Assembly: GCA_965207225.1 (NCBI GenBank)
Contig: CBDBLV010000001.1
Span: 160,001-224,000 of the forward strand
Reading direction: 5' to 3'
DNA length: 64,000 nt
DNA from: Dehalococcoidia bacterium
GTDB taxonomy: Bacteria > Chloroflexota > Dehalococcoidia > Plut-88900
Shown here piece by piece: positions 1 to 64,000 of the stretch; positions within the stretch are counted from its first letter, which is position 1; each line of letters begins with the position of its first letter. The position numbers and the translations under genes were made by a program. The notes below the pieces were generated by a model. It ran no database searches and was not told the origin of the DNA. It saw nothing but the letters and a program-made list of their open reading frames with translations.

Positions 1-1176
1 CTGCTGGACACCCGCGTCTTCTCCGACCGCGACCGCACCGCCGACTCGGTGGTGCGCGTCGCCAGGGGCCTCTGGGACCAGTGGGGGCCGAGGATGCAGT
101 CCATCCTCGAACAGACCGTCAAGACCCTCCACGAGGCCAACGAGCAAACCGACGCCGACGAGCAGTACACCATCCTCGACGGCCTCAAGCTGCTGTCCGC
201 GGACAGGAAGTCCAGGGGCGAGGCGCCGTCAGAAGACCAGAAGTTCAGGGACAGGGTGCTGGCGAAGGTGAGCGACCCCTACCTCAAGGACTGGTGGGAA
301 AGGGACTTCAAGAACTGGACCCACCAGTACCGGGCCGAAGCGCTGGCCCCGGTGCAGACCCGCCTCAACTACTACGCATCGTCCAAGCGGGCGCGGGCCA
401 TCCTGGGACAGCGCCGCTCCACCATCGACCTGCGCAAGACCATCCTCGACGGCGGGATACTGCTGGTGTCCACCGCCCAGGGGACGGCGGGCCGGGACGT
501 GGCCGCCCTGGTGGGGTCGTCGATCCTCAACCTCGTGGACGCCGTGATCCGGGAGCAGGGAAGCCTGCCGCCCGACAGGCGTCGCGGGGCGCTGGTCGTC
601 GTGGACGAGATGCAGTCGATGCCCGGCGTGGACTACGAGAGCATGTTGTCGGAACTTGGGAAGTTCGGCGCGTCCTTCGTGCTGGCGACCCAGAGCCTGG
701 CCAAGCTGGACGACCTCTCCCGCACCATGCGCGACACCATCCTTGCCAACGTCGGCTGCCTCGCCGTCTTCCAGGTGGCGGGGAACGACGCCCGGCAGCT
801 GGTGTGGGAGCTTGGCAAGGATCGGGTGACAGAGGACGACATCACGTCGCTGCCCGTGCACCAGTGCTACGTCCGCGCCACCGTGGGCACCGAGCGGATG
901 GACGCCTTCTCCATGGCGGTCAGGAAGCCGGAGCCGGGAGACGTCGAAAGGGCCGAGCGCATCCGCGCCGCCGCGTCCTCCTACGTCACGGCGGCCAGGG
1001 ACATCGCCGCAGGGAACGCGGAGTGCGACGGGAAGCAGGAGCAGCAGGGGGAGACGGAGAACGGTCAGGCCAAGGCCGAGCATAAGAAACCGGGGCAGCC
1101 CCCCAAGAATCACAAGGGGCGTACCCGGAACCCCAAGCCGTCGAAGCCCAAGACCGGCGACGGAGCGTCCTCGTGA
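1..1176 (+). CDS. VirD4/TraD-like type IV coupling protein, C-terminal part (5' truncated by window)
   Basis: Frame is open from base 1 (LLDTRVFSDRDRTADSVVRV). Walker B VVVDEMQ and LATQSLAKL. Close paralogue of 22800-25331. Confidence 0.85.
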   Translation: MLDTRVFSDRDRTADSVVRVARGLWDQWGPRMQSILEQTVKTLHEANEQTDADEQYTILDGLKLLSADRKSRGEAPSEDQKFRDRVLAKVSDPYLKDWWERDFKNWTHQYRAEALAPVQTRLNYYASSKRARAILGQRRSTIDLRKTILDGGILLVSTAQGTAGRDVAALVGSSILNLVDAVIREQGSLPPDRRRGALVVVDEMQSMPGVDYESMLSELGKFGASFVLATQSLAKLDDLSRTMRDTILANVGCLAVFQVAGNDARQLVWELGKDRVTEDDITSLPVHQCYVRATVGTERMDAFSMAVRKPEPGDVERAERIRAAASSYVTAARDIAAGNAECDGKQEQQGETENGQAKAEHKKPGQPPKNHKGRTRNPKPSKPKTGDGASS

Positions 1177-2855
1177 ACCCCGACGAACGCACGCTGCTCT
1201 TGATGCGGCGGCTGGCCTCCATGCCGTTTCTCGACCGGCTGGAACTGGCCGCCGTGTCGGGTACGCCCGACCGCTCCACCTACTATGCCGTGGACGATCT
1301 GGAACGGGAGGGCCTGGCGGTTTCGATCTCGCACGCCACCGACCTGCTGCGCACCACCAGACGCTACTCTCTCACGACCGCCGGGCTGAGTCGGCTCGCC
1401 GCACGGGAAGACGTGGGCCTGAACGAAGTACTCCGCGAACACCCGGTCTCCGCTCAGTGGCGGCGCATCCTGATGGAGCGGCTCGACGCCGTGGGCGTCA
1501 TATACCGGCTGGCGTCGTCCATCGCTGCCGAGACGGGACCCATCCGGCTGCGCTGGTACAGGGCCGCGCCCCTGGACGCCTCCGTCGAGCTCGCCGACGG
1601 CAGGACCCTCGGCGTGGTCAGGCAGGGGCTCACGTCGGACAGGACGGGGTTCGCAAAGCGTCTCTACCGGCTCGGCGAAGGGCCGCTTCCCGGAGCCGTC
1701 CTCATGCTCGTGTCCGACGAGGTGCGGCTGAGGCACGCCCGAAGAACGCTGGCCGACTCTCACCTGCCGGCCGTCCTCGCCCTGGAGCGGGACGCGACGT
1801 GGGCAGGCCCCTCGGAAAGGGTCTGGCGTCTGCCCTCCGTCGCCGCCGCCCTCGACCTGCGCTACGTCCTGTCGTCCTACCTCGAAACGGGAGGACGGCT
1901 GATCACCGAACCGGAGCCGTCGCGGGCGACCCTCCCGGAGGACTTCATACTGGAAAGCCCGGGGATGGGGACGCCCGACTGGCTGCTGCCCGCACTGCTG
2001 AAGCCCGCCGGGAAGCGCGTCCTCGACCTGCTCTTCGACTGGCCGGGCATAGCCCCGGGCGACCTTCGCGGGCTGCTCGGCGTCTCCCGCGGCCGGTTCT
2101 ACGAGATCGTTGCGCCCCTGGCCGAGGCCGGGCTGATCGAACGGATCGTCATAGACGGCCGCCGTCTGGCCCTCAGCGACCGGGGGCTGGCATTGCTAGC
2201 CCGCAGGGACCGCACCTCCGTGGGCGCGGCGAGGAAGCGGTGGAGCGTCTCTCCCACCGACGCAGCAGACGACGCCGTCGAGTGGCGCAACGTCTCCGGC
2301 AGGAGGAGCCGTCAACTGCTCAGGAATCTCGATCACACGGCGGCGGTCCACGGCTTCGTTGCGGCCCTGGCAAAGCAGGCGCGTTCCCTGGGCTGGGAAC
2401 CGGCGCAACTCGACCCGCCCATGCGGGCCGCCAGGCACTTCCGCCATAGGGAAAAGCTGCGCTCCGTCCACCCCGACGCCTTCGGCATCCTGCGCCGGGA
2501 CTCCACGACGTGGCCCTTCTTCCTGGAGTGGGAGCGCCGCGCCGTGCGCCCATCGACCATGGCGGCCCGGCTCGCCCCCTACCTGCGCTACTACTCCTCC
2601 GACAGGCCCGACGACGACCACGGCGCACGGCCCGCCGTCCTCGTCGTCCTCCGCGACGACGTCACCGCCATCAACTTCCTGCGGGTGGCGAGGGAGCGGA
2701 TGACGGAGGCCCGCGTGGAGATGCCCCTGCTGGTCTCCCACGAGGGGCTGCTTGCGCGGGAGGGGCCGCTGGGACGGGCATGGCGCACTCCCGATGGGTG
2801 GGAGGCCGTCCGCGCCCTTCCAAACATTCGAGAAAAGAATACGAGAAAGAGGTAA
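1173..2855 (+). CDS. Replication-relaxation family protein (wHTH plus PD-(D/E)xK-like)
   Basis: LDHT..VH, HPDAFG and FFLEWER motifs. Coupled to VirD4 by a GTGA overlap. Paralogue of 21142-22803. Confidence 0.75.
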   Translation: MNPDERTLLLMRRLASMPFLDRLELAAVSGTPDRSTYYAVDDLEREGLAVSISHATDLLRTTRRYSLTTAGLSRLAAREDVGLNEVLREHPVSAQWRRILMERLDAVGVIYRLASSIAAETGPIRLRWYRAAPLDASVELADGRTLGVVRQGLTSDRTGFAKRLYRLGEGPLPGAVLMLVSDEVRLRHARRTLADSHLPAVLALERDATWAGPSERVWRLPSVAAALDLRYVLSSYLETGGRLITEPEPSRATLPEDFILESPGMGTPDWLLPALLKPAGKRVLDLLFDWPGIAPGDLRGLLGVSRGRFYEIVAPLAEAGLIERIVIDGRRLALSDRGLALLARRDRTSVGAARKRWSVSPTDAADDAVEWRNVSGRRSRQLLRNLDHTAAVHGFVAALAKQARSLGWEPAQLDPPMRAARHFRHREKLRSVHPDAFGILRRDSTTWPFFLEWERRAVRPSTMAARLAPYLRYYSSDRPDDDHGARPAVLVVLRDDVTAINFLRVARERMTEARVEMPLLVSHEGLLAREGPLGRAWRTPDGWEAVRALPNIREKNTRKR

Positions 2856-2861
2856 TGAACC

Positions 2862-3617
2862 ATGCGTCTGTACTACATCGACGAGTCCGAGGGACCCACC
2901 TGCTACGTCCGCTCCGCCCTGGGCGTGGACGCCGAACGGTGGAACGACCTGTTCGCCGACATCCAGGAGTGGAGAAGCGAACTGCACGAGGGCTACGGCA
3001 TCCCGACCGACAGGGAGCTCCACGCCTGCGACCTGCTGGCGGGGAGAGGGATGCTGGCCCGAAACGGGGAAATCAACGCGCGACTCACGCCCTCCCAGGG
3101 AGCCGAGGTCTTCAGGGACGGGCTGCGCCGCATTGAGGACGCCGCCCGCACCGGCGGCGTGGAGGTCATCAACGTCTGCCTGAGAAAGTCCGACGTGAAG
3201 GCGCACGAGCAGGTCAGCCTCGACCGGCTGCTCAACCGCATCAACGCCTCGGTCAAGGCGGCGGGGGGACACGCCTTCCTCATCTTCGACGAGGGCAAGG
3301 AGCGGATGATCACACGGGCCTATAGACGGCTCAGGATATTCAACCCCGTGCCCAGCAGGTACGAGCGGTGGGAGGAAGGCGAGAGGACCAGGAACATCCC
3401 CGTGGAGAACGTCATCGGAGACCCCGCCTTCAGAAGCTCCGACTCGGACCACCTGCTCCAGATGGCCGACCTCGTCGCCCACGCCCTGCTCAAGCAGGAG
3501 GAGGAGCCCGTCCCCAGAGTGGAGACCCACGGCATCCGCGAAGCCTTCTCCATACTCGACAAGGCCCTCAACCGGAGAGCGTCAGGGCACGATCCCCAGG
3601 GCATCGTCAGGCGATGA
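2862..3617 (+). CDS. DUF3800 domain protein (RNase H-like fold)
   Basis: N-terminal YYIDES, central FDEG and C-terminal LLQMADLVAH motifs. Confidence 0.85.
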   Translation: MRLYYIDESEGPTCYVRSALGVDAERWNDLFADIQEWRSELHEGYGIPTDRELHACDLLAGRGMLARNGEINARLTPSQGAEVFRDGLRRIEDAARTGGVEVINVCLRKSDVKAHEQVSLDRLLNRINASVKAAGGHAFLIFDEGKERMITRAYRRLRIFNPVPSRYERWEEGERTRNIPVENVIGDPAFRSSDSDHLLQMADLVAHALLKQEEEPVPRVETHGIREAFSILDKALNRRASGHDPQGIVRR

Positions 3618-3620
3618 GTG

Positions 3621-3672
3621 GAGGCAGGGGCGGGTCGTTGGCCATGTCACAAGGCCCGCGCCCCTATTCCTC
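3621..3672 (+). other. Long hairpin after DUF3800 (terminator or DUF3800-associated RNA)
   Basis: Nested pairing GAGG..CCTC, AGGGGCG..CGCCCCT, GGTC/GGCC and TTG/CAA. Confidence 0.5.
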
Positions 3673-3951
3673 TACCTTGTCGTCAAGACCTCGCCCATAG
3701 ATCATCAACTCGAAGCCGCCCGGCACGGAGCGAGACAGCTGCACGATACCGTAGTAGCTGCCACCCTTCGGTCTCGCCCCTCCCCTCAGCCACGTCTGAA
3801 CGGTGCCTTCCTTCACGCCCAGGAGCCGGGCTAGGTCCTGCCGCGACAGGCCCGCCATCTCCAACAGGCGTTTCAGCCGTTGCGGAAAGTCCTCCGGCCA
3901 GCCCGGTGAGCGGAAATCCTTGAGGCTCCCTTCATGTCCTTCGACTGTCAT
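3664..3951 (-). CDS. XRE-family HTH protein
   Basis: DFPQRLKRLLEMAGLSRQDLARLLGV..TVQTW. GGAGG RBS before ATG at 3951. Confidence 0.8.
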   Translation of the reverse strand: MTVEGHEGSLKDFRSPGWPEDFPQRLKRLLEMAGLSRQDLARLLGVKEGTVQTWLRGGARPKGGSYYGIVQLSRSVPGGFELMIYGRGLDDKVEE

Positions 3952-4029
3952 TGCGCCACCTCCTCGGTTGATGTTTCCCGATCGGCCTCCTCGTCCAAAT
4001 GGCAGAGGTCGGCCCGTTCCCAAGCCCGG

Positions 4030-4470
4030 CTAAGCGGAATCCCGCAACCCTTTGTCGGCGCTGCCATTCAGGGAGTCAGCCACTGCTGCGACCAGCAGGG
4101 CCATCGCGGTGGGCAGGTAGAACAGCCCGATGGAGAGTATCCCCACAAGGCATAAGGCCAGGAGAGCCAGCGCCGATATCCACAACAACGCCTTTCGCCT
4201 CGCCAGCCCGGCATCGGTGAAACGGATGACCAGCAGCGTTAGGCCAGAGAACAGAATGGGAATGAGCAGCAGCCAGAGCACGTACAGACCATTCACTTCC
4301 ACCAGGGTGGCGGTGTGCCTTGTCACCTCTCCCGCAGGCTCACCCGGCATGGACAGAGTGACCGATACACCCCGATAGACGGGTGCGAAGACGAACCAGA
4401 GCCCGGCGACCCAGGCCAGCGCATGGGCTACCCACGCCGAGATCGCGGCAACTCCGGCTCGCTTCATCAT
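4030..4470 (-). CDS. Membrane protein (about 4 TM), unknown function
   Basis: Four hydrophobic segments. Confidence 0.7.
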   Translation of the reverse strand: MMKRAGVAAISAWVAHALAWVAGLWFVFAPVYRGVSVTLSMPGEPAGEVTRHTATLVEVNGLYVLWLLLIPILFSGLTLLVIRFTDAGLARRKALLWISALALLALCLVGILSIGLFYLPTAMALLVAAVADSLNGSADKGLRDSA

Positions 4471-4497
4471 TCCATCCTTTGGGCCAAGAAGCGGAGG

Positions 4498-4816
4498 CTA
4501 CGCCCCGTCCAACTCGTATTCAGGGCCAACCCACCGTATCCGCACCCACGTCATCGTCGTGTACATCAGGTGGTTGTAGCAGCGCGAAATGGCCTCCCTG
4601 GTGTATTCCTCTATCTCCTCGTCGCCGACCCCGCCCTCCCTCAGGGAGTTTTGCACCCGCTTCAGTATGCGGGACGCGTCGGGGTTGTCCGGGCTGTAAG
4701 TCTCCGTCCTCCTCGTCGTCTGCGTCATTCCCGTAATAGACGAAGGGGTACGCTTCCCAGATATCGACCTCGATGTTCGGGTATCTCACTCCCAATTCGA
4801 TCATTCTTCCAGCCAT
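4498..4816 (-). pseudogene. Small hypothetical gene split by a frameshift near 4705
   Basis: N-part MAGRMIELGVRYPNIEVDIW and C-part DNPDASRILKRVQNSLREGGVGDEEIEEY..YNHLMYTTMTWV lie in adjacent frames and join near GAGGAGGACGGAGAC. Confidence 0.55.
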
Positions 4817-4892
4817 TTGCTCCCCTTCATTCGCTTTCACAATGGGGTCTGGACGCTGCTGGTCAACAGCTACTTCTAGGTGATGCGGGCAT

Positions 4893-5321
4893 TCACTCCA
4901 TCGGGAGGGGCGGCTGTAGCCAAGCCATCTCCTGCGGCACCCCGAAGTGCTCGGCCACCTCCCAGAGCTCGCTGAGGCCCTCGGCCATCGCCTCGTCCAC
5001 GTCCATCAGCAGGGCGCGGGCGAAGTCCTCCGCCTCCCGCTCGAAGAGGCTGCCCAGGCTGGTGTGGTCCCGTATCCACAGGTGGTTGCCGGAGTGCAGC
5101 AGCCTGTGGCCTATGGCATGAGCTATCACCCAGCGTCGCCAACGGGAATCGAGCCGCTCGGCCACGCCGATGTACCGGTCCATCTGCATCTCCTCCTGGA
5201 CATCCAACGGCCAGGTCACCACCTCCAAGCCCAGGATGCTGGCCACGGTCTCGGCGTCCACCCGGCCCGACAGCTTCAGCTTTCGCCGCAGATCTCTGGC
5301 CTTCCGCTGCGCTCGCTTCAT
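4893..5321 (-). CDS. ImmA/IrrE (DUF955) family anti-repressor-like protein, HExxH altered to HAIGH
   Basis: RRRWVIAHAIGH..FEREAEDFARALLM. ATGA overlap with the upstream XRE repressor. Confidence 0.8.
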   Translation of the reverse strand: MKRAQRKARDLRRKLKLSGRVDAETVASILGLEVVTWPLDVQEEMQMDRYIGVAERLDSRWRRWVIAHAIGHRLLHSGNHLWIRDHTSLGSLFEREAEDFARALLMDVDEAMAEGLSELWEVAEHFGVPQEMAWLQPPLPME

Positions 5322-5716
5322 CTTCCGTTCCTCTCCGTCCTCCGCCGCTGCTCCCGCACGAAGCGGATGAAGTTCATGATGGACTCGATGTCCTCCATGG
5401 GAAGGCCCTCGATGGCGTTGCGGAAGGAGACGTCGGCCTCCTTCAGTATCTCCGCCTCCACCACGTCCCGGCCAAGGAGCCAGTCGGTGCTCGTCTCGCA
5501 CTGGTAGGCAAGCTCCAGTAGATGCTCCGGGGTGGGCTTCATCTTCCCCGACTCCCAGGACCAGACGGCGTGGGAGCTGACCCCGACCAACTCGCTCACT
5601 TGTTTCTGGGTGAGGCCGACCTTCAGCCGCGCCTCCTTGATGCGGGCTCCGATGCTCTTCCAGCGGTAGCCCGGGTCTATGGTCATGGGTTCCGGCCTCT
5701 CTTGGTCAACGCTCAT
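5318..5716 (-). CDS. XRE-family repressor (ImmR/CI-like)
   Basis: IGARIKEARLKVGLTQKQVSELVGVSSHAVWSWESG..DWLLG. Paired with the ImmA-like gene and divergent from Cro-like genes. Confidence 0.88.
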   Translation of the reverse strand: MSVDQERPEPMTIDPGYRWKSIGARIKEARLKVGLTQKQVSELVGVSSHAVWSWESGKMKPTPEHLLELAYQCETSTDWLLGRDVVEAEILKEADVSFRNAIEGLPMEDIESIMNFIRFVREQRRRTERNGR

Positions 5717-5831
5717 AGGCGATCATAATCCACGATTAGGAGTATCGCACACTTGTTCTTGACAAGCTACTTGCGATATGATTACACTATATCATAAGTG
5801 TAGCTTAGAGTACAGGAGACTATCTTTCCCC
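5717..5831. promoter_or_regulatory. Divergent immunity-switch promoter/operator region
   Basis: AT-rich. TTGACA(5759)-18 nt-TACACT, overlapped by inverted repeat AAGCTAC..TATGAT/ATCATA..GTAGCTT. Confidence 0.6.
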
Positions 5832-6071
5832 ATGAAACGCACCGTCGTCCTGCTCAAGACGAGAGCCCTCTGGGAGCGGCTGGCCCTGCTCGACCGCTCC
5901 CAGAACTGGCTGGCCCGCGAACTCGGCATCAGCCCCGGCTACCTGTCCTACCTGGTCAACACAGGCCGCGCCCCGTCCGGGCGCATCAGGCGGCGGATGA
6001 GGACGGTCCTGGGAGTGGAGGATTTCGATGAGTTATTCGAACTGGAGCATCCCAATGACGACAGCGCTTAG
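5832..6071 (+). CDS. Cro-like XRE HTH protein
   Basis: SQNWLARELGISPGYLSYLVNTGRAPS. AGGAG RBS. Confidence 0.8.
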   Translation: MKRTVVLLKTRALWERLALLDRSQNWLARELGISPGYLSYLVNTGRAPSGRIRRRMRTVLGVEDFDELFELEHPNDDSA

Positions 6072-6378
6072 CTCTCCCCGCCTGCCAGCGTATCCCGGCG
6101 ATCCGGTCATCGACGGCAGACTCGCGCCCTTTCTGAGCGGGGAACTGCCCGACGACTTCGCCCAGCGGCTCATCCGCCTCAAGCTGGCCAGCGACCTCAC
6201 CTGGGAGGAGTTCGCCGACGTCCTGGGCGTGGAGCTCAAGCAGGTGTTGAGGTGGACCCAGGGAACCAAACCATCCGGCGGGGCACACCACTCCCTGGTG
6301 GAACTCGCGCCGTGGATACCCGGCGGCCTGGAAATCCTCATGGGAGAGGGTTTCCTGGACCCCCTCAGGAAGGAGTAA
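6055..6378 (+). CDS. XRE HTH protein
   Basis: DFAQRLIRLKLASDLTWEEFADVLGV..RWTQGTKPSGG. Paralogue of 3664 and 20529. Confidence 0.75.
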   Translation: MTTALSSPRLPAYPGDPVIDGRLAPFLSGELPDDFAQRLIRLKLASDLTWEEFADVLGVELKQVLRWTQGTKPSGGAHHSLVELAPWIPGGLEILMGEGFLDPLRKE

Positions 6379-6381
6379 CGC

Positions 6382-6657
6382 ATGTCTCGCAAGCGAACGA
6401 GGCGACAGAGAACGATCTCCGTCCTGACCGGCGACTTCGGCAAGGGACTGGAGGACTTCAAGGAGGCGTCCGGGCTGCCGTGGGCCGAGATCGCCCGGCT
6501 CCTGGGCACCAGCACCCTCAACCTTTGGCGATGGCGCAATCGGGGAGTCCTACCCAACATGCACCACCTGCTGGCCCTCCAAGAACTGGCCGATAGCAGG
6601 GGTCTCGGCCACCTGCTCCCGACGGCCAAGCTGCTTCGGCCCTCCCAGCACCCGTAA
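6382..6657 (+). CDS. XRE HTH protein
   Basis: DFKEASGLPWAEIARLLGTSTLNLWRW. AAGGAG RBS. Confidence 0.75.
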   Translation: MSRKRTRRQRTISVLTGDFGKGLEDFKEASGLPWAEIARLLGTSTLNLWRWRNRGVLPNMHHLLALQELADSRGLGHLLPTAKLLRPSQHP

Positions 6658-6835
6658 GGCGCTGCACCCCTGGCATAGGGCCACGCCCCGTCCTCCAAGG
6701 CCCTGCGATGCTCCCCGTCGAGTTTCATGCGTGAAATCCCCTTCCGAGGGATAACGCTCGTCTTCCCCACCGCCCACACTGACAAGAGCACGCCTGTTCG
6801 CTATCTGAAGACGAGCCCCGCCTTCGGCGTCGAAC

Positions 6836-7126
6836 ATGCTGAACACGCCACGAGAAGTTGCGATCTTGAGAGACACCAAGCACAGGACGAAGCGGCGAGA
6901 CCGCAAGAGCGACGCCCCGGATATGAGGGTTGTCGGGATCGACTTCAACCCCGGTCCCGACGCCGAGGAGCGATTGCGCCGCCTGTTCACCATCCTGGTG
7001 AGGCTGGCAGACGACGAGATCCCCGCCCTTGGCGCGGAGCATCAGGTGGACGAAGGCGGCGAGGAGCGCACCGAGGTTCTCCCCACCGGCTCAGACGGTC
7101 TCGAAAGTCTGCCGCCGCACAATTGA
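6836..7126 (+). CDS. Small hypothetical protein (candidate directionality factor)
   Basis: GPDAEERLRRLFTILVR helix. Position equivalent to 20144-20362 in element 2. Start uncertain. Confidence 0.5.
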   Translation: MLNTPREVAILRDTKHRTKRRDRKSDAPDMRVVGIDFNPGPDAEERLRRLFTILVRLADDEIPALGAEHQVDEGGEERTEVLPTGSDGLESLPPHN

Positions 7127-7161
7127 TGCTGTTTATGCAAATATGTTATGCTGAAGCATCA
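7124..7161 (+). promoter_or_regulatory. vapBC promoter with palindromic operator
   Basis: TGATGCT...AGCATCA inverted repeat around extended -10 TGTTATGCT, directly before the ATG. Confidence 0.6.
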
Positions 7162-7424
7162 TGAGAACCAGAACCACCATCTCCCTTGACGACCGGCTTG
7201 CCAAGCAGGTGCGCCGCGAGGCCGAAGCCCGCGGCATCAGCATGAGCGCCTTCATAGCCAGGACGCTCGACGACGCGCTCAAGCGCCGCGAGCCGTCGGA
7301 GCCGCCGCCCTTCCGGCTGGTCACCGTAAGCGGCGTCCACGCCCGCCCCGGAGTCGATCTCGACCGGACCAGGGCGCTCGACGCGCAGGAAGACGAGGCC
7401 CGGTTCGGGCGCGGGAGCCGCTAG
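7161..7424 (+). CDS. vapB: VapB-type RHH antitoxin
   Basis: MRTRTTISLDDRLAKQVRREA RHH motif upstream of a PIN gene. Confidence 0.85.
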   Translation: MRTRTTISLDDRLAKQVRREAEARGISMSAFIARTLDDALKRREPSEPPPFRLVTVSGVHARPGVDLDRTRALDAQEDEARFGRGSR

Positions 7425-7430
7425 TTCGAA

Positions 7431-7874
7431 ATGCTGCTTCCCGACGTGAACGTCCTGATCTATGCGCACGTGGAGGACTCGATCCCCGAACACGCCGAGT
7501 ATGCGGATTGGATCACCCGCCTTGCGACGGGGCCTGAGCCCTTCGCGCTCTCCGTCCTCGTCCTTTCCGGCTTCGTTCGCGTCGTGACCAACCCCAGGGT
7601 CTTCGACCCGCCTTCCACTCTCGACCAGTCCTTCGGGTTCGTCTCCTCCCTCGTGGAGCGTCCGACCGCGCGCATCGTGGGACCGGGACCCGACCATCTG
7701 GACATATTCGAGAGGCTGTGCAGGCAGTCCGGAGCCGCAGGGAAGCTTGTAGCCGACGCCCAACACGCCGCCATCGCGGTCGAGCACGGCTGCACGATGG
7801 TGACCACCGACTCCGACTTCAGCCGGTTCCCCGGACTCAGGTGGCAGCATCCACTGAGTCCCGGCGAGCTTTAG
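7431..7874 (+). CDS. vapC: VapC PIN-domain toxin
   Basis: LPDVNVLIYA..VADAQHAAIAVEHG..TTDSDF. Confidence 0.92.
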   Translation: MLLPDVNVLIYAHVEDSIPEHAEYADWITRLATGPEPFALSVLVLSGFVRVVTNPRVFDPPSTLDQSFGFVSSLVERPTARIVGPGPDHLDIFERLCRQSGAAGKLVADAQHAAIAVEHGCTMVTTDSDFSRFPGLRWQHPLSPGEL

Positions 7875-8016
7875 GCGCCCTTCGTTCCTCAACGGGAGCC
7901 TTCGGTCTGCCGGCAGCCTCAGTGCAGGCTTCATTGCGTTGGAGGGAGTCGAACTGGCAAGCCGGGTGTCTGTTTTGAACTTCCGCTAGAAGGATAGGCA
8001 ACAGAGGGAGGCAGTC

Positions 8017-8124
8017 ATGGCGAGAAGCGCCTGTAGCAACACACAGAAGCAGCGGGCGGCCATCTATGCCCGCGTCTCCGACAAGAGCCAGGCCGAGGAG
8101 GACAAGACATCCATCTCCGAGCAG
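8017..8124 (+). pseudogene. Orphan 5' fragment (36 codons) of the serine recombinase
   Basis: GGGAGG RBS, then MARSACSNTQKQRAAIYARVSDKSQAEEDKTSISEQ. Homology stops abruptly at 8124. Confidence 0.85.
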
Positions 8125-8211
8125 GGGAAGGCCAGACATCGCCTCCCGCTAAAGACGAAGAGTGTGAGAACGGCAATGGCGGTTGACTGGAACGGCCCGG
8201 TAGCAGCGTCA

Positions 8212-8856
8212 TCACCAAGCCTGCGGGATGGTGATGACGCCGATGTCATCCCTGAGCGTGTCGGGAAGCACGCTCTGGCGCAGGTGGCTCTTCCACAGGC
8301 GCTTCACGTAGGTCGCGGCGTCGGCCAACTCCTTCGGGCTTCTGTTCCGGGGATCGGGGTTTACCAGCGTGACGCGAATCCCGAGGTCGTCCCGCACGTA
8401 CCGCATCGCACCGGCGAAGTCCGCGTCGTTCGACACCACGACCGCCTGCTCGTAGTCCCGGTTGACCCCGTCCACCAGAAGACGGGTGGCGAGGTTCACG
8501 TCGGACCCCTTCTCCTCCGAGTCCCTCACCAGGACGTGAGTCGGCAGTTCCGCCACCGGCTCCGCCAGCGGGCGGCGCTTGACGCCGGACCGGAAATGTC
8601 CGTAGTAGGCATCGAAGCCCGAAAGCGTCGCCAGAGCCCTGAGGTACGCCTGCTGTCGCTGCCGTTGGGATGGGTTGCCGGGGCGAGCGTCAAGTCTGGC
8701 GGTGAAGTAGCACACTTTGTTGATGTCGTCTTGAGGAAAGAGGGTTTCCGCCAGCCTCCGAAGGTCGAGCCACCGGAACGGCGTGTCCTTCAGGGCGCGG
8801 TAGTAGAGATTGAAGCCGTCGATGTAAACGTTGGTGATCAATCCCGACTCCCTCAC
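8212..8856 (-). CDS. NYN (LabA/DUF88, PIN-fold) ribonuclease
   Basis: VYIDGFNLYY, EEKGSDVNLA, VVVSNDADF. Start may be TTG at 8841. Confidence 0.88.
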   Translation of the reverse strand: MRESGLITNVYIDGFNLYYRALKDTPFRWLDLRRLAETLFPQDDINKVCYFTARLDARPGNPSQRQRQQAYLRALATLSGFDAYYGHFRSGVKRRPLAEPVAELPTHVLVRDSEEKGSDVNLATRLLVDGVNRDYEQAVVVSNDADFAGAMRYVRDDLGIRVTLVNPDPRNRSPKELADAATYVKRLWKSHLRQSVLPDTLRDDIGVITIPQAW

Positions 8857-8951
8857 AAAGACAGAGACCGCCCGGAAGGACGGTCTCGACCCTACCGCCG
8901 AAGAGATAGGGGTGGTTCAATCAACCTATCACGAGACGGCGGAGATGTCAA
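8855..8951 (-). ncRNA. Promoter plus putative ~60-nt two-hairpin small RNA/leader ending in an intrinsic terminator upstream of NYN
   Basis: On the minus strand: TTGACA(8951-8946)-17 nt-TAGGTT(8928-8923), hairpin 8889-8913, then GAGACCGTCC-TTCC-GGGCGGTCTC followed by TGTCTTTG. Confidence 0.55.
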
Positions 8952-8962
8952 CTGAAACCTCT

Positions 8963-9116
8963 TTGACGACGCCCCACTCGTCGCGGTATCATGAGAACGA
9001 AGTTGGCCCGGCGATGCTGCAAACACCCCGGGCCGTGGCCCCACCTGCGGCAGCAGGCAGCGCGTCGGTATTGTACTACCAGCAGACCCGCTCCCGACAG
9101 GAGGCGGGTCTGTTTT
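8963..9116 (+). promoter_or_regulatory. Recombinase promoter with structured leader and intrinsic terminator
   Basis: TTGACG(8963)-18 nt-TATCAT, a GGCCCG..CGGGCC hairpin, then CAGACCCGC..GCGGGTCTG-TTTT at 9083-9116. Confidence 0.6.
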
Positions 9117-9144
9117 AGTTTCTGAGAGATTGATGGAGGTTTAC

Positions 9145-10728
9145 ATGGCGAGAAGAACCGATAGAAACGCGCCCAAGAAGCGAGCGGCCATCTATGCCCG
9201 CGTCTCCGACAAGAGCCAGGCCGAGGAGGACAAGACATCCATCTCCGAGCAGATGGGCGACATGGAAGCCTACTGCGAGGAGAGGGGCATGGCCGTCGTG
9301 GCACGCTATCAGGAGGTCGGTCGGGGCTGGTCGAAGAAACGCCCGGAGTTCCAGAGGATGCTCGCCGACGCCAGGATGGGACGCTTCGACACCATCGTAT
9401 GCTGGAAGTCCGACCGGCTCAGCAGGGGCATGTACCCCGCAGCCGCCCTCATGGAGGTCGTCGAGGCGTACCGCATCGGCATCGAGGCTGTCATGGACGC
9501 CATCGACATGAAGACCTTCGGACTCATGGCGGCCATCGGCAAGATCGAACTGGACAACTTCAGGGAGCGTGCCTCTATGGGCAAGCGCGGCAAGGCCAAG
9601 CAGGGCAGGCTGCCCACCGGGTCGCCGCCCTACGGCTATCGCGTCGACGAGCACGGCAACCCCTACGTCTACGAGCCGGAGGCCAAGTTCATCCGCCGCA
9701 TCTTCCGACAGTATGCCGAAGAGGGCATGACCGCTCCCGCCATCGTCCTGGGGTTGGAGCGGGACGGCGCGCCCCTGCCGCCCAGGTGCTCCAAGTGGCG
9801 CAAGGAGCGAGTCCACGCCATTATGAGCAGCGAGACCTACAGGGGCACCTACTGGTACGGCAAGAGCAGTTGGGTGACCACCGAGGACGGAACCAAGGGA
9901 ACGAAGAATCCAAAGGACACCTGGATAGGCATCCCGTTCCCACCCCTCGTGGATGAGAAGACCTGGGAGCGGGTGAAGGCGCGCAAGTTCAAGCGGTTCA
10001 GCCACTCCAAGCGCAACACCAAGACCTTCTACCTCCTCCAGCACATGGTCAGGTGCTCCGAGTGCGGGTTGTATCTCCACGGCAGGGCGCAGAGCAAAAA
10101 GTCCCAGTACTACAACGGGAAGCGCTACGCCTATACCCTCGACCCTCCCCACCGCTACTACCGCTGCGGTGGGATGACATCCCACAAGCTGGAGTGCCGT
10201 AGACCGGGCTTCATCAAGGCCGAACGGCTGGAGGAGTTCGTCTGGAGCGAGGTCAAGAGAATGTTGCAGAATCCCGGCCTCATCGTCGCTGGCATCGAGT
10301 CGCTGGGCTCTCAGGAGGACGACGGCTGGGAGAAGGAGATCGACAGGGTCGAGCGCGAGCTCAACAGGGTCCAGTCCGAGGAGGACAGGGCCATCAGGCT
10401 ATACGTCTCGGCCAAGATCACCGAGGCCCAACTCGACCACCAGCGTAAGTTCATCACCGAACGGCTGGAGACGCTCCGCAGGGACTTGGACGACTACCGG
10501 GCGCAGCAGGCGGCGCTGGCCGAGAAACGCATCCTCATGGAGAATATCCTGGCATGGGCAAGCAAGGTCGGAGACCGTCTCGACGAAGTGCCCGACGAGC
10601 AGCGCAAGGACATCCTGAAACTGCTGCTGGACCAGGTGGTGATCGACGGCGACAATAACATCCGGTTCACCCTCGGCATCCCCGCCGAGGATTTGGTGTC
10701 AGTTAAGTACCCCGAATCAATACCCTAA
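9145..10728 (+). CDS. Large serine recombinase (integrase of element 1)
   Basis: YARVS, DRLSR, PYGY, Zn ribbon (CSEC..YYRC..C) and coiled coil. GGAGGT RBS. Confidence 0.95.
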   Translation: MARRTDRNAPKKRAAIYARVSDKSQAEEDKTSISEQMGDMEAYCEERGMAVVARYQEVGRGWSKKRPEFQRMLADARMGRFDTIVCWKSDRLSRGMYPAAALMEVVEAYRIGIEAVMDAIDMKTFGLMAAIGKIELDNFRERASMGKRGKAKQGRLPTGSPPYGYRVDEHGNPYVYEPEAKFIRRIFRQYAEEGMTAPAIVLGLERDGAPLPPRCSKWRKERVHAIMSSETYRGTYWYGKSSWVTTEDGTKGTKNPKDTWIGIPFPPLVDEKTWERVKARKFKRFSHSKRNTKTFYLLQHMVRCSECGLYLHGRAQSKKSQYYNGKRYAYTLDPPHRYYRCGGMTSHKLECRRPGFIKAERLEEFVWSEVKRMLQNPGLIVAGIESLGSQEDDGWEKEIDRVERELNRVQSEEDRAIRLYVSAKITEAQLDHQRKFITERLETLRRDLDDYRAQQAALAEKRILMENILAWASKVGDRLDEVPDEQRKDILKLLLDQVVIDGDNNIRFTLGIPAEDLVSVKYPESIP

Positions 10729-10751
10729 CCCTCTTGCACGGAGACCCCCCG

Positions 10752-11315
10752 ATGCCCGACCAAGAACTAACCCGCTGCTTCGGCTCACCCGACGACCCCC
10801 TCATGATGTCCTACCACGACAACGAATGGGGCATCCCCTTCCACGACGACCGGAAGCAGTTCGAGTTCCTCTGCCTCGAAAGCATGCAGTCCGGCCTCTC
10901 CTGGAAGACCATCCTCGACAAGCGCGAAAACTTCCGCAAGGCCTTCGCCAACTTCGACCCCGAGAAAGTAGCCTCCTACACCGACGCCGACATCCAGCGG
11001 CTCCTGTCCGACGCCGGGATCATCCGCAACCGACGCAAAATCGAGGCCATCATCAACAACGCCCGACGCTTCCTTGAAGTCCAGCGGGAATTCGGCTCCT
11101 TCGACGCCTACATCTGGCAGTTCACCGGCAACAAGGTCCTTCGTCGGGACCACGAGACCATGCCCGCCCAGACCCCCGAGTCGGAAGCCCTATCCAAGGA
11201 CCTCAAGGCCCGTGGCTTCAAATTCATGGGCCCCGTCGTCGTCTACTCCCACATGCAGGCCACGGGCCAGGTCAACGACCACCACCCCACCTGCTTCCGC
11301 GCCCCCAAACCCTGA
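10752..11315 (+). CDS. tag: DNA-3-methyladenine glycosylase I
   Basis: YHDNEWG, LESMQSGLSW, IIRNRRKI, GFKFMGP, NDH..C. Confidence 0.95.
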   Translation: MPDQELTRCFGSPDDPLMMSYHDNEWGIPFHDDRKQFEFLCLESMQSGLSWKTILDKRENFRKAFANFDPEKVASYTDADIQRLLSDAGIIRNRRKIEAIINNARRFLEVQREFGSFDAYIWQFTGNKVLRRDHETMPAQTPESEALSKDLKARGFKFMGPVVVYSHMQATGQVNDHHPTCFRAPKP

Positions 11316-11322
11316 CCTTCTT

Positions 11323-11360
11323 TCATCCCCCCCGAGCCGGAATCCATCAAGGGGCGGCAG
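11323..11360 (+). repeat. REP-like element (TCAT..CGGAATCCATC..GGGGCGGCA)
   Basis: A related copy lies at 12360-12402. Confidence 0.55.
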
Positions 11361-11405
11361 CACGGCTTGTCACCCCTCTATTGCATGTAGTAATCTAATC
11401 ATGTC

Positions 11406-11723
11406 ATGACCGATGCCATCGTCTTCGACAGCCACCAATTCGTCAGGAACCTTATCGCCAGCGGATTCACCGAGCGTCAGGCCGAGGCCCTCGCCAGCGA
11501 GCAGGTCCAGCTGCTCAACGCCAACCTAGCCACCAAAGCCGACCTTGAAGCCGTCCGATCCGACCTTGAGGCGAAAATTACGAACGTCCAGGCCGACCTT
11601 GAAGTGAAGCTGGCTAATCTTGATGTGAAGATCGCAAGCACCAAGTCCGACCTGCTGAAGTGGATGTTCGCCGCCCTCATTGCTCAAGGCGGGGTCATCG
11701 TCACCCTCGTCACCCTGCTCTAA
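11406..11723 (+). CDS. DUF1640/CCDC90-like coiled-coil protein with C-terminal TM
   Basis: FDSHQFVRNLIASGFTERQAEALA..LATKADL..DLLKWM plus TM segment. Confidence 0.8.
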   Translation: MTDAIVFDSHQFVRNLIASGFTERQAEALASEQVQLLNANLATKADLEAVRSDLEAKITNVQADLEVKLANLDVKIASTKSDLLKWMFAALIAQGGVIVTLVTLL

Positions 11724-11748
11724 CCCCCCACCCAGACGTAGCTAACAA

Positions 11749-11958
11749 ATGACCACCATTGAGGAACGAGTCAGCTACGTCGAAGGGAAACTTGATTCCC
11801 TTGCCACTAAGGAAGACTTGGCAAACGTCAAATCCGATCTAATGGCTGAAATCAGCAAAATTGAGCCCCGGATCATCAAATGGATGATCGGCATGGTGCT
11901 TAGCTCCGTGACAATTGCCACTACCCTTGCCATCTTCATCCAGCGCCTTATAGACTAG
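11749..11958 (+). CDS. Short DUF1640-like coiled-coil/TM paralogue
   Basis: LATKEDL..IIKWMIG..AIFIQRLID. Confidence 0.75.
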   Translation: MTTIEERVSYVEGKLDSLATKEDLANVKSDLMAEISKIEPRIIKWMIGMVLSSVTIATTLAIFIQRLID

Positions 11959-12017
11959 AGGACCTCCCCACCCTGTGGTACAATTAAGTCACACTGCCAC
12001 CCCACCGGAGCCAACTA

Positions 12018-12215
12018 ATGACCACTGCGGACGAAAGACTGGCCCGACTGGAAGGCGCCTATGAGCACTTGGCGACCAAGGCCGATGTAGCCGTCCTGAA
12101 GTCAGAAATCGCCAACCTGAAAGCCGACCTCCTAAAATGGATGGTAGGCATGATGATTAGCTCCGTGGCCCTCGCCGTCACCGTCGCCATCTTCATCCAG
12201 CGGCTCATAGACTAG
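12018..12215 (+). CDS. Short DUF1640-like coiled-coil/TM paralogue
   Basis: LATKADV..LLKWMVG..AIFIQRLID. Own extended -10 TGGTACAAT upstream. Confidence 0.75.
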   Translation: MTTADERLARLEGAYEHLATKADVAVLKSEIANLKADLLKWMVGMMISSVALAVTVAIFIQRLID

Positions 12216-12249
12216 ACGACCCCCCCACCCCCTCCCCCGAGGCCCGGGG

Positions 12250-12402
12250 CCGCTCACCCTGAGCGGAGTCGAAGGGTCGAGCGGGGGGAAGAAGGTTGAC
12301 CCCCCAACCCCCGACACCCCACCAGGTACCCAAACCCCCTCTCCCTCGATCACCCCCCCGTCATTTCCGACCCCTATCGGGAATCCATCCCCGGGGCGGC
12401 AG
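12250..12402 (+). repeat. Two REP-like palindromes
   Basis: CCGCTCACCCTGAGCGGAGTCGAAGGGTCGAGCGG (related copy near 15563) and GTCATTTCCGACCCCTATCGGGAATCCATC. Confidence 0.6.
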
Positions 12403-12466
12403 TGACGCGTACTCAATGAATGCAGCTTAGTTATAATTTCCACAATCGGATGCTATAGGAGATTCA

Positions 12467-13420
12467 GTGATGCCCCGTATGCCGAAGCCACTTCTTTGGT
12501 GGTCCGACGGAAACAAAGCAATTAGCTCTGCACTCACCAATAAGGAGGTGTGGCTCTACGGAAGTGGAGTCCGGCAACCTGCACCGTTTCAAATTCGTCG
12601 CCGCAACTTACTGACAAGAATACCTAGACTCGGTCAAGGAAGATTTGGGACTTGGGTCACCGATATACCTACTGAGTATCTAGGTAACGGAGAGATGCGC
12701 AGTCAGTTTCCCTGGCAGGCAACCTACGTTTCTTTCTCGCCCGGTTCAAGTGAATACTTCTTTACAGATAACAATGAAGGGGTTTCTGGTTCACTAACCG
12801 TGTCTAATATGCCAAATGTCAAATGGCGGCAGGCGAAGCATGGTGAAATGGCATTGAATCCAAAACTAGATTTGGGAGGATATATAAGGGCCATATTAGG
12901 AAGATTCAAACGAGATTATGAATTCACAATTGAAGGGGAATTGATTGCTCCTCAAGACCCAGATGTAGAAATAACACTGCTTGAGCCTGGCACATCAGAA
13001 CTGCTTTTGCGTAATACGGCCCAAGACATTCTCTTCAATGAGTTCGGAAGAAGAACCATGAGTGAACCCCGAGCTGCTGAAGAACGAGACCCTCAGTACG
13101 ATGAATTATGGGGACTGGCTACTCACAAAATCCAACCCCTTGTGGAAGACATGCCTCAGTCCTATCGACATACACGCTACCTAGCATCAGCAATGCGCCT
13201 CATCAATTCATATCTGGGACGAAGATATGTAGACTTTGCGATTCGTGGTTCAAACCGCTTTACTGTAAATGAGGATAAACCTTACCCAATCTCGATAACC
13301 CTTAGAGGCGACGGCCCTGTAAAGTTATTGTTTGCTCTTCAAGTTCGTAATACTGATACTGGTACAACGTCTATCTCGGAGTTTATGCCGGTAGTAGTTA
13401 AGGAACCGCCATTCTATTGA
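12467..13420 (+). CDS. Low-GC hypothetical protein
   Basis: 317-aa ORF, visibly more AT-rich than its flanks. TATAAT upstream. No family recognised. Confidence 0.7.
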   Translation: MMPRMPKPLLWWSDGNKAISSALTNKEVWLYGSGVRQPAPFQIRRRNLLTRIPRLGQGRFGTWVTDIPTEYLGNGEMRSQFPWQATYVSFSPGSSEYFFTDNNEGVSGSLTVSNMPNVKWRQAKHGEMALNPKLDLGGYIRAILGRFKRDYEFTIEGELIAPQDPDVEITLLEPGTSELLLRNTAQDILFNEFGRRTMSEPRAAEERDPQYDELWGLATHKIQPLVEDMPQSYRHTRYLASAMRLINSYLGRRYVDFAIRGSNRFTVNEDKPYPISITLRGDGPVKLLFALQVRNTDTGTTSISEFMPVVVKEPPFY

Positions 13421-13482
13421 ATGGTTTCCTCATCATCCCACCCCCGACTCCCCATATATAATGCCCTCCGAGGCCCGCCACC

Positions 13483-14307
13483 GTGCAAATCATAACAACC
13501 CCAACCTTCGACTGGCTCGCAGAGCACGCCCGAGCCTGTAGCTCTCGCCTGCTAATCGGCAGCCCCTTCGTCAACGATGGCATCCTGCAGTTGACCGACC
13601 TCGTCCCCAAAGAGGCATCCCGCACCCTCGTCACCCGCACTGACCTCCGTGACTTTGCCTTGGGAGCATCTAGCCTGGATACCCTTTGCTCCCTCAGTAA
13701 AGATGGAGTGACCATCCGCAGCCTTCATCGGCTTCATGCCAAGATATACGTCTTCGACTCTTCGGTTGCATTGGTAACTTCCGCCAATGCCACCCGCGCC
13801 GGCATGTGGAGGAACTTTGAATGTGGCTTGGGCATTACCGACAGTGTGACCGTCAGCACCTTGGCAAAGTCTCTGCTTAGCGGATTTGACACCAGGGAAG
13901 AAGTGGACGAGGTTGGCCTCAAAGAGCTTCAGGGCATGTATCGCCATCTGGAATCAATCAAGGTAATCGTCACCCCTCATCCGAAGCCTGGTGACGACGG
14001 CCCTCCCCCGTCCAAGCCCACCTTCTCGATACCCGACAAGCAGGCACTCCTGAAGGGGTTTACCGGCTGGCGAAGACTCACCCTGGAAGGCGTCTTGGAA
14101 ATGCCGGAAGACGGGTTCATGATGGACCAGTTGATAGAGGTTTGTGGCCCGGAGGCGTCTAGGAAATACCCTAAGAACCGTTTCGTTACCGAGAAGCTGC
14201 GCCAGCAGCTTCAAGTCCTGCGCAACAGGGGACTAGTCGAGTTCGTCAGCCCCGGAGTCTACCGGCGGACGATGGACGCCGCCGACCTAAGCAAAGAGTC
14301 GCCTTGA
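13483..14307 (+). CDS. PLD-family nuclease fused to DpnI-type winged helix (putative Gm6ATC-dependent endonuclease)
   Basis: HAKIYVFD..TSANAT (HKD motif). C-terminal KYPKNRFVTEKLRQQLQVLRNRGLVEFVSPGVYR matches the DpnI/Dam-replacing wH signature. Confidence 0.85.
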   Translation: MQIITTPTFDWLAEHARACSSRLLIGSPFVNDGILQLTDLVPKEASRTLVTRTDLRDFALGASSLDTLCSLSKDGVTIRSLHRLHAKIYVFDSSVALVTSANATRAGMWRNFECGLGITDSVTVSTLAKSLLSGFDTREEVDEVGLKELQGMYRHLESIKVIVTPHPKPGDDGPPPSKPTFSIPDKQALLKGFTGWRRLTLEGVLEMPEDGFMMDQLIEVCGPEASRKYPKNRFVTEKLRQQLQVLRNRGLVEFVSPGVYRRTMDAADLSKESP

Positions 14308-15087
14308 ACCGTCCGCCGGTGTGAGCCGTGCATAGGACAGTTCCGCGTACTCCTCCATAGACTCCGCCCCCCAGAACCTCCGACCCAGCCCCAGCGCCGC
14401 CACCCCCGTGCTCCCCGACCCCACAAACGGATCAAACACTATCTCCCCCGGGTGAGTCGACGCCCTCAGGCAACGTCGTATCGATGCCAGCGGCTTCTGC
14501 GTCGGGTGCTTCCCAAACCTCTTTTCGTCCCGGCCCGGCGGAGGCATCGTCCACACTGTCTTCATCTGCCGTCCGCCGTTCTCCTCCCGCATCACGTCGT
14601 AGTTAAACGTGTGCCGGTGCTTGCTCCCCTTCTTCGCCTTCGTCGCCCACAACAGCGTCTCCGTGGAATGCGTGAAGCACCTGCGCCCCAAATTCGGCGG
14701 AGGGTTCGGCTTCTCCCACTGGATATCGTTCAGGATCCGGTACCCCAGCTGCAGCATCGCCATCCCGACACTCAGGTAAACGTGTACCGTCCCCGTCACC
14801 CAGATCGTCCCCGCCGGCTTCAGGATGCCGTGGCACTCCGCCAGCCACTGCCTCGTGAAATCGTGGTCGCTCTCCAGCCCCCTGCTCCGGTCCCACTCCC
14901 CCTTGTTCACCTTCACCATCCTCCCCGCCACGCACGTTATCCCGTCGTTCGAAAGAAAATACGGCGGGTCCGTCCACACGCAGTCGACCGACTCGTCCGG
15001 TATCGACGACATCACGTCGAACGCGTTGCCCAGGTACAGGCGAGACAGGTTGTCGGCGGACTGCCAGAACGGCTCGAGGATTTGCAA
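14287..15087 (-). CDS. Beta-class N6/N4 DNA methyltransferase, DpnA (M2.DpnII)-like, probable GATC specificity
   Basis: DPPYFLSNDGIT..VNKGEWD, WEKPNPPPN, FTHSTET, KHPTQKP, DPFVGSGST. Confidence 0.9.
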   Translation of the reverse strand: MQILEPFWQSADNLSRLYLGNAFDVMSSIPDESVDCVWTDPPYFLSNDGITCVAGRMVKVNKGEWDRSRGLESDHDFTRQWLAECHGILKPAGTIWVTGTVHVYLSVGMAMLQLGYRILNDIQWEKPNPPPNLGRRCFTHSTETLLWATKAKKGSKHRHTFNYDVMREENGGRQMKTVWTMPPPGRDEKRFGKHPTQKPLASIRRCLRASTHPGEIVFDPFVGSGSTGVAALGLGRRFWGAESMEEYAELSYARLTPADGSRRLFA

Positions 15088-15094
15088 TAGCCTA

Positions 15095-15150
15095 GATCAA
15101 GCGTTCACACAAGCTCGATCCGATCCTACCACAAAAAAGATCGACTGATC
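15095..15150 (-). promoter_or_regulatory. Methyltransferase promoter with five GATC sites
   Basis: GATC at 15095, 15117, 15122, 15139 and 15147. Minus-strand extended -10 TGGTAGGAT overlaps one of them. Confidence 0.75.
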
Positions 15151-15249
15151 TACATAATGTTGTATCCCATTCCCAACACCAATCCCGACACCATATCTAT
15201 GATGATCGCAACCCGCTCCCACCCCACCCCCGGTCCGGAATCCCCTCCC

Positions 15250-15546
15250 CCCCAGTACCAAACTAGAGGCAAGCGCCTGCGCCAAGGCGCAGGCGCTTGC
15301 CTCTGTTTTTTCTCCCCCTCTCCCTCAATGGCCCTGAGGGAGAGGGGGACCAAGGGGGTGAGGGTTCCCCAGTGGGGCCGGGAGGCATTCCCTCCCCCTC
15401 CGCCCAGTACTGAACTAGAGGCCCACGTGCGTGCAGAGCACGCACGTGGGCCTCTATTCATCTTTCCCCCGCTCCCTTAAAGGCCCTAAGAGCCTGCCCC
15501 GAGTCCCTCGAGGGGGAGAGGGGGACCAAGGGGGCGAGGGCTCCCC
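15250..15546 (+). repeat. Two tandem ~150-nt units: conserved leader, 19-bp perfect hairpin of variable sequence, REP-like tail
   Basis: CCCAGTACYRAACTAGAGGC at 15251 and 15403. Hairpins at 15265-15304 and 15416-15456. Tail GGGAGAGGGGGACCAAGGGGGYGAGGG. Confidence 0.85.
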
Positions 15547-15562
15547 TCCCCGGGCGGAGGGG

Positions 15563-15965
15563 CCGCTCATGCTGAGGCGACTCGAAGTATGAGCGGGGAG
15601 AGGCCCGCGCTTGCCAACCCGTCTAGCCCCTTCATCACCAACCGTCCCCTTCTCCCCTGTCATTCCGATGCCCCGCGAGGAATCTGGGGAGGGGGCCGGC
15701 CCCCTCCCCCCAAAAATTTGACATTGCCCATTGACAAACAAACATTTGAGCTTTATATTTGTTCTAAGTCTAGACCCGACACTAACTAAAGGAGGAACCA
15801 AAACCCCAGGAAAGCCCCCGAGACCCGACCCCGAGGACTCAACGCCCTGGCCCATCCCAATACCTCTCCCCTCTCTTATAGGGGCGACCGGCCAATCGCT
15901 CTCCCTTGCGAGGCAAGCAGGTTGCGGCACAAGCGAAAGCGTCATCCCCGAGAAGTCGGGGACGC
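15563..15965. repeat. Cluster of further REP-like palindromes of several families
   Basis: CCGCTCATGCT..AGTATGAGCGG; GTCATTCCGA..GGAATCT; TAGGGGCGACCGGCCAATCGCTC; GTCATCCCCGAGAAGTCGGGGAC. Confidence 0.6.
15731..15799 (+). promoter_or_regulatory. Near-consensus sigma70 promoter and RBS with no start codon downstream
   Basis: TTGACA-17 nt-TATATT. AAAGGAGG is followed by AACCAAAACC, not ATG. Confidence 0.6.
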
Positions 15966-16436
15966 CATCTCCTCACCCAACGGGTCCCGTGCCCCTTCCC
16001 TGACCATCCAGGCGATGGAAGGTCCACAACATTAAACGGCACGCCCCTCATATAGGAGCCCTGCCGAAAAACCTCGGGCCTTATGGCCCTTGGAAAAATC
16101 TCCCCCGTCGTTCCCTTCGGAGATTCCCATTAACCTAGCGACGGCAGCGAGAAAACACCTCCCCACCCCTCCGAGTGGGCTAGGAAAACTGAGAAACTGA
16201 TGGTAGAGACGCCCTCAGGCGAGGTCTCCTCGCTTGTCTGCCATGTGACACAGGAACACGGGGCTGAACCAGGCTGGCCTCCCGCCCCCTGAAACTGAGT
16301 CCCGGACCTTCCATCGCCGACCCAAAACCCGACAGAACAATCAAAACCCCATCCCCACAACCGAATAACCCCCTCCCGTGCGGCTCCTTCACCCCTGTGC
16401 TACCATGCCCCCATCCCCGACCCCGCGGAGGCCCCC

Positions 16437-17630
16437 ATGCCCAAGAACCTCTACTTCTCCCAGGACGAATACGAGCGACGCTGGAAGGCCGTCTACGACT
16501 CCATGGACGAAAAGGGCTACGAGACCGCCGTCATCTGGGGTAAGACCGCCGGCAACTACGAACGCCACGGCGACCTCCTCTACCTCACCAACTACTACTC
16601 CAACCTATCCGGCCACTCCCTGGATGTCGAAGGCCACCAGCAGGCCCGCTCCTACGGCGCCGTCATCCTCCACCGCGGCCAGGAGCCCGAGCTCATCATG
16701 GACATGCCCAGCTTCGACATGGACCAGCTCGCCGTCGATAAGGTCGAAGGCCACCGGGACCCCATCTTCGGCGTCACCGAGGCCCTCAAGCGCCTCGGCG
16801 TCGAGGGCCGCGCCGCACTCATCGGCACCGACTTCCTCCCCATGAAATACGCGAAGCAGATGGAGGACCAGACCCCCGCCATCGAGTGGGTCGGCGAAGA
16901 TGAGTTAGTCCGGGAGGTCCGCCAGATCAAGAGCGACCCGGAGATCGAGCTCTATCGGAACGCCGGACAGACCATGACCGAAGCTATATCCGCCCTCATG
17001 GACGCCCTGATTAAGGGCAAGACCGAGGCCGAAGCCGCCGCCGACGCTGCATACATCATCACCAAGGCCGGCGGCCGATTCCACATGATCCCCGTCTCCC
17101 ACGGCGACTCCATCTACTACTTCACCCGCTCCCCCATCTCCGGCTTCAGCCTTGACGGCGCGGAGCCCGGTGACATGGTCCGGGGCTGGGTCTACGGCGC
17201 AGTCTACCAGGGCTACTGGATGGACCCCGGCCGCACCGCCGTCGCCGGCCGCGCCCCCACACCCGACCAGAAGGAGCTGATCGAAAGCTGTTACGGCATC
17301 GTCGATGGCATCATCAAGGCCATCAAGCCCGGAGTCCGAGTCGACGAGGTAGTCAAGGTCGGCGTCGACCTCATGGAGAAGGCCGGCACTGAGGAAAACC
17401 AGCTCGCCGAGATGTTCCCCCTCTTCGGTCACGGCCTCGGCCTCTTCTGGGAGCGGCCCTCTCTCCGCATCGGCCTGGAGACCGACGAAGTCCTCCGCGA
17501 AAACATGACCCTCGGCGTCGAGGCCTTCCTCTCGAAAACGGGCGTCGGCGTCGCCGGCTACGAAGACAACATCCTCATAACCTCCGAAGGCGCCGAAATC
17601 CTGACCCCCGCCCCACCCCTCTGGTGGTAA
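16437..17630 (+). CDS. M24 family (Xaa-Pro aminopeptidase/creatinase-like) protein
   Basis: Creatinase-N-like start, IKSDPEIEL, MDPGRT, GHGLG, YEDNILIT. Confidence 0.88.
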   Translation: MPKNLYFSQDEYERRWKAVYDSMDEKGYETAVIWGKTAGNYERHGDLLYLTNYYSNLSGHSLDVEGHQQARSYGAVILHRGQEPELIMDMPSFDMDQLAVDKVEGHRDPIFGVTEALKRLGVEGRAALIGTDFLPMKYAKQMEDQTPAIEWVGEDELVREVRQIKSDPEIELYRNAGQTMTEAISALMDALIKGKTEAEAAADAAYIITKAGGRFHMIPVSHGDSIYYFTRSPISGFSLDGAEPGDMVRGWVYGAVYQGYWMDPGRTAVAGRAPTPDQKELIESCYGIVDGIIKAIKPGVRVDEVVKVGVDLMEKAGTEENQLAEMFPLFGHGLGLFWERPSLRIGLETDEVLRENMTLGVEAFLSKTGVGVAGYEDNILITSEGAEILTPAPPLWW

Positions 17631-17681
17631 CCCTCCGTCTATTACCCCCCAACCCCACCCCCTGCTATAATGTCGGTTCCC

Positions 17682-17758
17682 GGGCCATTAGCTCAGGTGG
17701 TTAGAGCGCAGTCCTGATAAGACTGAGGTCCCTGGTTCGAGTCCAGGATGGCCCACCA
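17682..17758 (+). tRNA. tRNA-Ile(GAT)
   Basis: Cloverleaf with anticodon arm CAGTC-CTGATAA-GACTG, TTCGA T-loop and CCA end. TGCTATAAT upstream. Confidence 0.97.
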
Positions 17759-19335
17759 TTTTTGACGGTAGACAGAACCGAGCCGTTCAGGGCCATCTCC
17801 TCGGCGTTTCTCCCTCCTACCGGTCCATCCTGAGGCATGGGGATGGTGTACCGGAGGAGGGCGTTGTCGGGCATGACGACGATCTCCTTGACGAAAGACT
17901 CGATGAAGGCCCTGCGCTCGGTCAGTTCGCTCTCCTTCAGGAACTCGCTCATGTCCTGGGCGTAGGCAGCGATGGTCTCCACGTCGTCCAGCACCTCCCT
18001 GCGCTGGGAGAGGATGGTCCTGGCCTCGGCCGCCGAGTCCTCAAGGCGCTGTTGACGCTCCCGGTGCTCCCTGATGCGTTCCGAGGCGTCGGCCATGTCG
18101 AGGTCGGTGTTCTCCACCAGGTGCCAGACGCGGCCCAGCTTGCGCTTGACCTCATCAAGCTCGGCCTCGATGGTCTCCAGCTTCTGCCGCTGCTCGGCGG
18201 CGACCCCATCCATCTCCTCATCCACGATCTTGACCAGTTCGGTGATGTTGGACTCGGTGAGGACGTTCTCCCGTATCCTCTCCACCACCATCTCCTCGAA
18301 GCGTCGTGCGTTGAGCCTGGGGGTTGCGCAGGCATCCTTGCCCCGCTTCATGATGGACTGGCAGACGTAGTAGGCGAACTGGCCGCTCTTGGCGTCCTGG
18401 CCTGAGAGCGCCCTGTTGCAGGACTTGCACCTGACCAGCCCGCTGAGCAGGTAGGAGCTTCCCACCCTACGGGGGTGGTTCCTTTTGGGAGCGCGGGAGC
18501 GCATGAGCCGCTTGACGCGGTTGAATTGGGCCTTGGAGACGACGGCGGGGAACGCCTTCTCTATGCGTACGGGGTCGGACTTGACCTTCCCTGTAGTGCC
18601 CCAGAGCAGCGTGCCCGTGTAGACCTCGTTTCTGAGGATGAAGTGGACGCCGTTCTTGGACCAGAGCTTGCCGGTGGCGCTGGCGATGCCCTCGCCGTTG
18701 AGGGTGCGGGTGATTTCGGTCATCCCGGTGGCCGACTCGGCCATGTCGAAGATGCGCTTGACGACGGGAGCAGTGTCAGGGTCGATCTCCAGTGTGGGCC
18801 GCTTCTTGGCTCCGTCCTGCACCATGACGCGGTTGTAGCCGTAGGGCGTCCGGCTGGCGACCCAGAAGCCTCTGGAAGCGGCCTCCCGCATCCCCCGGCG
18901 AACCTCTTCCGCAAGATTTTCCGAGTAAAACTCATCGACCGACTCGATGATTCCCTCAAGGAGCCTGCCTGTGGCGGTGTCGTCGGCCTGCTCGGTGATG
19001 GAGACGACGCGGACGCCCTTTCGCCTGAGCATGGACTTGAAGGCGACGGCGTGCTCGCGCTTTCTGGTGAATCTACTAAATTTCCAGACAAGGATTTCTC
19101 TAAACGGGGCCTCGGGCTTGGCGGCCTCGTCGATCATCTTGCGGAACTCCGGGCGGTCGGCGACGCGCCCGCTCTCGGCCTCGTCCACGTACTCGCGGAC
19201 GACCACGTAGTCGTTCTTATGGGCGTACTCCCTGAGCGCCCGCAGCTGTGCGGCCACGGACAGGTCCACGTCCTGTCTGTCGCTGGAGACCCTGGCGTAG
19301 AGGGCCACGGGGGTGTAGTCGCTTCTATTGTTCAT
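17701..19335 (-). CDS. Large serine recombinase (integrase of element 2)
   Basis: YARVSS, SRFTR, PYGY, CKSC..YYVC..C. The last codons are antisense to the tRNA. GAGGAGG RBS before ATG at 19335. Confidence 0.95.
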   Translation of the reverse strand: MNNRSDYTPVALYARVSSDRQDVDLSVAAQLRALREYAHKNDYVVVREYVDEAESGRVADRPEFRKMIDEAAKPEAPFREILVWKFSRFTRKREHAVAFKSMLRRKGVRVVSITEQADDTATGRLLEGIIESVDEFYSENLAEEVRRGMREAASRGFWVASRTPYGYNRVMVQDGAKKRPTLEIDPDTAPVVKRIFDMAESATGMTEITRTLNGEGIASATGKLWSKNGVHFILRNEVYTGTLLWGTTGKVKSDPVRIEKAFPAVVSKAQFNRVKRLMRSRAPKRNHPRRVGSSYLLSGLVRCKSCNRALSGQDAKSGQFAYYVCQSIMKRGKDACATPRLNARRFEEMVVERIRENVLTESNITELVKIVDEEMDGVAAEQRQKLETIEAELDEVKRKLGRVWHLVENTDLDMADASERIREHRERQQRLEDSAAEARTILSQRREVLDDVETIAAYAQDMSEFLKESELTERRAFIESFVKEIVVMPDNALLRYTIPMPQDGPVGGRNAEEMALNGSVLSTVKNGGPSWTRTRDLSLIRTAL

Positions 19336-19379
19336 CTGTGAGTCCTCCTCCTGTTTCCTGTCGTTCCCGTGGGCCACTA

Positions 19380-19745
19380 CTAGCCTGCAACACCCGGCAT
19401 CGTCGTCATCGAACCCGTGTCTTCCCCAAGCGCGCTGACCATTTCACGCGGAAGGATGCCCTCGATCTGTTCAGCCTCGGAACGCTCGGCGTGGTAGAGG
19501 TCCCAACGGAGTTGCAGGTTCATCCAAAAGCCGGGCGAAGTGCCGAAGAACCTAGAGAGCCTCAGGGCGGTGCTTGGCGTGACCCCCCGCTTCCCTCGGA
19601 CGACTTCGTTGACCCTCTGATAGGGCACGTGAATGGCATTGGACAGGTCGCGCTGAGTCATTCCGAGGGGCAGCAGGAACTCCGTCAGAAGCATCTCGCC
19701 CGGATGCGTAGGCTCTCGATCGGTGGGAATGCGTACCATGCTCAT
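19380..19745 (-). CDS. higA: HigA antitoxin
   Basis: PTHPGEMLL..TALRLSRFFGTSPGFWMNLQ. Confidence 0.92.
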   Translation of the reverse strand: MSMVRIPTDREPTHPGEMLLTEFLLPLGMTQRDLSNAIHVPYQRVNEVVRGKRGVTPSTALRLSRFFGTSPGFWMNLQLRWDLYHAERSEAEQIEGILPREMVSALGEDTGSMTTMPGVAG

Positions 19746-19753
19746 TCTCCTCT

Positions 19754-20047
19754 TCAGTGATAGTCGGTGATTTCGACGTCGGCGGGTCCGGCAGGTGTCC
19801 ACGTGAAGCAGATTCGATACCTGTCGTTGACGCGAATACTGTGTTGCCCGCTTCGATCTCCGGCCAGCCGTTCCAGGCGGTTGCCGGGAGGTATTCTGAG
19901 GTCTCCCAGAACGGAGGCGGAATCGATCTGGTCAAGCTTTCGATGAGCCACTCCCCATATCGGCATGGGACATGCCCGCAGGGCCGCTTGAGTGGATTGC
20001 CCGTTGAAGATGTCCTCTGTACCGCCGTCTCTGAATGAGACAATCAT
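19754..20047 (-). CDS. higB: HigB (RelE-like) toxin
   Basis: DLRIPPGNRLERLAGDRSGQHSIRVNDRYRICF..VEITDYH. Toxin-first gene order. Confidence 0.92.
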   Translation of the reverse strand: MIVSFRDGGTEDIFNGQSTQAALRACPMPIWGVAHRKLDQIDSASVLGDLRIPPGNRLERLAGDRSGQHSIRVNDRYRICFTWTPAGPADVEITDYH

Positions 20048-20051
20048 AAGT

Positions 20052-20082
20052 ACATAATAGCACGGCTTTCGTGCTATGCCAA
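20052..20082 (-). promoter_or_regulatory. higBA promoter with palindromic operator
   Basis: ATAGCACG-gcttt-CGTGCTAT (20057-20077) between TTGGCA and TGCTATTAT. Confidence 0.7.
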
Positions 20083-20143
20083 GATGCTAGCTTCACGCGG
20101 CCATCTCCAACGAGTCTGCCGGGGACAAGGTTGGGCGGGACGT

Positions 20144-20362
20144 TCACCGCCTGCCCTCGCCGTCATCCTCTGAGTGAGCCGCGTTCCTGCGCATGTGGGC
20201 GCGGACGGCGACCTTGGCCAGGATGCGCAGCCCCTTGCGTATCGTCCTCCGCTGCTGAGGAGTATAGGACTCCATCGGCCTGTCGGAGGACGACTCGGGA
20301 GCGTCCCTCCCCGGCCTCTTCTTTTGCCGGTTCCTCGTATCTTCTCTATTGGTGTCTTTCAT
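20144..20362 (-). CDS. Small basic hypothetical protein (candidate directionality factor)
   Basis: YTPQQRRTIRKGLRILAKVAVRAHMRR. Upstream of the TA/recombinase block. Confidence 0.6.
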   Translation of the reverse strand: MKDTNREDTRNRQKKRPGRDAPESSSDRPMESYTPQQRRTIRKGLRILAKVAVRAHMRRNAAHSEDDGEGRR

Positions 20363-20528
20363 GTTGCCTAATCTCAGCGGCGGTTCGTTGGGCCGCTGGC
20401 CTCTCGTTCCAGGTGTATTGGGTGGCCGCCGGGCACGGACGGATGGGTGCGAGCGCCCGGCGGCGTTGTGGTGTCCTACCCCGCCGCGCCGCCGATGCGC
20501 CGGTTAGGGCGCCGGCGGGGGGTGCCGG

Positions 20529-20819
20529 CTAGCTCCTGAAGTGGGTCATCCGTAGCTCCTCCCCCAGGAGGATCGGAAGGCATCCGATGCGGTTGGCGAA
20601 GATGACCAAGGTGAGCATGGAGCCTCCGCTGGGCGCCCAGCCCTTGAGCCACCTTCGCAGCAGCTTGTAGTCGATGCCGGTGACCCTGCACAGGCCGCGC
20701 CAGGAGAGGCCGCTGGCCTCCTTGAGGCGCACGAGCCGCTGGGGGAAGTCCTCGGGCATGTCGGCGCCCTGAAGGGGCTCCGTCCCGCTCCATCCGTCGA
20801 TGTGATCGATGTTGGTCAT
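20529..20819 (-). CDS. XRE HTH protein
   Basis: DFPQRLVRLKEASGLSWRGLCRVTG..RWLKGWAPSGG. GGAGGA RBS. Confidence 0.8.
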   Translation of the reverse strand: MTNIDHIDGWSGTEPLQGADMPEDFPQRLVRLKEASGLSWRGLCRVTGIDYKLLRRWLKGWAPSGGSMLTLVIFANRIGCLPILLGEELRMTHFRS

Positions 20820-20821
20820 GT

Positions 20822-20985
20822 CTATCCTCCATGTCGTAAAGCTTTGGGTTGTTGTTCCCAAGGCCATGTGCATCCGGCGGCGGATGCGACCGGAGGGCGG
20901 TCGCTCCCCACGCGCCGACTTCGACATGGGACCGGGTCTGTCTGTAACGACCCCGGCGGGCCGGTTCCGGGAGGTGATCACCGAA
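20822..20985 (-). pseudogene. Eroded Cro-like gene
   Basis: SRNRPAG..RPPSGRIRRRMHMALG aligns with SQNWLARELG..RAPSGRIRRRMRTVLG of 5832-6071, but the helix is degraded. Confidence 0.6.
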
Positions 20986-21141
20986 GTGAGCCGTCTCCTG
21001 GGGCCGCCGCGTCGAGCCGGACGGCGCTCCGTCCTCCGCTCCTCCGGGGGCCTCTTGCTATATCGTTATCCGGTGAACGCATCGGCTTTCCATCTCCTAT
21101 CGGGTATTGAGCGGGAGTTTTCGCGCCGCTCCCTGCGTCGT

Positions 21142-22803
21142 TCATTTCGCTTCCGTCGGCAGGGACTGGGGCGGCTCCCATGCGGCGTCCGGGGTGCGCC
21201 AGGCGCGTCCCAGCGGTCCCAGGGAGTCGATGGCTTCTTTGTGGGAGACCCACAGGGGGACCGTGACCCGGCTGGCCTGCATCCGCTCCCTCGCCACGCG
21301 CAGGAAGTGGGTGGCGGCGATGTCGTCGTCGAAGACGATGAGAACGGCGGGTCTGGCCCCGTGGTCGTCGATGGGACGGTGGGACGAGTAGTAGCGCAGA
21401 TAGGGGGCGAGGCGCGTCGCCATCGTCGAGGGCCGAACGGCCCTTCGCTCCCACTCCAGGAAGAAGGCCCACGTCTCTTCGGCCCTGCGCAGGACGCCGA
21501 AGGCGTCGGGGTAGACGGCGCGCAACCGTTCGTCGTGGCGGAAGTGGCGGGACGCCCTCCTGGGCGGGTCGAGCTGCGCTATCTCCCAGCCCAGGTGCCG
21601 GGCCTGGGCCGCAAGCGCGGACAGGAAGACGTGGACGGCCTCGGTGTGCTCGATGTTCCTGAGAAGCTGGCGGCTCCTGCTGCCGGTGAGGTTGCGCCAC
21701 TCGAAAGGCCCTTTGGCGTCCTCCGGGGCGACGCTCAACCTCCTCCTCGCCGCCGCCACCGAGGTCCTGTCCCTGCGGGCGAGGAGGGCCAGTCCCCGGT
21801 CGGTGAGGGCCAGCCGTCCCTCCGCTTCGCGGGGCCTGACGACGAGGCTGAAGCCCTCCAGTGGATTGACGATCTGGGAAGCCCGCTGGGGCGATACGCC
21901 CAACAGACCGGCGAGTTCGCCGAGGGCGATCCAGGGCCAGTCGAATACCAGGTCGAGGGCGCGCTTCTCGGCGGGTCTGAGCGTCACGGGCAGCATGTGG
22001 TCGGCCATGTCGGCTACCGTTCCCATGACGGGCAGGTCTGCGGGGACCGACGCCAGTCCGGGCTGCGGCTCCCCCGGAAACGCGCCGCGGGGGTCGGTCC
22101 TGTCCAACGAATAGCGCAGGCCCACGGCTGCGTGGACCTGGGCCGGAGTCCAGATCGGGGCGTCTACGTCGGCCATGACCGTCTCGCGTTCGACGGCCAG
22201 GAGGGACGGAACGTCTGTGGTCGAGAGCATCCTGCGGGCGTGCCTGAGACGCACGGCGTCCGTCGTGAGGACGAGGACGACTCCGGGCATGGGTTCGTCC
22301 TTCAGTCGCCAGAGGCGCTGGGCGAAGACCGAGCGGTCGGCGGTGAGTCCCTGCCTGACGATTCCGACGGTCCTGCCGTCGGGAAGTTCCATACCCGCGT
22401 CCAGCTTGGATGAGCGGTACCAGCGGAAACGCAGGGGGTAGGCAACGTCGGAAGCGAGAGATGCGACGTGGTATATGGAAGCCAGGGCGTCCATGCGCTC
22501 CATCAGGCTTCGCCGCCACTCGGCGGAGACGGGGTGTGTACGCACCAGGTCGTCAAGCGACATCCCGTCCTCATCTGCAAGCCTGCGCAGCCCCGCCCCG
22601 GTGAGGTGGAACCTCCGGGAGGGTGGAAAGGGATCGACGGCGTGGAGCACGGAGCCGCAGAGGCCGTCTGCCTGAAGTCTCTCCACGGCCTCGTGGACCG
22701 CGCCCTTGGACCGGCCCGTGACCGGGACCATCTCCCGGCGATTGAGGTAGGGCATGTCGGCCAGGATGCGGATGATCTGAGCTTCCAGTCCCGCGGGTCT
22801 CAT
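21142..22803 (-). CDS. Replication-relaxation family protein
   Basis: IEHTEAVH, YPDAFG, FFLEWERRAVRPS. Paralogue of 1173-2855. Confidence 0.75.
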   Translation of the reverse strand: MRPAGLEAQIIRILADMPYLNRREMVPVTGRSKGAVHEAVERLQADGLCGSVLHAVDPFPPSRRFHLTGAGLRRLADEDGMSLDDLVRTHPVSAEWRRSLMERMDALASIYHVASLASDVAYPLRFRWYRSSKLDAGMELPDGRTVGIVRQGLTADRSVFAQRLWRLKDEPMPGVVLVLTTDAVRLRHARRMLSTTDVPSLLAVERETVMADVDAPIWTPAQVHAAVGLRYSLDRTDPRGAFPGEPQPGLASVPADLPVMGTVADMADHMLPVTLRPAEKRALDLVFDWPWIALGELAGLLGVSPQRASQIVNPLEGFSLVVRPREAEGRLALTDRGLALLARRDRTSVAAARRRLSVAPEDAKGPFEWRNLTGSRSRQLLRNIEHTEAVHVFLSALAAQARHLGWEIAQLDPPRRASRHFRHDERLRAVYPDAFGVLRRAEETWAFFLEWERRAVRPSTMATRLAPYLRYYSSHRPIDDHGARPAVLIVFDDDIAATHFLRVARERMQASRVTVPLWVSHKEAIDSLGPLGRAWRTPDAAWEPPQSLPTEAK

Positions 22804-25331
22804 TCTCCGACCTCCTCGTCCTCTTCGTCGGTGTGGTTCTCGGTCGCCTGCTCGTCGTTCTCCTCCCGTTCGGCCTGCTCCAATGCCTCGACGCCCTTGT
22901 GAAATTCGTCCACCTTCCCGTGGCCCTCGGCGTCGGCGTAGTCTCCCTGGCGGGCCGATACGGTGTAGCCTTGCGTAGCTGCACGTATGCGGTCGGCGAC
23001 CGATGGGTCTCCTTCCTCAGGCTTGCGCACCTCCATCGAGAAGGCGGGCATCCGCTCGGTGCCCACGGTGGCGCGGACGTAGCAGTGGTGCACGGGCAGG
23101 GACACGACGTCGTCCTCGGACACCCGGTCCTTGCCAAGCTCCCACACCAGGGTCCTGGCGTCTGAGCCGGCCACCTGGAAGACGGCGAGGCACCCCACGT
23201 TGGCGAGGATGGTGTCCCGCATGGTGCGGGAGAGGTCGTCCAGCTTGGCCAGGCTCTGGGTCGCCAGCACGAAGGACGCTCCGAACTTCCCAAGCTCGCT
23301 GAGCATCGACTCGTAGTCCACGCCGGGCATGGACTGCATCTCGTCCACGACGACCAGCGCGCCGCGACGTTCCCTGAGAGACAGGCTTCCCTGCTCCCGT
23401 ATCACGGCGTCCACCAGGTTCAGGAGCGACGCGCCCACCAGGGCGGCCACGTCCCTGCCCACCGTTCCCTGGGAGGTGGAGACCAGCAGCACGCCGCCGT
23501 CGTGGATGGTCCTTCTCAGGTCGATGGTGGAGCGGCGCTGCCCGAGGATGGCCCTCGCCCGCTTGGAGGACGCGTAGTAGGAGAGACGGGTCTGGACGGG
23601 GGCCAGGGCCTCCGCCTTGTACTGGCGGCCCCACTTGCCGAAGTCCCTGGCCCACCACTCCAGCAGGTAGGGGTCGGAGACCCTCTTGCGCACCTGCTTG
23701 GCGAACTCATCGTCCGAGAGCAGCTTCAGGCCGTCGAGGATGGTGTACTGCTGTTCGGCCTCCATCTGCTCGTTGGCCTCGTGGAGGGTCTTGACGGTCT
23801 GTTCCAGGATCGACTGCATCCTCGGTCCCCACTGGTCCCAGAGGCCCTTGGCCACCCGCACCACCGAGTCGGCGGTGCGGTCGCGGTCTGCGAATATGCG
23901 GGTGTCCAGCAGATTGACGCCGGGGGAACGGCTCGCGTCCGACAGGTCTATCAGCCTCACCCTGTCGGCTATCTCCTCCGGGACGTGTTCGAGGATGCCC
24001 GCCACCAGGTCGGTGTGGGGGTCTATGACGACGATGGCGTCTTCGTCCCTGCCCGCCGCCTTCTCCCGCATCTTGTGGGCGACCACGTGGTGCATCAGCG
24101 TGGACTTGCCCATGCGGGTGCGGGCCACGTAGAGGTGGTGACGGCGCAGCAGGTCGTCGGGGAATCTGATCTCCCTCTTGGTACCCGCCGTGGTGTCGCC
24201 CACCAGCGCACCGCCCCTGACTCCCTTCGCCGACGGGCTGAGCGCCCGTGCGCCGGACCGCTCCACCAACGGCGTCTCGTTCCCCGCTCCCGGCGGGTGC
24301 CAGAGGCAGGCGGCCTCCCGCACCCCCAGGACGCTGCGCCTGCCGAACAGGCCGGGGCCTGTGGGATGCAGGTTCTCCGGGGCGGGAGCGACGGGCCTTA
24401 CCTTGCTCACCTTGAACCTCGCCCCTGCCGGGTTGTCGAAGTGCCGGTAGGCGGCGGCAACCCTCCTCATGAGCTCCTCGGCCCGCTCGCGCCCCGTGTC
24501 GTCCGGCATGATCGCCGTGACCCGTATCTCGGCGTCGAAGGCGATGCGGGAGACCTTCTCCCTGATGAGCAGGGGGTCTTCGACCCGGTTCCTCGCCTTC
24601 TTGAAGCGGTGCCATGCCCAGCCTCCGACTCCAAGCCCCAGGGCCGCGCCGACGCCGATAAGCACGGCCTTCCACGTCTCTCCGTCCTGCACCCACAGGT
24701 AGCCCTGGAGGGCGGCCAGTGCCCCGATGCCGAGGACGGCCATGGTCACCCCGTCCATCTGGAGCGGCTTGGTCTGGTAGGTGTAGGAGGGCTCCCGCTG
24801 CTCCTGGCCGGGCCGCTTGTGGGCCTTCTCCATGTGGTGCTGGGACCAGTCGGGGCCGAGGGAGTTCAGCTTGAGTTGAGCCACCACGCGCTCCCCCTCG
24901 TAGAGGGACGACAGCGCGCCCATGAGGGCAATCAGAGGGTCGGAGCCGGGGTCGAGGAGGTCGTCGTCCCGGAAGGTTCTGAGGGGCACGTACTCGGGGC
25001 CGTCGGCCCGCAGCGTCATCGACCACGCCTGCTCGCCGTCTCCCAGGCGCAAGGGATCGTTGTTTGGGTCCACCTTCTCTATCCTGGCCTGGGGGTAGTG
25101 GGCGGAGATCTGGCCGCGTACCACCCTGTCGTCGATGCACCGGGCCATCAGCGTCACGCCGTCCATGTCTCCGGCCAGCTCCAAAGAGAAGGGCTCAGGC
25201 ACCGCGATGGACTGGAGGAGGTTCTCCACGCCCAGCAACGTCCGCTCACCCGTCCTCGGCGGCGTCACCGCAAGCAGCGCCGGGGTCTTGTCGGGGCTTC
25301 CAAATAGTTTGCGTATCGGGTTCTGTTTCAT
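22800..25331 (-). CDS. VirD4/TraD-like coupling protein
   Basis: Two TM helices, Walker A-like ARTRMGKST, VVIDPH and Walker B VVVDEMQ. Confidence 0.85.
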   Translation of the reverse strand: MKQNPIRKLFGSPDKTPALLAVTPPRTGERTLLGVENLLQSIAVPEPFSLELAGDMDGVTLMARCIDDRVVRGQISAHYPQARIEKVDPNNDPLRLGDGEQAWSMTLRADGPEYVPLRTFRDDDLLDPGSDPLIALMGALSSLYEGERVVAQLKLNSLGPDWSQHHMEKAHKRPGQEQREPSYTYQTKPLQMDGVTMAVLGIGALAALQGYLWVQDGETWKAVLIGVGAALGLGVGGWAWHRFKKARNRVEDPLLIREKVSRIAFDAEIRVTAIMPDDTGRERAEELMRRVAAAYRHFDNPAGARFKVSKVRPVAPAPENLHPTGPGLFGRRSVLGVREAACLWHPPGAGNETPLVERSGARALSPSAKGVRGGALVGDTTAGTKREIRFPDDLLRRHHLYVARTRMGKSTLMHHVVAHKMREKAAGRDEDAIVVIDPHTDLVAGILEHVPEEIADRVRLIDLSDASRSPGVNLLDTRIFADRDRTADSVVRVAKGLWDQWGPRMQSILEQTVKTLHEANEQMEAEQQYTILDGLKLLSDDEFAKQVRKRVSDPYLLEWWARDFGKWGRQYKAEALAPVQTRLSYYASSKRARAILGQRRSTIDLRRTIHDGGVLLVSTSQGTVGRDVAALVGASLLNLVDAVIREQGSLSLRERRGALVVVDEMQSMPGVDYESMLSELGKFGASFVLATQSLAKLDDLSRTMRDTILANVGCLAVFQVAGSDARTLVWELGKDRVSEDDVVSLPVHHCYVRATVGTERMPAFSMEVRKPEEGDPSVADRIRAATQGYTVSARQGDYADAEGHGKVDEFHKGVEALEQAEREENDEQATENHTDEEDEEVGE

Positions 25332-25379
25332 TTCTGTTACTCCTCCCTATGTATGGGTCTCTTCTGCGTTTTCGCCGTC

Positions 25380-27602
25380 CTATCGCTGTCCGCCCGGCCT
25401 CCACTCGATCACTGCCGTCTCCTCCGGGGTGGCCTCGATGCGGACGGGGAATCGCTGTCCCCTGGCCAGAAGCAGGCCGTCGCCGCGCGGGCAGGAGAGC
25501 AGCCACCTCTGGAGGTCTTCGGGCAGGTCGAAGGCGTCACCCACGGTGCCTATGGCCGCCGCGTCCTGCTGCAACAGCAGCTTGAAGGCGGCGTTTTGCA
25601 GCAGCGCCCTCCCCGAATGGCCAGTGATGGTCCTGGAAGAGTCCTCGGACAGAAGGTCCTGCACGTCCTGGGTGATGAACTGGAGCCCTAGCCGGTGCTT
25701 CCGCGCCCGCTTCGCCATGCTCACCATGAAGGCGGCTCCTTCGGGGTGCTGCATGATGCTCCACACCTCGTCCACCACCAGCAGCCTCGGCTTGGGGTTC
25801 TGGGCGGCCGCCGCCCACACCGTCTCGGTGCAGACCATCGCCGCAGCGGGCCTAAGCTCCGGTTCGAGGAGACGCAGGTCGAAGACGGTGACGAGTGCTT
25901 CGCTCCCCAGCAGGTCGTCCCCCTCGTCGGAGAGGAGGTTGCGGAGGCTGCCGGTGGCGAAGGGCCTCAGCAGGTGGGCTATGTCGGGGGCTTGCCCTTC
26001 AAGGTATGTGTAGAAATCACGGAAGCCTGTGCGTTCGCGGTGCTGGGCGTAGTAGCCCGCCAGGGCGTGGTCCAGGGAGGCCCTGCGCTCCGCTCCGAGG
26101 CTCTCACCCACCATCACCTCGATGAGCCTTCTCAGGCTCCCGATCCTCTGGAGCAGCTCCTCGTCGTCTCCCCGGTCGATGACGAAAGGGTTCATGCCCT
26201 GGCCTTCCACTCCGGGAGACAGCACCCTGCCTCCGGCGGCGCGAGCCATGTCCGCGTACTCCCCCTCCGGGTCGATGACGTAGGCGGTGACGCCGCGCGT
26301 CAATCCCCTGAGCACGCCCAGCTTGGTTGCGAAAGACTTGCCGCTGCCCGACCGTGCGAGGACTGCCGTGTTGGCGTTGAGATGGGTGCCGTCCCAGGGG
26401 TCGTAGACCACGGGGGAGCAGGCCCGCATGTCGATGCCGTAGAGGGTGCCGCTTCTTGTGTCCAGGTCCGGCGGCGAGAAGGGGAAGAGCCTCGCAAGGC
26501 TGGACGTGTCCAGGGTCCTCCACTCGGCCACGGCGTTCAGGGCAAGGGGCAATGTCGATAGCAGCCCCTCCCGCTGCCTGAACGCCAGGTTGTCCAGCTT
26601 GCCGAGAGTGGCGGCAAAATGGGCCTTGGCCCTCTGGGTCATCTCCTTCAGCGACGCCTCGTCCTTCGCGTGGAGGGTCACGGATAAAGAGGAGTGAAAT
26701 AGGCGCTCCCTGCCCCTCTGCACCTCGTTCCTGAGCCTGGTCACGTCCTCCAGGGCGATCTCGGCCTCGGGCGACATGGTTCGCCCCCGCTTGAAGGAGA
26801 GTGATTGCGCCGACTCGAATCTGACCTTCTGCCATTCGAGGGTGCGGGCCGCCTGCTCGGCGGGGATCGGCCCCAGATGAATGGACAGGTCCATGGGCGC
26901 TCCCGCCGCCATGAGTCCTTGCAGGAACCCCGGGGCCAGCGATCTCGGCCACTTGCCCAGGTGAAGGGAGCGGATGAGATGCGTGCCAATGCGCATGTCG
27001 CGCCGGTTGACCTGCACCTCGATCTCTTCGTTCTCGTCCACGTCAACAGGCGAGCCACCCAGGGCTGCGGCTACAAGGAACATTCGAAGCTGCCTGCCCC
27101 TGAGGGGGTGGACGGAGAGTCCGGCCCTCGCCAGCAGACCCCGCAGCTCGTCGATGCGGGCGTGCCCGCAGACGGCGTAGAAGCGCCGGTCCAGGATGCC
27201 GTCCCGGGCCTCCAGGTCGGTCAGCAGCCGGTTCAGCGAGTCGGCGGCGGCTCTCGTCTGCGGCGGCAGGTCGTCGGGTTGGGCCGCTTGCAGCTTCTCC
27301 CGCAGACCGCCAAGGCGCGGCGGGTGCTGGCGCATGAGCAGCTGCACCGGGAAGTCGAGGGCGTTGAGCGCCCCGGCGAAGGCCCCCAGCTTCGGCTCGT
27401 CGATCTCAAGCCCCATCACCTCGCACACTCCCACCTTCACCCCGTCCAGCCGCACGGGGCCGTCCTCCTCCAGGTGCGACAGCATGAAGAAGAAGGGCAG
27501 ACCGGGCGGCGGCTTCGGAACCGGAGCGGTCCCTTCGGGCGGCGCGGCGTCCGCCGTCCGCTCCGTGTTTCGTCTCTTGATTCGTTCAAGCAGCTCTTTC
27601 AA
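25380..27602 (-). CDS. VirB4-like ATPase
   Basis: NANTAVLARSGSGKSF, VIDPEGEY, LVVDEVW, KRARKH, ITQDVQD. TTG start with AAGGAG RBS. Confidence 0.88.
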   Translation of the reverse strand: MKELLERIKRRNTERTADAAPPEGTAPVPKPPPGLPFFFMLSHLEEDGPVRLDGVKVGVCEVMGLEIDEPKLGAFAGALNALDFPVQLLMRQHPPRLGGLREKLQAAQPDDLPPQTRAAADSLNRLLTDLEARDGILDRRFYAVCGHARIDELRGLLARAGLSVHPLRGRQLRMFLVAAALGGSPVDVDENEEIEVQVNRRDMRIGTHLIRSLHLGKWPRSLAPGFLQGLMAAGAPMDLSIHLGPIPAEQAARTLEWQKVRFESAQSLSFKRGRTMSPEAEIALEDVTRLRNEVQRGRERLFHSSLSVTLHAKDEASLKEMTQRAKAHFAATLGKLDNLAFRQREGLLSTLPLALNAVAEWRTLDTSSLARLFPFSPPDLDTRSGTLYGIDMRACSPVVYDPWDGTHLNANTAVLARSGSGKSFATKLGVLRGLTRGVTAYVIDPEGEYADMARAAGGRVLSPGVEGQGMNPFVIDRGDDEELLQRIGSLRRLIEVMVGESLGAERRASLDHALAGYYAQHRERTGFRDFYTYLEGQAPDIAHLLRPFATGSLRNLLSDEGDDLLGSEALVTVFDLRLLEPELRPAAAMVCTETVWAAAAQNPKPRLLVVDEVWSIMQHPEGAAFMVSMAKRARKHRLGLQFITQDVQDLLSEDSSRTITGHSGRALLQNAAFKLLLQQDAAAIGTVGDAFDLPEDLQRWLLSCPRGDGLLLARGQRFPVRIEATPEETAVIEWRPGGQR

Positions 27603-27621
27603 CTCGGTTGTCTCCTTCGTG

Positions 27622-27954
27622 CTAGGGGGTGGGGAACGGGCCGATGCCGCTGCGCAGCAGTGCGGCGACGGCCTTGGCCAGCAGCACCAGCACAAGGCCC
27701 ACGGCTGCCATGACCACGGCGGTCCTGGCCCTGCCGCCGCCACGCTCCTCCGCGCCCTCGGCCATCAGGACGAAGCCCGCCCAGACGACGGCGAAGACGG
27801 CGAGTCCGGCGGCGGCGTAGGCCATTGCGGTCAGCACCGCGTCGAAGGCGGCCAGCATCGCTTCCTTCTCCGCCGGGGCCGCGCCGACGGTCGCCAGCGC
27901 AGCCCAGGCAAGGAGGATTGCCGTCCATGCCCGTCTCACCAGGGCCACTCCCAT
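27622..27954 (-). CDS. VirB2/TrbC-like pilin
   Basis: Hydrophobic hairpin AVVWAGFVLM..AVVMAAVGLVLVLLA inside the T4SS operon. Confidence 0.6.
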   Translation of the reverse strand: MGVALVRRAWTAILLAWAALATVGAAPAEKEAMLAAFDAVLTAMAYAAAGLAVFAVVWAGFVLMAEGAEERGGGRARTAVVMAAVGLVLVLLAKAVAALLRSGIGPFPTP

Positions 27955-29615
27955 CCCAACCGGCGGAACCAGTCGGTCAGGTCGCCGCCGGGCGTCTGCT
28001 CGGCGGGCGGGTCTTCGGGCTCAGGCTGAGGCAGTGCCAGCAGGGCAAAGGCGTCGTCGGAACCGATTTCCGAGGCCAGCGATAGCGACTCTTCCCTTGT
28101 CCTGGTGAGGGGTTCTCGGTCGGTCGTCTCAGCCTTGACGTGCTCGGGATGGACGATGGTGAGGGTCACGTCCCTCTGCACCGTCTCGCCGGGCACCGAC
28201 AGGGTGGCGGAGACGGTGTGCTCCGTGGTAGTTCCGTCATCGTTGGTGACGGTGACCGTTTCGCTGACGGTTTGGGTCGTCCCCGGCCTCCACAGACTCA
28301 CCGTCTCGGTGCGCTTCTCCGTCCGCTCCGGGTGGTGGGTGAGCGTCGTCAGCGGAGGGATGGGGATGCGGAGGGTAGCCTCAAGACTCACGTCCAGGCT
28401 CACGGCGTGAATCGCCTCGCCGGTGGGCGCGGCGAGCCGGAAGCTCGTCTCCCCGTCGGGGACGAATGCGACGCTCGCGGTCGATGCTCCCGTCGTGGCA
28501 ACGACCGTTCCCGTGATGGCAGTCACCCCGGCGTCCATGAGCGCCGTCTCGGTGACGCTCTCGTGTCCGGCCACCGTCTGAAGCTCGACCGGGTGCTCGA
28601 CGGCGTCAACGCAGTCGGACTCGACGACGCCGGTGACGATCCCCGGCGTCCAGCCGAAGGAGATCACGTTCAGGTTGCACAGCTCGCCCTCGACTTCGGG
28701 GAGCGGGTACGGTATCCGGTCATGCTCCCAGGTGAGCGCTCCCGCCTGTCCCAGCGCGTCCTCCCAGGAAACGGCAAAGGAGGGCATTGGTCCGTTGAGG
28801 GGCAGCGAATAGTCGATGCTCTCTCCCTCTGTCAGCGTCGCCGAGCCCCAGAAGCGCAGGGTCGTGCCCTGGCCGCCGCCGAAGGCTCTCACCCGGATGT
28901 CCAGGTCGGTGGCCGCTCTCAGGGTCACTGCGGCCCGGTCGCCGGAGACGGTAAGCGCCTCGACGAATATCCGCCGTCCCTCCACCGGCTCCGTGACCTC
29001 GAAGTCGATCTCGTCCCGCCAGGGCTCGTGGCCGTCGGCAAGGACCGACTGGGGGACGGTCGCGGCCATCGCCACTGCGACGACCGCCATGACCGCTATC
29101 CAGCCCTTCGGTCCGTGGCCCTGGCTGTCGCGGCCCGCCTTGCGGGAACGGCGCTTGCCGAACCAGCAGTGGGGTCGGAATGGCTTTCTTTCACCGTTGC
29201 GCTTCTGCTTCCTGCGGCGGCGCAGCCTCTTGAGGGTCTTTCCGGCCCGCCTCGCCATCAGCCGCAGGGGGCCGGGGCCGCCCTTCACCGGCTGCAACGT
29301 GACCGGCGGCTCAGGACGCACCAGTTGGGACACAGGCCCGGCGTAGACCCTGGCTCCCAGCCGGTACTTGAGCAGGTCGGCGGCCACCAGCGGCAGCCGC
29401 CGACCTCCTATCTTTCCCACCACTACTGCGATGCCCATCAGCCCGAACAGGACGGCGAATCCCATCCGCACCTCGTTCGGCCCAACGGGGGCGTAGCGGT
29501 ATGCGCCGTAGGACAGGGCGCACACCGCCACCACCGCCACGATCTGCGGGAAGGTGAACCACAGCAGCACCCTGTCCTCGGCCTGCACGTGGGTCGGTAC
29601 CTCGTGTTCTCTCAT
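27936..29615 (-). CDS. PrgI-family (VirB3-like) protein with a large Thr-rich C-terminal extension
   Basis: HEVPTHVQAEDRVLLWFTFPQ plus 2 TM, a basic linker, another TM and a beta/Thr-rich region. Confidence 0.7.
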   Translation of the reverse strand: MREHEVPTHVQAEDRVLLWFTFPQIVAVVAVCALSYGAYRYAPVGPNEVRMGFAVLFGLMGIAVVVGKIGGRRLPLVAADLLKYRLGARVYAGPVSQLVRPEPPVTLQPVKGGPGPLRLMARRAGKTLKRLRRRRKQKRNGERKPFRPHCWFGKRRSRKAGRDSQGHGPKGWIAVMAVVAVAMAATVPQSVLADGHEPWRDEIDFEVTEPVEGRRIFVEALTVSGDRAAVTLRAATDLDIRVRAFGGGQGTTLRFWGSATLTEGESIDYSLPLNGPMPSFAVSWEDALGQAGALTWEHDRIPYPLPEVEGELCNLNVISFGWTPGIVTGVVESDCVDAVEHPVELQTVAGHESVTETALMDAGVTAITGTVVATTGASTASVAFVPDGETSFRLAAPTGEAIHAVSLDVSLEATLRIPIPPLTTLTHHPERTEKRTETVSLWRPGTTQTVSETVTVTNDDGTTTEHTVSATLSVPGETVQRDVTLTIVHPEHVKAETTDREPLTRTREESLSLASEIGSDDAFALLALPQPEPEDPPAEQTPGGDLTDWFRRLGWEWPW

Positions 29616-29633
29616 TGCTTTCTCTCCCTTCAC

Positions 29634-29918
29634 CTATTCCTCGGGGGTGGGTGTGGCTGGGTTGGGCACGTCGATCTCCACGGGGTTGCCCACCACCGCG
29701 TTCATCACCAGCTCGACGACCCCGTAGGCCACCATCGCCAGGACGATGCCCGCCAGGGCGGTCATCATGGCGCTCTTGCCCCGCTCCATCTGGTGGGGCG
29801 CTCCCGATGCCGTCAGGTACAGGTAGGCCCCGTAGATGAAGAAGCCCACGCCCACGACTCCCACGATCCCCAGCAAAATGCCCACCAGGTTCGATATGGT
29901 CTGTGTCAGGTCTTCCAT
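29634..29918 (-). CDS. VirB2/TrbC-like pilin
   Basis: FFIYGAYLYLTASGAPHQMERGKSAMMTALAGIVL, typical of T4SS pilins. Confidence 0.8.
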   Translation of the reverse strand: MEDLTQTISNLVGILLGIVGVVGVGFFIYGAYLYLTASGAPHQMERGKSAMMTALAGIVLAMVAYGVVELVMNAVVGNPVEIDVPNPATPTPEE

Positions 29919-30074
29919 CTGTTTTCGCTCCTCTCGTTCTTCGAGCCTTTCGCTCGTCTCTATCGGTCTCGTTCTCGTTGTCCTTCTAGCTGCACATCTC
30001 TCCCCCTCCGTCGTCGCGTTGGTCGGCGCACTCTTTGCCGCGCCTTGGTGATTTCGTTGTCCTTGTTGTTGAGG

Positions 30075-31055
30075 TCACTCGTTGGCGCTCCTAGGAGCCT
30101 CGCCGCCCGCGTCTCCACCGCCCGACGGGGTCGCCATCGAAGCCGCCGAGCTGAGGCCGCCAGCCGCAGCCGACAGCCCCGCGCTGGCCGCAACCGCTCC
30201 GACCGCAACGCCTCCAGGCCCGCCCGCCGCTCCCCCAGCCATCAGCCCGATGGTCCGGGCCGACCGCACCATCGACGCGGGCAGGTTCATGCCGAAATAG
30301 AGCATCGACAGCCAGCTATCGAAGGTGCCGGCGTTGCCAAGCAATGACGGCACCCTGGTCGCCATGTAGACGAAGGCCAGACTCATCAAGAGCTTCCAGA
30401 CCAGGTCCTGCACCGGCTCGAAGGCCGCTATCTGCGCCACCTCGTTCAGGAACCCGAACCCCAACGCCAACGCGATGAGCTGGATCGCCTGCTGGAAGGT
30501 GGTCGTCATGAAGAGCCTGAGCCAGTGCCTTCCCCATCCCGCCGTGTGCGGCAGAATCCACAGACCCAGGGCTATAGGAGCCAGGGCGAGAAGAATGTCG
30601 ATCAACGCAAGGCGTAGGATCATCTGCACGATGACGTAGAGGACGAAGAAGCCGTAGACCAGGTAGAGAAGGGCCAGCAGCAACGCCATGCCCACGCTCC
30701 CCGCCTGAACTGCGGTGAGCAGAGTCTTGAGGGTGGAGCGGAGCATGTCCCCGGCGGTGACGTTCAGAGATACCGCGACGAAGCCGGACACGGCGTCGGC
30801 AACGTCGATGACCAGCGCGCACCACCACAGGGAGGACGCGGCGGCCACAAGCCCCAGCACCAGACGGGGGACCATCTCCCGCCATCCGGCCTGACGGCTG
30901 CCAAGGTGCTCGCTGACGATGAACGTGAGGCCCATCCAGCCCAGGATCACAATGAGCGCGCCCGACGTGACGGCCCAGACGACCATCCACGCCTGCTGGA
31001 CAAGGTCGTGGGCGTAGGTGAGGTCGGGAGGAGTCCCGGTGAGGATGTCGCTCAT
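30075..31055 (-). CDS. VirB6/TrbL-like polytopic membrane protein
   Basis: Multiple TMs, LRLALIDILLALAPIALGLWILP and a Gly/Ala-rich tail. Confidence 0.78.
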   Translation of the reverse strand: MSDILTGTPPDLTYAHDLVQQAWMVVWAVTSGALIVILGWMGLTFIVSEHLGSRQAGWREMVPRLVLGLVAAASSLWWCALVIDVADAVSGFVAVSLNVTAGDMLRSTLKTLLTAVQAGSVGMALLLALLYLVYGFFVLYVIVQMILRLALIDILLALAPIALGLWILPHTAGWGRHWLRLFMTTTFQQAIQLIALALGFGFLNEVAQIAAFEPVQDLVWKLLMSLAFVYMATRVPSLLGNAGTFDSWLSMLYFGMNLPASMVRSARTIGLMAGGAAGGPGGVAVGAVAASAGLSAAAGGLSSAASMATPSGGGDAGGEAPRSANE

Positions 31056-31058
31056 GAG

Positions 31059-31673
31059 CTAACTCCCCTCACAGTTGTCGGCGTCCTCCCCCGAGGCCCG
31101 CTCAACGACACCGCACAGCGTCCCGTGGACTCCCTCGATCACCCAGCCGGCTGCGGCCCTGGCCCAACGGGAGGGGTTGAGGGCGCTCAGAATCTTGTCC
31201 CAGATGCGTCCCGGCTCGTGGATGGGGACGACGGCATAGAAGTCGCCCCGGTTGCCGTCCTCCGCCACCGCCAGCATGACCAGCAGGTAGGCGCGGTCCG
31301 GGTCGAGGTCGGGCTGCTCGTCCAGCTTGGGATACTCCCAGGAGTACTCCCAGCCGTCGGAGTGCTTCTTCTCGCCGCCCCGGACCCGGTACATGGCGGA
31401 TATCCAGTCGCCGGTGTCGGCGTCTCTGACGGCGTAGAAGAGGTCTTGGAGCTTGCGGTCGAAGAGGGGCCGTGCGACGAACTCGCCGCCCTTCTTGCGC
31501 TCGACGAATTCTCTGTCGGTGTTGACCAGGGTGATGTCGCCAGCGGGCGGCGATTGGGCCAGGGCGAGGTTGCTGGTGGGGACGGCCACAAGCGCCGCCA
31601 GCAGCAGCGCAATCGCCGTCGGAATGAGCCGCCCTGCCGGCCGGAGCTTCGATTTCTGCGCCAAGACGTTCAC
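31059..31673 (-). CDS. Secreted hypothetical protein, first gene of the transfer operon
   Basis: Signal peptide ending ALA-QS. Confidence 0.7.
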   Translation of the reverse strand: MNVLAQKSKLRPAGRLIPTAIALLLAALVAVPTSNLALAQSPPAGDITLVNTDREFVERKKGGEFVARPLFDRKLQDLFYAVRDADTGDWISAMYRVRGGEKKHSDGWEYSWEYPKLDEQPDLDPDRAYLLVMLAVAEDGNRGDFYAVVPIHEPGRIWDKILSALNPSRWARAAAGWVIEGVHGTLCGVVERASGEDADNCEGS

Positions 31674-31735
31674 CTCTCTGCGGTTTCGTGCGGCCTATCG
31701 GTTTGGGCCGCCGCAGGAGAGTGTGAACAAATCAA

Positions 31736-33057
31736 ACGCCGAAAAAGACCCCACGCATGGTGGCACCATCCATGCCCTCTTATCTGAGGCCCGTTTCGTG
31801 CAGTATTGGGGGTGTACAGGAAATGGACTTTTGTGACTGAGTGGTCAAAGTCGTGATTTCGTAGCTAAATCAGGGGCAAAACCCCCTCTACAGGAGGTGA
31901 ACGGTGAGCAATCTGATGAAAGGGCGGAGTCCGGTCTCCAATGACAAAAAGAGGCTTGAGGTGGGGGTGCATGACGCGGCCAAAATCGACGGCCCGATGA
32001 CAAAAACGGCCGAAAAGTCCGCTTGAGGTGGGGGTGCGTTACGCGGGGCGAGAGATCGGGCGAATCACGGACTTGGTGGAATTCATAGCTGGAACGAGTT
32101 TTCGGAGAAGGAGGAAATTGCCATGAAGACGACCGAACACGGCATCGAGGACAGCAGAGACGTGGAGAACATGTACCACATGAGGCTCATGACGTTGCTG
32201 CAAGAGCTGGTGCGGGAGCGGGGATACAAGGGCGCGGCGCGGGTGTTGGAGATCGACCAGCGCACGGTGGCCGAGAGCGCCAGGACGGGACGGCTGTCGC
32301 GGCGGATGCGGGAGGCCCTGGAGCGGGCCTTGCAGGAGGGCGTGGGTTCTGCGGCGGCCCGCCAGCGAGAGCGCAACGACGCCTTGGAGGAGCGCCTGGG
32401 GGAGTTGGAGAACGCGGTGGAGTCGCTGGGCAAGGAGGCGCGCAGGCGGCTGTCCAGGGTGGAAGGCGCGGTGGAGGCTCTGGCAAAGGAGGGCACAGTG
32501 AGTCCGAAGACGACCGGGGCCGGTCACGCCGGCGCCGGTCCCTCGGAGCAGAGCGCTGATAAAGGAGAGGATGCAGGGTCAGTGAGCGAAGGAAGTCCTG
32601 CGTCAAAGTCCTCGATGCGGCGCGAGTACCCCGAGCTGGTGACCCTTGAGCCCGCCGATGACGACGAGGAGGTCTTCGGAGACGCCTGGTCCCTGATCGT
32701 CCGGTGGCGGGCGTTGAAGGAGTCTCACCCCAACGAGGGAAGGGGTTTTGAGTGGCTCGTCGAGCGAGAAAGTCTGCTGGAGGTAGAACTGGCGCTCCTC
32801 GAAGAACACGGGATGACGCTCCCCCCGGAGAAGCAGCCCCTGCACGGCCTCGACCGCAGCGGCCAGGTCAGCTGGCGCAGGAAGGCCCTCTTCGATACAA
32901 AGAAGGCGCTGGCCAGGCGCGAGATCGTGGGACGGGTCGTGGGCTTTCTGACACTGAAGTGGTCGCGGCCTTCGCCGTGATGCTCCGCATTGCGGATGCG
33001 GGAGTGAACTTTGAAGCAATTTTCGGGGTGGGGGCATGCGTGGGGTCTTTTCGGCGT
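31736..33057. repeat. 23/24-bp inverted repeat (31736-31759 and 33035-33057) plus two 26-bp direct repeats (31954-31979, 32021-32046)
   Basis: ACGCCGAAAA(A)GACCCCACGCATG in inverted orientation; GCTTGAGGTGGGGGTGCRTKACGCGG twice. Confidence 0.85.
32123..32980 (+). CDS. Hypothetical protein (HTH-like N-terminus, coiled coil)
   Basis: AGGAGG RBS. GYKGAARVLEIDQRTVAES. Divergent from the transfer operon. Confidence 0.75.
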   Translation: MKTTEHGIEDSRDVENMYHMRLMTLLQELVRERGYKGAARVLEIDQRTVAESARTGRLSRRMREALERALQEGVGSAAARQRERNDALEERLGELENAVESLGKEARRRLSRVEGAVEALAKEGTVSPKTTGAGHAGAGPSEQSADKGEDAGSVSEGSPASKSSMRREYPELVTLEPADDDEEVFGDAWSLIVRWRALKESHPNEGRGFEWLVERESLLEVELALLEEHGMTLPPEKQPLHGLDRSGQVSWRRKALFDTKKALARREIVGRVVGFLTLKWSRPSP

Positions 33058-33396
33058 CGGAGACCTGCGATAATTGCCTCACTGTTTGGCTTTCTCCAAG
33101 GTTTCCGACCATAGAAACCTGGGTGCGTGATCCCTGTTGCACGGGCTTTGCCCAAGAGGGAATGCTGGCAATGCGGAGTTTGACGTTGGTCCTTCGCAAC
33201 CAGCGCGGGCCGATTCGACGGAGTTGACGCAAGGGCCTCCGTCCCCGGCTCAGTCCGGCGGTTGAAGTTTGACGTTGATCCCTCACCCGCTGGGCATAGG
33301 TCTGACGGCTGGGGTTGATCGCCTCATCCGTTGGGCCAAGGAGGACGGGTGCGCATGAGCGCCTCGTCCCCGGCAAACTGGTCGAAGTGCGCCTGG

Positions 33397-35127
33397 AGGC
33401 TGTCCCATAAGTGGGAAGTGACGGATAGCGCCCCGGCAGCTGTTCCGACGCGACATCTACGAAGAGATGAAGATGCCGCTTAGACCAGGGTTCGCTTTTA
33501 CGACCCCAGCCGGGAAGTGATAGGGGAATGCTGGATTGAAGGGTGAGAGTTGTGTAGTAGCGGCAGTTGCTGTGAGAGAGTGGGGAGAGGCACTAGGCCG
33601 CGGATACTTGAGTGGAGGGGTCGGCTCCGGGTCTCCACGCCTTCCAGATAGTGCGGAGGTTGAAGGCGATGGCAAGCACCGTCCATTCGGCCTTCACGTT
33701 GGCAAGGCCACGCAACAGGAACCTCCGAGCCCTCAGTTGTTCCTTAAAGATCCCGAAGACCGGTTCGACCAGGTACTTCCTCCGTTTGTAGGCCGTCGTG
33801 GCTGCCTCGGTAGACATCCATTCTCTGTGAGCGCGCAGTACATGGTCGCGTGCCCCGATTTCTAGCTTGCGTCCCCGTGGGTAATCCTTGGTGCAGACCC
33901 CAAATGCGGGGCAACTGCGGCAGGCCGAGGCAGAGGCTGCTCGGTATACCCGGACCGGCGTTCCGGCGTTTGTGGACGAGCTGGAGAAGCGCAATATCTT
34001 TCCATGAGGACAGACGTACCTGTCGTTGCCCTCGTCATAGGTGAATCGGTCCTTGTGATAGGGATTGTCCAGTGGTCGGGCCATATCCGGCATTGCCACT
34101 TGCTGACCTTTACGGTGACTCGCCTCCAGGTTCCGGCCTCCACAATAACCGGCGTCTGCCAACGTCAACGGAGTCCTGGTTCCTGTAACACCCTCTGCCT
34201 GTTCCATCATCGGGGTCAACTGGAGGGCGTCATTGACTTGGTCCACAACGTCTACGGCGGTCAGCAGCATGCCGGTCGTCTGTCCGCCTGGTGCCAGCGG
34301 TGACACCATAGCTTGGGCGTTGTAGCTGGGCATGAAGCCCTGACGGGTCCTCATGAGTTTTGCATCCCGATCGGTGAGGTTGATGCGCTTGCGATTCCGC
34401 TCAGAAGCCAACTCGTCCATCGCATGACGAATCTGCTCCCTCAGCGTTTGCTTGTTGGCTAATTCTTCCGGCAGATGTAATGCGGGGGTATCCTCACCTG
34501 CTTCGTTCTGAGCTTCAAGGTCGGAGATCGCCTTCTCCACCCTGTTCAATAACCGACCCAACTCCCCCGCATCGTAGGTCCTATCTCTTGCCGCATTGGC
34601 CCCCACCTTAGTTCCGTCAACCGCCTGCACCGCCAGATCCACCAGCTTCATCGTCACCGCCGTGCGCACAGTGCGCTCGAACAGCTTCCTCATGGACTGC
34701 CTGTGTTCCTTGTAGAACCGCCACAAGGTGTTGTGGTCAGGATGCTGCCAGCCGGTCAGCCACAGATACGGTATCTGGTCCCGGCAGGCCGCCTCCAACT
34801 TGCGGCAGGAGCGCACCCCGGTCATGAAACCGTACAGCCACACGCTCAACAAAGCGCGGGGATGGTAGGCCGGCGCTCCCATCGGGTCGCCGTCTATCTC
34901 CACGCCGAGTTCAGCCCAGCCTTCCCTATCCAGTGCGTCCACAAACTCGGCCACGAATCGGGCTGGATGGTCTAACGGCAACAGATCGTCAAGAGTCGGG
35001 GGCAACAGCCACATCTGTTCTCGGTCCATATCTCGAAGCGGCATCTCCATCTCTCCTTCGTCGATGTCGCTTCAAAGGTACACCTAACAAGGTTCCATTC
35101 ACCACTCCCCAACTTCTGAGACAGGCT
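33397..35127 (-). mobile_element. IS1182-family insertion sequence, no target-site duplication
   Basis: Imperfect TIRs AGGCTGTCCCATAAGTGGG and AGCCTGTCTCAGAAGTTGG (reverse complement). The flanks differ. Confidence 0.88.
33593..35050 (-). CDS. IS1182 transposase
   Basis: GAPAYHPRALL, PDHNTLWRF, VDGTKV, TDRDA, ADAGY, YKRRKYLVEPVFG. Confidence 0.95.
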   Translation of the reverse strand: MEMPLRDMDREQMWLLPPTLDDLLPLDHPARFVAEFVDALDREGWAELGVEIDGDPMGAPAYHPRALLSVWLYGFMTGVRSCRKLEAACRDQIPYLWLTGWQHPDHNTLWRFYKEHRQSMRKLFERTVRTAVTMKLVDLAVQAVDGTKVGANAARDRTYDAGELGRLLNRVEKAISDLEAQNEAGEDTPALHLPEELANKQTLREQIRHAMDELASERNRKRINLTDRDAKLMRTRQGFMPSYNAQAMVSPLAPGGQTTGMLLTAVDVVDQVNDALQLTPMMEQAEGVTGTRTPLTLADAGYCGGRNLEASHRKGQQVAMPDMARPLDNPYHKDRFTYDEGNDRYVCPHGKILRFSSSSTNAGTPVRVYRAASASACRSCPAFGVCTKDYPRGRKLEIGARDHVLRAHREWMSTEAATTAYKRRKYLVEPVFGIFKEQLRARRFLLRGLANVKAEWTVLAIAFNLRTIWKAWRPGADPSTQVSAA

Positions 35128-35128
35128 G

Positions 35129-36007
35129 GGATGGGACTGCGACCCATTCGAGGCTAGGGTGGAAGACGGCAGGTTGTATGGTTTAGGCTCAGTGGATATG
35201 AAGGGCGCTCTTGCGGCGACCCTCATCGCGGCAAAAGCCTACGCCGGCCTGGATACCGGCGAACCCTTAACCCTGATTTACACCACCGATGAGGAAACCG
35301 ACACCCAGGGAGCGCGCCGCATCGTCGACGAATCAGAAGTGCTTGGTTCCGTCGGGCCCCGGTACTGCATAATCGCCGAGCCGACGAACCTGCAGGTAGT
35401 CAATACTCACAAGGCGGCTATCACCTTCAAGGCCACGGCTCAGGGGAGGGCGGCCCACAGCTCCAGTGGCAAAGGTGTGAATGCGAACATCGCGATGATC
35501 CCCTTCATCCACGAAATGGGCAGGCTCTATGAAGAACTGGTCGAGGACGAGGCGTACTGGGACCCGGACTTCGAGCCTCCGTTTCCGGACTGGAATATCA
35601 CCATAGACAACCACGGCACGGCAGCCAACGTGACCGTGCCCCTGAGCACTTGTCGGGTGAATTTCCGCTACAGCCGTGCCTTGGATCCGGGGGCAGTGAT
35701 GGCTAGAGTCAGGGAGTCGGCAGAAAAGGCCGGTGTAGAGCTGGAATCCTGGAGCAGCGGACCCCCGCTCTATCTCCCGCCCGAATCCGAACTCGTGCAA
35801 CTTGCGCTGGAAGTCACGGGCGAACAGGCGCCCATTTCCGTGCCATACCGAACGGATGGCTGCATGTTGGCCGAAGCTGTCCCATGCATCGTGGTTGGCC
35901 CCGGCGATCTCAGGCAGGCCCATACGGTAAATGAGTGGGTAAGCGTGGAACAGCTTCACCGGAGTGTCGACCTATATCTGAAGTTCATTCAGGCCGTCTG
36001 CCGCTAG
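35129..36007 (+). pseudogene. ArgE/DapE (M20) deacylase, 5'-truncated by IS
   Basis: Starts at GWDCDPF..GRLYGLGSVDMKG..DEE..AEPT..AH. The N-terminal GHxD ligand region is absent. Confidence 0.8.
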
Positions 36008-36044
36008 GGCGGCTTCTCGCCTCAAGGAGGCCGAAATGTGTGCT

Positions 36045-37139
36045 ATGCGTTACCCGACATGGGACGAATTCCTGGGCGACTGGGAAGAATTCATCAAGGG
36101 CAGTTTTGGGGACAGGCCGATGTTCCCGACCCTTGCGCCCGAAACACCCACGTTCATGGGCCTGCCCGAGGCCAAGTCCCCTGAAGACCTGAAAGACGTG
36201 GATGCAGCGATTATCGGGGCGCCCTACGTAGCTACCACCCATGAGACCTATGCGGGCGTAGACCGGAACGAATGGCTTTCGGCGCCGAAGAGAGTGAGGC
36301 AGCAGTCTGCCCGGTATCAGTCGGGGTACATCCAGGAATTCAGGATGGACGTGTTCGACCATCTGAAAGTGGTCGACTACGGAGACGCCCCAATACCCGA
36401 AGAGGTGATGAAGGTGCAGTCCCCCGAAAACATCCTCAAGGCCCAGGCCGCAGTGGAGATGAAGGTGGGACAGGTGCTGGATGCAGGGGCCATCCCCGTG
36501 GTAATCGGGCAGAACTCGCCTTGCGGCTCCTATGCCATCGCAAAGCCGATAGCGGAGCGCACGGAGGGTTCGGTGGGGTGCGTAAGCCTCGACACCCACT
36601 GGGACATTCAACCCCTGGATTTCCTGTCCCAGGACCCGAGGATCGCGGGGTCTGCGAGCTGGAAGCACAAGATGTACGAGTTCCACGAAAACATGCACCC
36701 CCAGCATCTCGTCGAGATCGGTGAGAGGGGGATGCTGGAGAGGAAGGACCTGGTAGAGTCGTACATTGACCGAGGGGCAAGGTTCATATCATCGTGGGAG
36801 GTGCGGGACGATCTGGGGATGAGGGGTGTGGCCCATGAATTGGACCGTGCCTACAACGGCACCAAAGCTGTTTACGTCCACTTCGACATGGACGTAATGG
36901 GGGGTGCAGGTCCGGCTCCCGGGGATATCCTTGGGGAGGCGGTTGAACCCATAGGACTATCGGATTTTGAGATAATCAAGATAGCACACGAGGTTGGAAA
37001 GCGAGGGGTGTCGGGGTTCTCGTTTATCTGCATTCCCCCGGGGTCGGCGGTGGTCTACCGGGTGATCGTATACGTGATCATGTACATGCTGGCCGGGGTA
37101 GCGATGGCCAAGAGGGATGGGACGTACCTCTTGAAGTAG
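36045..37139 (+). CDS. Ureohydrolase (agmatinase/arginase-like) family protein
   Basis: TFMGLP, IIGAPY, VVDYGD, LDTHWD, HFDMDVM. Confidence 0.85.
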   Translation: MRYPTWDEFLGDWEEFIKGSFGDRPMFPTLAPETPTFMGLPEAKSPEDLKDVDAAIIGAPYVATTHETYAGVDRNEWLSAPKRVRQQSARYQSGYIQEFRMDVFDHLKVVDYGDAPIPEEVMKVQSPENILKAQAAVEMKVGQVLDAGAIPVVIGQNSPCGSYAIAKPIAERTEGSVGCVSLDTHWDIQPLDFLSQDPRIAGSASWKHKMYEFHENMHPQHLVEIGERGMLERKDLVESYIDRGARFISSWEVRDDLGMRGVAHELDRAYNGTKAVYVHFDMDVMGGAGPAPGDILGEAVEPIGLSDFEIIKIAHEVGKRGVSGFSFICIPPGSAVVYRVIVYVIMYMLAGVAMAKRDGTYLLK

Positions 37140-37156
37140 GGATATGGGGTGACGAA

Positions 37157-37197
37157 GGGAAGGGTCGGCCGGCTCTGCCGGCCGACCCTTCCCGTTT
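37157..37197. terminator. Intrinsic terminator between convergent genes
   Basis: GGGAAGGGTCGGCCGGC-tct-GCCGGCCGACCCTTCCC. Confidence 0.8.
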
Positions 37198-37239
37198 CGG
37201 TTGAGAGAGATAGACCCAACCCAAGTGTTACTCGGCTCC

Positions 37240-38598
37240 CTATGCCTTCCTGAACCCCGAGCCGTACATGATATTCCCGTAGTAGTTGAACGATTTTCTC
37301 GCCGCGGGGTCATCGAAGTGGTAGTCGGCGCCCAGCTGTCTTGCGGTGGCGAGGCCGCTGACGAGGCAGGTCTCCTGGCTGTTGATCAACGTGTGTGCTC
37401 CGCAGTGCCATGTTCGTCTCCTGCCCTGGATGAATCGGAATAAGGGGACAAGCAACGCAACGTGGCGCACGTCATGGACTATATGCTGAAAGGAGAACTT
37501 TGCCAGTACCTTTCTATCGTCAATGGGCTTGTGAGGGTTATAGGTTACGAGGCAAGGCTTGTCGGAGTTACCGGCCCAGGGCTGCTGGTTATGCATGATG
37601 TAGGTGATTTCATAGTTGTCCGGTTTCTCACCGTACTGTTCGATGTGGTTGCTGCGGGTGGTGAGGGGTTGGGCTTCGTTGTCGGGGAGGACTGAGGAAT
37701 CGTGATGCACGACGGCCTTGTGATGGATCTCGCCGTCGTACCGGGTGGACGAAAGGATGTAACGCTCCAGGGACGTGGGCTTGTCGAGAATCCGCAGGGT
37801 CTGGTCCGCGTTGCATGCTAAGACAACCTCGTCGAACTCCTCTAGATCCCCTGCTTCGTCTTCTACGACGGCCCGTGAATTTTCCCTGTAGAGCTTGTGG
37901 ACGGGGCGACTCAGGTAGATCTTGTCTCGGAAGTTGGCCGTCAGGTTCTCGTAGATGCGTCGGGTGCCCTGGTCCCAGGTCTGCATAGGGGTGGCGGACT
38001 CTATGTTGAAGAATTCGAGGTACCGGGCGAACAGTGCGGCAGGCATATCGAAAATGTGTGTCGCCAGCACAAAGTTGATGAACATTGGCTTGAGGACCTT
38101 GTACCTGAAGTCGTCGGAGAATCTGCCCAGGTCCAGAACCCTGCCCATGCTTATGTAGTTGAAGGGGTTGACTGCATTCAACAGCTGTGATTGAGAGCGG
38201 GTCAGCCAGCCAAACCAGTGCAGATACCTCAAGAGCCTCTGAAATCGCTCGATCTCGGGTTGCAGCTGCCGCCTGATGTCGGAATCAAAGTCATGGGCGT
38301 AGATGCCTTCGCCGTACTTCACGCTGTAGCTGAACTTAGTGTCGACCAATTCAATGCCGAATTTCTTCATAAGTAGGACGATGTGGTCGTAGACCGAGGG
38401 AATGCAGGCGGTCACGGAGATATCGAATGGGATTGAACTGCCGTCGTCCTGGGGCATATCGACGGTGATGGCATTGCCGCCGACCTGTTCCCGGGCCTCG
38501 AACAGACGAAAGTCAAAGCGGTCGGGGTGATGATGCAACGCCCACGCCGCCCCCAGCCCCGATACCCCTCCTCCGATGATGGCGATTCTGCGTGGCAT
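37240..38598 (-). CDS. FAD-dependent oxidoreductase (COG2907/amine oxidase-like)
   Basis: IAIIGGGVSGL, LFEAREQVGGNA, QGRRRTWHCGA. Confidence 0.85.
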   Translation of the reverse strand: MPRRIAIIGGGVSGLGAAWALHHHPDRFDFRLFEAREQVGGNAITVDMPQDDGSSIPFDISVTACIPSVYDHIVLLMKKFGIELVDTKFSYSVKYGEGIYAHDFDSDIRRQLQPEIERFQRLLRYLHWFGWLTRSQSQLLNAVNPFNYISMGRVLDLGRFSDDFRYKVLKPMFINFVLATHIFDMPAALFARYLEFFNIESATPMQTWDQGTRRIYENLTANFRDKIYLSRPVHKLYRENSRAVVEDEAGDLEEFDEVVLACNADQTLRILDKPTSLERYILSSTRYDGEIHHKAVVHHDSSVLPDNEAQPLTTRSNHIEQYGEKPDNYEITYIMHNQQPWAGNSDKPCLVTYNPHKPIDDRKVLAKFSFQHIVHDVRHVALLVPLFRFIQGRRRTWHCGAHTLINSQETCLVSGLATARQLGADYHFDDPAARKSFNYYGNIMYGSGFRKA

Positions 38599-38771
38599 AG
38601 CCTTGGCGTTTAGCTCGCCTCCGGGCCTGGTTCGGCCTTCGGCCCAATCACGGTTATGAATTCGAGCCTAGTCCTATGTGTGTCACCGACAATAAAGCGG
38701 CAACGCCGGAATCACTGTGAAAGCCTAATAAAGAGAGGACATAAATTGAGATGCGAAAGGGTTGTCAGTTT

Positions 38772-39125
38772 TGGTGGAGACGGGGGAGGGTCGAACTCCC
38801 CGTCCAGAAGGTGGCCCCCAGGGCGTCTACAGGCTTAGACGGAACTTAAATCTCACCTACCGGGCCGCAACCGACGACGGTGCCGGTAGACCAGCTGATG
38901 AGTCTTAGCCTGGCCCTATCAGCGACGGGACAGGAGCACCTCGATTTGCATCGCCCTGAGACGGCCTTCGAGGAGAGACCGAACAGGACGGGTTACCTAG
39001 TGTCTAGGCAGCCAGTGCCAACTGACGTTTGCCAGTTATATCTTTGCCGTTGGTTTAACGAGTCCCACGGCGCCTCGGCCTGCAACCCTGGGTAACCGTG
39101 GCTCCTGTCGAACCCACGCGTCCCC
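38772..39125 (-). ncRNA. ssrA: tmRNA; tag peptide (A)GKRQLALAA at 39004-39033
   Basis: 5' GGGGAC..TTCGACAG, 3' TTCGAC..GTCTCCACCA, ATAACT-GGC resume context. Next to smpB. Confidence 0.96.
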
Positions 39126-39182
39126 ATGAGGCAACAATGAATTTTAGCATAACGGACCAGCCGGGTTGTGGCGGGCCGTCGA

Positions 39183-39641
39183 CTAGCTGCGCCGGACGGC
39201 CTCCTTGAGGACGGCCCGCTGCATCTGGCGGTCGGCCTCCCGACGGGCGATTGCCGCTCGCTTGTCGTAGAGCCTGCGGCCTCGGGCCAGGCCCAGCTCC
39301 ACTTTGGCCCTGTGGTTCTTGATATACATCCTCAGCGGCACAAGGGTCAGGCCTTTCTCCTGCACCTTGGAAGTCAGGTCGTCAATCTGGCCCCGGTGCA
39401 TTAGGACCTTGCGAGGGCGCATTGGTTCGTGATTGGCCCTGTTGCCGTTCGCATAGGGGGCTATGTGAGCGTTGAAGAGCCACAGCTCACCGCCTTCGGG
39501 TCGGGCGAAGGCGTCCCGTATGTTAACCCTGCCGTCTCGTATGGACTTAATCTCCGTACCCGTAAGGACGAGTCCGCCTTCGATGGACTCCAGGATGTCG
39601 TATTCGTAACGGGCTCTGCGGTTGACGGTTATGGTCTTCAT
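39183..39641 (-). CDS. smpB: SsrA-binding protein
   Basis: NRRARYEY..GTEIKSIR..LARGRRLYDKR. Confidence 0.97.
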   Translation of the reverse strand: MKTITVNRRARYEYDILESIEGGLVLTGTEIKSIRDGRVNIRDAFARPEGGELWLFNAHIAPYANGNRANHEPMRPRKVLMHRGQIDDLTSKVQEKGLTLVPLRMYIKNHRAKVELGLARGRRLYDKRAAIARREADRQMQRAVLKEAVRRS

Positions 39642-39656
39642 TGCAGCCCCGATGCA

Positions 39657-41123
39657 CTAGCCCGAAATGGCAAGCAGGTGCTCCACGGCCGCTTCCAGTT
39701 GGACGTCCTTCTGGGCTGCAAGGTCGGCCTCTGTGAAGGAAACGAGGATGTCGGGTTCGATTCCGAAGCCCTCGATGACATCACCGTCGGGGGTGAACCA
39801 GCGGGCGAAGGTGACGTACAGGCCCGACCCGTCTGACAGGGGGTTTAGTCTAGTAACACTGCCCTTGCCGAAAGTGGGCAACCCAATGAGCTGCGCCCGA
39901 CCTCGGTCCTGGAGTGCACCTGCCAGCACCTCGGCGCCGCTGGCGCTGTGGGCATCGACCAGGACGGCCAGCGGGATGTCCAGAGCAACGCCGCCCGACG
40001 TTGCATTCCAGTCGGTACGGGTGCCGTCCCTCTCCATTTCAATCAGGACCAGGCCGCCATCCAGGAAGATGTCGGCAACCTGCACCGTTTCCCTCAGAAG
40101 GCCTCCCGGGTTCTGGCGCACATCCAGTATTACTCCCCGAGCTCCTTGCTCTATAGCCTCTTCCAATACTGACTCAACCTCGGATGGGGTGCGTCGGGTG
40201 AAGAGATTTATCCTGATGCGGTAGATGCCATCGTCAAGGGTCTCCGAATAGACGCTGTCGATGGGGATGTTTCCTCGTACGATGACCACGCGCTCGGGAT
40301 CGTGTTTCAGCAGGTGCTTGATCAGGAGCTCGACCGGTGTGCCCTCTGGGCCGCGGATGCGCAGTATCGACTCCTGTAGGCTGATGGTATTGGCCTCTAC
40401 GCCATCGATTTCCAGGATGATGTCGCCGGCCAGGATGCCGGCGGCCTCGGCGGGGGAGTTCTCCATGGGGGAGATGATTATCGGGTACCCCTCGCTGTTG
40501 GTTCCCACATAGGCGCCGATTCCATGGAAGGAGCCCTCGAGGTCCGACTGGTCAAGCCGCAGGTCGTCACGGGACAGGTAGGCGGTGTATGGGTCGGCCA
40601 GGGCCCCGACCATTCCCTTGATGGCAGCGATGTTCAAGTCGTAAACATCCAGCCTCTCATCCTCCGGTCGGGTGTAGGCATAGGCGAACACTTCATAGGC
40701 CTCTTCAAGCTCATCGCCGCCTGGAACGGAGAAATAATTCTCCTCCAGCTCCAGGTCGTACTCAAGGGCCCGGGCCTGGGCAATCGAAAGAGTCGATTCC
40801 TCCATCGCATCAAGGATGCCGAAAATGGCGCCGTCGCTCAGGACACGTGGGTCAATGTTGTCGATGTCTACGTACTCCCGCTGGACAATGCGCCAGGCCT
40901 CGAAAAGGGCCCGGGTCTCGTCGGGGAGGGCGATAGTGCGGGGTTCCTCCGGGGGAGCGACGGTGGCCGTCGGGGGAGATTCGGAAGGGGAGTCGGAAGA
41001 CGGTGATTGTGCGGTCGCAGGGTCTTGAGGAGTCGGGTCTACTCCATTTCCGCCGCATGCGGCGGCGAACAAGAATAGGGAAGATATCAATAGAGCTAGG
41101 ACAGTGCGTTTCACAGTTAACAT
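39657..41123 (-). CDS. ctpA: S41 carboxyl-terminal protease, lipoprotein
   Basis: Lipobox AAAC, PDZ domain, DVRQNPGG, SASGAE, TFGKG. Confidence 0.92.
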   Translation of the reverse strand: MLTVKRTVLALLISSLFLFAAACGGNGVDPTPQDPATAQSPSSDSPSESPPTATVAPPEEPRTIALPDETRALFEAWRIVQREYVDIDNIDPRVLSDGAIFGILDAMEESTLSIAQARALEYDLELEENYFSVPGGDELEEAYEVFAYAYTRPEDERLDVYDLNIAAIKGMVGALADPYTAYLSRDDLRLDQSDLEGSFHGIGAYVGTNSEGYPIIISPMENSPAEAAGILAGDIILEIDGVEANTISLQESILRIRGPEGTPVELLIKHLLKHDPERVVIVRGNIPIDSVYSETLDDGIYRIRINLFTRRTPSEVESVLEEAIEQGARGVILDVRQNPGGLLRETVQVADIFLDGGLVLIEMERDGTRTDWNATSGGVALDIPLAVLVDAHSASGAEVLAGALQDRGRAQLIGLPTFGKGSVTRLNPLSDGSGLYVTFARWFTPDGDVIEGFGIEPDILVSFTEADLAAQKDVQLEAAVEHLLAISG

Positions 41124-41310
41124 TTGAACCGGGCCTCTAGGACGTGCGAGGAACAGTAGTTTTCCTAAATGTGACCTACGAAAAGTTTAGCACGGTCATC
41201 GTGGTGCTCCAATTTCCAATAAGGATAACGTTGACACTAGGGAAAGGGTGTCCATAGAATCTTAGTCCCCCGATTCCCCTGGCCAAAGCTCACCCGTTGG
41301 AGAGGCTGAC

Positions 41311-42012
41311 ATGGCTGTCGGCAGACAGATTTACGAGTTGCACCTGCTCGATGCTTCCATTATCGATACAGAAGCTGGGTTGGCCTCGGTCAACCGGAAA
41401 TTGGCGGACGAATCGGAGGTCCGCGTAGCCGAGGCCAATCTGCAGCGCGCTAGGGAGAAGCTGGCTGAAGTTGAGCGCCGCCAACGGGAATCCGAGGCCC
41501 TGATAGCTGATATACAGGCGAGGCTCGGGCCCCTGGAAAAGAGGACCTACGATGGCAGCGTCACGAACTCGCGCGAATTGGAAGGTATGCAAAGAGAGGT
41601 CGAGAACCTTAAGGGGCGCCTCTCCGATGCTGAGGACAACTATCTCGGAGTACTGGATGAACATGACACTGCATCGAAGTTCTTTGCTGAAAGGGAAGTT
41701 CAACGATCTGACACCGAGAAGAAAAGGAAGACAGACGTAAAGGACTTGACGGAAGAGAAGGACAGGTTGGAGTTCGAATTGCTGGAGCTATGGGAGAAGC
41801 GCGACGGCAAAGCTGCCGAGGTGGACGGTGCTCCCAAGGGTCTGTATGAGTCACTGCGGAAGTCACTGGGTGGACTCGCCGTAGCTACTATAGGAAGAGG
41901 GATGTGCAACAACTGCCGGCTATCCCTGCCGATGAACGTGGTGCAGAAGGCCAGGGCTGGAAGGGAACTGTCCCAGTGCCCAAGCTGCACGAGGATCCTG
42001 TGGGTTGAGTAG
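41311..42012 (+). CDS. Coiled-coil C4 zinc-ribbon protein (DUF164/zf-RING_7)
   Basis: Long coiled coil, then CNNC..CPSCTRIL. Confidence 0.88.
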   Translation: MAVGRQIYELHLLDASIIDTEAGLASVNRKLADESEVRVAEANLQRAREKLAEVERRQRESEALIADIQARLGPLEKRTYDGSVTNSRELEGMQREVENLKGRLSDAEDNYLGVLDEHDTASKFFAEREVQRSDTEKKRKTDVKDLTEEKDRLEFELLELWEKRDGKAAEVDGAPKGLYESLRKSLGGLAVATIGRGMCNNCRLSLPMNVVQKARAGRELSQCPSCTRILWVE

Positions 42013-42201
42013 ATGAGGACTGGATGTGGGGCAATAGGCCGGAATGAATAGGGTTACAGTCAATTGGGATGAGCATTCCCAGCTTCCGATTCCTCTCTCC
42101 GATCCGCCTGTCCTTCGCTAATCCAAATGCCAACTGGCGACCCCAGACAATCGCAGTGTTTGACCTGACCGCTTGCCTAGAATAGTCTTGATTGGGACAT
42201 T

Positions 42202-42539
42202 GGAGACTGGGCGGTCGCCTGCCCTTGGGCGGGAGGAAAGTCCGAGCTCCACCGGGAAGGATGCTGGGTAACTCCCAGGAGGGGAAACCCTACGGAAAGT
42301 GCCACAGAAACATACCGCCCGCCTCAGGCGGGTAAGGGTGAAATGGCGAGGTAAGAGCTCACCAGTAGACCGGGAGACCGGCTAGCTAGGCAAACCCCAT
42401 CCGGAGCAAGGCCAAATAGGAGGACTAAGGGACCCGGCCCGTCCTCGGGTTGGCTGCTTGAGCCCGACGGCAACGTCGGGCCCAGATAGATGGCCGCCGT
42501 CCGCCTCTGGCGGATACAGAACTCGGCTTACAGGTCTCC
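42202..42539 (+). ncRNA. rnpB: RNase P RNA (type A)
   Basis: GAGGAAAGTCCGAGCTC, AGTGCCACAGAAA, ACAGAACTCGGCTTA. P1 helix GGAGAC/GTCTCC. Confidence 0.97.
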
Positions 42540-42649
42540 GCAAGTCCCTGCGGGGTGGCGCTTGCGCCGCCCCGCGCTTTCTTGAATACGCAATACGCGG
42601 ACATATATACTGAGCTATCGCCCTCGTTTAGCCTTGCCGGGAGGCAGCC

Positions 42650-44620
42650 ATGACCACCTTGAAAAAGGCCCCTGAAGTCACCGAGATCGACTCCTCCTCT
42701 TCCCATCCCCTCGACCCCCTGTCCGCCGACGAGATTCTTCGCGCAGTTGCGATATTGAACCGCGACGAGAATATCGGGGCACGGGTGAGGTACGAGACCG
42801 TCGTACTCAACGAACCTCCCAAGAATGCCGTCCTGGACTACGACGGAACACATACCTTCCCCAGGGAAGCTTTCATCTGTCTCCTGGATAACGACAGCCG
42901 TCGCACTTATGAGGCCGTCGTCTCCCTGTCTGATGACAAAGTGAAGTCCTTTACCCACATCCCCGGGGTCCAGCCCAAGATAATGCTGGATGAGTTCTAT
43001 GAGTGCGAGCAAGCTGTAAAGGCCGACCCGGCCTTCAGGCAAGCTCTCGCCATGCGGGGTATCACCGACATCGATCTCGTCATGGTTGACCCGTGGTCAG
43101 CGGGGAACTACGGGATAGAGGGCGAGGATGGGATGCGGCTGTCCTACTCCCTTTGCTGGCTCAGGTCCAGTCCGAAGGACAACGGCTACGCTCGCCCTAT
43201 CGAAGGTGTAGTGCCCGTAGTGGACCTCAACGAGATGAAGGTGCTGCGGGTTATCGACCATGGTGTCGTACCCCTTCCGCCTAACGATGGCAACTACTCC
43301 CAGAACTTCATCCACGATTTTCGAAAGGACCTGAAACCCATCGAAATCACCCAGCCCGAAGGCCCGAGCTTCACCGTGGACGGCTGGCACGTCTCCTGGC
43401 AGAAGTGGGAGATGCGTCTCGGCTTTACGCCGAGGGAGGGGTTGGTCTTATACGACATTGCATACCGAGACCAGGGGCGTCGGAGGCCTATCATCTACCG
43501 GGCGTGCCTATCCGAAATGGTCGTTCCCTACGGTGAACCTAACGGCCCGCACTTCCGCAAGAACGCCTTCGACGCTGGTGAGTACGGCATCGGCAACTTG
43601 ACCAACTCTCTGACCCTCGGGTGCGACTGCCTAGGCGAGATCTACTATTTCGACGCCGTGACTAATGACACCCAGGGCGGCGTCATGGAGATCCCGAACG
43701 CTATCTGCATGCACGAAGAGGACTACGGCATCCTGTGGAAGCATGTCGACTGGCGTACGGGGGAGACGGAGGTGCGCAGGTCCCGGCGCCTGGTGGTCTC
43801 CTTCATCTCCACGGTCGGCAACTACGAATACGGCTTCTTCTGGTACTTCTACCAGGACGGGACTATCCAGTACGAGGTCAAGCTGACTGGCGTGGTCAAC
43901 AACGCGGCCGTGCCCCCGGGGCACGAGCCTGAGCACGGGACCCTGATAGCACCCCAGCTGGCCGCCCATATCCATCAACACTTCTTCAACGTCAGGATGG
44001 ACATGGCCGTGGATGGGCAAAAGAACTCGGTCTACGAAGTGAATACTCACGCCAACCCCCCCGACGAAAACAACCCCCACCACAATGCCTTCTACGCGGA
44101 GAGGACACTGCTTAAATCCGAGCAAGAAGCTCAACGCAACATCGACCCTTACTCCGCCCGGTACTGGCTGATAGCCAACGAATCGGAGACCAACTATCTC
44201 GGTCAGAAGACCTCCTACAAGCTGATGCCGGGCGAAAACGTGCTGCCCTTTGCTCAAGATGATGCCTCCGTCATCAAGAGAGCAGGTTTTATGACCAAGC
44301 ACCTATGGGTCACCCCTTATGATCCAAGTGAGATGAACGCCTCCGGCGACTACCCCAACCAGCACCCAGGCGGAGGCGGTCTCCCTGCGTACACCGAAGC
44401 CAACCGCAGCGTTGAGGATATCGACCTAGTGGTCTGGTACACCTTCGGTCATCACCACGTCCCCAGACCCGAGGACTGGCCCGTCATGCCGGTAATGTAC
44501 TCGGGATTCAGCCTGAAACCCGTGAGTTTCTTCGACCGGAACCCGGCCCTGGACGTTCCTCCTTCGCATCACCTGAACGGGCATGGCAGCAACGGGCAAC
44601 ACAGGTCTTGCCATGCATGA
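42650..44620 (+). CDS. tynA: Copper amine oxidase
   Basis: HPLDPL, TVGNYEY (TPQ site), HQH, HHVPRPEDWPVMP. Confidence 0.96.
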   Translation: MTTLKKAPEVTEIDSSSSHPLDPLSADEILRAVAILNRDENIGARVRYETVVLNEPPKNAVLDYDGTHTFPREAFICLLDNDSRRTYEAVVSLSDDKVKSFTHIPGVQPKIMLDEFYECEQAVKADPAFRQALAMRGITDIDLVMVDPWSAGNYGIEGEDGMRLSYSLCWLRSSPKDNGYARPIEGVVPVVDLNEMKVLRVIDHGVVPLPPNDGNYSQNFIHDFRKDLKPIEITQPEGPSFTVDGWHVSWQKWEMRLGFTPREGLVLYDIAYRDQGRRRPIIYRACLSEMVVPYGEPNGPHFRKNAFDAGEYGIGNLTNSLTLGCDCLGEIYYFDAVTNDTQGGVMEIPNAICMHEEDYGILWKHVDWRTGETEVRRSRRLVVSFISTVGNYEYGFFWYFYQDGTIQYEVKLTGVVNNAAVPPGHEPEHGTLIAPQLAAHIHQHFFNVRMDMAVDGQKNSVYEVNTHANPPDENNPHHNAFYAERTLLKSEQEAQRNIDPYSARYWLIANESETNYLGQKTSYKLMPGENVLPFAQDDASVIKRAGFMTKHLWVTPYDPSEMNASGDYPNQHPGGGGLPAYTEANRSVEDIDLVVWYTFGHHHVPRPEDWPVMPVMYSGFSLKPVSFFDRNPALDVPPSHHLNGHGSNGQHRSCHA

Positions 44621-44625
44621 AGCGG

Positions 44626-46971
44626 ATGAGTAGAGCTGAAAATGGAACGGTCGGTCCTGAACTATTCAAGACCGCCGTCCCAGACCTATCAGGCAAGCTG
44701 GAACTAAGCGGTCTAGAGGGCCCGGTTACTGTCTTCCGGGACAAGTGGGGCATACCCCACACCCGCGCTTCCTCCGTAAACGACGCCTTTTTTGCCCAGG
44801 GCTTCGTCACGGCGCAGGACCGGCTCTGGCACATGGACTGGGACCGGCGTCGGGCGATGGGGAGATGCGCGGAGATAGCGGGGGTCTCGGGGGTGGAGCA
44901 GGACAAGATGATGCGCCGCTTCCGGCTGGTCGCCAGCGCGAAGTCCGACTTCGAGGTGGTGAGTCCTGAGACCCAGGCGATGCTTAAGAGCTACGCCGAG
45001 GGGGTCAATGCCTTCATAGATACTGCCAGTGAACTGCCCATCGAATACCGCATCCTGAGTTCGAGGCCAGAACTGTGGGAGCCGTGGCACTCTATGCTCG
45101 TATTCAAGGTACGCCACATCTTCATGGGTGTATTCGAACGCAAACTGTGGAACGCTCGAATGGTGAATCGTCTCGGGCCTGAGAAGGCGCAGGCAGCCAT
45201 ACCCGTTTCCCTGCCAGGTGAGCTGCTTGTGGTTCCACCCGGCGCCGAATATTCCGGCGCCACGGACAAGTCTCTGCCGGACTTTGTCGAGGGGGCGGAA
45301 TGGCCCGGGCTTCCTGCCTGGGAGGAGGGCGGGAGTAACAACTGGGCTGTACACGGGAGCCGGACGGCATCGGGTGTACCGCTTCTGGCAGGGGACCCGC
45401 ATCGAGGCCTGGAGGCGCCCAGCGTCTACTATCAAAATCACATCGCCTGCGATGAGTTCGATGTCGTTGGGCTTTCATTCCCCGGAGTGCCGGGGTTTCC
45501 GCACTTCGGCCACAATGCCCGTGTGGCGTGGTGCGTGACCCACGCCATGGCCGACTACCAGGACCTCTACATAGAGCGTTTCAAAGAGGTCGATACTGCG
45601 TCATACGAGTTCATGGGCAAGTGGGAAACCGCTGATGTTACAACGGAGTCGATCAGCGTTGCCGGTGGCGCCAAGGAGGAGGTCCAGACCTTTGCAACCA
45701 GGCATGGGCCGGTAGTAGCCGGAAACCCGGGCGAAGGAGTAGCCCTGGCATTCAGATACACCGCCACGGCCGAGCCCATCAAGGCGTTTGACTCCATCAG
45801 GCAAATGCTCACTGCTGCCTCCGTCGACGAATTGGATGAGTCGATGAAGGAGTGGGTCGATCCTGCCAACAACTTCCTCTGTGTGGATGTGCAAGGCGAC
45901 ATAAAGTACCTTACTCGGGGTCGACTCCCAATAAGACCAAAGGCAAATGCGTGGCTGCCGGTGCCCGGTTGGACCGGCGATTACGAATGGACAAGGTACG
46001 TTCCTTTCGAAGAGATGCCCCGCTCCCGGAACCCGGATACCGGGTTCATAGTCACGGCCAACAACCGGATTGTGAACGAGGACTATCCTCACTACATAGG
46101 CCTCGACTACGATGGCGAACACCGTACCCGTTGCATTTACAAAGCGCTCCAAGGGACGCCGAGGGCCACGGTAGAGGATATGGCCGGGGTCCATGCTCTG
46201 CGCACTTCCATCCCTGCGGCGGCAATATGCCCTCTACTGAAAGAGGTAGAAGCATATAGTGAAGCCGCCGTTGAAGGAAAGCGTCTTTTGCTGGCCTGGG
46301 ACCACAACATAGACAGAGATCGTCCCGAACCGACTATCTTCACTACCTTCCATGACGCACTTACGGACGCCCGTATAACTGCATTACTCGGCGAGATGGC
46401 GCACGATGTGGCAGGGGAGAGTGGCAGGGGTGCGCCATCGTGGGTTGGCCGAATAAAGTCGGGGTTGCACCACTGGCTGGATTCCTTGCCCACCTCCGAG
46501 AGAAAAGGCCTCCTTGCCCATGCGTTGGAAGTGGCGGTGACAAGGCTGCGATCAATCCTTGGCGAGGACATCAGTGATTGGGCATGGGGTCGGGTGCACA
46601 GGACGAACCCACAGCACGCTCTTTCTGATGTCTTTCCCGAGTTATCTGAAAATCTGAATCCGCCTTCCGTAGCGGCCCACGGAGATGGGTTCACGCCGCT
46701 GGCAGGCTCCTATTCGACTGCAGAGCCATATATCATCACTTCTACCTCAATGGCACGGTATGTCTTCGACGCCTCGAACTGGGACAACTCCCGTTGGGTA
46801 GTACCTCTGGGGGCGTCGGGGCATCCTGGGAGCCTTCACTACTCCGATCAGGCGGAGACCTGGGCTGACGTCAGCCTGATCCCCATGTTCTATGACTGGA
46901 ATGTAGTGTCCAGGGAAGCCGAGACCAGACAGTTCCTTTGCCCACTTGCGACTGCACGAAAAAATGGGTAG
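44626..46971 (+). CDS. Penicillin acylase family Ntn-hydrolase
   Basis: RDKWGIPH, AQDRLW, GSNNWAV, AGDPH, TANN, GASGHPGS. Confidence 0.93.
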   Translation: MSRAENGTVGPELFKTAVPDLSGKLELSGLEGPVTVFRDKWGIPHTRASSVNDAFFAQGFVTAQDRLWHMDWDRRRAMGRCAEIAGVSGVEQDKMMRRFRLVASAKSDFEVVSPETQAMLKSYAEGVNAFIDTASELPIEYRILSSRPELWEPWHSMLVFKVRHIFMGVFERKLWNARMVNRLGPEKAQAAIPVSLPGELLVVPPGAEYSGATDKSLPDFVEGAEWPGLPAWEEGGSNNWAVHGSRTASGVPLLAGDPHRGLEAPSVYYQNHIACDEFDVVGLSFPGVPGFPHFGHNARVAWCVTHAMADYQDLYIERFKEVDTASYEFMGKWETADVTTESISVAGGAKEEVQTFATRHGPVVAGNPGEGVALAFRYTATAEPIKAFDSIRQMLTAASVDELDESMKEWVDPANNFLCVDVQGDIKYLTRGRLPIRPKANAWLPVPGWTGDYEWTRYVPFEEMPRSRNPDTGFIVTANNRIVNEDYPHYIGLDYDGEHRTRCIYKALQGTPRATVEDMAGVHALRTSIPAAAICPLLKEVEAYSEAAVEGKRLLLAWDHNIDRDRPEPTIFTTFHDALTDARITALLGEMAHDVAGESGRGAPSWVGRIKSGLHHWLDSLPTSERKGLLAHALEVAVTRLRSILGEDISDWAWGRVHRTNPQHALSDVFPELSENLNPPSVAAHGDGFTPLAGSYSTAEPYIITSTSMARYVFDASNWDNSRWVVPLGASGHPGSLHYSDQAETWADVSLIPMFYDWNVVSREAETRQFLCPLATARKNG

Positions 46972-47112
46972 GCTTACAATAGTCCCGGCAGACTATTGAC
47001 CGAAGCGCCCGGCATGTGCGATGCTATGGCCGCAGTGGACGGGGCCGAGAAGCAATGAGTTAATCAATTTGCTGACGGCCCCGAAAGACTATCAAAAGGT
47101 AGGGGTTTTAAT

Positions 47113-47256
47113 ATGCAAGGCTACTGCGTTAAGTGTCGAGCGTCCCAGGAGATGAAGGACGCAGAGCAGATCACCATGAAGAATGGCCGCCCGGCAACCC
47201 GTGGTGTCTGCCCGGTCTGCGGGACGAAGATGTTCCGCATCGGCAAGTCCAGCTAG
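47113..47256 (+). CDS. DUF5679 small zinc-ribbon protein (not in ORF track)
   Basis: MQGYCVKCRASQEMKDAEQITMKNGRPATRGVCPVCGTKMFRIGKSS. Confidence 0.88.
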   Translation: MQGYCVKCRASQEMKDAEQITMKNGRPATRGVCPVCGTKMFRIGKSS

Positions 47257-47403
47257 TTTCGCTCTGACCCCGGGTCGTCTGCATTGGGACGGCCCGGGGA
47301 TGACCTCCAATCCCAATCGTTTCCCGCCGCACTTCTGCGTCTATTGTATGAGGCGTGTGGGGACAGTCCAGTTCCCCCTTATACCAACCTTATCGGCGTG
47401 CGG

Positions 47404-49371
47404 CTATCGCTTCTCGACAGTAACTGCAACCGGTAGATGGTCCGAGGCCTGACTCTCTGCCGAGGAGTAGTTCCTAGACTTCAGGTCAGGGCTCGTCCAT
47501 ACATAGTCGATGCGCCTGCTGGGACCGTCGGACGGGGATGTGAACCCCGGACCCGTCTCCCCTGCGTCCACGAATGAGTCGAGGAGGCCGGCCTCTTCGA
47601 GCATCTTGATTTCCCGGTCCTCGGGTGTTCCGTTCAGGTCTGCCAAAAGCACTGTTTGAGGAACCCCGCCCCACCTTGCAAGCACGGCCTCCGTCTGGGG
47701 GATTCGGTACTCAGCCTCATCACGAACGTGGTGGAAGTGTGTTGCGATGACGCGCAGCGGGGCCTCGTCCCCAACGTCGATCTCCACCCATAGGAACGCT
47801 CTGTTCAGGGGGAAGTCATCGTTATTGGGCATTTCCTCGTTCTCGTAGTGCAATATGGGGTAACGAGTGAGCACGGCATTTCCCCATGCAGAGTCGGCGG
47901 CGGGGCCCCATGCGTATTCCATGTCCAGTCGCTGAGAGAGCCAGGACAGGATGTCCACGGCCCCGTCGACCAGCCAGGCCCGGGACACCTCCTGCAAAGC
48001 CACGACGTCGGGTGATTCCGCCTCAATCACTTGGGCGATCTCCTCCAAAGTAAAATCACCGGCTGTGCCGAAACCCTGGTGGATGTTATAGGCCATGACT
48101 CGCACAGGAAGCCCGTCTCCCGGCTCGACTTCAGGCTCCGTCCAGAATATGGTGAGTATAATCGGCGCCAGCATCATGAGTGCTACGAGACGACCGGCCC
48201 AAATGAACGGGGCCCGAGGGAGGGGCCCGGTCTTTGTCCAGATCACCATACCTACAGGCAACGCCACCAGAATCGTTGCTGCAATCACGATTGTACGTTG
48301 AGTCACGCCCACGTCTATGTCGTAGGCGGCGTAGTACAGAAAACCCAGAACTAGGAACAGCAGCATCCCCAGGAAGGAGATTAGCGTCGCCAGGGAGTAT
48401 GACTTGCGTTCCTCATCGGGGTTGTCCCGGGAAGCGAGGATGGCGAGGAGCAAAACCAGCAACAAGTGTCCCGCGGCCATTATCGTCGCGGCCAGGGCGC
48501 CGGACTGTTCTTCCAACAACATCACTATGAGCAGCACGGTCACTGCCGGTGCGAGAAGCACAACCACGTGTCTGGGTAACCGCATTGCCAGTGGAACAAG
48601 AGCAATACCGACGAGGTTCGCTGCCACTATCAATGACAGGATTCCCGGCTGCTCCCAGCCGATCAAGGCGGTCTGTTGCCCGACGTTCTGGAATAAGAGC
48701 ATCCCCAGGAAAAGAAAAGGGCCAAGCGCCAGGAGCGGAAGCGAGGCCCGGGGCCCGGGTGGCAGCGCCTCCTGACCTCTACTCCTCATAGCAACGAGTT
48801 TCGCCGTCGTCGTAAGGCCCAAAGCAAGCAGTACCGCTACGATATCCGCGCCTGTATTGTGGTGAAATGACAGGTCGACTGTCCCGAAGGCGCCCTTTAT
48901 TGCCGTGTCCAGGGCGATGCCCGTGAGAAGACCCAACAGCCAGGTGGCCCCTGTTATCCGCCTTCCGCTGGAAGCAATAGAGGTGCTCGCAGGAATTGCC
49001 CATAGGAACAGGACCGTGCCGACAATGGACAGGGCGAAGTCGGCGGCGGCGACCTCCATAAATTGGACGATGATCCGGGTGACGAAGATACCCAGAGCAC
49101 ATAACTGCAACAGGCCCCCAGGCCCGATGCCGCGAGCCAGTACAGGCGCCAAAAGGGCGGCAAGGAAGCACAGCAGCGCAATCCCTCCCACCTGGACTGT
49201 TGAAAACTCCCGGGCCTCCCTCAGGTAGAAGACCACGCTCGACATGAAGAGCCGCAGCATCTCGATGCCCAGGGCGAAGAGAAGCATTACGAATACAAAT
49301 TGGAGTATCTCTGCCCGCGCCCCGACACTTTCCTTGCCGCTCGAAATTTGAGAGGTGTTGGCGGTAGTCAT
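47404..49371 (-). CDS. Polytopic membrane protein with C-terminal EEP domain (CWH43/PGAP2IP-like architecture)
   Basis: Many TMs, then YNIH, ALQEV, DLNG, IDYVW, SDHLPV. Confidence 0.88.
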   Translation of the reverse strand: MTTANTSQISSGKESVGARAEILQFVFVMLLFALGIEMLRLFMSSVVFYLREAREFSTVQVGGIALLCFLAALLAPVLARGIGPGGLLQLCALGIFVTRIIVQFMEVAAADFALSIVGTVLFLWAIPASTSIASSGRRITGATWLLGLLTGIALDTAIKGAFGTVDLSFHHNTGADIVAVLLALGLTTTAKLVAMRSRGQEALPPGPRASLPLLALGPFLFLGMLLFQNVGQQTALIGWEQPGILSLIVAANLVGIALVPLAMRLPRHVVVLLAPAVTVLLIVMLLEEQSGALAATIMAAGHLLLVLLLAILASRDNPDEERKSYSLATLISFLGMLLFLVLGFLYYAAYDIDVGVTQRTIVIAATILVALPVGMVIWTKTGPLPRAPFIWAGRLVALMMLAPIILTIFWTEPEVEPGDGLPVRVMAYNIHQGFGTAGDFTLEEIAQVIEAESPDVVALQEVSRAWLVDGAVDILSWLSQRLDMEYAWGPAADSAWGNAVLTRYPILHYENEEMPNNDDFPLNRAFLWVEIDVGDEAPLRVIATHFHHVRDEAEYRIPQTEAVLARWGGVPQTVLLADLNGTPEDREIKMLEEAGLLDSFVDAGETGPGFTSPSDGPSRRIDYVWTSPDLKSRNYSSAESQASDHLPVAVTVEKR

Positions 49372-49724
49372 TGCTGGCTCTCTCCCATCAGCTCGTCGAG
49401 GCGCTCATCGCTTATGCCGAAGAAATGGCCTACCTCGTGGACCACGGTGTGCCTGACTTCCTCTGCGATCTGCCCTTCGCTTTCGCAGATGGCCTCTATA
49501 GGGCGCTGGAAGATAAAGATGCGGTCGGGCTGTACCCCGGTGTGGAAAACACTGCGCTCGGTAAGAGGAATACCATCGTAGAGGCCCAGCAGTTCCAATG
49601 GATGGTCCAGACCGACCGAACGGAGTTGCTCCTCGGATGGGTAGTCCTTGACGACGCGAACAACATTGCCGTCGCTGAGAATTTCAGCAAACTCCGCTGG
49701 AAGGTCCGCAAGTGCCTTGTCCAC
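49368..49724 (-). CDS. Zincin-like (Zincin_1) metallopeptidase family protein
   Basis: LLGLYDGIPL..PDRIFIFQRPI..HEVGHFFG. Start uncertain. Confidence 0.88.
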   Translation of the reverse strand: MDKALADLPAEFAEILSDGNVVRVVKDYPSEEQLRSVGLDHPLELLGLYDGIPLTERSVFHTGVQPDRIFIFQRPIEAICESEGQIAEEVRHTVVHEVGHFFGISDERLDELMGESQQ

Positions 49725-49939
49725 CAGGGCCTCAAAAAGGCTGCGCTCTATGACTCATCTCCTGGTACTAGCTGTTCCCAGGGCATTATACGGGTTGCGG
49801 TACCGACAAACCCGATAGCCAGTCGAATCGCGGACGTGGTCGAGGCGCTATCGGGAGGTGGCAACGCGTGTAAGTTATGGGGGTATTAAACCCGTAGTGG
49901 AGGCAACACAGGCAGAGCGGAGGTGGTAGAATCGTCCGG

Positions 49940-50131
49940 ATGTTGGTAAGAACTCTCAGGCTTGTCATCCATGCGTTGCTGTTCCTGATCGCCATCGTAG
50001 TGTTTTTCCTCGGGCTGGGAATTGGGCTGCAATACAGCCCGCAGTTAGGGACGGCTTTATGGATCGCTGCGGGGCTTCTCGCGGCGCTTAATCTTGTCTG
50101 GCTACTCCGCCGGAGGCCGACGCCAGGCTGA
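49940..50131 (+). CDS. Small two-TM membrane protein
   Basis: Hydrophobic ORF whose stop overlaps the next ATG. Confidence 0.6.
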   Translation: MLVRTLRLVIHALLFLIAIVVFFLGLGIGLQYSPQLGTALWIAAGLLAALNLVWLLRRRPTPG

Positions 50132-51831
50132 TGACCAAAGCCCACGAAATGATCGCGGACGTGCTCCAGGAGGCGGGCGTCGAATACGTTTTCGGTATAC
50201 CTGGCGGCGGCACGGGGGCCATCTACAACTCCCTGTATGACCGGCCAGCCGTTAAACCCATCCTGGTTCGCCACGAACAGGGCGCCGCAATCATGGCCGA
50301 CGCCTATGGACGGGCTACCGGCCGCCCTGCTGCTGTCATGGGTCAGGGCCTTTTCATAGGGTCTAATGCTTCTTTCGGCATCATGGAGGCCCAGCTCAGC
50401 AGTTCTCCCATGGTGGTCATCACCGACACCTCGGACGGGGACATGGCCCAGCACCCGGCTAATCAGTCGGGGTCTGGAGAGTATGGAAGCGTCGACCTGT
50501 TGACCATATTCCGCTCCATGTCCAAGTACACAACGCTGGCCACTTCGCCCAAGGAAGCAGTGGTCGGGCTGCAGTTGGCCATAAAGCATGCAACCAGCGG
50601 ACGCCCGGGCCCCGGGGTGGTGCTGATGCGAAGCCGCTCGATTGTCGGGGAAGTTGATGTCGAATCGCCACCTTTCATCCATCCCACCCTGGGCTATTTG
50701 AACACCATGCCGTCCGTCGCCCGATCCGAGGACGTGGAGGGGGCCGCTTCCCTTCTCGCCGATGCCAAGTTTCCCGTCATAGTTGCCGGGAATGGTGTTC
50801 ACATGGCCAACGCTCACCCGGAGTTGACACGCCTTGCCGAGATGCTGGGTGCTGGGGTAGCAACCTCCTACAAGGGCAAGAGCTCCATTCCTGAGACCCA
50901 CGCCCAGGCCCTTGGGATGGTGGGCCAGTACGGTCAACAGGCTGCCAACACCGCGGTTGGACGGGCGGACGTCGTGCTGGTGGTCGGGGCCAAGCTGACG
51001 AGCCAGGAGACCGTCGGGGAGACGCCATCGCTATTCGATCCCAAGAGGCAGACGATTATTCAGATCGACATCGAGGAGCGGAATGCTGGCTGGTCCTTCC
51101 CAATAGACCTTGGTCTGATAGGCGATGGCAAGGAAGTGCTCTTGCAGATAATCGACGCTTTGGGCGTCGATGGGCGGGACAACTCTGAAAGGGTCGGGGC
51201 CCTGGCCTCCCTGAAAAAGAACGCCCTTTTTTACAAAGACCCCGAGCTCTTCATGGACTCCTCTCCCGTAATGCCCCAGCGTCTGGTACGGCTCTTGCAG
51301 GAAACCCTGGACCCTTCCACCCTAATCAGTCTTGATGCAGGCAACAACCGGGTCTGGATGTGTCACCACTACCAGTCCCAGGCAACCAAGACATTATTTG
51401 CTCCGGGCGGTATGGCCGGAATGGGGTGGAGCCTTCCCGCAGCCCTCGCTCTAAAGTTGGCATATCCGGAGAGACCGGTTGTCGGGGTCACGGGCGACGG
51501 GGGCTTTATGATGTCAGTCCACGCCATTTCAACTGCCATACAATATGACCTGCCGGTGGTCTACGTTGTGCTGAATGACTCTGCGCTCGGCATGGTCAGG
51601 CACCACCAGGGTGACAAGGTAATCTCTGCGGAGTTTGCCGAGACGGACCACGGCGCCATCGCACGCTCCATGGGAGGCTTCGGGGTGCAGGTGTCGGATT
51701 CCAGGGAAGTACCCGGCGCCCTGAGGGAAGCCTTCGCATCGGGCAAGCCGGCCGTGGTGGATGTGATCATAGACCGGGGCCCCAACCCAGACGACTTTCG
51801 GGCCACGGCCCGTCGATTGACGGATACCTAG
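50131..51831 (+). CDS. ThDP-dependent enzyme (acetolactate synthase-like)
   Basis: VFGIPGG, RHEQGA, GDGGF..ND ThDP-binding motif. Confidence 0.92.
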   Translation: MTKAHEMIADVLQEAGVEYVFGIPGGGTGAIYNSLYDRPAVKPILVRHEQGAAIMADAYGRATGRPAAVMGQGLFIGSNASFGIMEAQLSSSPMVVITDTSDGDMAQHPANQSGSGEYGSVDLLTIFRSMSKYTTLATSPKEAVVGLQLAIKHATSGRPGPGVVLMRSRSIVGEVDVESPPFIHPTLGYLNTMPSVARSEDVEGAASLLADAKFPVIVAGNGVHMANAHPELTRLAEMLGAGVATSYKGKSSIPETHAQALGMVGQYGQQAANTAVGRADVVLVVGAKLTSQETVGETPSLFDPKRQTIIQIDIEERNAGWSFPIDLGLIGDGKEVLLQIIDALGVDGRDNSERVGALASLKKNALFYKDPELFMDSSPVMPQRLVRLLQETLDPSTLISLDAGNNRVWMCHHYQSQATKTLFAPGGMAGMGWSLPAALALKLAYPERPVVGVTGDGGFMMSVHAISTAIQYDLPVVYVVLNDSALGMVRHHQGDKVISAEFAETDHGAIARSMGGFGVQVSDSREVPGALREAFASGKPAVVDVIIDRGPNPDDFRATARRLTDT

Positions 51832-51868
51832 ACTGTCAAACTGATTTCCTTAATCAAAGTGGTGAAAC

Positions 51869-53407
51869 ATGGCTAACGATTTTGACGCAATCATCATAGG
51901 CGGCGGGCACAATGGGCTGGTAGCCTCCGGTTACATGGCCAAGGCCGGGATGAAGACTCTTGTATTGGAACGTCGGGACCAGGTCGGCGGGGCATGCATA
52001 ACGGAGGAGCTTATTCCTGGGTTCAAGTTCTCCTCCTGCTCCTACGTCTCATGGCTGCTGCAGCCGAAGGTTGTTAAGGATCTGGAGCTTTACAAGCACG
52101 GACTGGAGATATTCGGGCTTGATCCCCGTTCGGCCCATCCCTTCCCCGATGGCGCCGGGATGCTCTTCTGGGACGAGGATGAGCGGAATAAAGAAGAGAT
52201 TGCCAAGCTCAGCCCGCCCGACTCCGAAGCCTACAATGCTTGGAACGCATTCTGGGACAAGGCCGCCGAGATCATGGGGCCATACATGCTCGAGCCTGCA
52301 CCGACGTGGCAAGAGGTCGACGAGAGAGTCCGGGGCACCGAGCACGAGGAGATACTAAACACACTTCGTACGGTCAGTATGGGCGATCTGCTGGACCGGT
52401 ATTTCGTGTCCGAGAAGGTCAAGTCCTGCATGGTCTATTCGCCCGACCCCAGGGGACTGTACGTAGTTGGCAATGCTCTGCCATCGGCCTACTATGCCTG
52501 CAACCGGTACGTGGATCCCGCCGACACCGGACTCCCGAGAGGGGGGATGGGTGGCCTGACTCGGGCGATGGCAAACTCGGCGCGATCAAGGGGAGTGTCC
52601 ATAAGGACCGATTCCAGGGTGAAAAGGGTGATCATCAGCGAAGGCAAGGCGGTCGGTGTGGAGTTGGAGGACGGGGAGCAGATCGAGAGTGATATCGTCG
52701 TTTCCAACGCCGACCCGTTGCATACGTTCAACCACTTGGTCGGACTTGAAAACCTGGACTCAAACTTCGCTGCCGGTCTCGCGGAGGTGAAGACCAACCT
52801 GACACACCTGAAATTCCACTGCGCCCTCAGTGAAGCCCCCGACTTCTCTCGTTTCTTCCCTTCACTGCAATCCAACCAATACCTGGGCATGCTGGATATC
52901 TGTGATTCTCCGGCATACTTTCAGAAGAGCTGCGCCGACACCGCAGAGGGCCGATTCACCGATTGCCCCGTCATCGAGCTCCAGGTGCCGTCGGTCTACG
53001 ACAATTCCCTGGCGGCGGAGGGCAATCACCTGCTCTCGGCCTTTGTGCTGCACGCTCCCCGGGAGCTAGCCTCCGTGTCCTGGGACGACGCCCGGGAGCA
53101 GGTCGCGGAAAGCCTCATCGACAAGATTACCGAATTTGCCCCCAATTTCCGGGACGCCCTCATCGACTGGGTGCTGATCAGCCCCGTGGACATGGAGAGC
53201 AGGGTCGGGCTGACAAATGGGAACATTCATCACCTGGACCTCGTGTCAACTCAGATGCTCTCTGATCGGCCTATACCTGGCTGGTCCGACTACCGTACAC
53301 CAATAGAGGGGCTATATCTCTGTGGCGCCGGCACCCATCCGGGCGGAGAGGTTACCGGCGCCCCTGGGCACAATGCTGCCCACAGAGTTATAAATGACTG
53401 GGCCTGA
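51869..53407 (+). CDS. Phytoene dehydrogenase-like FAD oxidoreductase
   Basis: GGGHNGL, GGMG, YLCGAGTHPGGEVTGAPGHNAA. Confidence 0.9.
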   Translation: MANDFDAIIIGGGHNGLVASGYMAKAGMKTLVLERRDQVGGACITEELIPGFKFSSCSYVSWLLQPKVVKDLELYKHGLEIFGLDPRSAHPFPDGAGMLFWDEDERNKEEIAKLSPPDSEAYNAWNAFWDKAAEIMGPYMLEPAPTWQEVDERVRGTEHEEILNTLRTVSMGDLLDRYFVSEKVKSCMVYSPDPRGLYVVGNALPSAYYACNRYVDPADTGLPRGGMGGLTRAMANSARSRGVSIRTDSRVKRVIISEGKAVGVELEDGEQIESDIVVSNADPLHTFNHLVGLENLDSNFAAGLAEVKTNLTHLKFHCALSEAPDFSRFFPSLQSNQYLGMLDICDSPAYFQKSCADTAEGRFTDCPVIELQVPSVYDNSLAAEGNHLLSAFVLHAPRELASVSWDDAREQVAESLIDKITEFAPNFRDALIDWVLISPVDMESRVGLTNGNIHHLDLVSTQMLSDRPIPGWSDYRTPIEGLYLCGAGTHPGGEVTGAPGHNAAHRVINDWA

Positions 53408-53449
53408 TTTCCGAGGCCCGCAAATTTCACGAAACGGAGAACAATCCGA

Positions 53450-54580
53450 ATGGCCAGAAACGGGTTCAAGGTCCTGGACAGCGACATGCACGTCATGGAG
53501 CCGCCCGACCTGTGGCAGACCTATACCAGCGCAGACTTTCGGGACCGCGCCCCTGAATTCCGGGGAGTCGCCACGAGCCACGGGTTTACGAACAAGTGGA
53601 TCGTGGAGGACAGGATCTTCCCTGCCTATTCGGACAGAAAGCCCCGGACCGAGGTGCTGTCGGGGCGGCACGAGGCCATAACCGACAGGTTTGCGAAGGC
53701 TCGGGCGGCTAAGTTTGACAACGTGACACAACTGGAGGCCCTGGAGGTCGAGGGGATAGACGTGGCGGTCCTCTTCCGCACGTTCGGCGCCCACGTAATC
53801 GCCCTGGACGGCATGGACCCCGACCTATCTCTAGCCATCTGCGCCGCCTTCAACGACTGGCTCCATGATTTCTGTTCAGCGGACCCATCTCGGCTGAAGG
53901 GCGCCGCCCAGATGCCCATGCACGACGCCCAGAAGGCCGCCCACGAGGCCCGACGCGCAGTTAACGACCTGGGAATGGTCGCCCTCGTCCTCCCCTCCAA
54001 CCCCGTCAACGACAGACCCTGGTACGACCCCTACTACGACCCATTCTGGCAGGAAGCCGAATCCCTGGGTGTGCCGGTCTGCTTTCACGGGATCCAGGGA
54101 GCGTATCAGCAACACATCGGGACCCGGTTCCTGGATGCCTTCGTCATTGCTCACGCCGCCACTCACCCCATGGAACTGATGCTGGATGTTGGGAGCATGA
54201 TCGGAGGAGGTGTGCTGGAGCGGTTCCCGACCCTCAGGGCCGGGTTCCTGGAGGGCAACTGCAGCTGGCTCCCCTGGTGGCTTTGGAGACTTGATGAGGA
54301 GTGGGAGACCTTCGGCCCCTGGGAAAGGACGAAGCTCCAGGGTCCGCCCTCGGACTACTTCCGCCGGCAGAGCTTCATCTCAGTGGACGTGGACGAGTTC
54401 ATGGTCAAGAACGTCATCGACACGGTCGGGGACGACAACCTGGTACTTTCCACGGACTACCCCCACCATGACTCCATGTACCCGAACGCCCTGGACACCT
54501 TTCTTGAGATGGATGTTGTGCCCGAGGCTTCTCAAAAGAAGATCCTCTGGGACAACTGCGCCAGGTTATACGGGATATAA
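53450..54580 (+). CDS. Amidohydrolase_2 family protein
   Basis: DSDMH, AFNDWL, LEGNCSW, STDYPH. Confidence 0.9.
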   Translation: MARNGFKVLDSDMHVMEPPDLWQTYTSADFRDRAPEFRGVATSHGFTNKWIVEDRIFPAYSDRKPRTEVLSGRHEAITDRFAKARAAKFDNVTQLEALEVEGIDVAVLFRTFGAHVIALDGMDPDLSLAICAAFNDWLHDFCSADPSRLKGAAQMPMHDAQKAAHEARRAVNDLGMVALVLPSNPVNDRPWYDPYYDPFWQEAESLGVPVCFHGIQGAYQQHIGTRFLDAFVIAHAATHPMELMLDVGSMIGGGVLERFPTLRAGFLEGNCSWLPWWLWRLDEEWETFGPWERTKLQGPPSDYFRRQSFISVDVDEFMVKNVIDTVGDDNLVLSTDYPHHDSMYPNALDTFLEMDVVPEASQKKILWDNCARLYGI

Positions 54581-54604
54581 CGATTTACATAAAGAGAGGG
54601 ATAG

Positions 54605-55762
54605 ATGGACGTATCTAAGATAAGGGCCCAGATACCGGTTTGTAGTAACTTGACATATCTGAACACTGGCTGGTCCGGGCCGTCTCCCCAGCCGGTGATA
54701 GATGCAATCAAGGCAAGGGTAGAGTACGAAGCGGCAGAAGGCCCGACCAGCAAGCCCGTCCGGGAGTCGGTCCAGGTCATCGAGGACGATACGCGGCAAG
54801 CTGCAGCAACCCTCCTGAACGTCACCCCCGACGACCTCTGCCTCACCCAGAACACCACCGAGGGCCTGAACATCGTGATGGCCGGTTTCCCGTGGCAGCA
54901 AGGCGACGAGATAATCACCTTTGATATCGAACACCTCTCTGTAATGATCCCCTGCCTTTACGCAGAGAAGAGGTACGGCGCAAAGGTGCGGGTGGTGGAA
55001 CTCGCAACCAACGACGACTGGGACACGATCCTGAGCAAGATAGAGGCCCAGATAAACTCCCGCACCCGGATGATCGCCTTCAGCCACATCCAGTTCTCCT
55101 GCGGCCTTCGCATGCCCCTGGAGGGCATCCGAGCCCTGACCCGGGACAAGGGCATTTACATGCTGGTCGACGGAGCCCAGACGCCGGGGCACATAGCCCT
55201 GGACCTTTCGGGTTGGGACGTGGACTTCTACGCAACCCCCGGCCACAAGTGGATGCTCGGCCCCGAGGGCACGGGCGCCCTGTACATCAAGAGGGAACAC
55301 ATCGAGATGATTAACCCTTCGTACGTCGGGCACAGCGCGGTCGACCCCGAGAAGAAGCCCCTGGAATTTGACCTGTCCGGCATGTCAAAGTTCAACGTTA
55401 GCACAACCAGCACGGCCCTGATTGCCGGGTACCGGGCAGCCATCGGTTTCATCAGCGATGCGGACCCTGCGGACATCGAGGCCCGGACCGTGATGCTCTC
55501 CGGCTACCTCAAGCAGAAGCTGCTGGAGCGCGATGGATTCGAGGTTCTGTCTCCCCTGGAAGGCCCCGGGGTCTGCGGTTTGACTTCCTTCCGGGCAAGG
55601 GGAGCTGACTACCAGGACGTAGTAGACAGGCTGTGGGGAGAGCACAGGATCGTAGCTAGGCCCGTTGGGGGCGTGGAGTGCGTCCGCGTCGCCTCAGACT
55701 TCTTCAACACGGAAGAAGAGCTCGACAAGCTGGTCGACGCCCTTTCGGGTATGGTTGCCTAG
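54605..55762 (+). CDS. Class V PLP-dependent aminotransferase/desulfurase-like protein
   Basis: YLNTG, NTTEGLN, VDGAQ, GHKWMLGP. Confidence 0.9.
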   Translation: MDVSKIRAQIPVCSNLTYLNTGWSGPSPQPVIDAIKARVEYEAAEGPTSKPVRESVQVIEDDTRQAAATLLNVTPDDLCLTQNTTEGLNIVMAGFPWQQGDEIITFDIEHLSVMIPCLYAEKRYGAKVRVVELATNDDWDTILSKIEAQINSRTRMIAFSHIQFSCGLRMPLEGIRALTRDKGIYMLVDGAQTPGHIALDLSGWDVDFYATPGHKWMLGPEGTGALYIKREHIEMINPSYVGHSAVDPEKKPLEFDLSGMSKFNVSTTSTALIAGYRAAIGFISDADPADIEARTVMLSGYLKQKLLERDGFEVLSPLEGPGVCGLTSFRARGADYQDVVDRLWGEHRIVARPVGGVECVRVASDFFNTEEELDKLVDALSGMVA

Positions 55763-57024
55763 ACGGTAAGTCTGCGCTCGACTAGCTGTCCCCGTTTGAA
55801 GACGGCCGCAACGTTGGCCAGGCTGCTGGGGTCAGCCAAAGGGTCGCCGTTGACGACGAGGACGTCGGCCTGCTTCCCGGCCTCCAGGGTCCCGACCCTG
55901 TCAATGATGTTCAGCGCCCTTGCTGCCTCGCTGGTGCCCGACATCAGGGCCTCCATGTTTGTAAGTCCTGCCCTGGCCAGGGCCTCGACCTCTCTCACGA
56001 AATAGCCAAAGGGGTATGCGCCCCAGCCGCAGTCCGACCCTGCCACGAATTTGCCGCCCATGTCCCTCAGGCGTCCGCATTCGTCTATCCGCTCTTGGAT
56101 GGCCCGCTCGCCCTTGGCGACTTCCTGATTTTCTTCCTCGGTCAGCTCCTGGCCCTCGGCTTTCTCCCTCAGGAGCCTGAGCCTCGACTCCCAGATGGCG
56201 AGGGTAGGGTTATTCCAGACACCGTTCTCCACCAGCTTCTCGGCTACGGCCTCATCAAACTGATAGCTCTCGTCGGGAGCGGCGAAGACGCAGTGTGCAA
56301 TCATGGAAAACCCGGCTTCAACGGCCATGTTTATGCCGGCGGAGCACCGTGCGTGCCCCACGGTATAAACCCCCGCCTCCCGGGCAGCGCCCGTGATAGC
56401 CTGCAGCTCTTCCAGGCGGAATGCCGCCGCATAGGGCTGGCTCCCGAGGGTGCTTCCTCCCGTGGTCATGGCCTTCAGGAAGTCGGCGCCCGCGGCCAGG
56501 TGCTCTCCGGCCTTCGCCCGTGCCTCCCCGGGCCCCGACACTTCCGATCCCATGAACCAGCAGTGGCCCTTTCGGATGGTGATGGGGTTGCCGCAGGCCA
56601 GCACGTCGGCCCCTGCAACAATGCCCGCCGCTAAGTCGGCCTTTAACCGGAATCCCAGGTCATTCCACGCACCATTGTCACAAAGCGTCGTGACGCCTGT
56701 CTCCAGGGCAATACGTACGTTTCTATAGGAGCGGTATAAACGTAGTTCGTCATCATCATGGGCGTTGACGTCTTCGCCACGTCGGCTGTTGCCGGGCATG
56801 TTGGTATGGGTGTGACAGTCGATAAGTCCCGGCACAACGGAAGCGCCCGGATATTCGAGGACCTGCGCGTTCGCGGCTGCACGGGCCTCGCCCTTGCGCA
56901 TAACACCCTTAATCGAATCGCCTTCCAAGACCAGCGCCGACTCCTTGTCCGCCGCACCGCCGAGGCCATCTATGATGCGGTCCGCAACTATGATTGTTTT
57001 GGATTTTCCATCTTTGTCAGGCAA
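55759..57024 (-). CDS. Amidohydrolase_1 family protein
   Basis: PGLIDCHTH, FLK, GHAR, AHC, GSDCG, GKQADVL. TTG start with GGAGG. Confidence 0.88.
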   Translation of the reverse strand: MPDKDGKSKTIIVADRIIDGLGGAADKESALVLEGDSIKGVMRKGEARAAANAQVLEYPGASVVPGLIDCHTHTNMPGNSRRGEDVNAHDDDELRLYRSYRNVRIALETGVTTLCDNGAWNDLGFRLKADLAAGIVAGADVLACGNPITIRKGHCWFMGSEVSGPGEARAKAGEHLAAGADFLKAMTTGGSTLGSQPYAAAFRLEELQAITGAAREAGVYTVGHARCSAGINMAVEAGFSMIAHCVFAAPDESYQFDEAVAEKLVENGVWNNPTLAIWESRLRLLREKAEGQELTEEENQEVAKGERAIQERIDECGRLRDMGGKFVAGSDCGWGAYPFGYFVREVEALARAGLTNMEALMSGTSEAARALNIIDRVGTLEAGKQADVLVVNGDPLADPSSLANVAAVFKRGQLVERRLTV

Positions 57025-57062
57025 TCGCGAATACCTCCGAATACGGCCTACTAGGCAGATGG

Positions 57063-57221
57063 TCAGCCGCGTTCCCCTTGTGTCTGCCGGTTTCTCGCGG
57101 CGTTTATCTGCCACTGGCGGTCCTGCAGCCAGAGCATGGTTACCGCCGCAGCTGCAATTCCCACAGCCGATACAGCCATGAGCCCAATAAATGCCAATGA
57201 GTACAAGACGAATTTGCCCAT
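57063..57221 (-). CDS. Small single-TM protein
   Basis: GGAGGAG RBS, then MGKFVLYSLAFIGLMAV. Confidence 0.55.
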   Translation of the reverse strand: MGKFVLYSLAFIGLMAVSAVGIAAAAVTMLWLQDRQWQINAARNRQTQGERG

Positions 57222-57292
57222 CTCTCTCCTCCCTGGGGGCCCAGGTACTGGCGCCTCCCTTGAAGCGTCGGCATTCCGGCCTGTTGCACTGC

Positions 57293-57367
57293 TGGTCGGG
57301 GTGGCCGGATTTGAACCGGCGACCTCATGGTCCCAAACCATGCGCGCTTCCCCTGCGCTACACCCCG
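57293..57367 (-). tRNA. tRNA-Pro(TGG)
   Basis: CGGGGTG acceptor stem, CATGG-TTTGGGA-CCATG anticodon arm, CCA end. Confidence 0.96.
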
Positions 57368-57635
57368 TTCTTTGAAATCATATTCCCGCCCCCTATGACG
57401 GTCAAGAACCGAATGCCACACTTCCGGGTGCGTGGACATGCAATTGGCATGTACTTAGAATTGGCACTAGGGGTTGAAGTTATTCGGGCATGCAGGGCGC
57501 AAGACCATGAAAAACCGCAAGATATTGCTGGTATTCGGGGCGTTCCTGCTAGCTGTCGTGCTGAGCCTGATTGTGAGGTTGCTGGACGCCCGCAAGGTAA
57601 AGGACTGCCGGGATTCGCCTGGTGCCGCTTCGAGA

Positions 57636-58355
57636 TCAGACGGATAAATCTCTCCTGGAGAATATCGCCAGCGCTATGGCATGTCCCCCCACGGTGATCC
57701 CCGCGAGAATTGCTATGGCCGGCCAGCGCACCACCCCATCTTGCATCAGCTGGACCGGGTCGTAGTAGTGAAAGATGGACATGTCGGCCAGCCAGGACAT
57801 TCCTTCATAGCTGGACCCGATCACGTTCATAATGTAGCCGATGAAGGTAGCCAGTGCGCTGAACGCCAATGCGCTTCCCTGGGTTGAGCACCACGCAGAT
57901 ATCATTAGCGTATAGCTGTATACGGCCAGGACAAGCAGGAGTCCTATAGAGGCCGAGATGGTCAGATAGCCAACTTTGAGGTCCGATTCCACAATGCCTC
58001 CCGCCACGGCTGTGGAAAACCATCCGACGACCACCAGTCCCAGAAGGGCCAGGGCAAAGAAAATCGACTTTCCGAGGGCTATCTGATGGCGACGCATGGG
58101 AAGAGTCCCCAGTATCAAGAGCAGGTCATCACTGAGCCGGCGCGCCAGGCATCCTGAACCGAAAATCAGTGCGTAAAGGACCAGGTAGATTGGGACCGAT
58201 CCCAGAGTGGGATAGGGCAGGAATGCCGTCTCCTGCTCGGCGATGCCGGGAGCCCAGAAAACTGATAGCGCTCCGAATACGAATAGCGCCAGCGCCCACG
58301 AAGCCAGGGCCAGCCTGCTCATCTTCAGGTGGAGAAGGAAAAGAGGGACATTCAT
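57636..58355 (-). CDS. ABC-2 type permease
   Basis: About 6 TMs, LPMRRHQIALGK, SIFHYYDP, FSRRDL. Confidence 0.85.
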   Translation of the reverse strand: MNVPLFLLHLKMSRLALASWALALFVFGALSVFWAPGIAEQETAFLPYPTLGSVPIYLVLYALIFGSGCLARRLSDDLLLILGTLPMRRHQIALGKSIFFALALLGLVVVGWFSTAVAGGIVESDLKVGYLTISASIGLLLVLAVYSYTLMISAWCSTQGSALAFSALATFIGYIMNVIGSSYEGMSWLADMSIFHYYDPVQLMQDGVVRWPAIAILAGITVGGHAIALAIFSRRDLSV

Positions 58356-59260
58356 ACGTAGGGCCCCGGGCCATGGCCGCGTACCATGTCCATCAATATG
58401 TCTTCGATAACGTCCTCCACGATCTCAACGTCTTCGACTGAGAATTTCCCAAGCCTCTTGAGCAGGCTTCCCGCTTCGCCGTCGAGTGTTACGACCCACT
58501 CCCTGCCGTTCCGGCTGACTACTGTCAAGTTGTGGGCAATAAAATCCTGAAGCTCCACGTCTTCTCTAAAGACTATCTTCAGTCTCTTGCCGAGCTTTCT
58601 ATTGAGCCTGCTAATGCTTCTGACGAAGGTCAATTCACCGTTTACCAGGGTCCCGACCCTGTCACCGTGACGAGCCGCTATTCGTGGAGAATCGGTGGTG
58701 AGCAGGACTGTGATGCCATTTCGTCGCTCTTCTTCCAACAGGTTGAAAACGACCCTGCGGGATGATTCGTCCAGATGATGGAACGGATTGTCGAGCAATA
58801 GAACCATGGGACTGTGCATCAAGGCCAGGACCCAGGCCAGACGGGTCACTTCGGCATCCGCAAGGTTGCCGATTTTTTCGGACTCGTTGATCTTGAGCCT
58901 CTCCACCAATTCCGAACGTCGGGGGCCTTCGGACCTGAAGGCTGCCAGGCTAAGGTCCATGTACTCCCGACCTGTGAGGCCCGGGTAGAATCGCTGGCTT
59001 CCCAACACGCAGCCGACTCTCTTTCTCACTTCGACGGATTCCGACGAGCAATCGAATCCCAGGATTTCAGCATTGCCGCGCGTTGGTCGCTTGAGGCCCA
59101 ATAGAAGGTGGAACAGGGTGGTCATGCCTGAGCCGCTCGGGCCGAGGATGGTAAAAGTCTCACCCTCGATGACTTCGAAGTAGACGCCTTCCAAGGCCAC
59201 GACGTTGCCGAAGTGCTTGGTAAGATCGTGGGTCTGAATTATGGGCTGTCTCCTGGACAT
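58352..59260 (-). CDS. ABC ATP-binding-like subunit with degenerate motifs
   Basis: GPSGSGMTT, LADAE, LLLDNP, TTD. Confidence 0.85.
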   Translation of the reverse strand: MSRRQPIIQTHDLTKHFGNVVALEGVYFEVIEGETFTILGPSGSGMTTLFHLLLGLKRPTRGNAEILGFDCSSESVEVRKRVGCVLGSQRFYPGLTGREYMDLSLAAFRSEGPRRSELVERLKINESEKIGNLADAEVTRLAWVLALMHSPMVLLLDNPFHHLDESSRRVVFNLLEEERRNGITVLLTTDSPRIAARHGDRVGTLVNGELTFVRSISRLNRKLGKRLKIVFREDVELQDFIAHNLTVVSRNGREWVVTLDGEAGSLLKRLGKFSVEDVEIVEDVIEDILMDMVRGHGPGPYV

Positions 59261-59312
59261 ATCCGGTGGAATTGTATCGCTTTTGCCCGAGCCCCGCCGC
59301 TAGGATTCGGTG

Positions 59313-61886
59313 TCAGTTCACTGAGAAGAAGGATCCCTGCTCCGTTTTGACAACCTGGATACGGGCGGGAAAGGCCTCTTTGAGTTCGTCGATGTGGGTT
59401 ATCACGATTATGCGGTCGAAGTCTTCCTGTATTGAGTAGATGGCGTCCAGCAGCTTCTCACGCCCCGACCCATCCTGGGTGCCGAAGCCTTCGTCGATAA
59501 ACAGGACCCTGAGCGGCGCGCCGGCCCGTCGGGTGAGCAGCCGAGATATTGCGACCCGCAGGGCGAAATTTATTCGGAAAGCTTCGCCGCCGCTGAACAT
59601 TTCGTAGGGCCGGGCCCCGAGCTCGTCGGCGATGTTAATGTCCAGGGTCTCGATGGAGCCTCCGGTGCGCCTTTCCCTCTGGGTCTCGATTTTCACGTGC
59701 ATCCGGTTGTCTGTCATGCGGCTCAGGAGCCGGTTGGCCTCTTCCTCGATATCAGGGAGAACGGTCTCGATGATCAGGGCCTGGACACCGCCTTTACCGA
59801 AGGCCCGGGCCAGCTCGCCATAGCTCCCCATTTCCCTGCTAGCGCGGTTCAATCGAGTCCGCAGTACCCCGGCCTTCTCCTCCAATGCGCGAATGTTCTG
59901 GATTCGCTCTCGAAGACCGGCGAGACGGTCACGACGCTCCCTCAATGCCCGGTTGACGTTGTCCAGTACGGACTCAGTTTCTCTTAGACGCTGAACAATT
60001 CCCGGGAGTTGAGATGCTTGCTCTTCTATCTTCTTTATGGTGTTCCTGTCACCTTCCAGACGGAACTGCAGTTCTTCAATGCGGTCTTGGGAGGTCTGAA
60101 TGTCCTGTCGCGTCTCGTCGCTCCTGGCGCGAGCCTCCTGCAGCTTGAGCCACGAAATGTCGACGCCCTGGAGGGACTGGACCTCTTTGGAAGTCCTGAG
60201 ATGGGCGTCGGGATCATAGGCAAGAATCTCCAGTTTTCTGTTCAGCTCGTCGATGCTGCTGCGCACATCCCGGCCGAACGATTCATCGGCCAATGCAGAC
60301 GCCAGCGCCTCAAGCTCGTCAGTCAAAGGTGCAAGTTGCGCCGAGGCCAATTCACCCTCTTTAACGTCCCTCTCAAGAACTGCCACCCTGGCCTGAAGGT
60401 CGCGTCGCTTCTCCTCTGCGAGTGTTTGAGACTTCCTCAGCTCCGATCGACCCGAATCCCGTGCCGCTGCCAGTTTAGTGATTTCTGCCTTGTTATGGTC
60501 AAACCTGCGGCGCCTTTCCGCGCCCTCCGAGTTGAGCGCGGACCTTACGTGTTCGATGCCCACCTCTGCTAGGGAGGTGCCGCACGTTGGGCACTGCGAG
60601 ACTCCCTCCGCTAACAGGTCGACCTTCTTCCGCAGCTCCTTCATCTCTTCTACCAGGTTTCGGTTCTGCGACTCCAGGGACCCTATTTGCACTGAGATCT
60701 CCTCGACCCTCTGGGACTCCTGGCCAAGTTCCAGCAGCTGCTCATCGACGTCGACCAGTTGGACCGCGCTCTCGGCCAAGCCCTCTTCCGACGCCCCAAT
60801 TCTTGACGCCTTCTCTTCCAAAGCTCGGGACTCGGCCTTTATCCGCTCCAGCCTTGCGGTAAGAGTCGCCTTTTCGGCATCCAGCTGCCGTTCGAGCTTG
60901 AAGCGCTGGTCTGTAAGGAGACCCTGTTGCATCAGCGCGTCCGAGAGGCGTTTTTCCTGCTCCATCGCCTTTTGGAACTGAGCGTACTTCTCCTCAAGGA
61001 CATCGGATTGGCTTATGAGGCGGTCATATTCGGCGAGCCGGGTCTTGTAGCGATCAATGTCTGCCTGGGTTCGGGAGAGGTCATCTTCGATCCCTTGCAG
61101 CCGAGCCCTGAGGCTTTCCAATTCCGACACAGTCGCCTCGATGCGAATCTTGTGGATTGTCAGGTCTTGCACTGCTCTTCGCTGCTCAGCTTCACGCTCC
61201 TCCAGCTCCTCCACCTCACCGTTGAGAACATGGAAGTCGGCCTCCAGCGCGGGGCGAGTTCCTATCTCCACCTCGATTTCCCGCAGCGAATGCTCGTACT
61301 GGGCGGCTTCTCTCTCCCGGTCCCGGGCCTTCTGCCTGGAAAGGCTCTCCAGTTCGTCGTAGAAGGAAAGGTCAAGGATGTCGGCCAGCACTTCCTTGCG
61401 TTCCCTGGGTGTACGCAAGGTGAACTCGTCCGCCCGACCCTGTCGGAGGAAGGCGCTGTTGACGAAGGTGTCGTACTCCAGCCGGATGAGGCGGTTGATC
61501 TGTACCTGGGTCTCGGCGATGGTGTTTCCGGTGATGGGCCTGAACGCACCTTCGCCCCCCGCCCCCGAGACCTGGAGCTCCAACACACTCGCCCCCGATC
61601 CCCGGCCTCGGGCCCGCTTCCGCTTGCGAATCACCCTGTAAACATCTTCCCCGTTGGAAAATTCCAGTTCGACCTCCATGTCGGACTCGCCAATGTGGAT
61701 AAGGTCGTCGACTCCCCGTCCCCGCGCTTTTCCCCAAAGGGCCCAAGTCATGGCGTCCAGCAATGCCGATTTGCCGTGGCCGTTGTCGCCGCAGATGCAG
61801 GCTACGTGGATTCCCTCCAGGGGGAGCGGCTCCGGGACATCCCGGTAGCACATGAAGTTCTTGACCCGGAGTTTGAGGGGTATCAA
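59313..61886 (-). CDS. sbcC: SbcC/Rad50 ATPase
   Basis: GDNGHGKS, CPTC zinc hook, FSGGE, IDEGFG, ITH. Confidence 0.93.
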   Translation of the reverse strand: MIPLKLRVKNFMCYRDVPEPLPLEGIHVACICGDNGHGKSALLDAMTWALWGKARGRGVDDLIHIGESDMEVELEFSNGEDVYRVIRKRKRARGRGSGASVLELQVSGAGGEGAFRPITGNTIAETQVQINRLIRLEYDTFVNSAFLRQGRADEFTLRTPRERKEVLADILDLSFYDELESLSRQKARDREREAAQYEHSLREIEVEIGTRPALEADFHVLNGEVEELEEREAEQRRAVQDLTIHKIRIEATVSELESLRARLQGIEDDLSRTQADIDRYKTRLAEYDRLISQSDVLEEKYAQFQKAMEQEKRLSDALMQQGLLTDQRFKLERQLDAEKATLTARLERIKAESRALEEKASRIGASEEGLAESAVQLVDVDEQLLELGQESQRVEEISVQIGSLESQNRNLVEEMKELRKKVDLLAEGVSQCPTCGTSLAEVGIEHVRSALNSEGAERRRRFDHNKAEITKLAAARDSGRSELRKSQTLAEEKRRDLQARVAVLERDVKEGELASAQLAPLTDELEALASALADESFGRDVRSSIDELNRKLEILAYDPDAHLRTSKEVQSLQGVDISWLKLQEARARSDETRQDIQTSQDRIEELQFRLEGDRNTIKKIEEQASQLPGIVQRLRETESVLDNVNRALRERRDRLAGLRERIQNIRALEEKAGVLRTRLNRASREMGSYGELARAFGKGGVQALIIETVLPDIEEEANRLLSRMTDNRMHVKIETQRERRTGGSIETLDINIADELGARPYEMFSGGEAFRINFALRVAISRLLTRRAGAPLRVLFIDEGFGTQDGSGREKLLDAIYSIQEDFDRIIVITHIDELKEAFPARIQVVKTEQGSFFSVN

Positions 61887-61932
61887 TTCTCTGGTCTCCG
61901 GTGATGCACCGAAAGGCCGGTGGCGGATAGCA

Positions 61933-62616
61933 TCAGTTAGGCTTGACTACTATCTTGCTCGCGGTATCCGTGCTGATCACGATCTCGTGGCGGTCAACTT
62001 CCAGGGTGATGGTGCCCTTAAAGTCCGCAACGTCCAGCACTTTCATGGTCCAGGAGGGGGAGACGTTGTGCTCTTCCAGGTATTGCAGGAGTTCGACGTC
62101 CTCTTCCGGCACCCGTTTAACCGTTACCGTGGTGCCTTCTCTGACTTCATTCAGAGACTTGAGGTGGGAACGCACATGCTTTGTGTTCGCGTATCCTTCG
62201 CTGCCCGGTATCGGGTAGCCATGGGGGCAGGTCGTCGGGTTATTCAAAAGTGCGGCCAGCCCATCAGCGACTTCGTGGGAGATGCCGTGCTCAAGCCGGT
62301 GGGCTTCGGAGTAGGCTTCGTGCCAGGCAAAATTCAAAACATCGGTTAGGAAGCGCTCCGCCAGCCTGTGACGACGGATCACCTCCTCAGCCAATTTGTT
62401 GCCGGAGACGGTCAAGGAAATCACCTTCTTCCGGGAGACCTTGATAAGCCCGTCCCGAGCCATCCTCCTGACGGTGCCGAAGGCGGTCGCGGGAGAAACC
62501 CCGAGGGTCTCGGCAAGGCGCGCGGAAATTACGGGCTTTCCTTCCTCCGTAAACCTGAAAACGGTGGTCAGGAAATCATCCGTCGCGACAGACGTCGGTT
62601 TTGCAACTCCCGCCAT
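61933..62616 (-). CDS. DtxR/MntR-family metal regulator with FeoA domain
   Basis: RRHRLAERFL, EAHRLEH, CPHGYPIP. Confidence 0.93.
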   Translation of the reverse strand: MAGVAKPTSVATDDFLTTVFRFTEEGKPVISARLAETLGVSPATAFGTVRRMARDGLIKVSRKKVISLTVSGNKLAEEVIRRHRLAERFLTDVLNFAWHEAYSEAHRLEHGISHEVADGLAALLNNPTTCPHGYPIPGSEGYANTKHVRSHLKSLNEVREGTTVTVKRVPEEDVELLQYLEEHNVSPSWTMKVLDVADFKGTITLEVDRHEIVISTDTASKIVVKPN

Positions 62617-62710
62617 GAACTTCTCTTTAGCGTCTCACCGGTCTCACCCGACCTCAATCTTAAGTGCTGGCAATCGTGCAAATTCGCACGAAAATTGCCC
62701 TGCAAAGGTG

Positions 62711-62742
62711 TTGACGTACTCTATAAATTAGTCTAGCCTAAT
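62711..62742 (+). promoter_or_regulatory. Promoter with DtxR-family-like operator
   Basis: TTGACG-17 nt-TAGCCT, overlapped by palindrome ATTAGTCTAGCCTAAT (62727-62742). Confidence 0.7.
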
Positions 62743-62812
62743 CCACAACTTTTTGCGGTTGAACACCCTCATGGTGAAACACAAAGTAACGGAATTATAG
62801 CACGACCCCCTT

Positions 62813-63943
62813 TTGAACATTCCCAATGAAGAAGGGACGACAACCTCCGTGAATCACGTAAGTTTCCATAAATCGGTAGCTCCCTTGGCCCCTCTGACCC
62901 TGCTGCTGGTGATCGTGGCCATGATCGCTTTGGCATGCGGTAGTGACCCGACTCCGACCCAGTCATCTCAGCCAGGCCCCACCCAAGCCCCCACAGTAGA
63001 CGAATCTCAGGCCGACCCCGGAGAACTGGTCATTTACTCCGGCCGGGAGGAGGACCTGATTGGCCCGATAGTCGAACAGTTCGCGACCGCCACTGGAATA
63101 GACGTCAAGGTAAACTACGGCTCCAACGCCGCACTGGTGGCCACAATCCAGGAGGAAGGACAGAACAGCCCCGCGGACGTTTACTACGGCTCGGATCCCG
63201 GGTCCCTCGGCGCTCTGGAGACCAGGCTCCGAGCCCTGCCCGACTCCGTATTGGCAAAAGTCGACTCCAAGCTCTCATCCAGGCAAGGCAAATGGGTCGC
63301 AATTTCCGGGCGGGCTCGGACTGTCGTATACAACACTGAGGCCCTAACAGAGGCTGACCTTCCACCCTCCATCCTGGATTTCACCGAACCCCAGTGGAAA
63401 GGACGCATCGGCTGGGCCCCGACTAATGGCTCTTTCCAGGCCTTCGTCACGGCCCTGAGGTTAACTCAGGGTGAAGACGCTGCTAAGGCTTGGCTGGAAG
63501 GCATACAGGCCAACGAGCCTCGGGTCTACCCCAAGAACACCCCCATAGTCCAGGCCGCGGCCGACGGTGAGATAGACGTTGGGTTTGTTAACCACTACTA
63601 CCTCTTCCGCTTCCTGGCCGAAGAAGGAGAAGGATTCCAGGCGCGGAACTACTACCCGACCGGTGGAGATGTTGGGTCGACGATATTGGTGTCAGGCGCA
63701 GGGATTCTCGATTCTTCCGAAAACGAGGCCAATGCACGCAGATTCATCGAGTTCCTGCTTTCGACGGTGAGCCAGCAGTACTTCGCAAGCCAGACCTTTG
63801 AATATCCGCTGGTGGAGGGAGTGAAGACTCACCCCGAGCTCCTGCCTCTCTCCGAGATCGACGTTCCGGATGTGGACCTCGGTTCACTCCAGGACCTGGA
63901 AGGCACGTTGGAGTTGTTAAGGGACACGGGGATAGTCCCTTAG
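62813..63943 (+). CDS. Fe(III) ABC transporter substrate-binding lipoprotein (FutA/FbpA-like)
   Basis: Lipobox LAC, YSGR, SPADV, NHYY, EYPL. Start uncertain. Confidence 0.9.
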   Translation: MNIPNEEGTTTSVNHVSFHKSVAPLAPLTLLLVIVAMIALACGSDPTPTQSSQPGPTQAPTVDESQADPGELVIYSGREEDLIGPIVEQFATATGIDVKVNYGSNAALVATIQEEGQNSPADVYYGSDPGSLGALETRLRALPDSVLAKVDSKLSSRQGKWVAISGRARTVVYNTEALTEADLPPSILDFTEPQWKGRIGWAPTNGSFQAFVTALRLTQGEDAAKAWLEGIQANEPRVYPKNTPIVQAAADGEIDVGFVNHYYLFRFLAEEGEGFQARNYYPTGGDVGSTILVSGAGILDSSENEANARRFIEFLLSTVSQQYFASQTFEYPLVEGVKTHPELLPLSEIDVPDVDLGSLQDLEGTLELLRDTGIVP

Positions 63944-64000
63944 GCTTTCCATGAGGGTAACGCGGGCAGCAGACAACACGGCGTTCCTTCGAGGTCCCGT

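Follow-up and report, generated by a model that had tools for sequence, protein, structure and literature searches.

Among type IV restriction enzymes, winged-helix nucleases that depend on m6A form a class described only recently. The closest described relatives of the locus studied here are Aba4572I and CbaI of the PLD-wH family (Helbrecht et al. 2024, PMC11037411; 10.1101/2023.06.07.544091), in which, according to the published description, an N-terminal PLD domain is followed by a C-terminal DpnI-type winged helix. Genes of this family characteristically stand alone without a cognate methylase, and no PLD-wH protein has been purified (PMC11037411). Aba4572I is the one published PLD-wH protein with an adjacent amino-methyltransferase, which is predicted to recognise CGATCG; the authors flagged possible self-restriction, and tight expression control was the way out proposed by the describers of the family (PMC11037411). 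Frameshifted methylases beside DpnI_C nucleases have also been published (PMC11037411), and the puzzle of the co-existence of such nucleases with Dam-like methylases is in print, unexplained (PMC11037411; 10.1101/2023.06.07.544091).

The locus that we describe lies in a 64-kb stretch of DNA (the window) from the same phylum as Aba4572I and CbaI, Chloroflexota, and its nuclease has their domain order and, as in their winged helix, the 6mA/GATC motif; it differs from the stand-alone genes in that an intact methylase overlaps its 3′ end. DpnI and Drg (type IIM) share with the nuclease the PF17726 winged helix and an identical E-K-x-R-Q-x-x-Q recognition helix, but their catalytic domain is of the PD-(D/E)XK type, whereas that of the nuclease is a PLD domain (metal-independent HKD), and the DpnI cassette is without a methylase, whereas an intact one is attached here. 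Enzymes of the BfiI/NgoAVII type combine a PLD nuclease dimer, a separate recognition domain and an adjacent methylase, an arrangement like the one predicted here, except that their recognition domain is B3-like instead of a DpnI-type winged helix. The phage growth limitation (Pgl) system of Streptomyces, which is unrelated and has four genes, works by an inverted logic in which it attacks the DNA that its own methylase has marked; the likeness to the present cassette is conceptual only. The MANTIS preprint was considered as a precedent and set aside, as methylation protects there, as in classical systems. Finally, DpnA and LlaDCHIB share with the methyltransferase of the window the beta class, a length of ~265 aa, the DPPY motif, Loop-2B and Loop-45 signatures and 46–49% identity over >90% of the length, but DpnA sits in a Dam + DpnA + DpnII operon and the methyltransferase here does not. 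LlaDCHI (LlaII) and DpnA are characterised GATC enzymes (partly PMC3812788).

The accessible part of PMC11037411 does not describe a two-gene cassette, selection on both genes, a convergent overlap or a GATC array, and Aba4572I, CbaI, PLD and CGATCG go unmentioned in the accessible part of its eight supplementary files.

A mobile two-gene cassette under purifying selection

The nuclease and methyltransferase ORFs converge and overlap tail to tail, exactly as a sequence-only reading of the window had described them (Table 1). The two-gene unit (about 1.74–1.8 kb) is a self-contained mobile cassette: positions 13437–15178 form one block ~86% identical to two other loci (L001 and L002), with unrelated flanks, and the homology begins at 13437–13439, within the left copy of a direct repeat. 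Besides that of the window, the assemblies with the cassette are OZ240215.1 and OZ244800.1; OY764147.1 belongs to a close relative without the methylase. In L001 and L002 the methyltransferase ORF extends further and the overlap is ~75 bp. All three genomes have both ORFs intact with every catalytic motif kept, and the dN/dS values of 0.105–0.171 for the nuclease and 0.070–0.075 for the methyltransferase, at dS 0.24–0.67, show purifying selection on both genes. No terminator-like site was found between the two genes in the window.

Table 1. Features of the cassette and its borders in window coordinates
Feature	Position	Strand	Details
Left copy, 13-nt C-rich direct repeat (cassette border)	13434..13446	.	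repeat family D9
Candidate nuclease promoter, conserved block CATATATAATGCC	13453..13465	+	TATAAT hexamer 13457-13462
PLD-wH nuclease gene	13483..14307	+	274 aa, GTG start
PLD (HKD) nuclease domain, aa 1-140	13483..13902	+	H85/K87 from 13735; S100-N102 to 13788
DpnI-type winged helix, aa 195-261	14065..14265	+	recognition helix E237-Q244 at 14191-14214
Tail-to-tail overlap of the two ORFs	14287..14307	.	21 bp
Beta-class N6-adenine-type DNA methyltransferase gene	14287..15087	-	266 aa, TTG start
FVGSGSTG motif of methyltransferase, aa 221-228	14427-14404	-	
DPPY motif of methyltransferase, aa 40-43	14970-14959	-	
Conserved control block 5′ of methyltransferase	15092..15160	-	five GATC sites
Sixth conserved GATC	15204..15207	.	
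Right copy, 13-nt direct repeat	15220..15232	.	92% identical to 13434..13446 copy

The same reading had noted that neither a DpnII-type endonuclease nor DpnM is adjacent, and this was borne out, as no match to PF04556 (DpnII-type endonuclease) or PF02086 (Dam/DpnM-type methylase) was obtained in the scan of 54 of the 60 window ORFs, which covered all but six small ones. The neighbouring ORF 12467..13420 was considered as a hidden partner and rejected, being missing from all 80 surveyed loci; it had no match in Pfam, NCBIfam, PADLOC, PHROG or Atlas, and its AF2 model (pLDDT 34) was unusable.

We surveyed relatives of the nuclease at 80 of 191 tblastn-confirmed loci. The arrangement of a nuclease with the window-type methyltransferase was found at only two of the 80, both close relatives (L001 and L002), and the other 78 were without such a methylase; the sequence-only reading had named a lack of conservation in other genomes as grounds for refuting its idea, and this is largely what was seen. 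Some beta-class methylase segment occurred within 5 kb at seven of the 80 loci, and one further locus carried an MT-A70 fragment. Most relatives were solitary among housekeeping genes, as type IV enzymes would be; there was no conserved neighbour across the 80 loci (the largest neighbour cluster was present in ten), and the neighbouring ORFs were mostly housekeeping (Pfam on 216 representatives of 291 ORFs). At three loci (L027, L036 and L050) the PLD-wH gene lies beside unrelated methylases or complete R-M systems. Truncated or broken partners were also seen: at L003 the nuclease is truncated and a methylase is missing, at L037 a 44-aa N-terminal piece of a methylase (a relic) directly adjoins the nuclease gene, and at the gonococcal locus L083 drg (Pfam DpnI + DpnI_C; positions 2922-3788 match PF06044 at E 1.5e-77) is followed by an interrupted DpnA-like methylase (also PMC4269198). 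A search among longer proteins gave no fused methylase–nuclease form, which is weak evidence.

Predicted activities of the nuclease and the methyltransferase

Pfam matched PLDc_2 (E 2.7e-9, aa 62–129) and DpnI_C (PF17726; E 7e-14, aa 195–261) in the nuclease and N6_N4_Mtase (E 1.9e-50) in the methyltransferase, in agreement with the families named beforehand from the letters alone. The nuclease has a single H-x-K...S-x-N motif, of which H85, K87, S100 and N102 do not vary among the 21 PLD-wH members aligned; its sequence places it in the PLD-wH type IV family described by Helbrecht et al. (2024). Its AF2 model (pLDDT 86.9) was matched by Foldseek to the PLD nucleases NucT, Nuc, Zucchini and BfiI (2c1l, E 2.8e-4) and also to DpnI. 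RE_NgoFVII gave a weak Pfam match below cut-off (E 0.0042), and PF06044, the PD-(D/E)XK catalytic domain of DpnI, gave none in the nuclease. PADLOC labelled the protein a DrmC-like PLD, plus mREase_II at aa 201–262. Membership of DISARM was rejected: DrmC HMMs match the PLD domain only (46 bits in NCBIfam, where the cut-off is 133), and of the genes that accompany DrmC in DISARM (the drmA/drmB helicase, DUF1998 genes and a drmM methylase), neither a helicase nor a DUF1998 gene was present among the scanned window ORFs. A plasmid collection yielded partial PLD-domain matches only (67 records, none covering ≥80% of the query).

When the PLD domain was modelled as two copies, the score was 0.75 compared with 0.00 for the best control; among proteins of known structure, 20 of 30 same-chain pairs and one of 23 single chains reached the mark for this score. 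Separate runs agreed in ≥97% of contacts with a partner pLDDT of ≥91, and the predicted interface takes in residues 83–88 and 98–101. Thus the nuclease may be a homodimer via its PLD domain, although the pass may only mirror solved dimers of related PLD nucleases.

The motif KLRQQLQVLR, pointed out in the sequence-only reading as that of a methyl-GATC reader, occupies aa 238–247. In DpnI, the methyl pockets and the base contacts are made up of E228, K229, R231, Q232 and Q235 (PMC3424567), and all five are identical in the nuclease (E237, K238, R240, Q241 and Q244), so that the set of Gm6ATC-reading residues is complete. At 77 of the 80 loci the match extends into the recognition helix, and in these the K-x-R-Q-x-x-Q core shows essentially no change. 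The sole clade-specific change in the winged helix is H234F, and F234 also occurs at seven other loci (six solitary, one beside an MT-A70 fragment); across the 80 loci we found no winged-helix substitution that tracks methyltransferase adjacency. The winged helix of the nuclease probably reads fully methylated GATC.

In the methyltransferase, the beta-class motif order with DPPY and F-x-G-x-G is present. In the plasmid collection it is best matched by second methylases from cassettes of the Dam + MTase + DpnII-REase type, with identities of 47% (pSRQ700), 49% (Staphylococcus) and 46% (L. plantarum), and the gonococcal remnant adjoining drg is 54% identical, whereas CcrM orthologues are only 38–42% identical against the 46–54% for the DpnA type. 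It also matches the DpnA type, and not CcrM, in the flanks of Loop-2B and in the whole of Loop-45; the central Loop-2B residues differ from the DpnA type (TCVAG compared with SNSGG). In a tree, the DpnA type and CcrM fall together, outside the methyltransferase's own clade, which is large (>7954 proteins at E ≤ 1e-3 among 8000 candidates scored). Some relatives are 70–89% identical to the methyltransferase. The description 'DpnA-like' made in the sequence-only reading thus holds as far as the best annotated relatives are second methylases of DpnII cassettes, but the tree does not nest the enzyme there. A CcrM/GANTC identity, suggested by the top NCBIfam and PDB matches, was rejected since the specificity loops and the C-terminal DNA-binding domain are missing and the DpnA type is closer: the NCBIfam CcrM model scored 211 bits against a cut-off of 830 and aligned over model positions 4–248 of 350, R44 of CcrM has no counterpart in the alignment, and other residues stand in the places of L38, L42 and P45. 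A phage collection gave one partial match. Published Chloroflexi methylomes contain GANTC, TTAA and GCWGC, not GATC (PMC6329791). The methyltransferase is an m6A-type (DPPY) enzyme, most likely of the DpnA kind and a writer of Gm6ATC; because it is closer to the DpnA type than to CcrM, yet lies outside the DpnA clade, a GATC specificity is likely but unproven.

A conserved GATC array upstream of the methyltransferase gene

The conserved control block 5′ of the methyltransferase gene contains GATC sites at 15095, 15117, 15122, 15139 and 15147 (spacing 22, 5, 17 and 8), and neither the sequence nor the spacing of these five sites, which span 57 bp, and of the sixth differs between the window, L001 and L002. 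The array is the densest GATC cluster of the window (P of at least five sites in 60 bp under random placement, 0.004), and among the 80 loci, clusters of at least five per 60 bp were found at L001 and L002 only. Invariant columns amounted to 24/24 in the GATC sites against 54/99 in neighbouring positions (Fisher p 3.8e-6; three genomes). The DpnII-type GATC cassettes L081, L082 and L085 have no such array. This conserved GATC array upstream of the methyltransferase is new here, and it lends the sole indirect support to methylation of GATC by that enzyme.

A second conserved block, CATATATAATGCC, is a candidate nuclease promoter, as judged from its TATAAT hexamer, which lies 21 nt before the nuclease start; the block is without GATC. 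A consensus scan of 13200–15500 gave no sigma-70-like site.

Avoidance of GATC or CGATCG was considered as a sign of restriction pressure and discarded as non-discriminating. For GATC, the observed/expected ratio was 0.67 (window) compared with 0.61 (solitary loci, pooled), and CGATCG occurred four times against 21.3 expected, with CTCGAG (0.20) and ATCGAT (0.30) similarly low; as loci that lack the cassette are depleted of GATC to the same degree, the ratio is uninformative.

How a probable GATC methylase and a predicted methyl-GATC nuclease might co-exist

The window provides a clean, compact example of such a pair under selection, with a candidate control element, and thus makes the published puzzle directly approachable. 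The reading that we put first, though tentatively, is that of a writer–reader cassette held non-lethal by expression control. One HKD active site would be built from the two N-terminal PLD domains of a homodimer, which would bring two DpnI-type winged helices to fully methylated GATC, and expression control would keep the Gm6ATC writer and its reader from acting jointly on the chromosome. As the genes converge and overlap with no terminator between them, transcription of one would run antisense through the other. The array of five plus one GATC sites would overlie the likely promoter and ribosome site of the methyltransferase and could sense the methylation state, directly or via a bound winged helix. 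Taken as a whole, the cassette would restrict DNA that bears Gm6ATC, and its methyltransferase would mark DNA conditionally, which might mean in a triggered methylation pulse, on single-stranded DNA only or in one state of a bistable switch. It is possible, though doubtful, that the cassette is more specifically a minimal writer–reader defence module, in which the methylase marks GATC under set conditions and the PLD-wH nuclease destroys the fully methylated DNA. The conditions might be single-stranded or fast-replicating foreign DNA, an infection trigger or a heritable epigenetic switch set by the array, and self and non-self would be told apart by when, or on which form of DNA, the mark is written, rather than by a lack of the mark. 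If true, the writer–reader logic would be a new way of self/non-self discrimination, and such a defence module would hold the pneumococcal DpnI/DpnII dichotomy within one cassette. The interpretation given in the sequence-only reading is partly supported: the nuclease has the complete Gm6ATC-reading motif, the nearest annotated relatives of the m6A-type methyltransferase are of the DpnA type, a conserved and selected unit exists in three genomes, and a conserved GATC cluster lies in the methyltransferase control region. The pairing is rare, however, and the proposed mark-and-cut or abortive logic, in which the methyltransferase would mark DNA for cleavage by its neighbour, is hypothetical.

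A writer and a reader-nuclease of one mark would be expected to be self-toxic, and the gating mechanism is hypothetical. Moreover, the DpnA-like methylases beside other DpnI_C nucleases (L083, L037 and the cases in PMC11037411) are broken, suggesting that the conflict is normally resolved by loss, not control. The methyltransferase of the cassette is intact, which would suit a classical type II R-M system (BfiI-like, type IIS/IIE), on the whole an unlikely reading, in which the nuclease would bind and cut at or near unmethylated GATC, or at a longer site containing it, and the methyltransferase would protect by m6A. Here, the array would let the methyltransferase shut its own promoter in a methylated new host, while convergent transcription would delay the nuclease. 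This reading fits the gene architecture equally well: a convergent nuclease–methylase pair that moves as a block with both genes under purifying selection is a standard R-M signature, and so tells against the writer–reader cassette, and a PLD nuclease with a separate DNA-binding domain is the architecture of BfiI, to which the 2c1l and weak RE_NgoFVII matches point. A heuristic of the field, that modification dependence may be lacking in a wH nuclease that has a methylase beside it (PMC11037411), points the same way, as does the toxicity of Aba4572I, which on induction is seen in Dam-minus cells and is apparently less in Dam-plus cells; at basal expression, however, Aba4572I and CbaI are less toxic in Dam-minus cells (PMC11037411; 10.1101/2023.06.07.544091). 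Against classical R-M also stands the recognition helix, which is the same in the nuclease, in DpnI and in the solitary members of the family: as the same DpnI residues make the base contacts and the methyl pockets, a flipped methyl preference would have no visible basis in the sequence, and H234F is shared with loci outside the clade. Nor do the DpnII-type GATC cassettes carry an array. If the nuclease were indeed blocked by methylation, an unchanged DpnI-type recognition helix could serve classical R-M, and the annotation of such fusions would change.

The divergent central Loop-2B, the position of the methyltransferase in a large clade of its own and the published Chloroflexi methylomes weigh against the writer–reader cassette from another side. 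The first two, with an identity to DpnA-type enzymes of no more than 46–54%, would favour neighbours that do not conflict, that is, an ordinary Gm6ATC-dependent type IV nuclease merely co-mobilised with a methyltransferase for another site, which, having a target other than GATC, would make no substrate for the nuclease; the array would then be a winged-helix binding platform or be unrelated to the methyltransferase target. Nearly all methylases near wH nucleases in print have non-conflicting specificities (PMC11037411), and the three surveyed PLD-wH loci beside unrelated methylases or complete R-M systems agree with this. We regard it as quite unlikely, nevertheless, because in the flanks of Loop-2B and throughout Loop-45 the enzyme agrees with the DpnA type, not with CcrM, GATC with varied flanks is the sole strongly conserved feature of the methyltransferase control region, and the two genes, which overlap at their 3′ ends, are strictly inherited together in three genomes at dS values as high as 0.67, which exceeds loose island linkage. 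The broken methylases at L083 and L037 and the truncated nuclease at L003 would also be in line with a relic of a 'dam-replacing' type of event, in which a nuclease landed beside a GATC-methylase locus, or replaced part of it, and one partner is silent or being lost. Such a relic is highly improbable for the present cassette, in which both ORFs and their catalytic motifs are intact in all three genomes (dN/dS 0.07–0.17) and the control region is conserved.

The nuclease and the methyltransferase

The sequence-only reading had described a PLD nuclease gene that overlaps a methyltransferase (MTase) gene tail to tail by 21 bp, and this pair was confirmed. Pfam assigned PLDc_2 (E 2.7e-9, aa 62-129) and DpnI_C (E 7e-14, aa 195-261) to the nuclease and N6_N4_Mtase (E 1.9e-50) to the MTase, and the PADLOC models described the PLD part of the nuclease as DrmC-like and aa 201-262 as 'type II methyl-directed restriction enzyme'. 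The reported absence of a DpnII-type endonuclease or Dam/DpnM-type methylase near the pair also held among the 54 of 60 window ORFs scanned, and a scan found no terminator-like site between the two genes.

Coordinates of the features in the window, in homologous nuclease loci (L001-L068) and in the N. gonorrhoeae record (L083)
Sequence	Positions	Strand	Feature
Window	49-2855, 21142-31673		Conjugation-type genes: two TrwB-like coupling proteins, Replic_Relax relaxase-like protein, TraC/VirB4-like ATPase, T4SS pilin
Window	9130-11315	+	Large serine recombinase, then immediately 3-methyladenine DNA glycosylase I (Tag)
Window	11406-12215	+	Three small coiled-coil proteins with hydrophobic tails
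Window	12467-13420	+	ORF of 317 aa
Window	13437-15178		Cassette block
Window	13483..14307	+	Nuclease ORF, 274 aa
Window	14287..15087	-	MTase ORF, 266 aa
Window	15095, 15117, 15122, 15139, 15147		GATC sites 1-5, within 57 bp, just upstream of MTase start (15087, -)
Window	15204		Sixth GATC
Window	15241-15460		Two copies of ~150-bp repeat, right after cassette
Window	17682-17758		tRNA-Ile (gat)
Window	17701-19377	-	Second large serine recombinase ORF
Window	19380-20047		HigA/HigB-like pair
Window	33593-35050	-	DDE transposase (DUF772 / DDE_Tnp_1)
Window	38772-39641	-	tmRNA gene adjoining smpB
L001	6803-7069, 9501-9641		Relatives of ~150-bp repeat
L002	6859-6970		Relative of ~150-bp repeat
L003	4624-4833		DNA 90% identical to middle coiled-coil gene
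L027	3770-5825		MTase of different beta-class subfamily, with nuclease
L036	3792-5813		MTase of different beta-class subfamily, with nuclease
L037	4830-4970		MTase relic
L050	3241-5798		Methylase and BglII-like endonuclease
L065	3561-5285		Two PLD-wH paralogues in tandem
L068	4330-4725		BglII-like endonuclease
L083	2922-5181		DpnI-family gene (drg), then DpnA-like methylase
L083	4028-4405		ORF of interrupted methylase
L083	4001-4720		Span of methylase match

Endonucleases in which a PLD (HKD) domain is fused to a DpnI-type winged helix (PLD-wH) were defined by Helbrecht et al., who identified 27 and took two to cloning, Aba4572I from an Anaerolineaceae and CbaI from a Chloroflexi source (PMC11037411). 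Aba4572I was described there as an outlier, toxic on induction in a Dam-minus strain and apparently less so in a Dam-plus strain; in our literature search, its name occurred only in that article and its preprint. In a protein search with the nuclease, 257 of 1274 candidates reached E <= 1e-3; of the 120 matches listed, nearly all have both domains and a length of ~270 aa. A profile search of 1.84 billion representatives returned 152 at E <= 1e-30 and 1039 at E <= 1e-10. One member (P0119, 376 aa) carries two winged helices in tandem, and paralogous genes occur in tandem in L065.

An AlphaFold2 model of the nuclease built from 21 relatives had a mean pLDDT of 86.9 and a pTM of 0.82. Foldseek analysis against the PDB returned single-HKD PLD nucleases, with matches to NucT (6ehi; E 5.2e-6, TM on target 0.68), Nuc (1byr; TM on target 0.69), Zucchini and BfiI (2c1l), and a match to DpnI (4kyw; E 1.4e-5). 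His85, Lys87, Ser100 and Asn102 showed no variation across all 21 aligned members. A homodimer of the PLD domain was predicted with a score of 0.75 (best control 0.00), passing a mark that was also passed by 20 of 30 proteins solved as one-chain pairs and by one of 23 solved as single chains; at least 97% of the contacts agreed between runs, partner pLDDT was at least 91, and the predicted interface takes in residues 83-88 and 98-101. Since solved structures exist for dimers of related PLD nucleases, the predicted homodimer score may merely reflect similarity to these.

In the recognition helix of DpnI, Glu228, Lys229, Arg231, Gln232 and Gln235 provide the methyl pockets and base contacts, and the isolated winged helix was reported to bind fully methylated GATC much better than hemi- or unmethylated DNA (PMC3424567). 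The aligned residues of the nuclease (Glu237, Lys238, Arg240, Gln241 and Gln244) are identical, with the register kept. The sole clade-specific change in the winged helix is H234F, and Phe234 is also present in seven further loci, of which six are solitary; no winged-helix substitution tracking methylase adjacency was found.

For the MTase, CcrM was the top match in both NCBIfam and the PDB (6pbd, E 4.2e-53), the NCBIfam model scoring 211 bits against a cut-off of 830. A CcrM/GANTC-type reading was rejected: of the residues described as reading GANTC in CcrM (PMC6787082), Arg44 is aligned to a gap and Leu38, Leu42 and Pro45 are replaced, and the C-terminal domain is missing. Among its best matches in a plasmid collection, the MTase was 54% identical to a gonococcal chromosomal protein, 49% to proteins of Staphylococcus plasmids, 47% to one of Lactococcus pSRQ700, 46% to those of Lactiplantibacillus plasmids and 38-42% to CcrM orthologues. 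In pSRQ700 and the Staphylococcus and L. plantarum plasmids, the match is the second methylase of a cassette ordered Dam-like methylase, methylase, type II endonuclease, and in pSRQ700 the genes on either side of it gave Pfam matches to MethyltransfD12 and DpnII. In the DpnII system, GATC in single strands is methylated by DpnA (PMC3812788).

The earlier description of the MTase as DpnA-like was thus upheld by the closest annotated identities and by the Loop-2B frame and Loop-45 (...FTHSTE...), which are shared with the DpnA type and unlike the CcrM versions, but not by the central Loop-2B, which reads TCVAG instead of SNSGG, nor by tree position. In a maximum-likelihood tree of 30 rows, including three DpnA-type and two CcrM rows, the MTase fell into a starred clade with L001, L002 and two protein relatives (P0121 and P0127) inside a large clade, and the DpnA-type and CcrM rows were placed together outside it (support 82/90). 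The family is very large, with at least 7954 proteins at E <= 1e-3 among 8000 candidates scored, many of them 70-89% identical. Published Chloroflexi methylomes list GANTC, TTAA and GCWGC (PMC6329791). On sequence grounds, GATC m6A is most likely the specificity of the MTase, though unproven.

Distribution of the pair and selection on it

Of 296 stretches matched in species-representative genomes, 191 were confirmed by tblastn; the best 80 of the 191, mostly from Dehalococcoidia MAGs, were kept as loci. The window-type MTase was present in two of the 80 (L001 and L002), convergent with the nuclease and with an ORF overlap of ~75 bp at the nuclease 3' end. Both are close relatives (nuclease 84-87% and MTase about 93% identical). 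In the 80 loci, the pairing is a single-lineage trait, which largely goes against the conservation elsewhere on which the sequence-only reading had made its interpretation depend. Some beta-class MTase segment was detected by six-frame HMM search in seven of the 80 loci (L001, L002, L027, L036, L037, L050 and, as a partial copy, L073), and an MT-A70 fragment by Pfam in L047. The MTases of L027 and L036 lie upstream of and co-directional with the nuclease; their relative L033 is without this gene, and a stretch of 50 bp ahead of its nuclease contains three GATC sites. In all three loci the PLD-wH gene is carried by a prophage and has a phage portal gene on its upstream side. The BglII-like endonucleases of L050 and L068 each immediately precede the PLD-wH gene. 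No neighbour family recurred in more than 10 of the 80 loci and the neighbours were mostly housekeeping genes by Pfam; thus the PLD-wH family is mainly solitary, like type IV enzymes.

In L037, a DpnA-like 44-aa N-terminal MTase relic (58% identical over aa 5-45) ends just after DPPY directly before the PLD-wH gene, as if the nuclease gene had taken the place of the remaining methylase. In L083, the gene immediately after drg (Pfam DpnI, E 1.5e-77, and DpnI_C) encodes a methylase 54% identical to the window MTase and is interrupted. This pattern fits the published description of drg (PMC4269198) and agrees with published cases of frameshifted methylases adjoining PD-(D/E)XK-wH genes (PMC11037411), and the L037 relic is the third case of a broken writer beside a Gm6ATC reader. 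Taken together, Gm6ATC readers repeatedly have a GATC-type writer as neighbour, usually a dead one. The writer appears to be alive in the lineage of the window, the ORFs being intact and under selection.

The cassette aligned as one block with L001 and L002 (about 86% identical) between unrelated flanks, and in the window a 13-nt C-rich direct repeat lies at both borders. Both ORFs are intact in all three copies, and Nei-Gojobori dN/dS was 0.105-0.171 for the nuclease (dS 0.24-0.67) and 0.070-0.075 for the MTase (dS 0.36-0.53). The pair is therefore a unit under selection in this lineage. In L003, the nuclease is truncated at residue 223 and the MTase is absent.

The GATC array and competing readings

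The five GATC sites before the MTase form the densest GATC cluster in the window (next best, three per 60 bp); when the window's 191 sites were placed at random, 0.4% of the 2000 trials produced five or more within 60 bp. The sites and their spacing (22, 5, 17 and 8) are shared by L001 and L002, and across 15088-15210 all 24 GATC columns were invariant in the three sequences compared with 54 of 99 others (Fisher one-sided p 3.8e-6). Because the bases flanking the tetramer vary from site to site and the spacer of sites 4-5 differs among the genomes, selection appears to act on GATC itself. No other cluster of five per 60 bp was found elsewhere in the 80 loci, and no array in the three DpnII-type cassettes examined (L081, L082 and L085). 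On the MTase coding strand, TGGTAGGAT is a possible extended -10 element overlapping site 3, which would place site 2 near the transcription start, site 1 beside the ribosome site, and sites 4 and 5 in the spacer and -35 region; a consensus scan of 13200-15500 found no sigma-70-like site. Upstream of the nuclease is a separate conserved block with TATAAT and without GATC. By raw density, GATC is rarer in PLD-wH genes than in the rest of the 80 loci (0.28 versus 0.50 per 150 bp), and the nuclease ORFs of the window, L001 and L002 contain none.

We tentatively read the pair as a writer-reader cassette kept viable by expression control, a possibility we put short of an even chance, because the recognition helix is unchanged with no substitution following methylase adjacency, the MTase is DpnA-like, and the array and convergent overlap are candidate control devices. 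Tight expression control is one way out of the writer-reader conflict offered by Helbrecht et al. (PMC11037411). Gating might consist of marking on a trigger, of marking single strands only, or of a bistable epigenetic switch. A classical restriction-modification system, with a nuclease blocked by methylation, would account for the cassette architecture, the selection on both genes alike and the odd behaviour of Aba4572I, but the sequence offers no basis for a reversed methyl preference, and we consider it somewhat doubtful. That the two enzymes have non-conflicting specificities, as the tree placement and divergent central loop of the MTase might suggest, is unlikely and leaves the GATC array unexplained; a decaying relic is highly improbable.

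The PLD-wH family and the writer-reader conflict are already in print (Helbrecht et al., PMC11037411; preprint 10.1101/2023.06.07.544091). In the freely accessible literature, a search returned no account of the cassette and its conservation, of selection acting on its two genes, of a DpnA-type methylase in it or of the array. The cassette makes an acknowledged open question directly testable.

Surroundings of the cassette

Co-directional with the nuclease and 63 bp ahead of it, the 317-aa ORF has a very low GC3 (0.40, versus 0.69 for the nuclease and 0.85 for the MTase). It had no family match in Pfam, NCBIfam, PADLOC, PHROGs or Atlas, was absent from all 80 loci and gave an unusable AF2 model (pLDDT 34); it has the appearance of recently inserted foreign DNA. 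The coiled-coil genes upstream gave CCDC90-like Pfam matches and PHROG matches without an assigned function. In L003, the counterpart of the middle gene immediately precedes the truncated nuclease; in the window, the 317-aa ORF may therefore have been inserted between the two, together with its neighbours.

The 3' end of the second serine recombinase ORF overlaps the tRNA-Ile gene, and the HigA/HigB-like pair comes after this ORF; the region (17682-20047) resembles the boundary of an element that has integrated at the tRNA gene. GC is 0.65-0.70 in 1-3 kb and 21-33 kb, higher than in 33-64 kb, and together with the conjugation-type genes this points to an integrative conjugative element, whole or as a remnant. 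Each ~150-bp repeat after the cassette has a 19-24-nt hairpin, perfect or nearly so, with a T-rich stretch behind it; the repeats resemble a REP- or MITE-like element, or else terminators.
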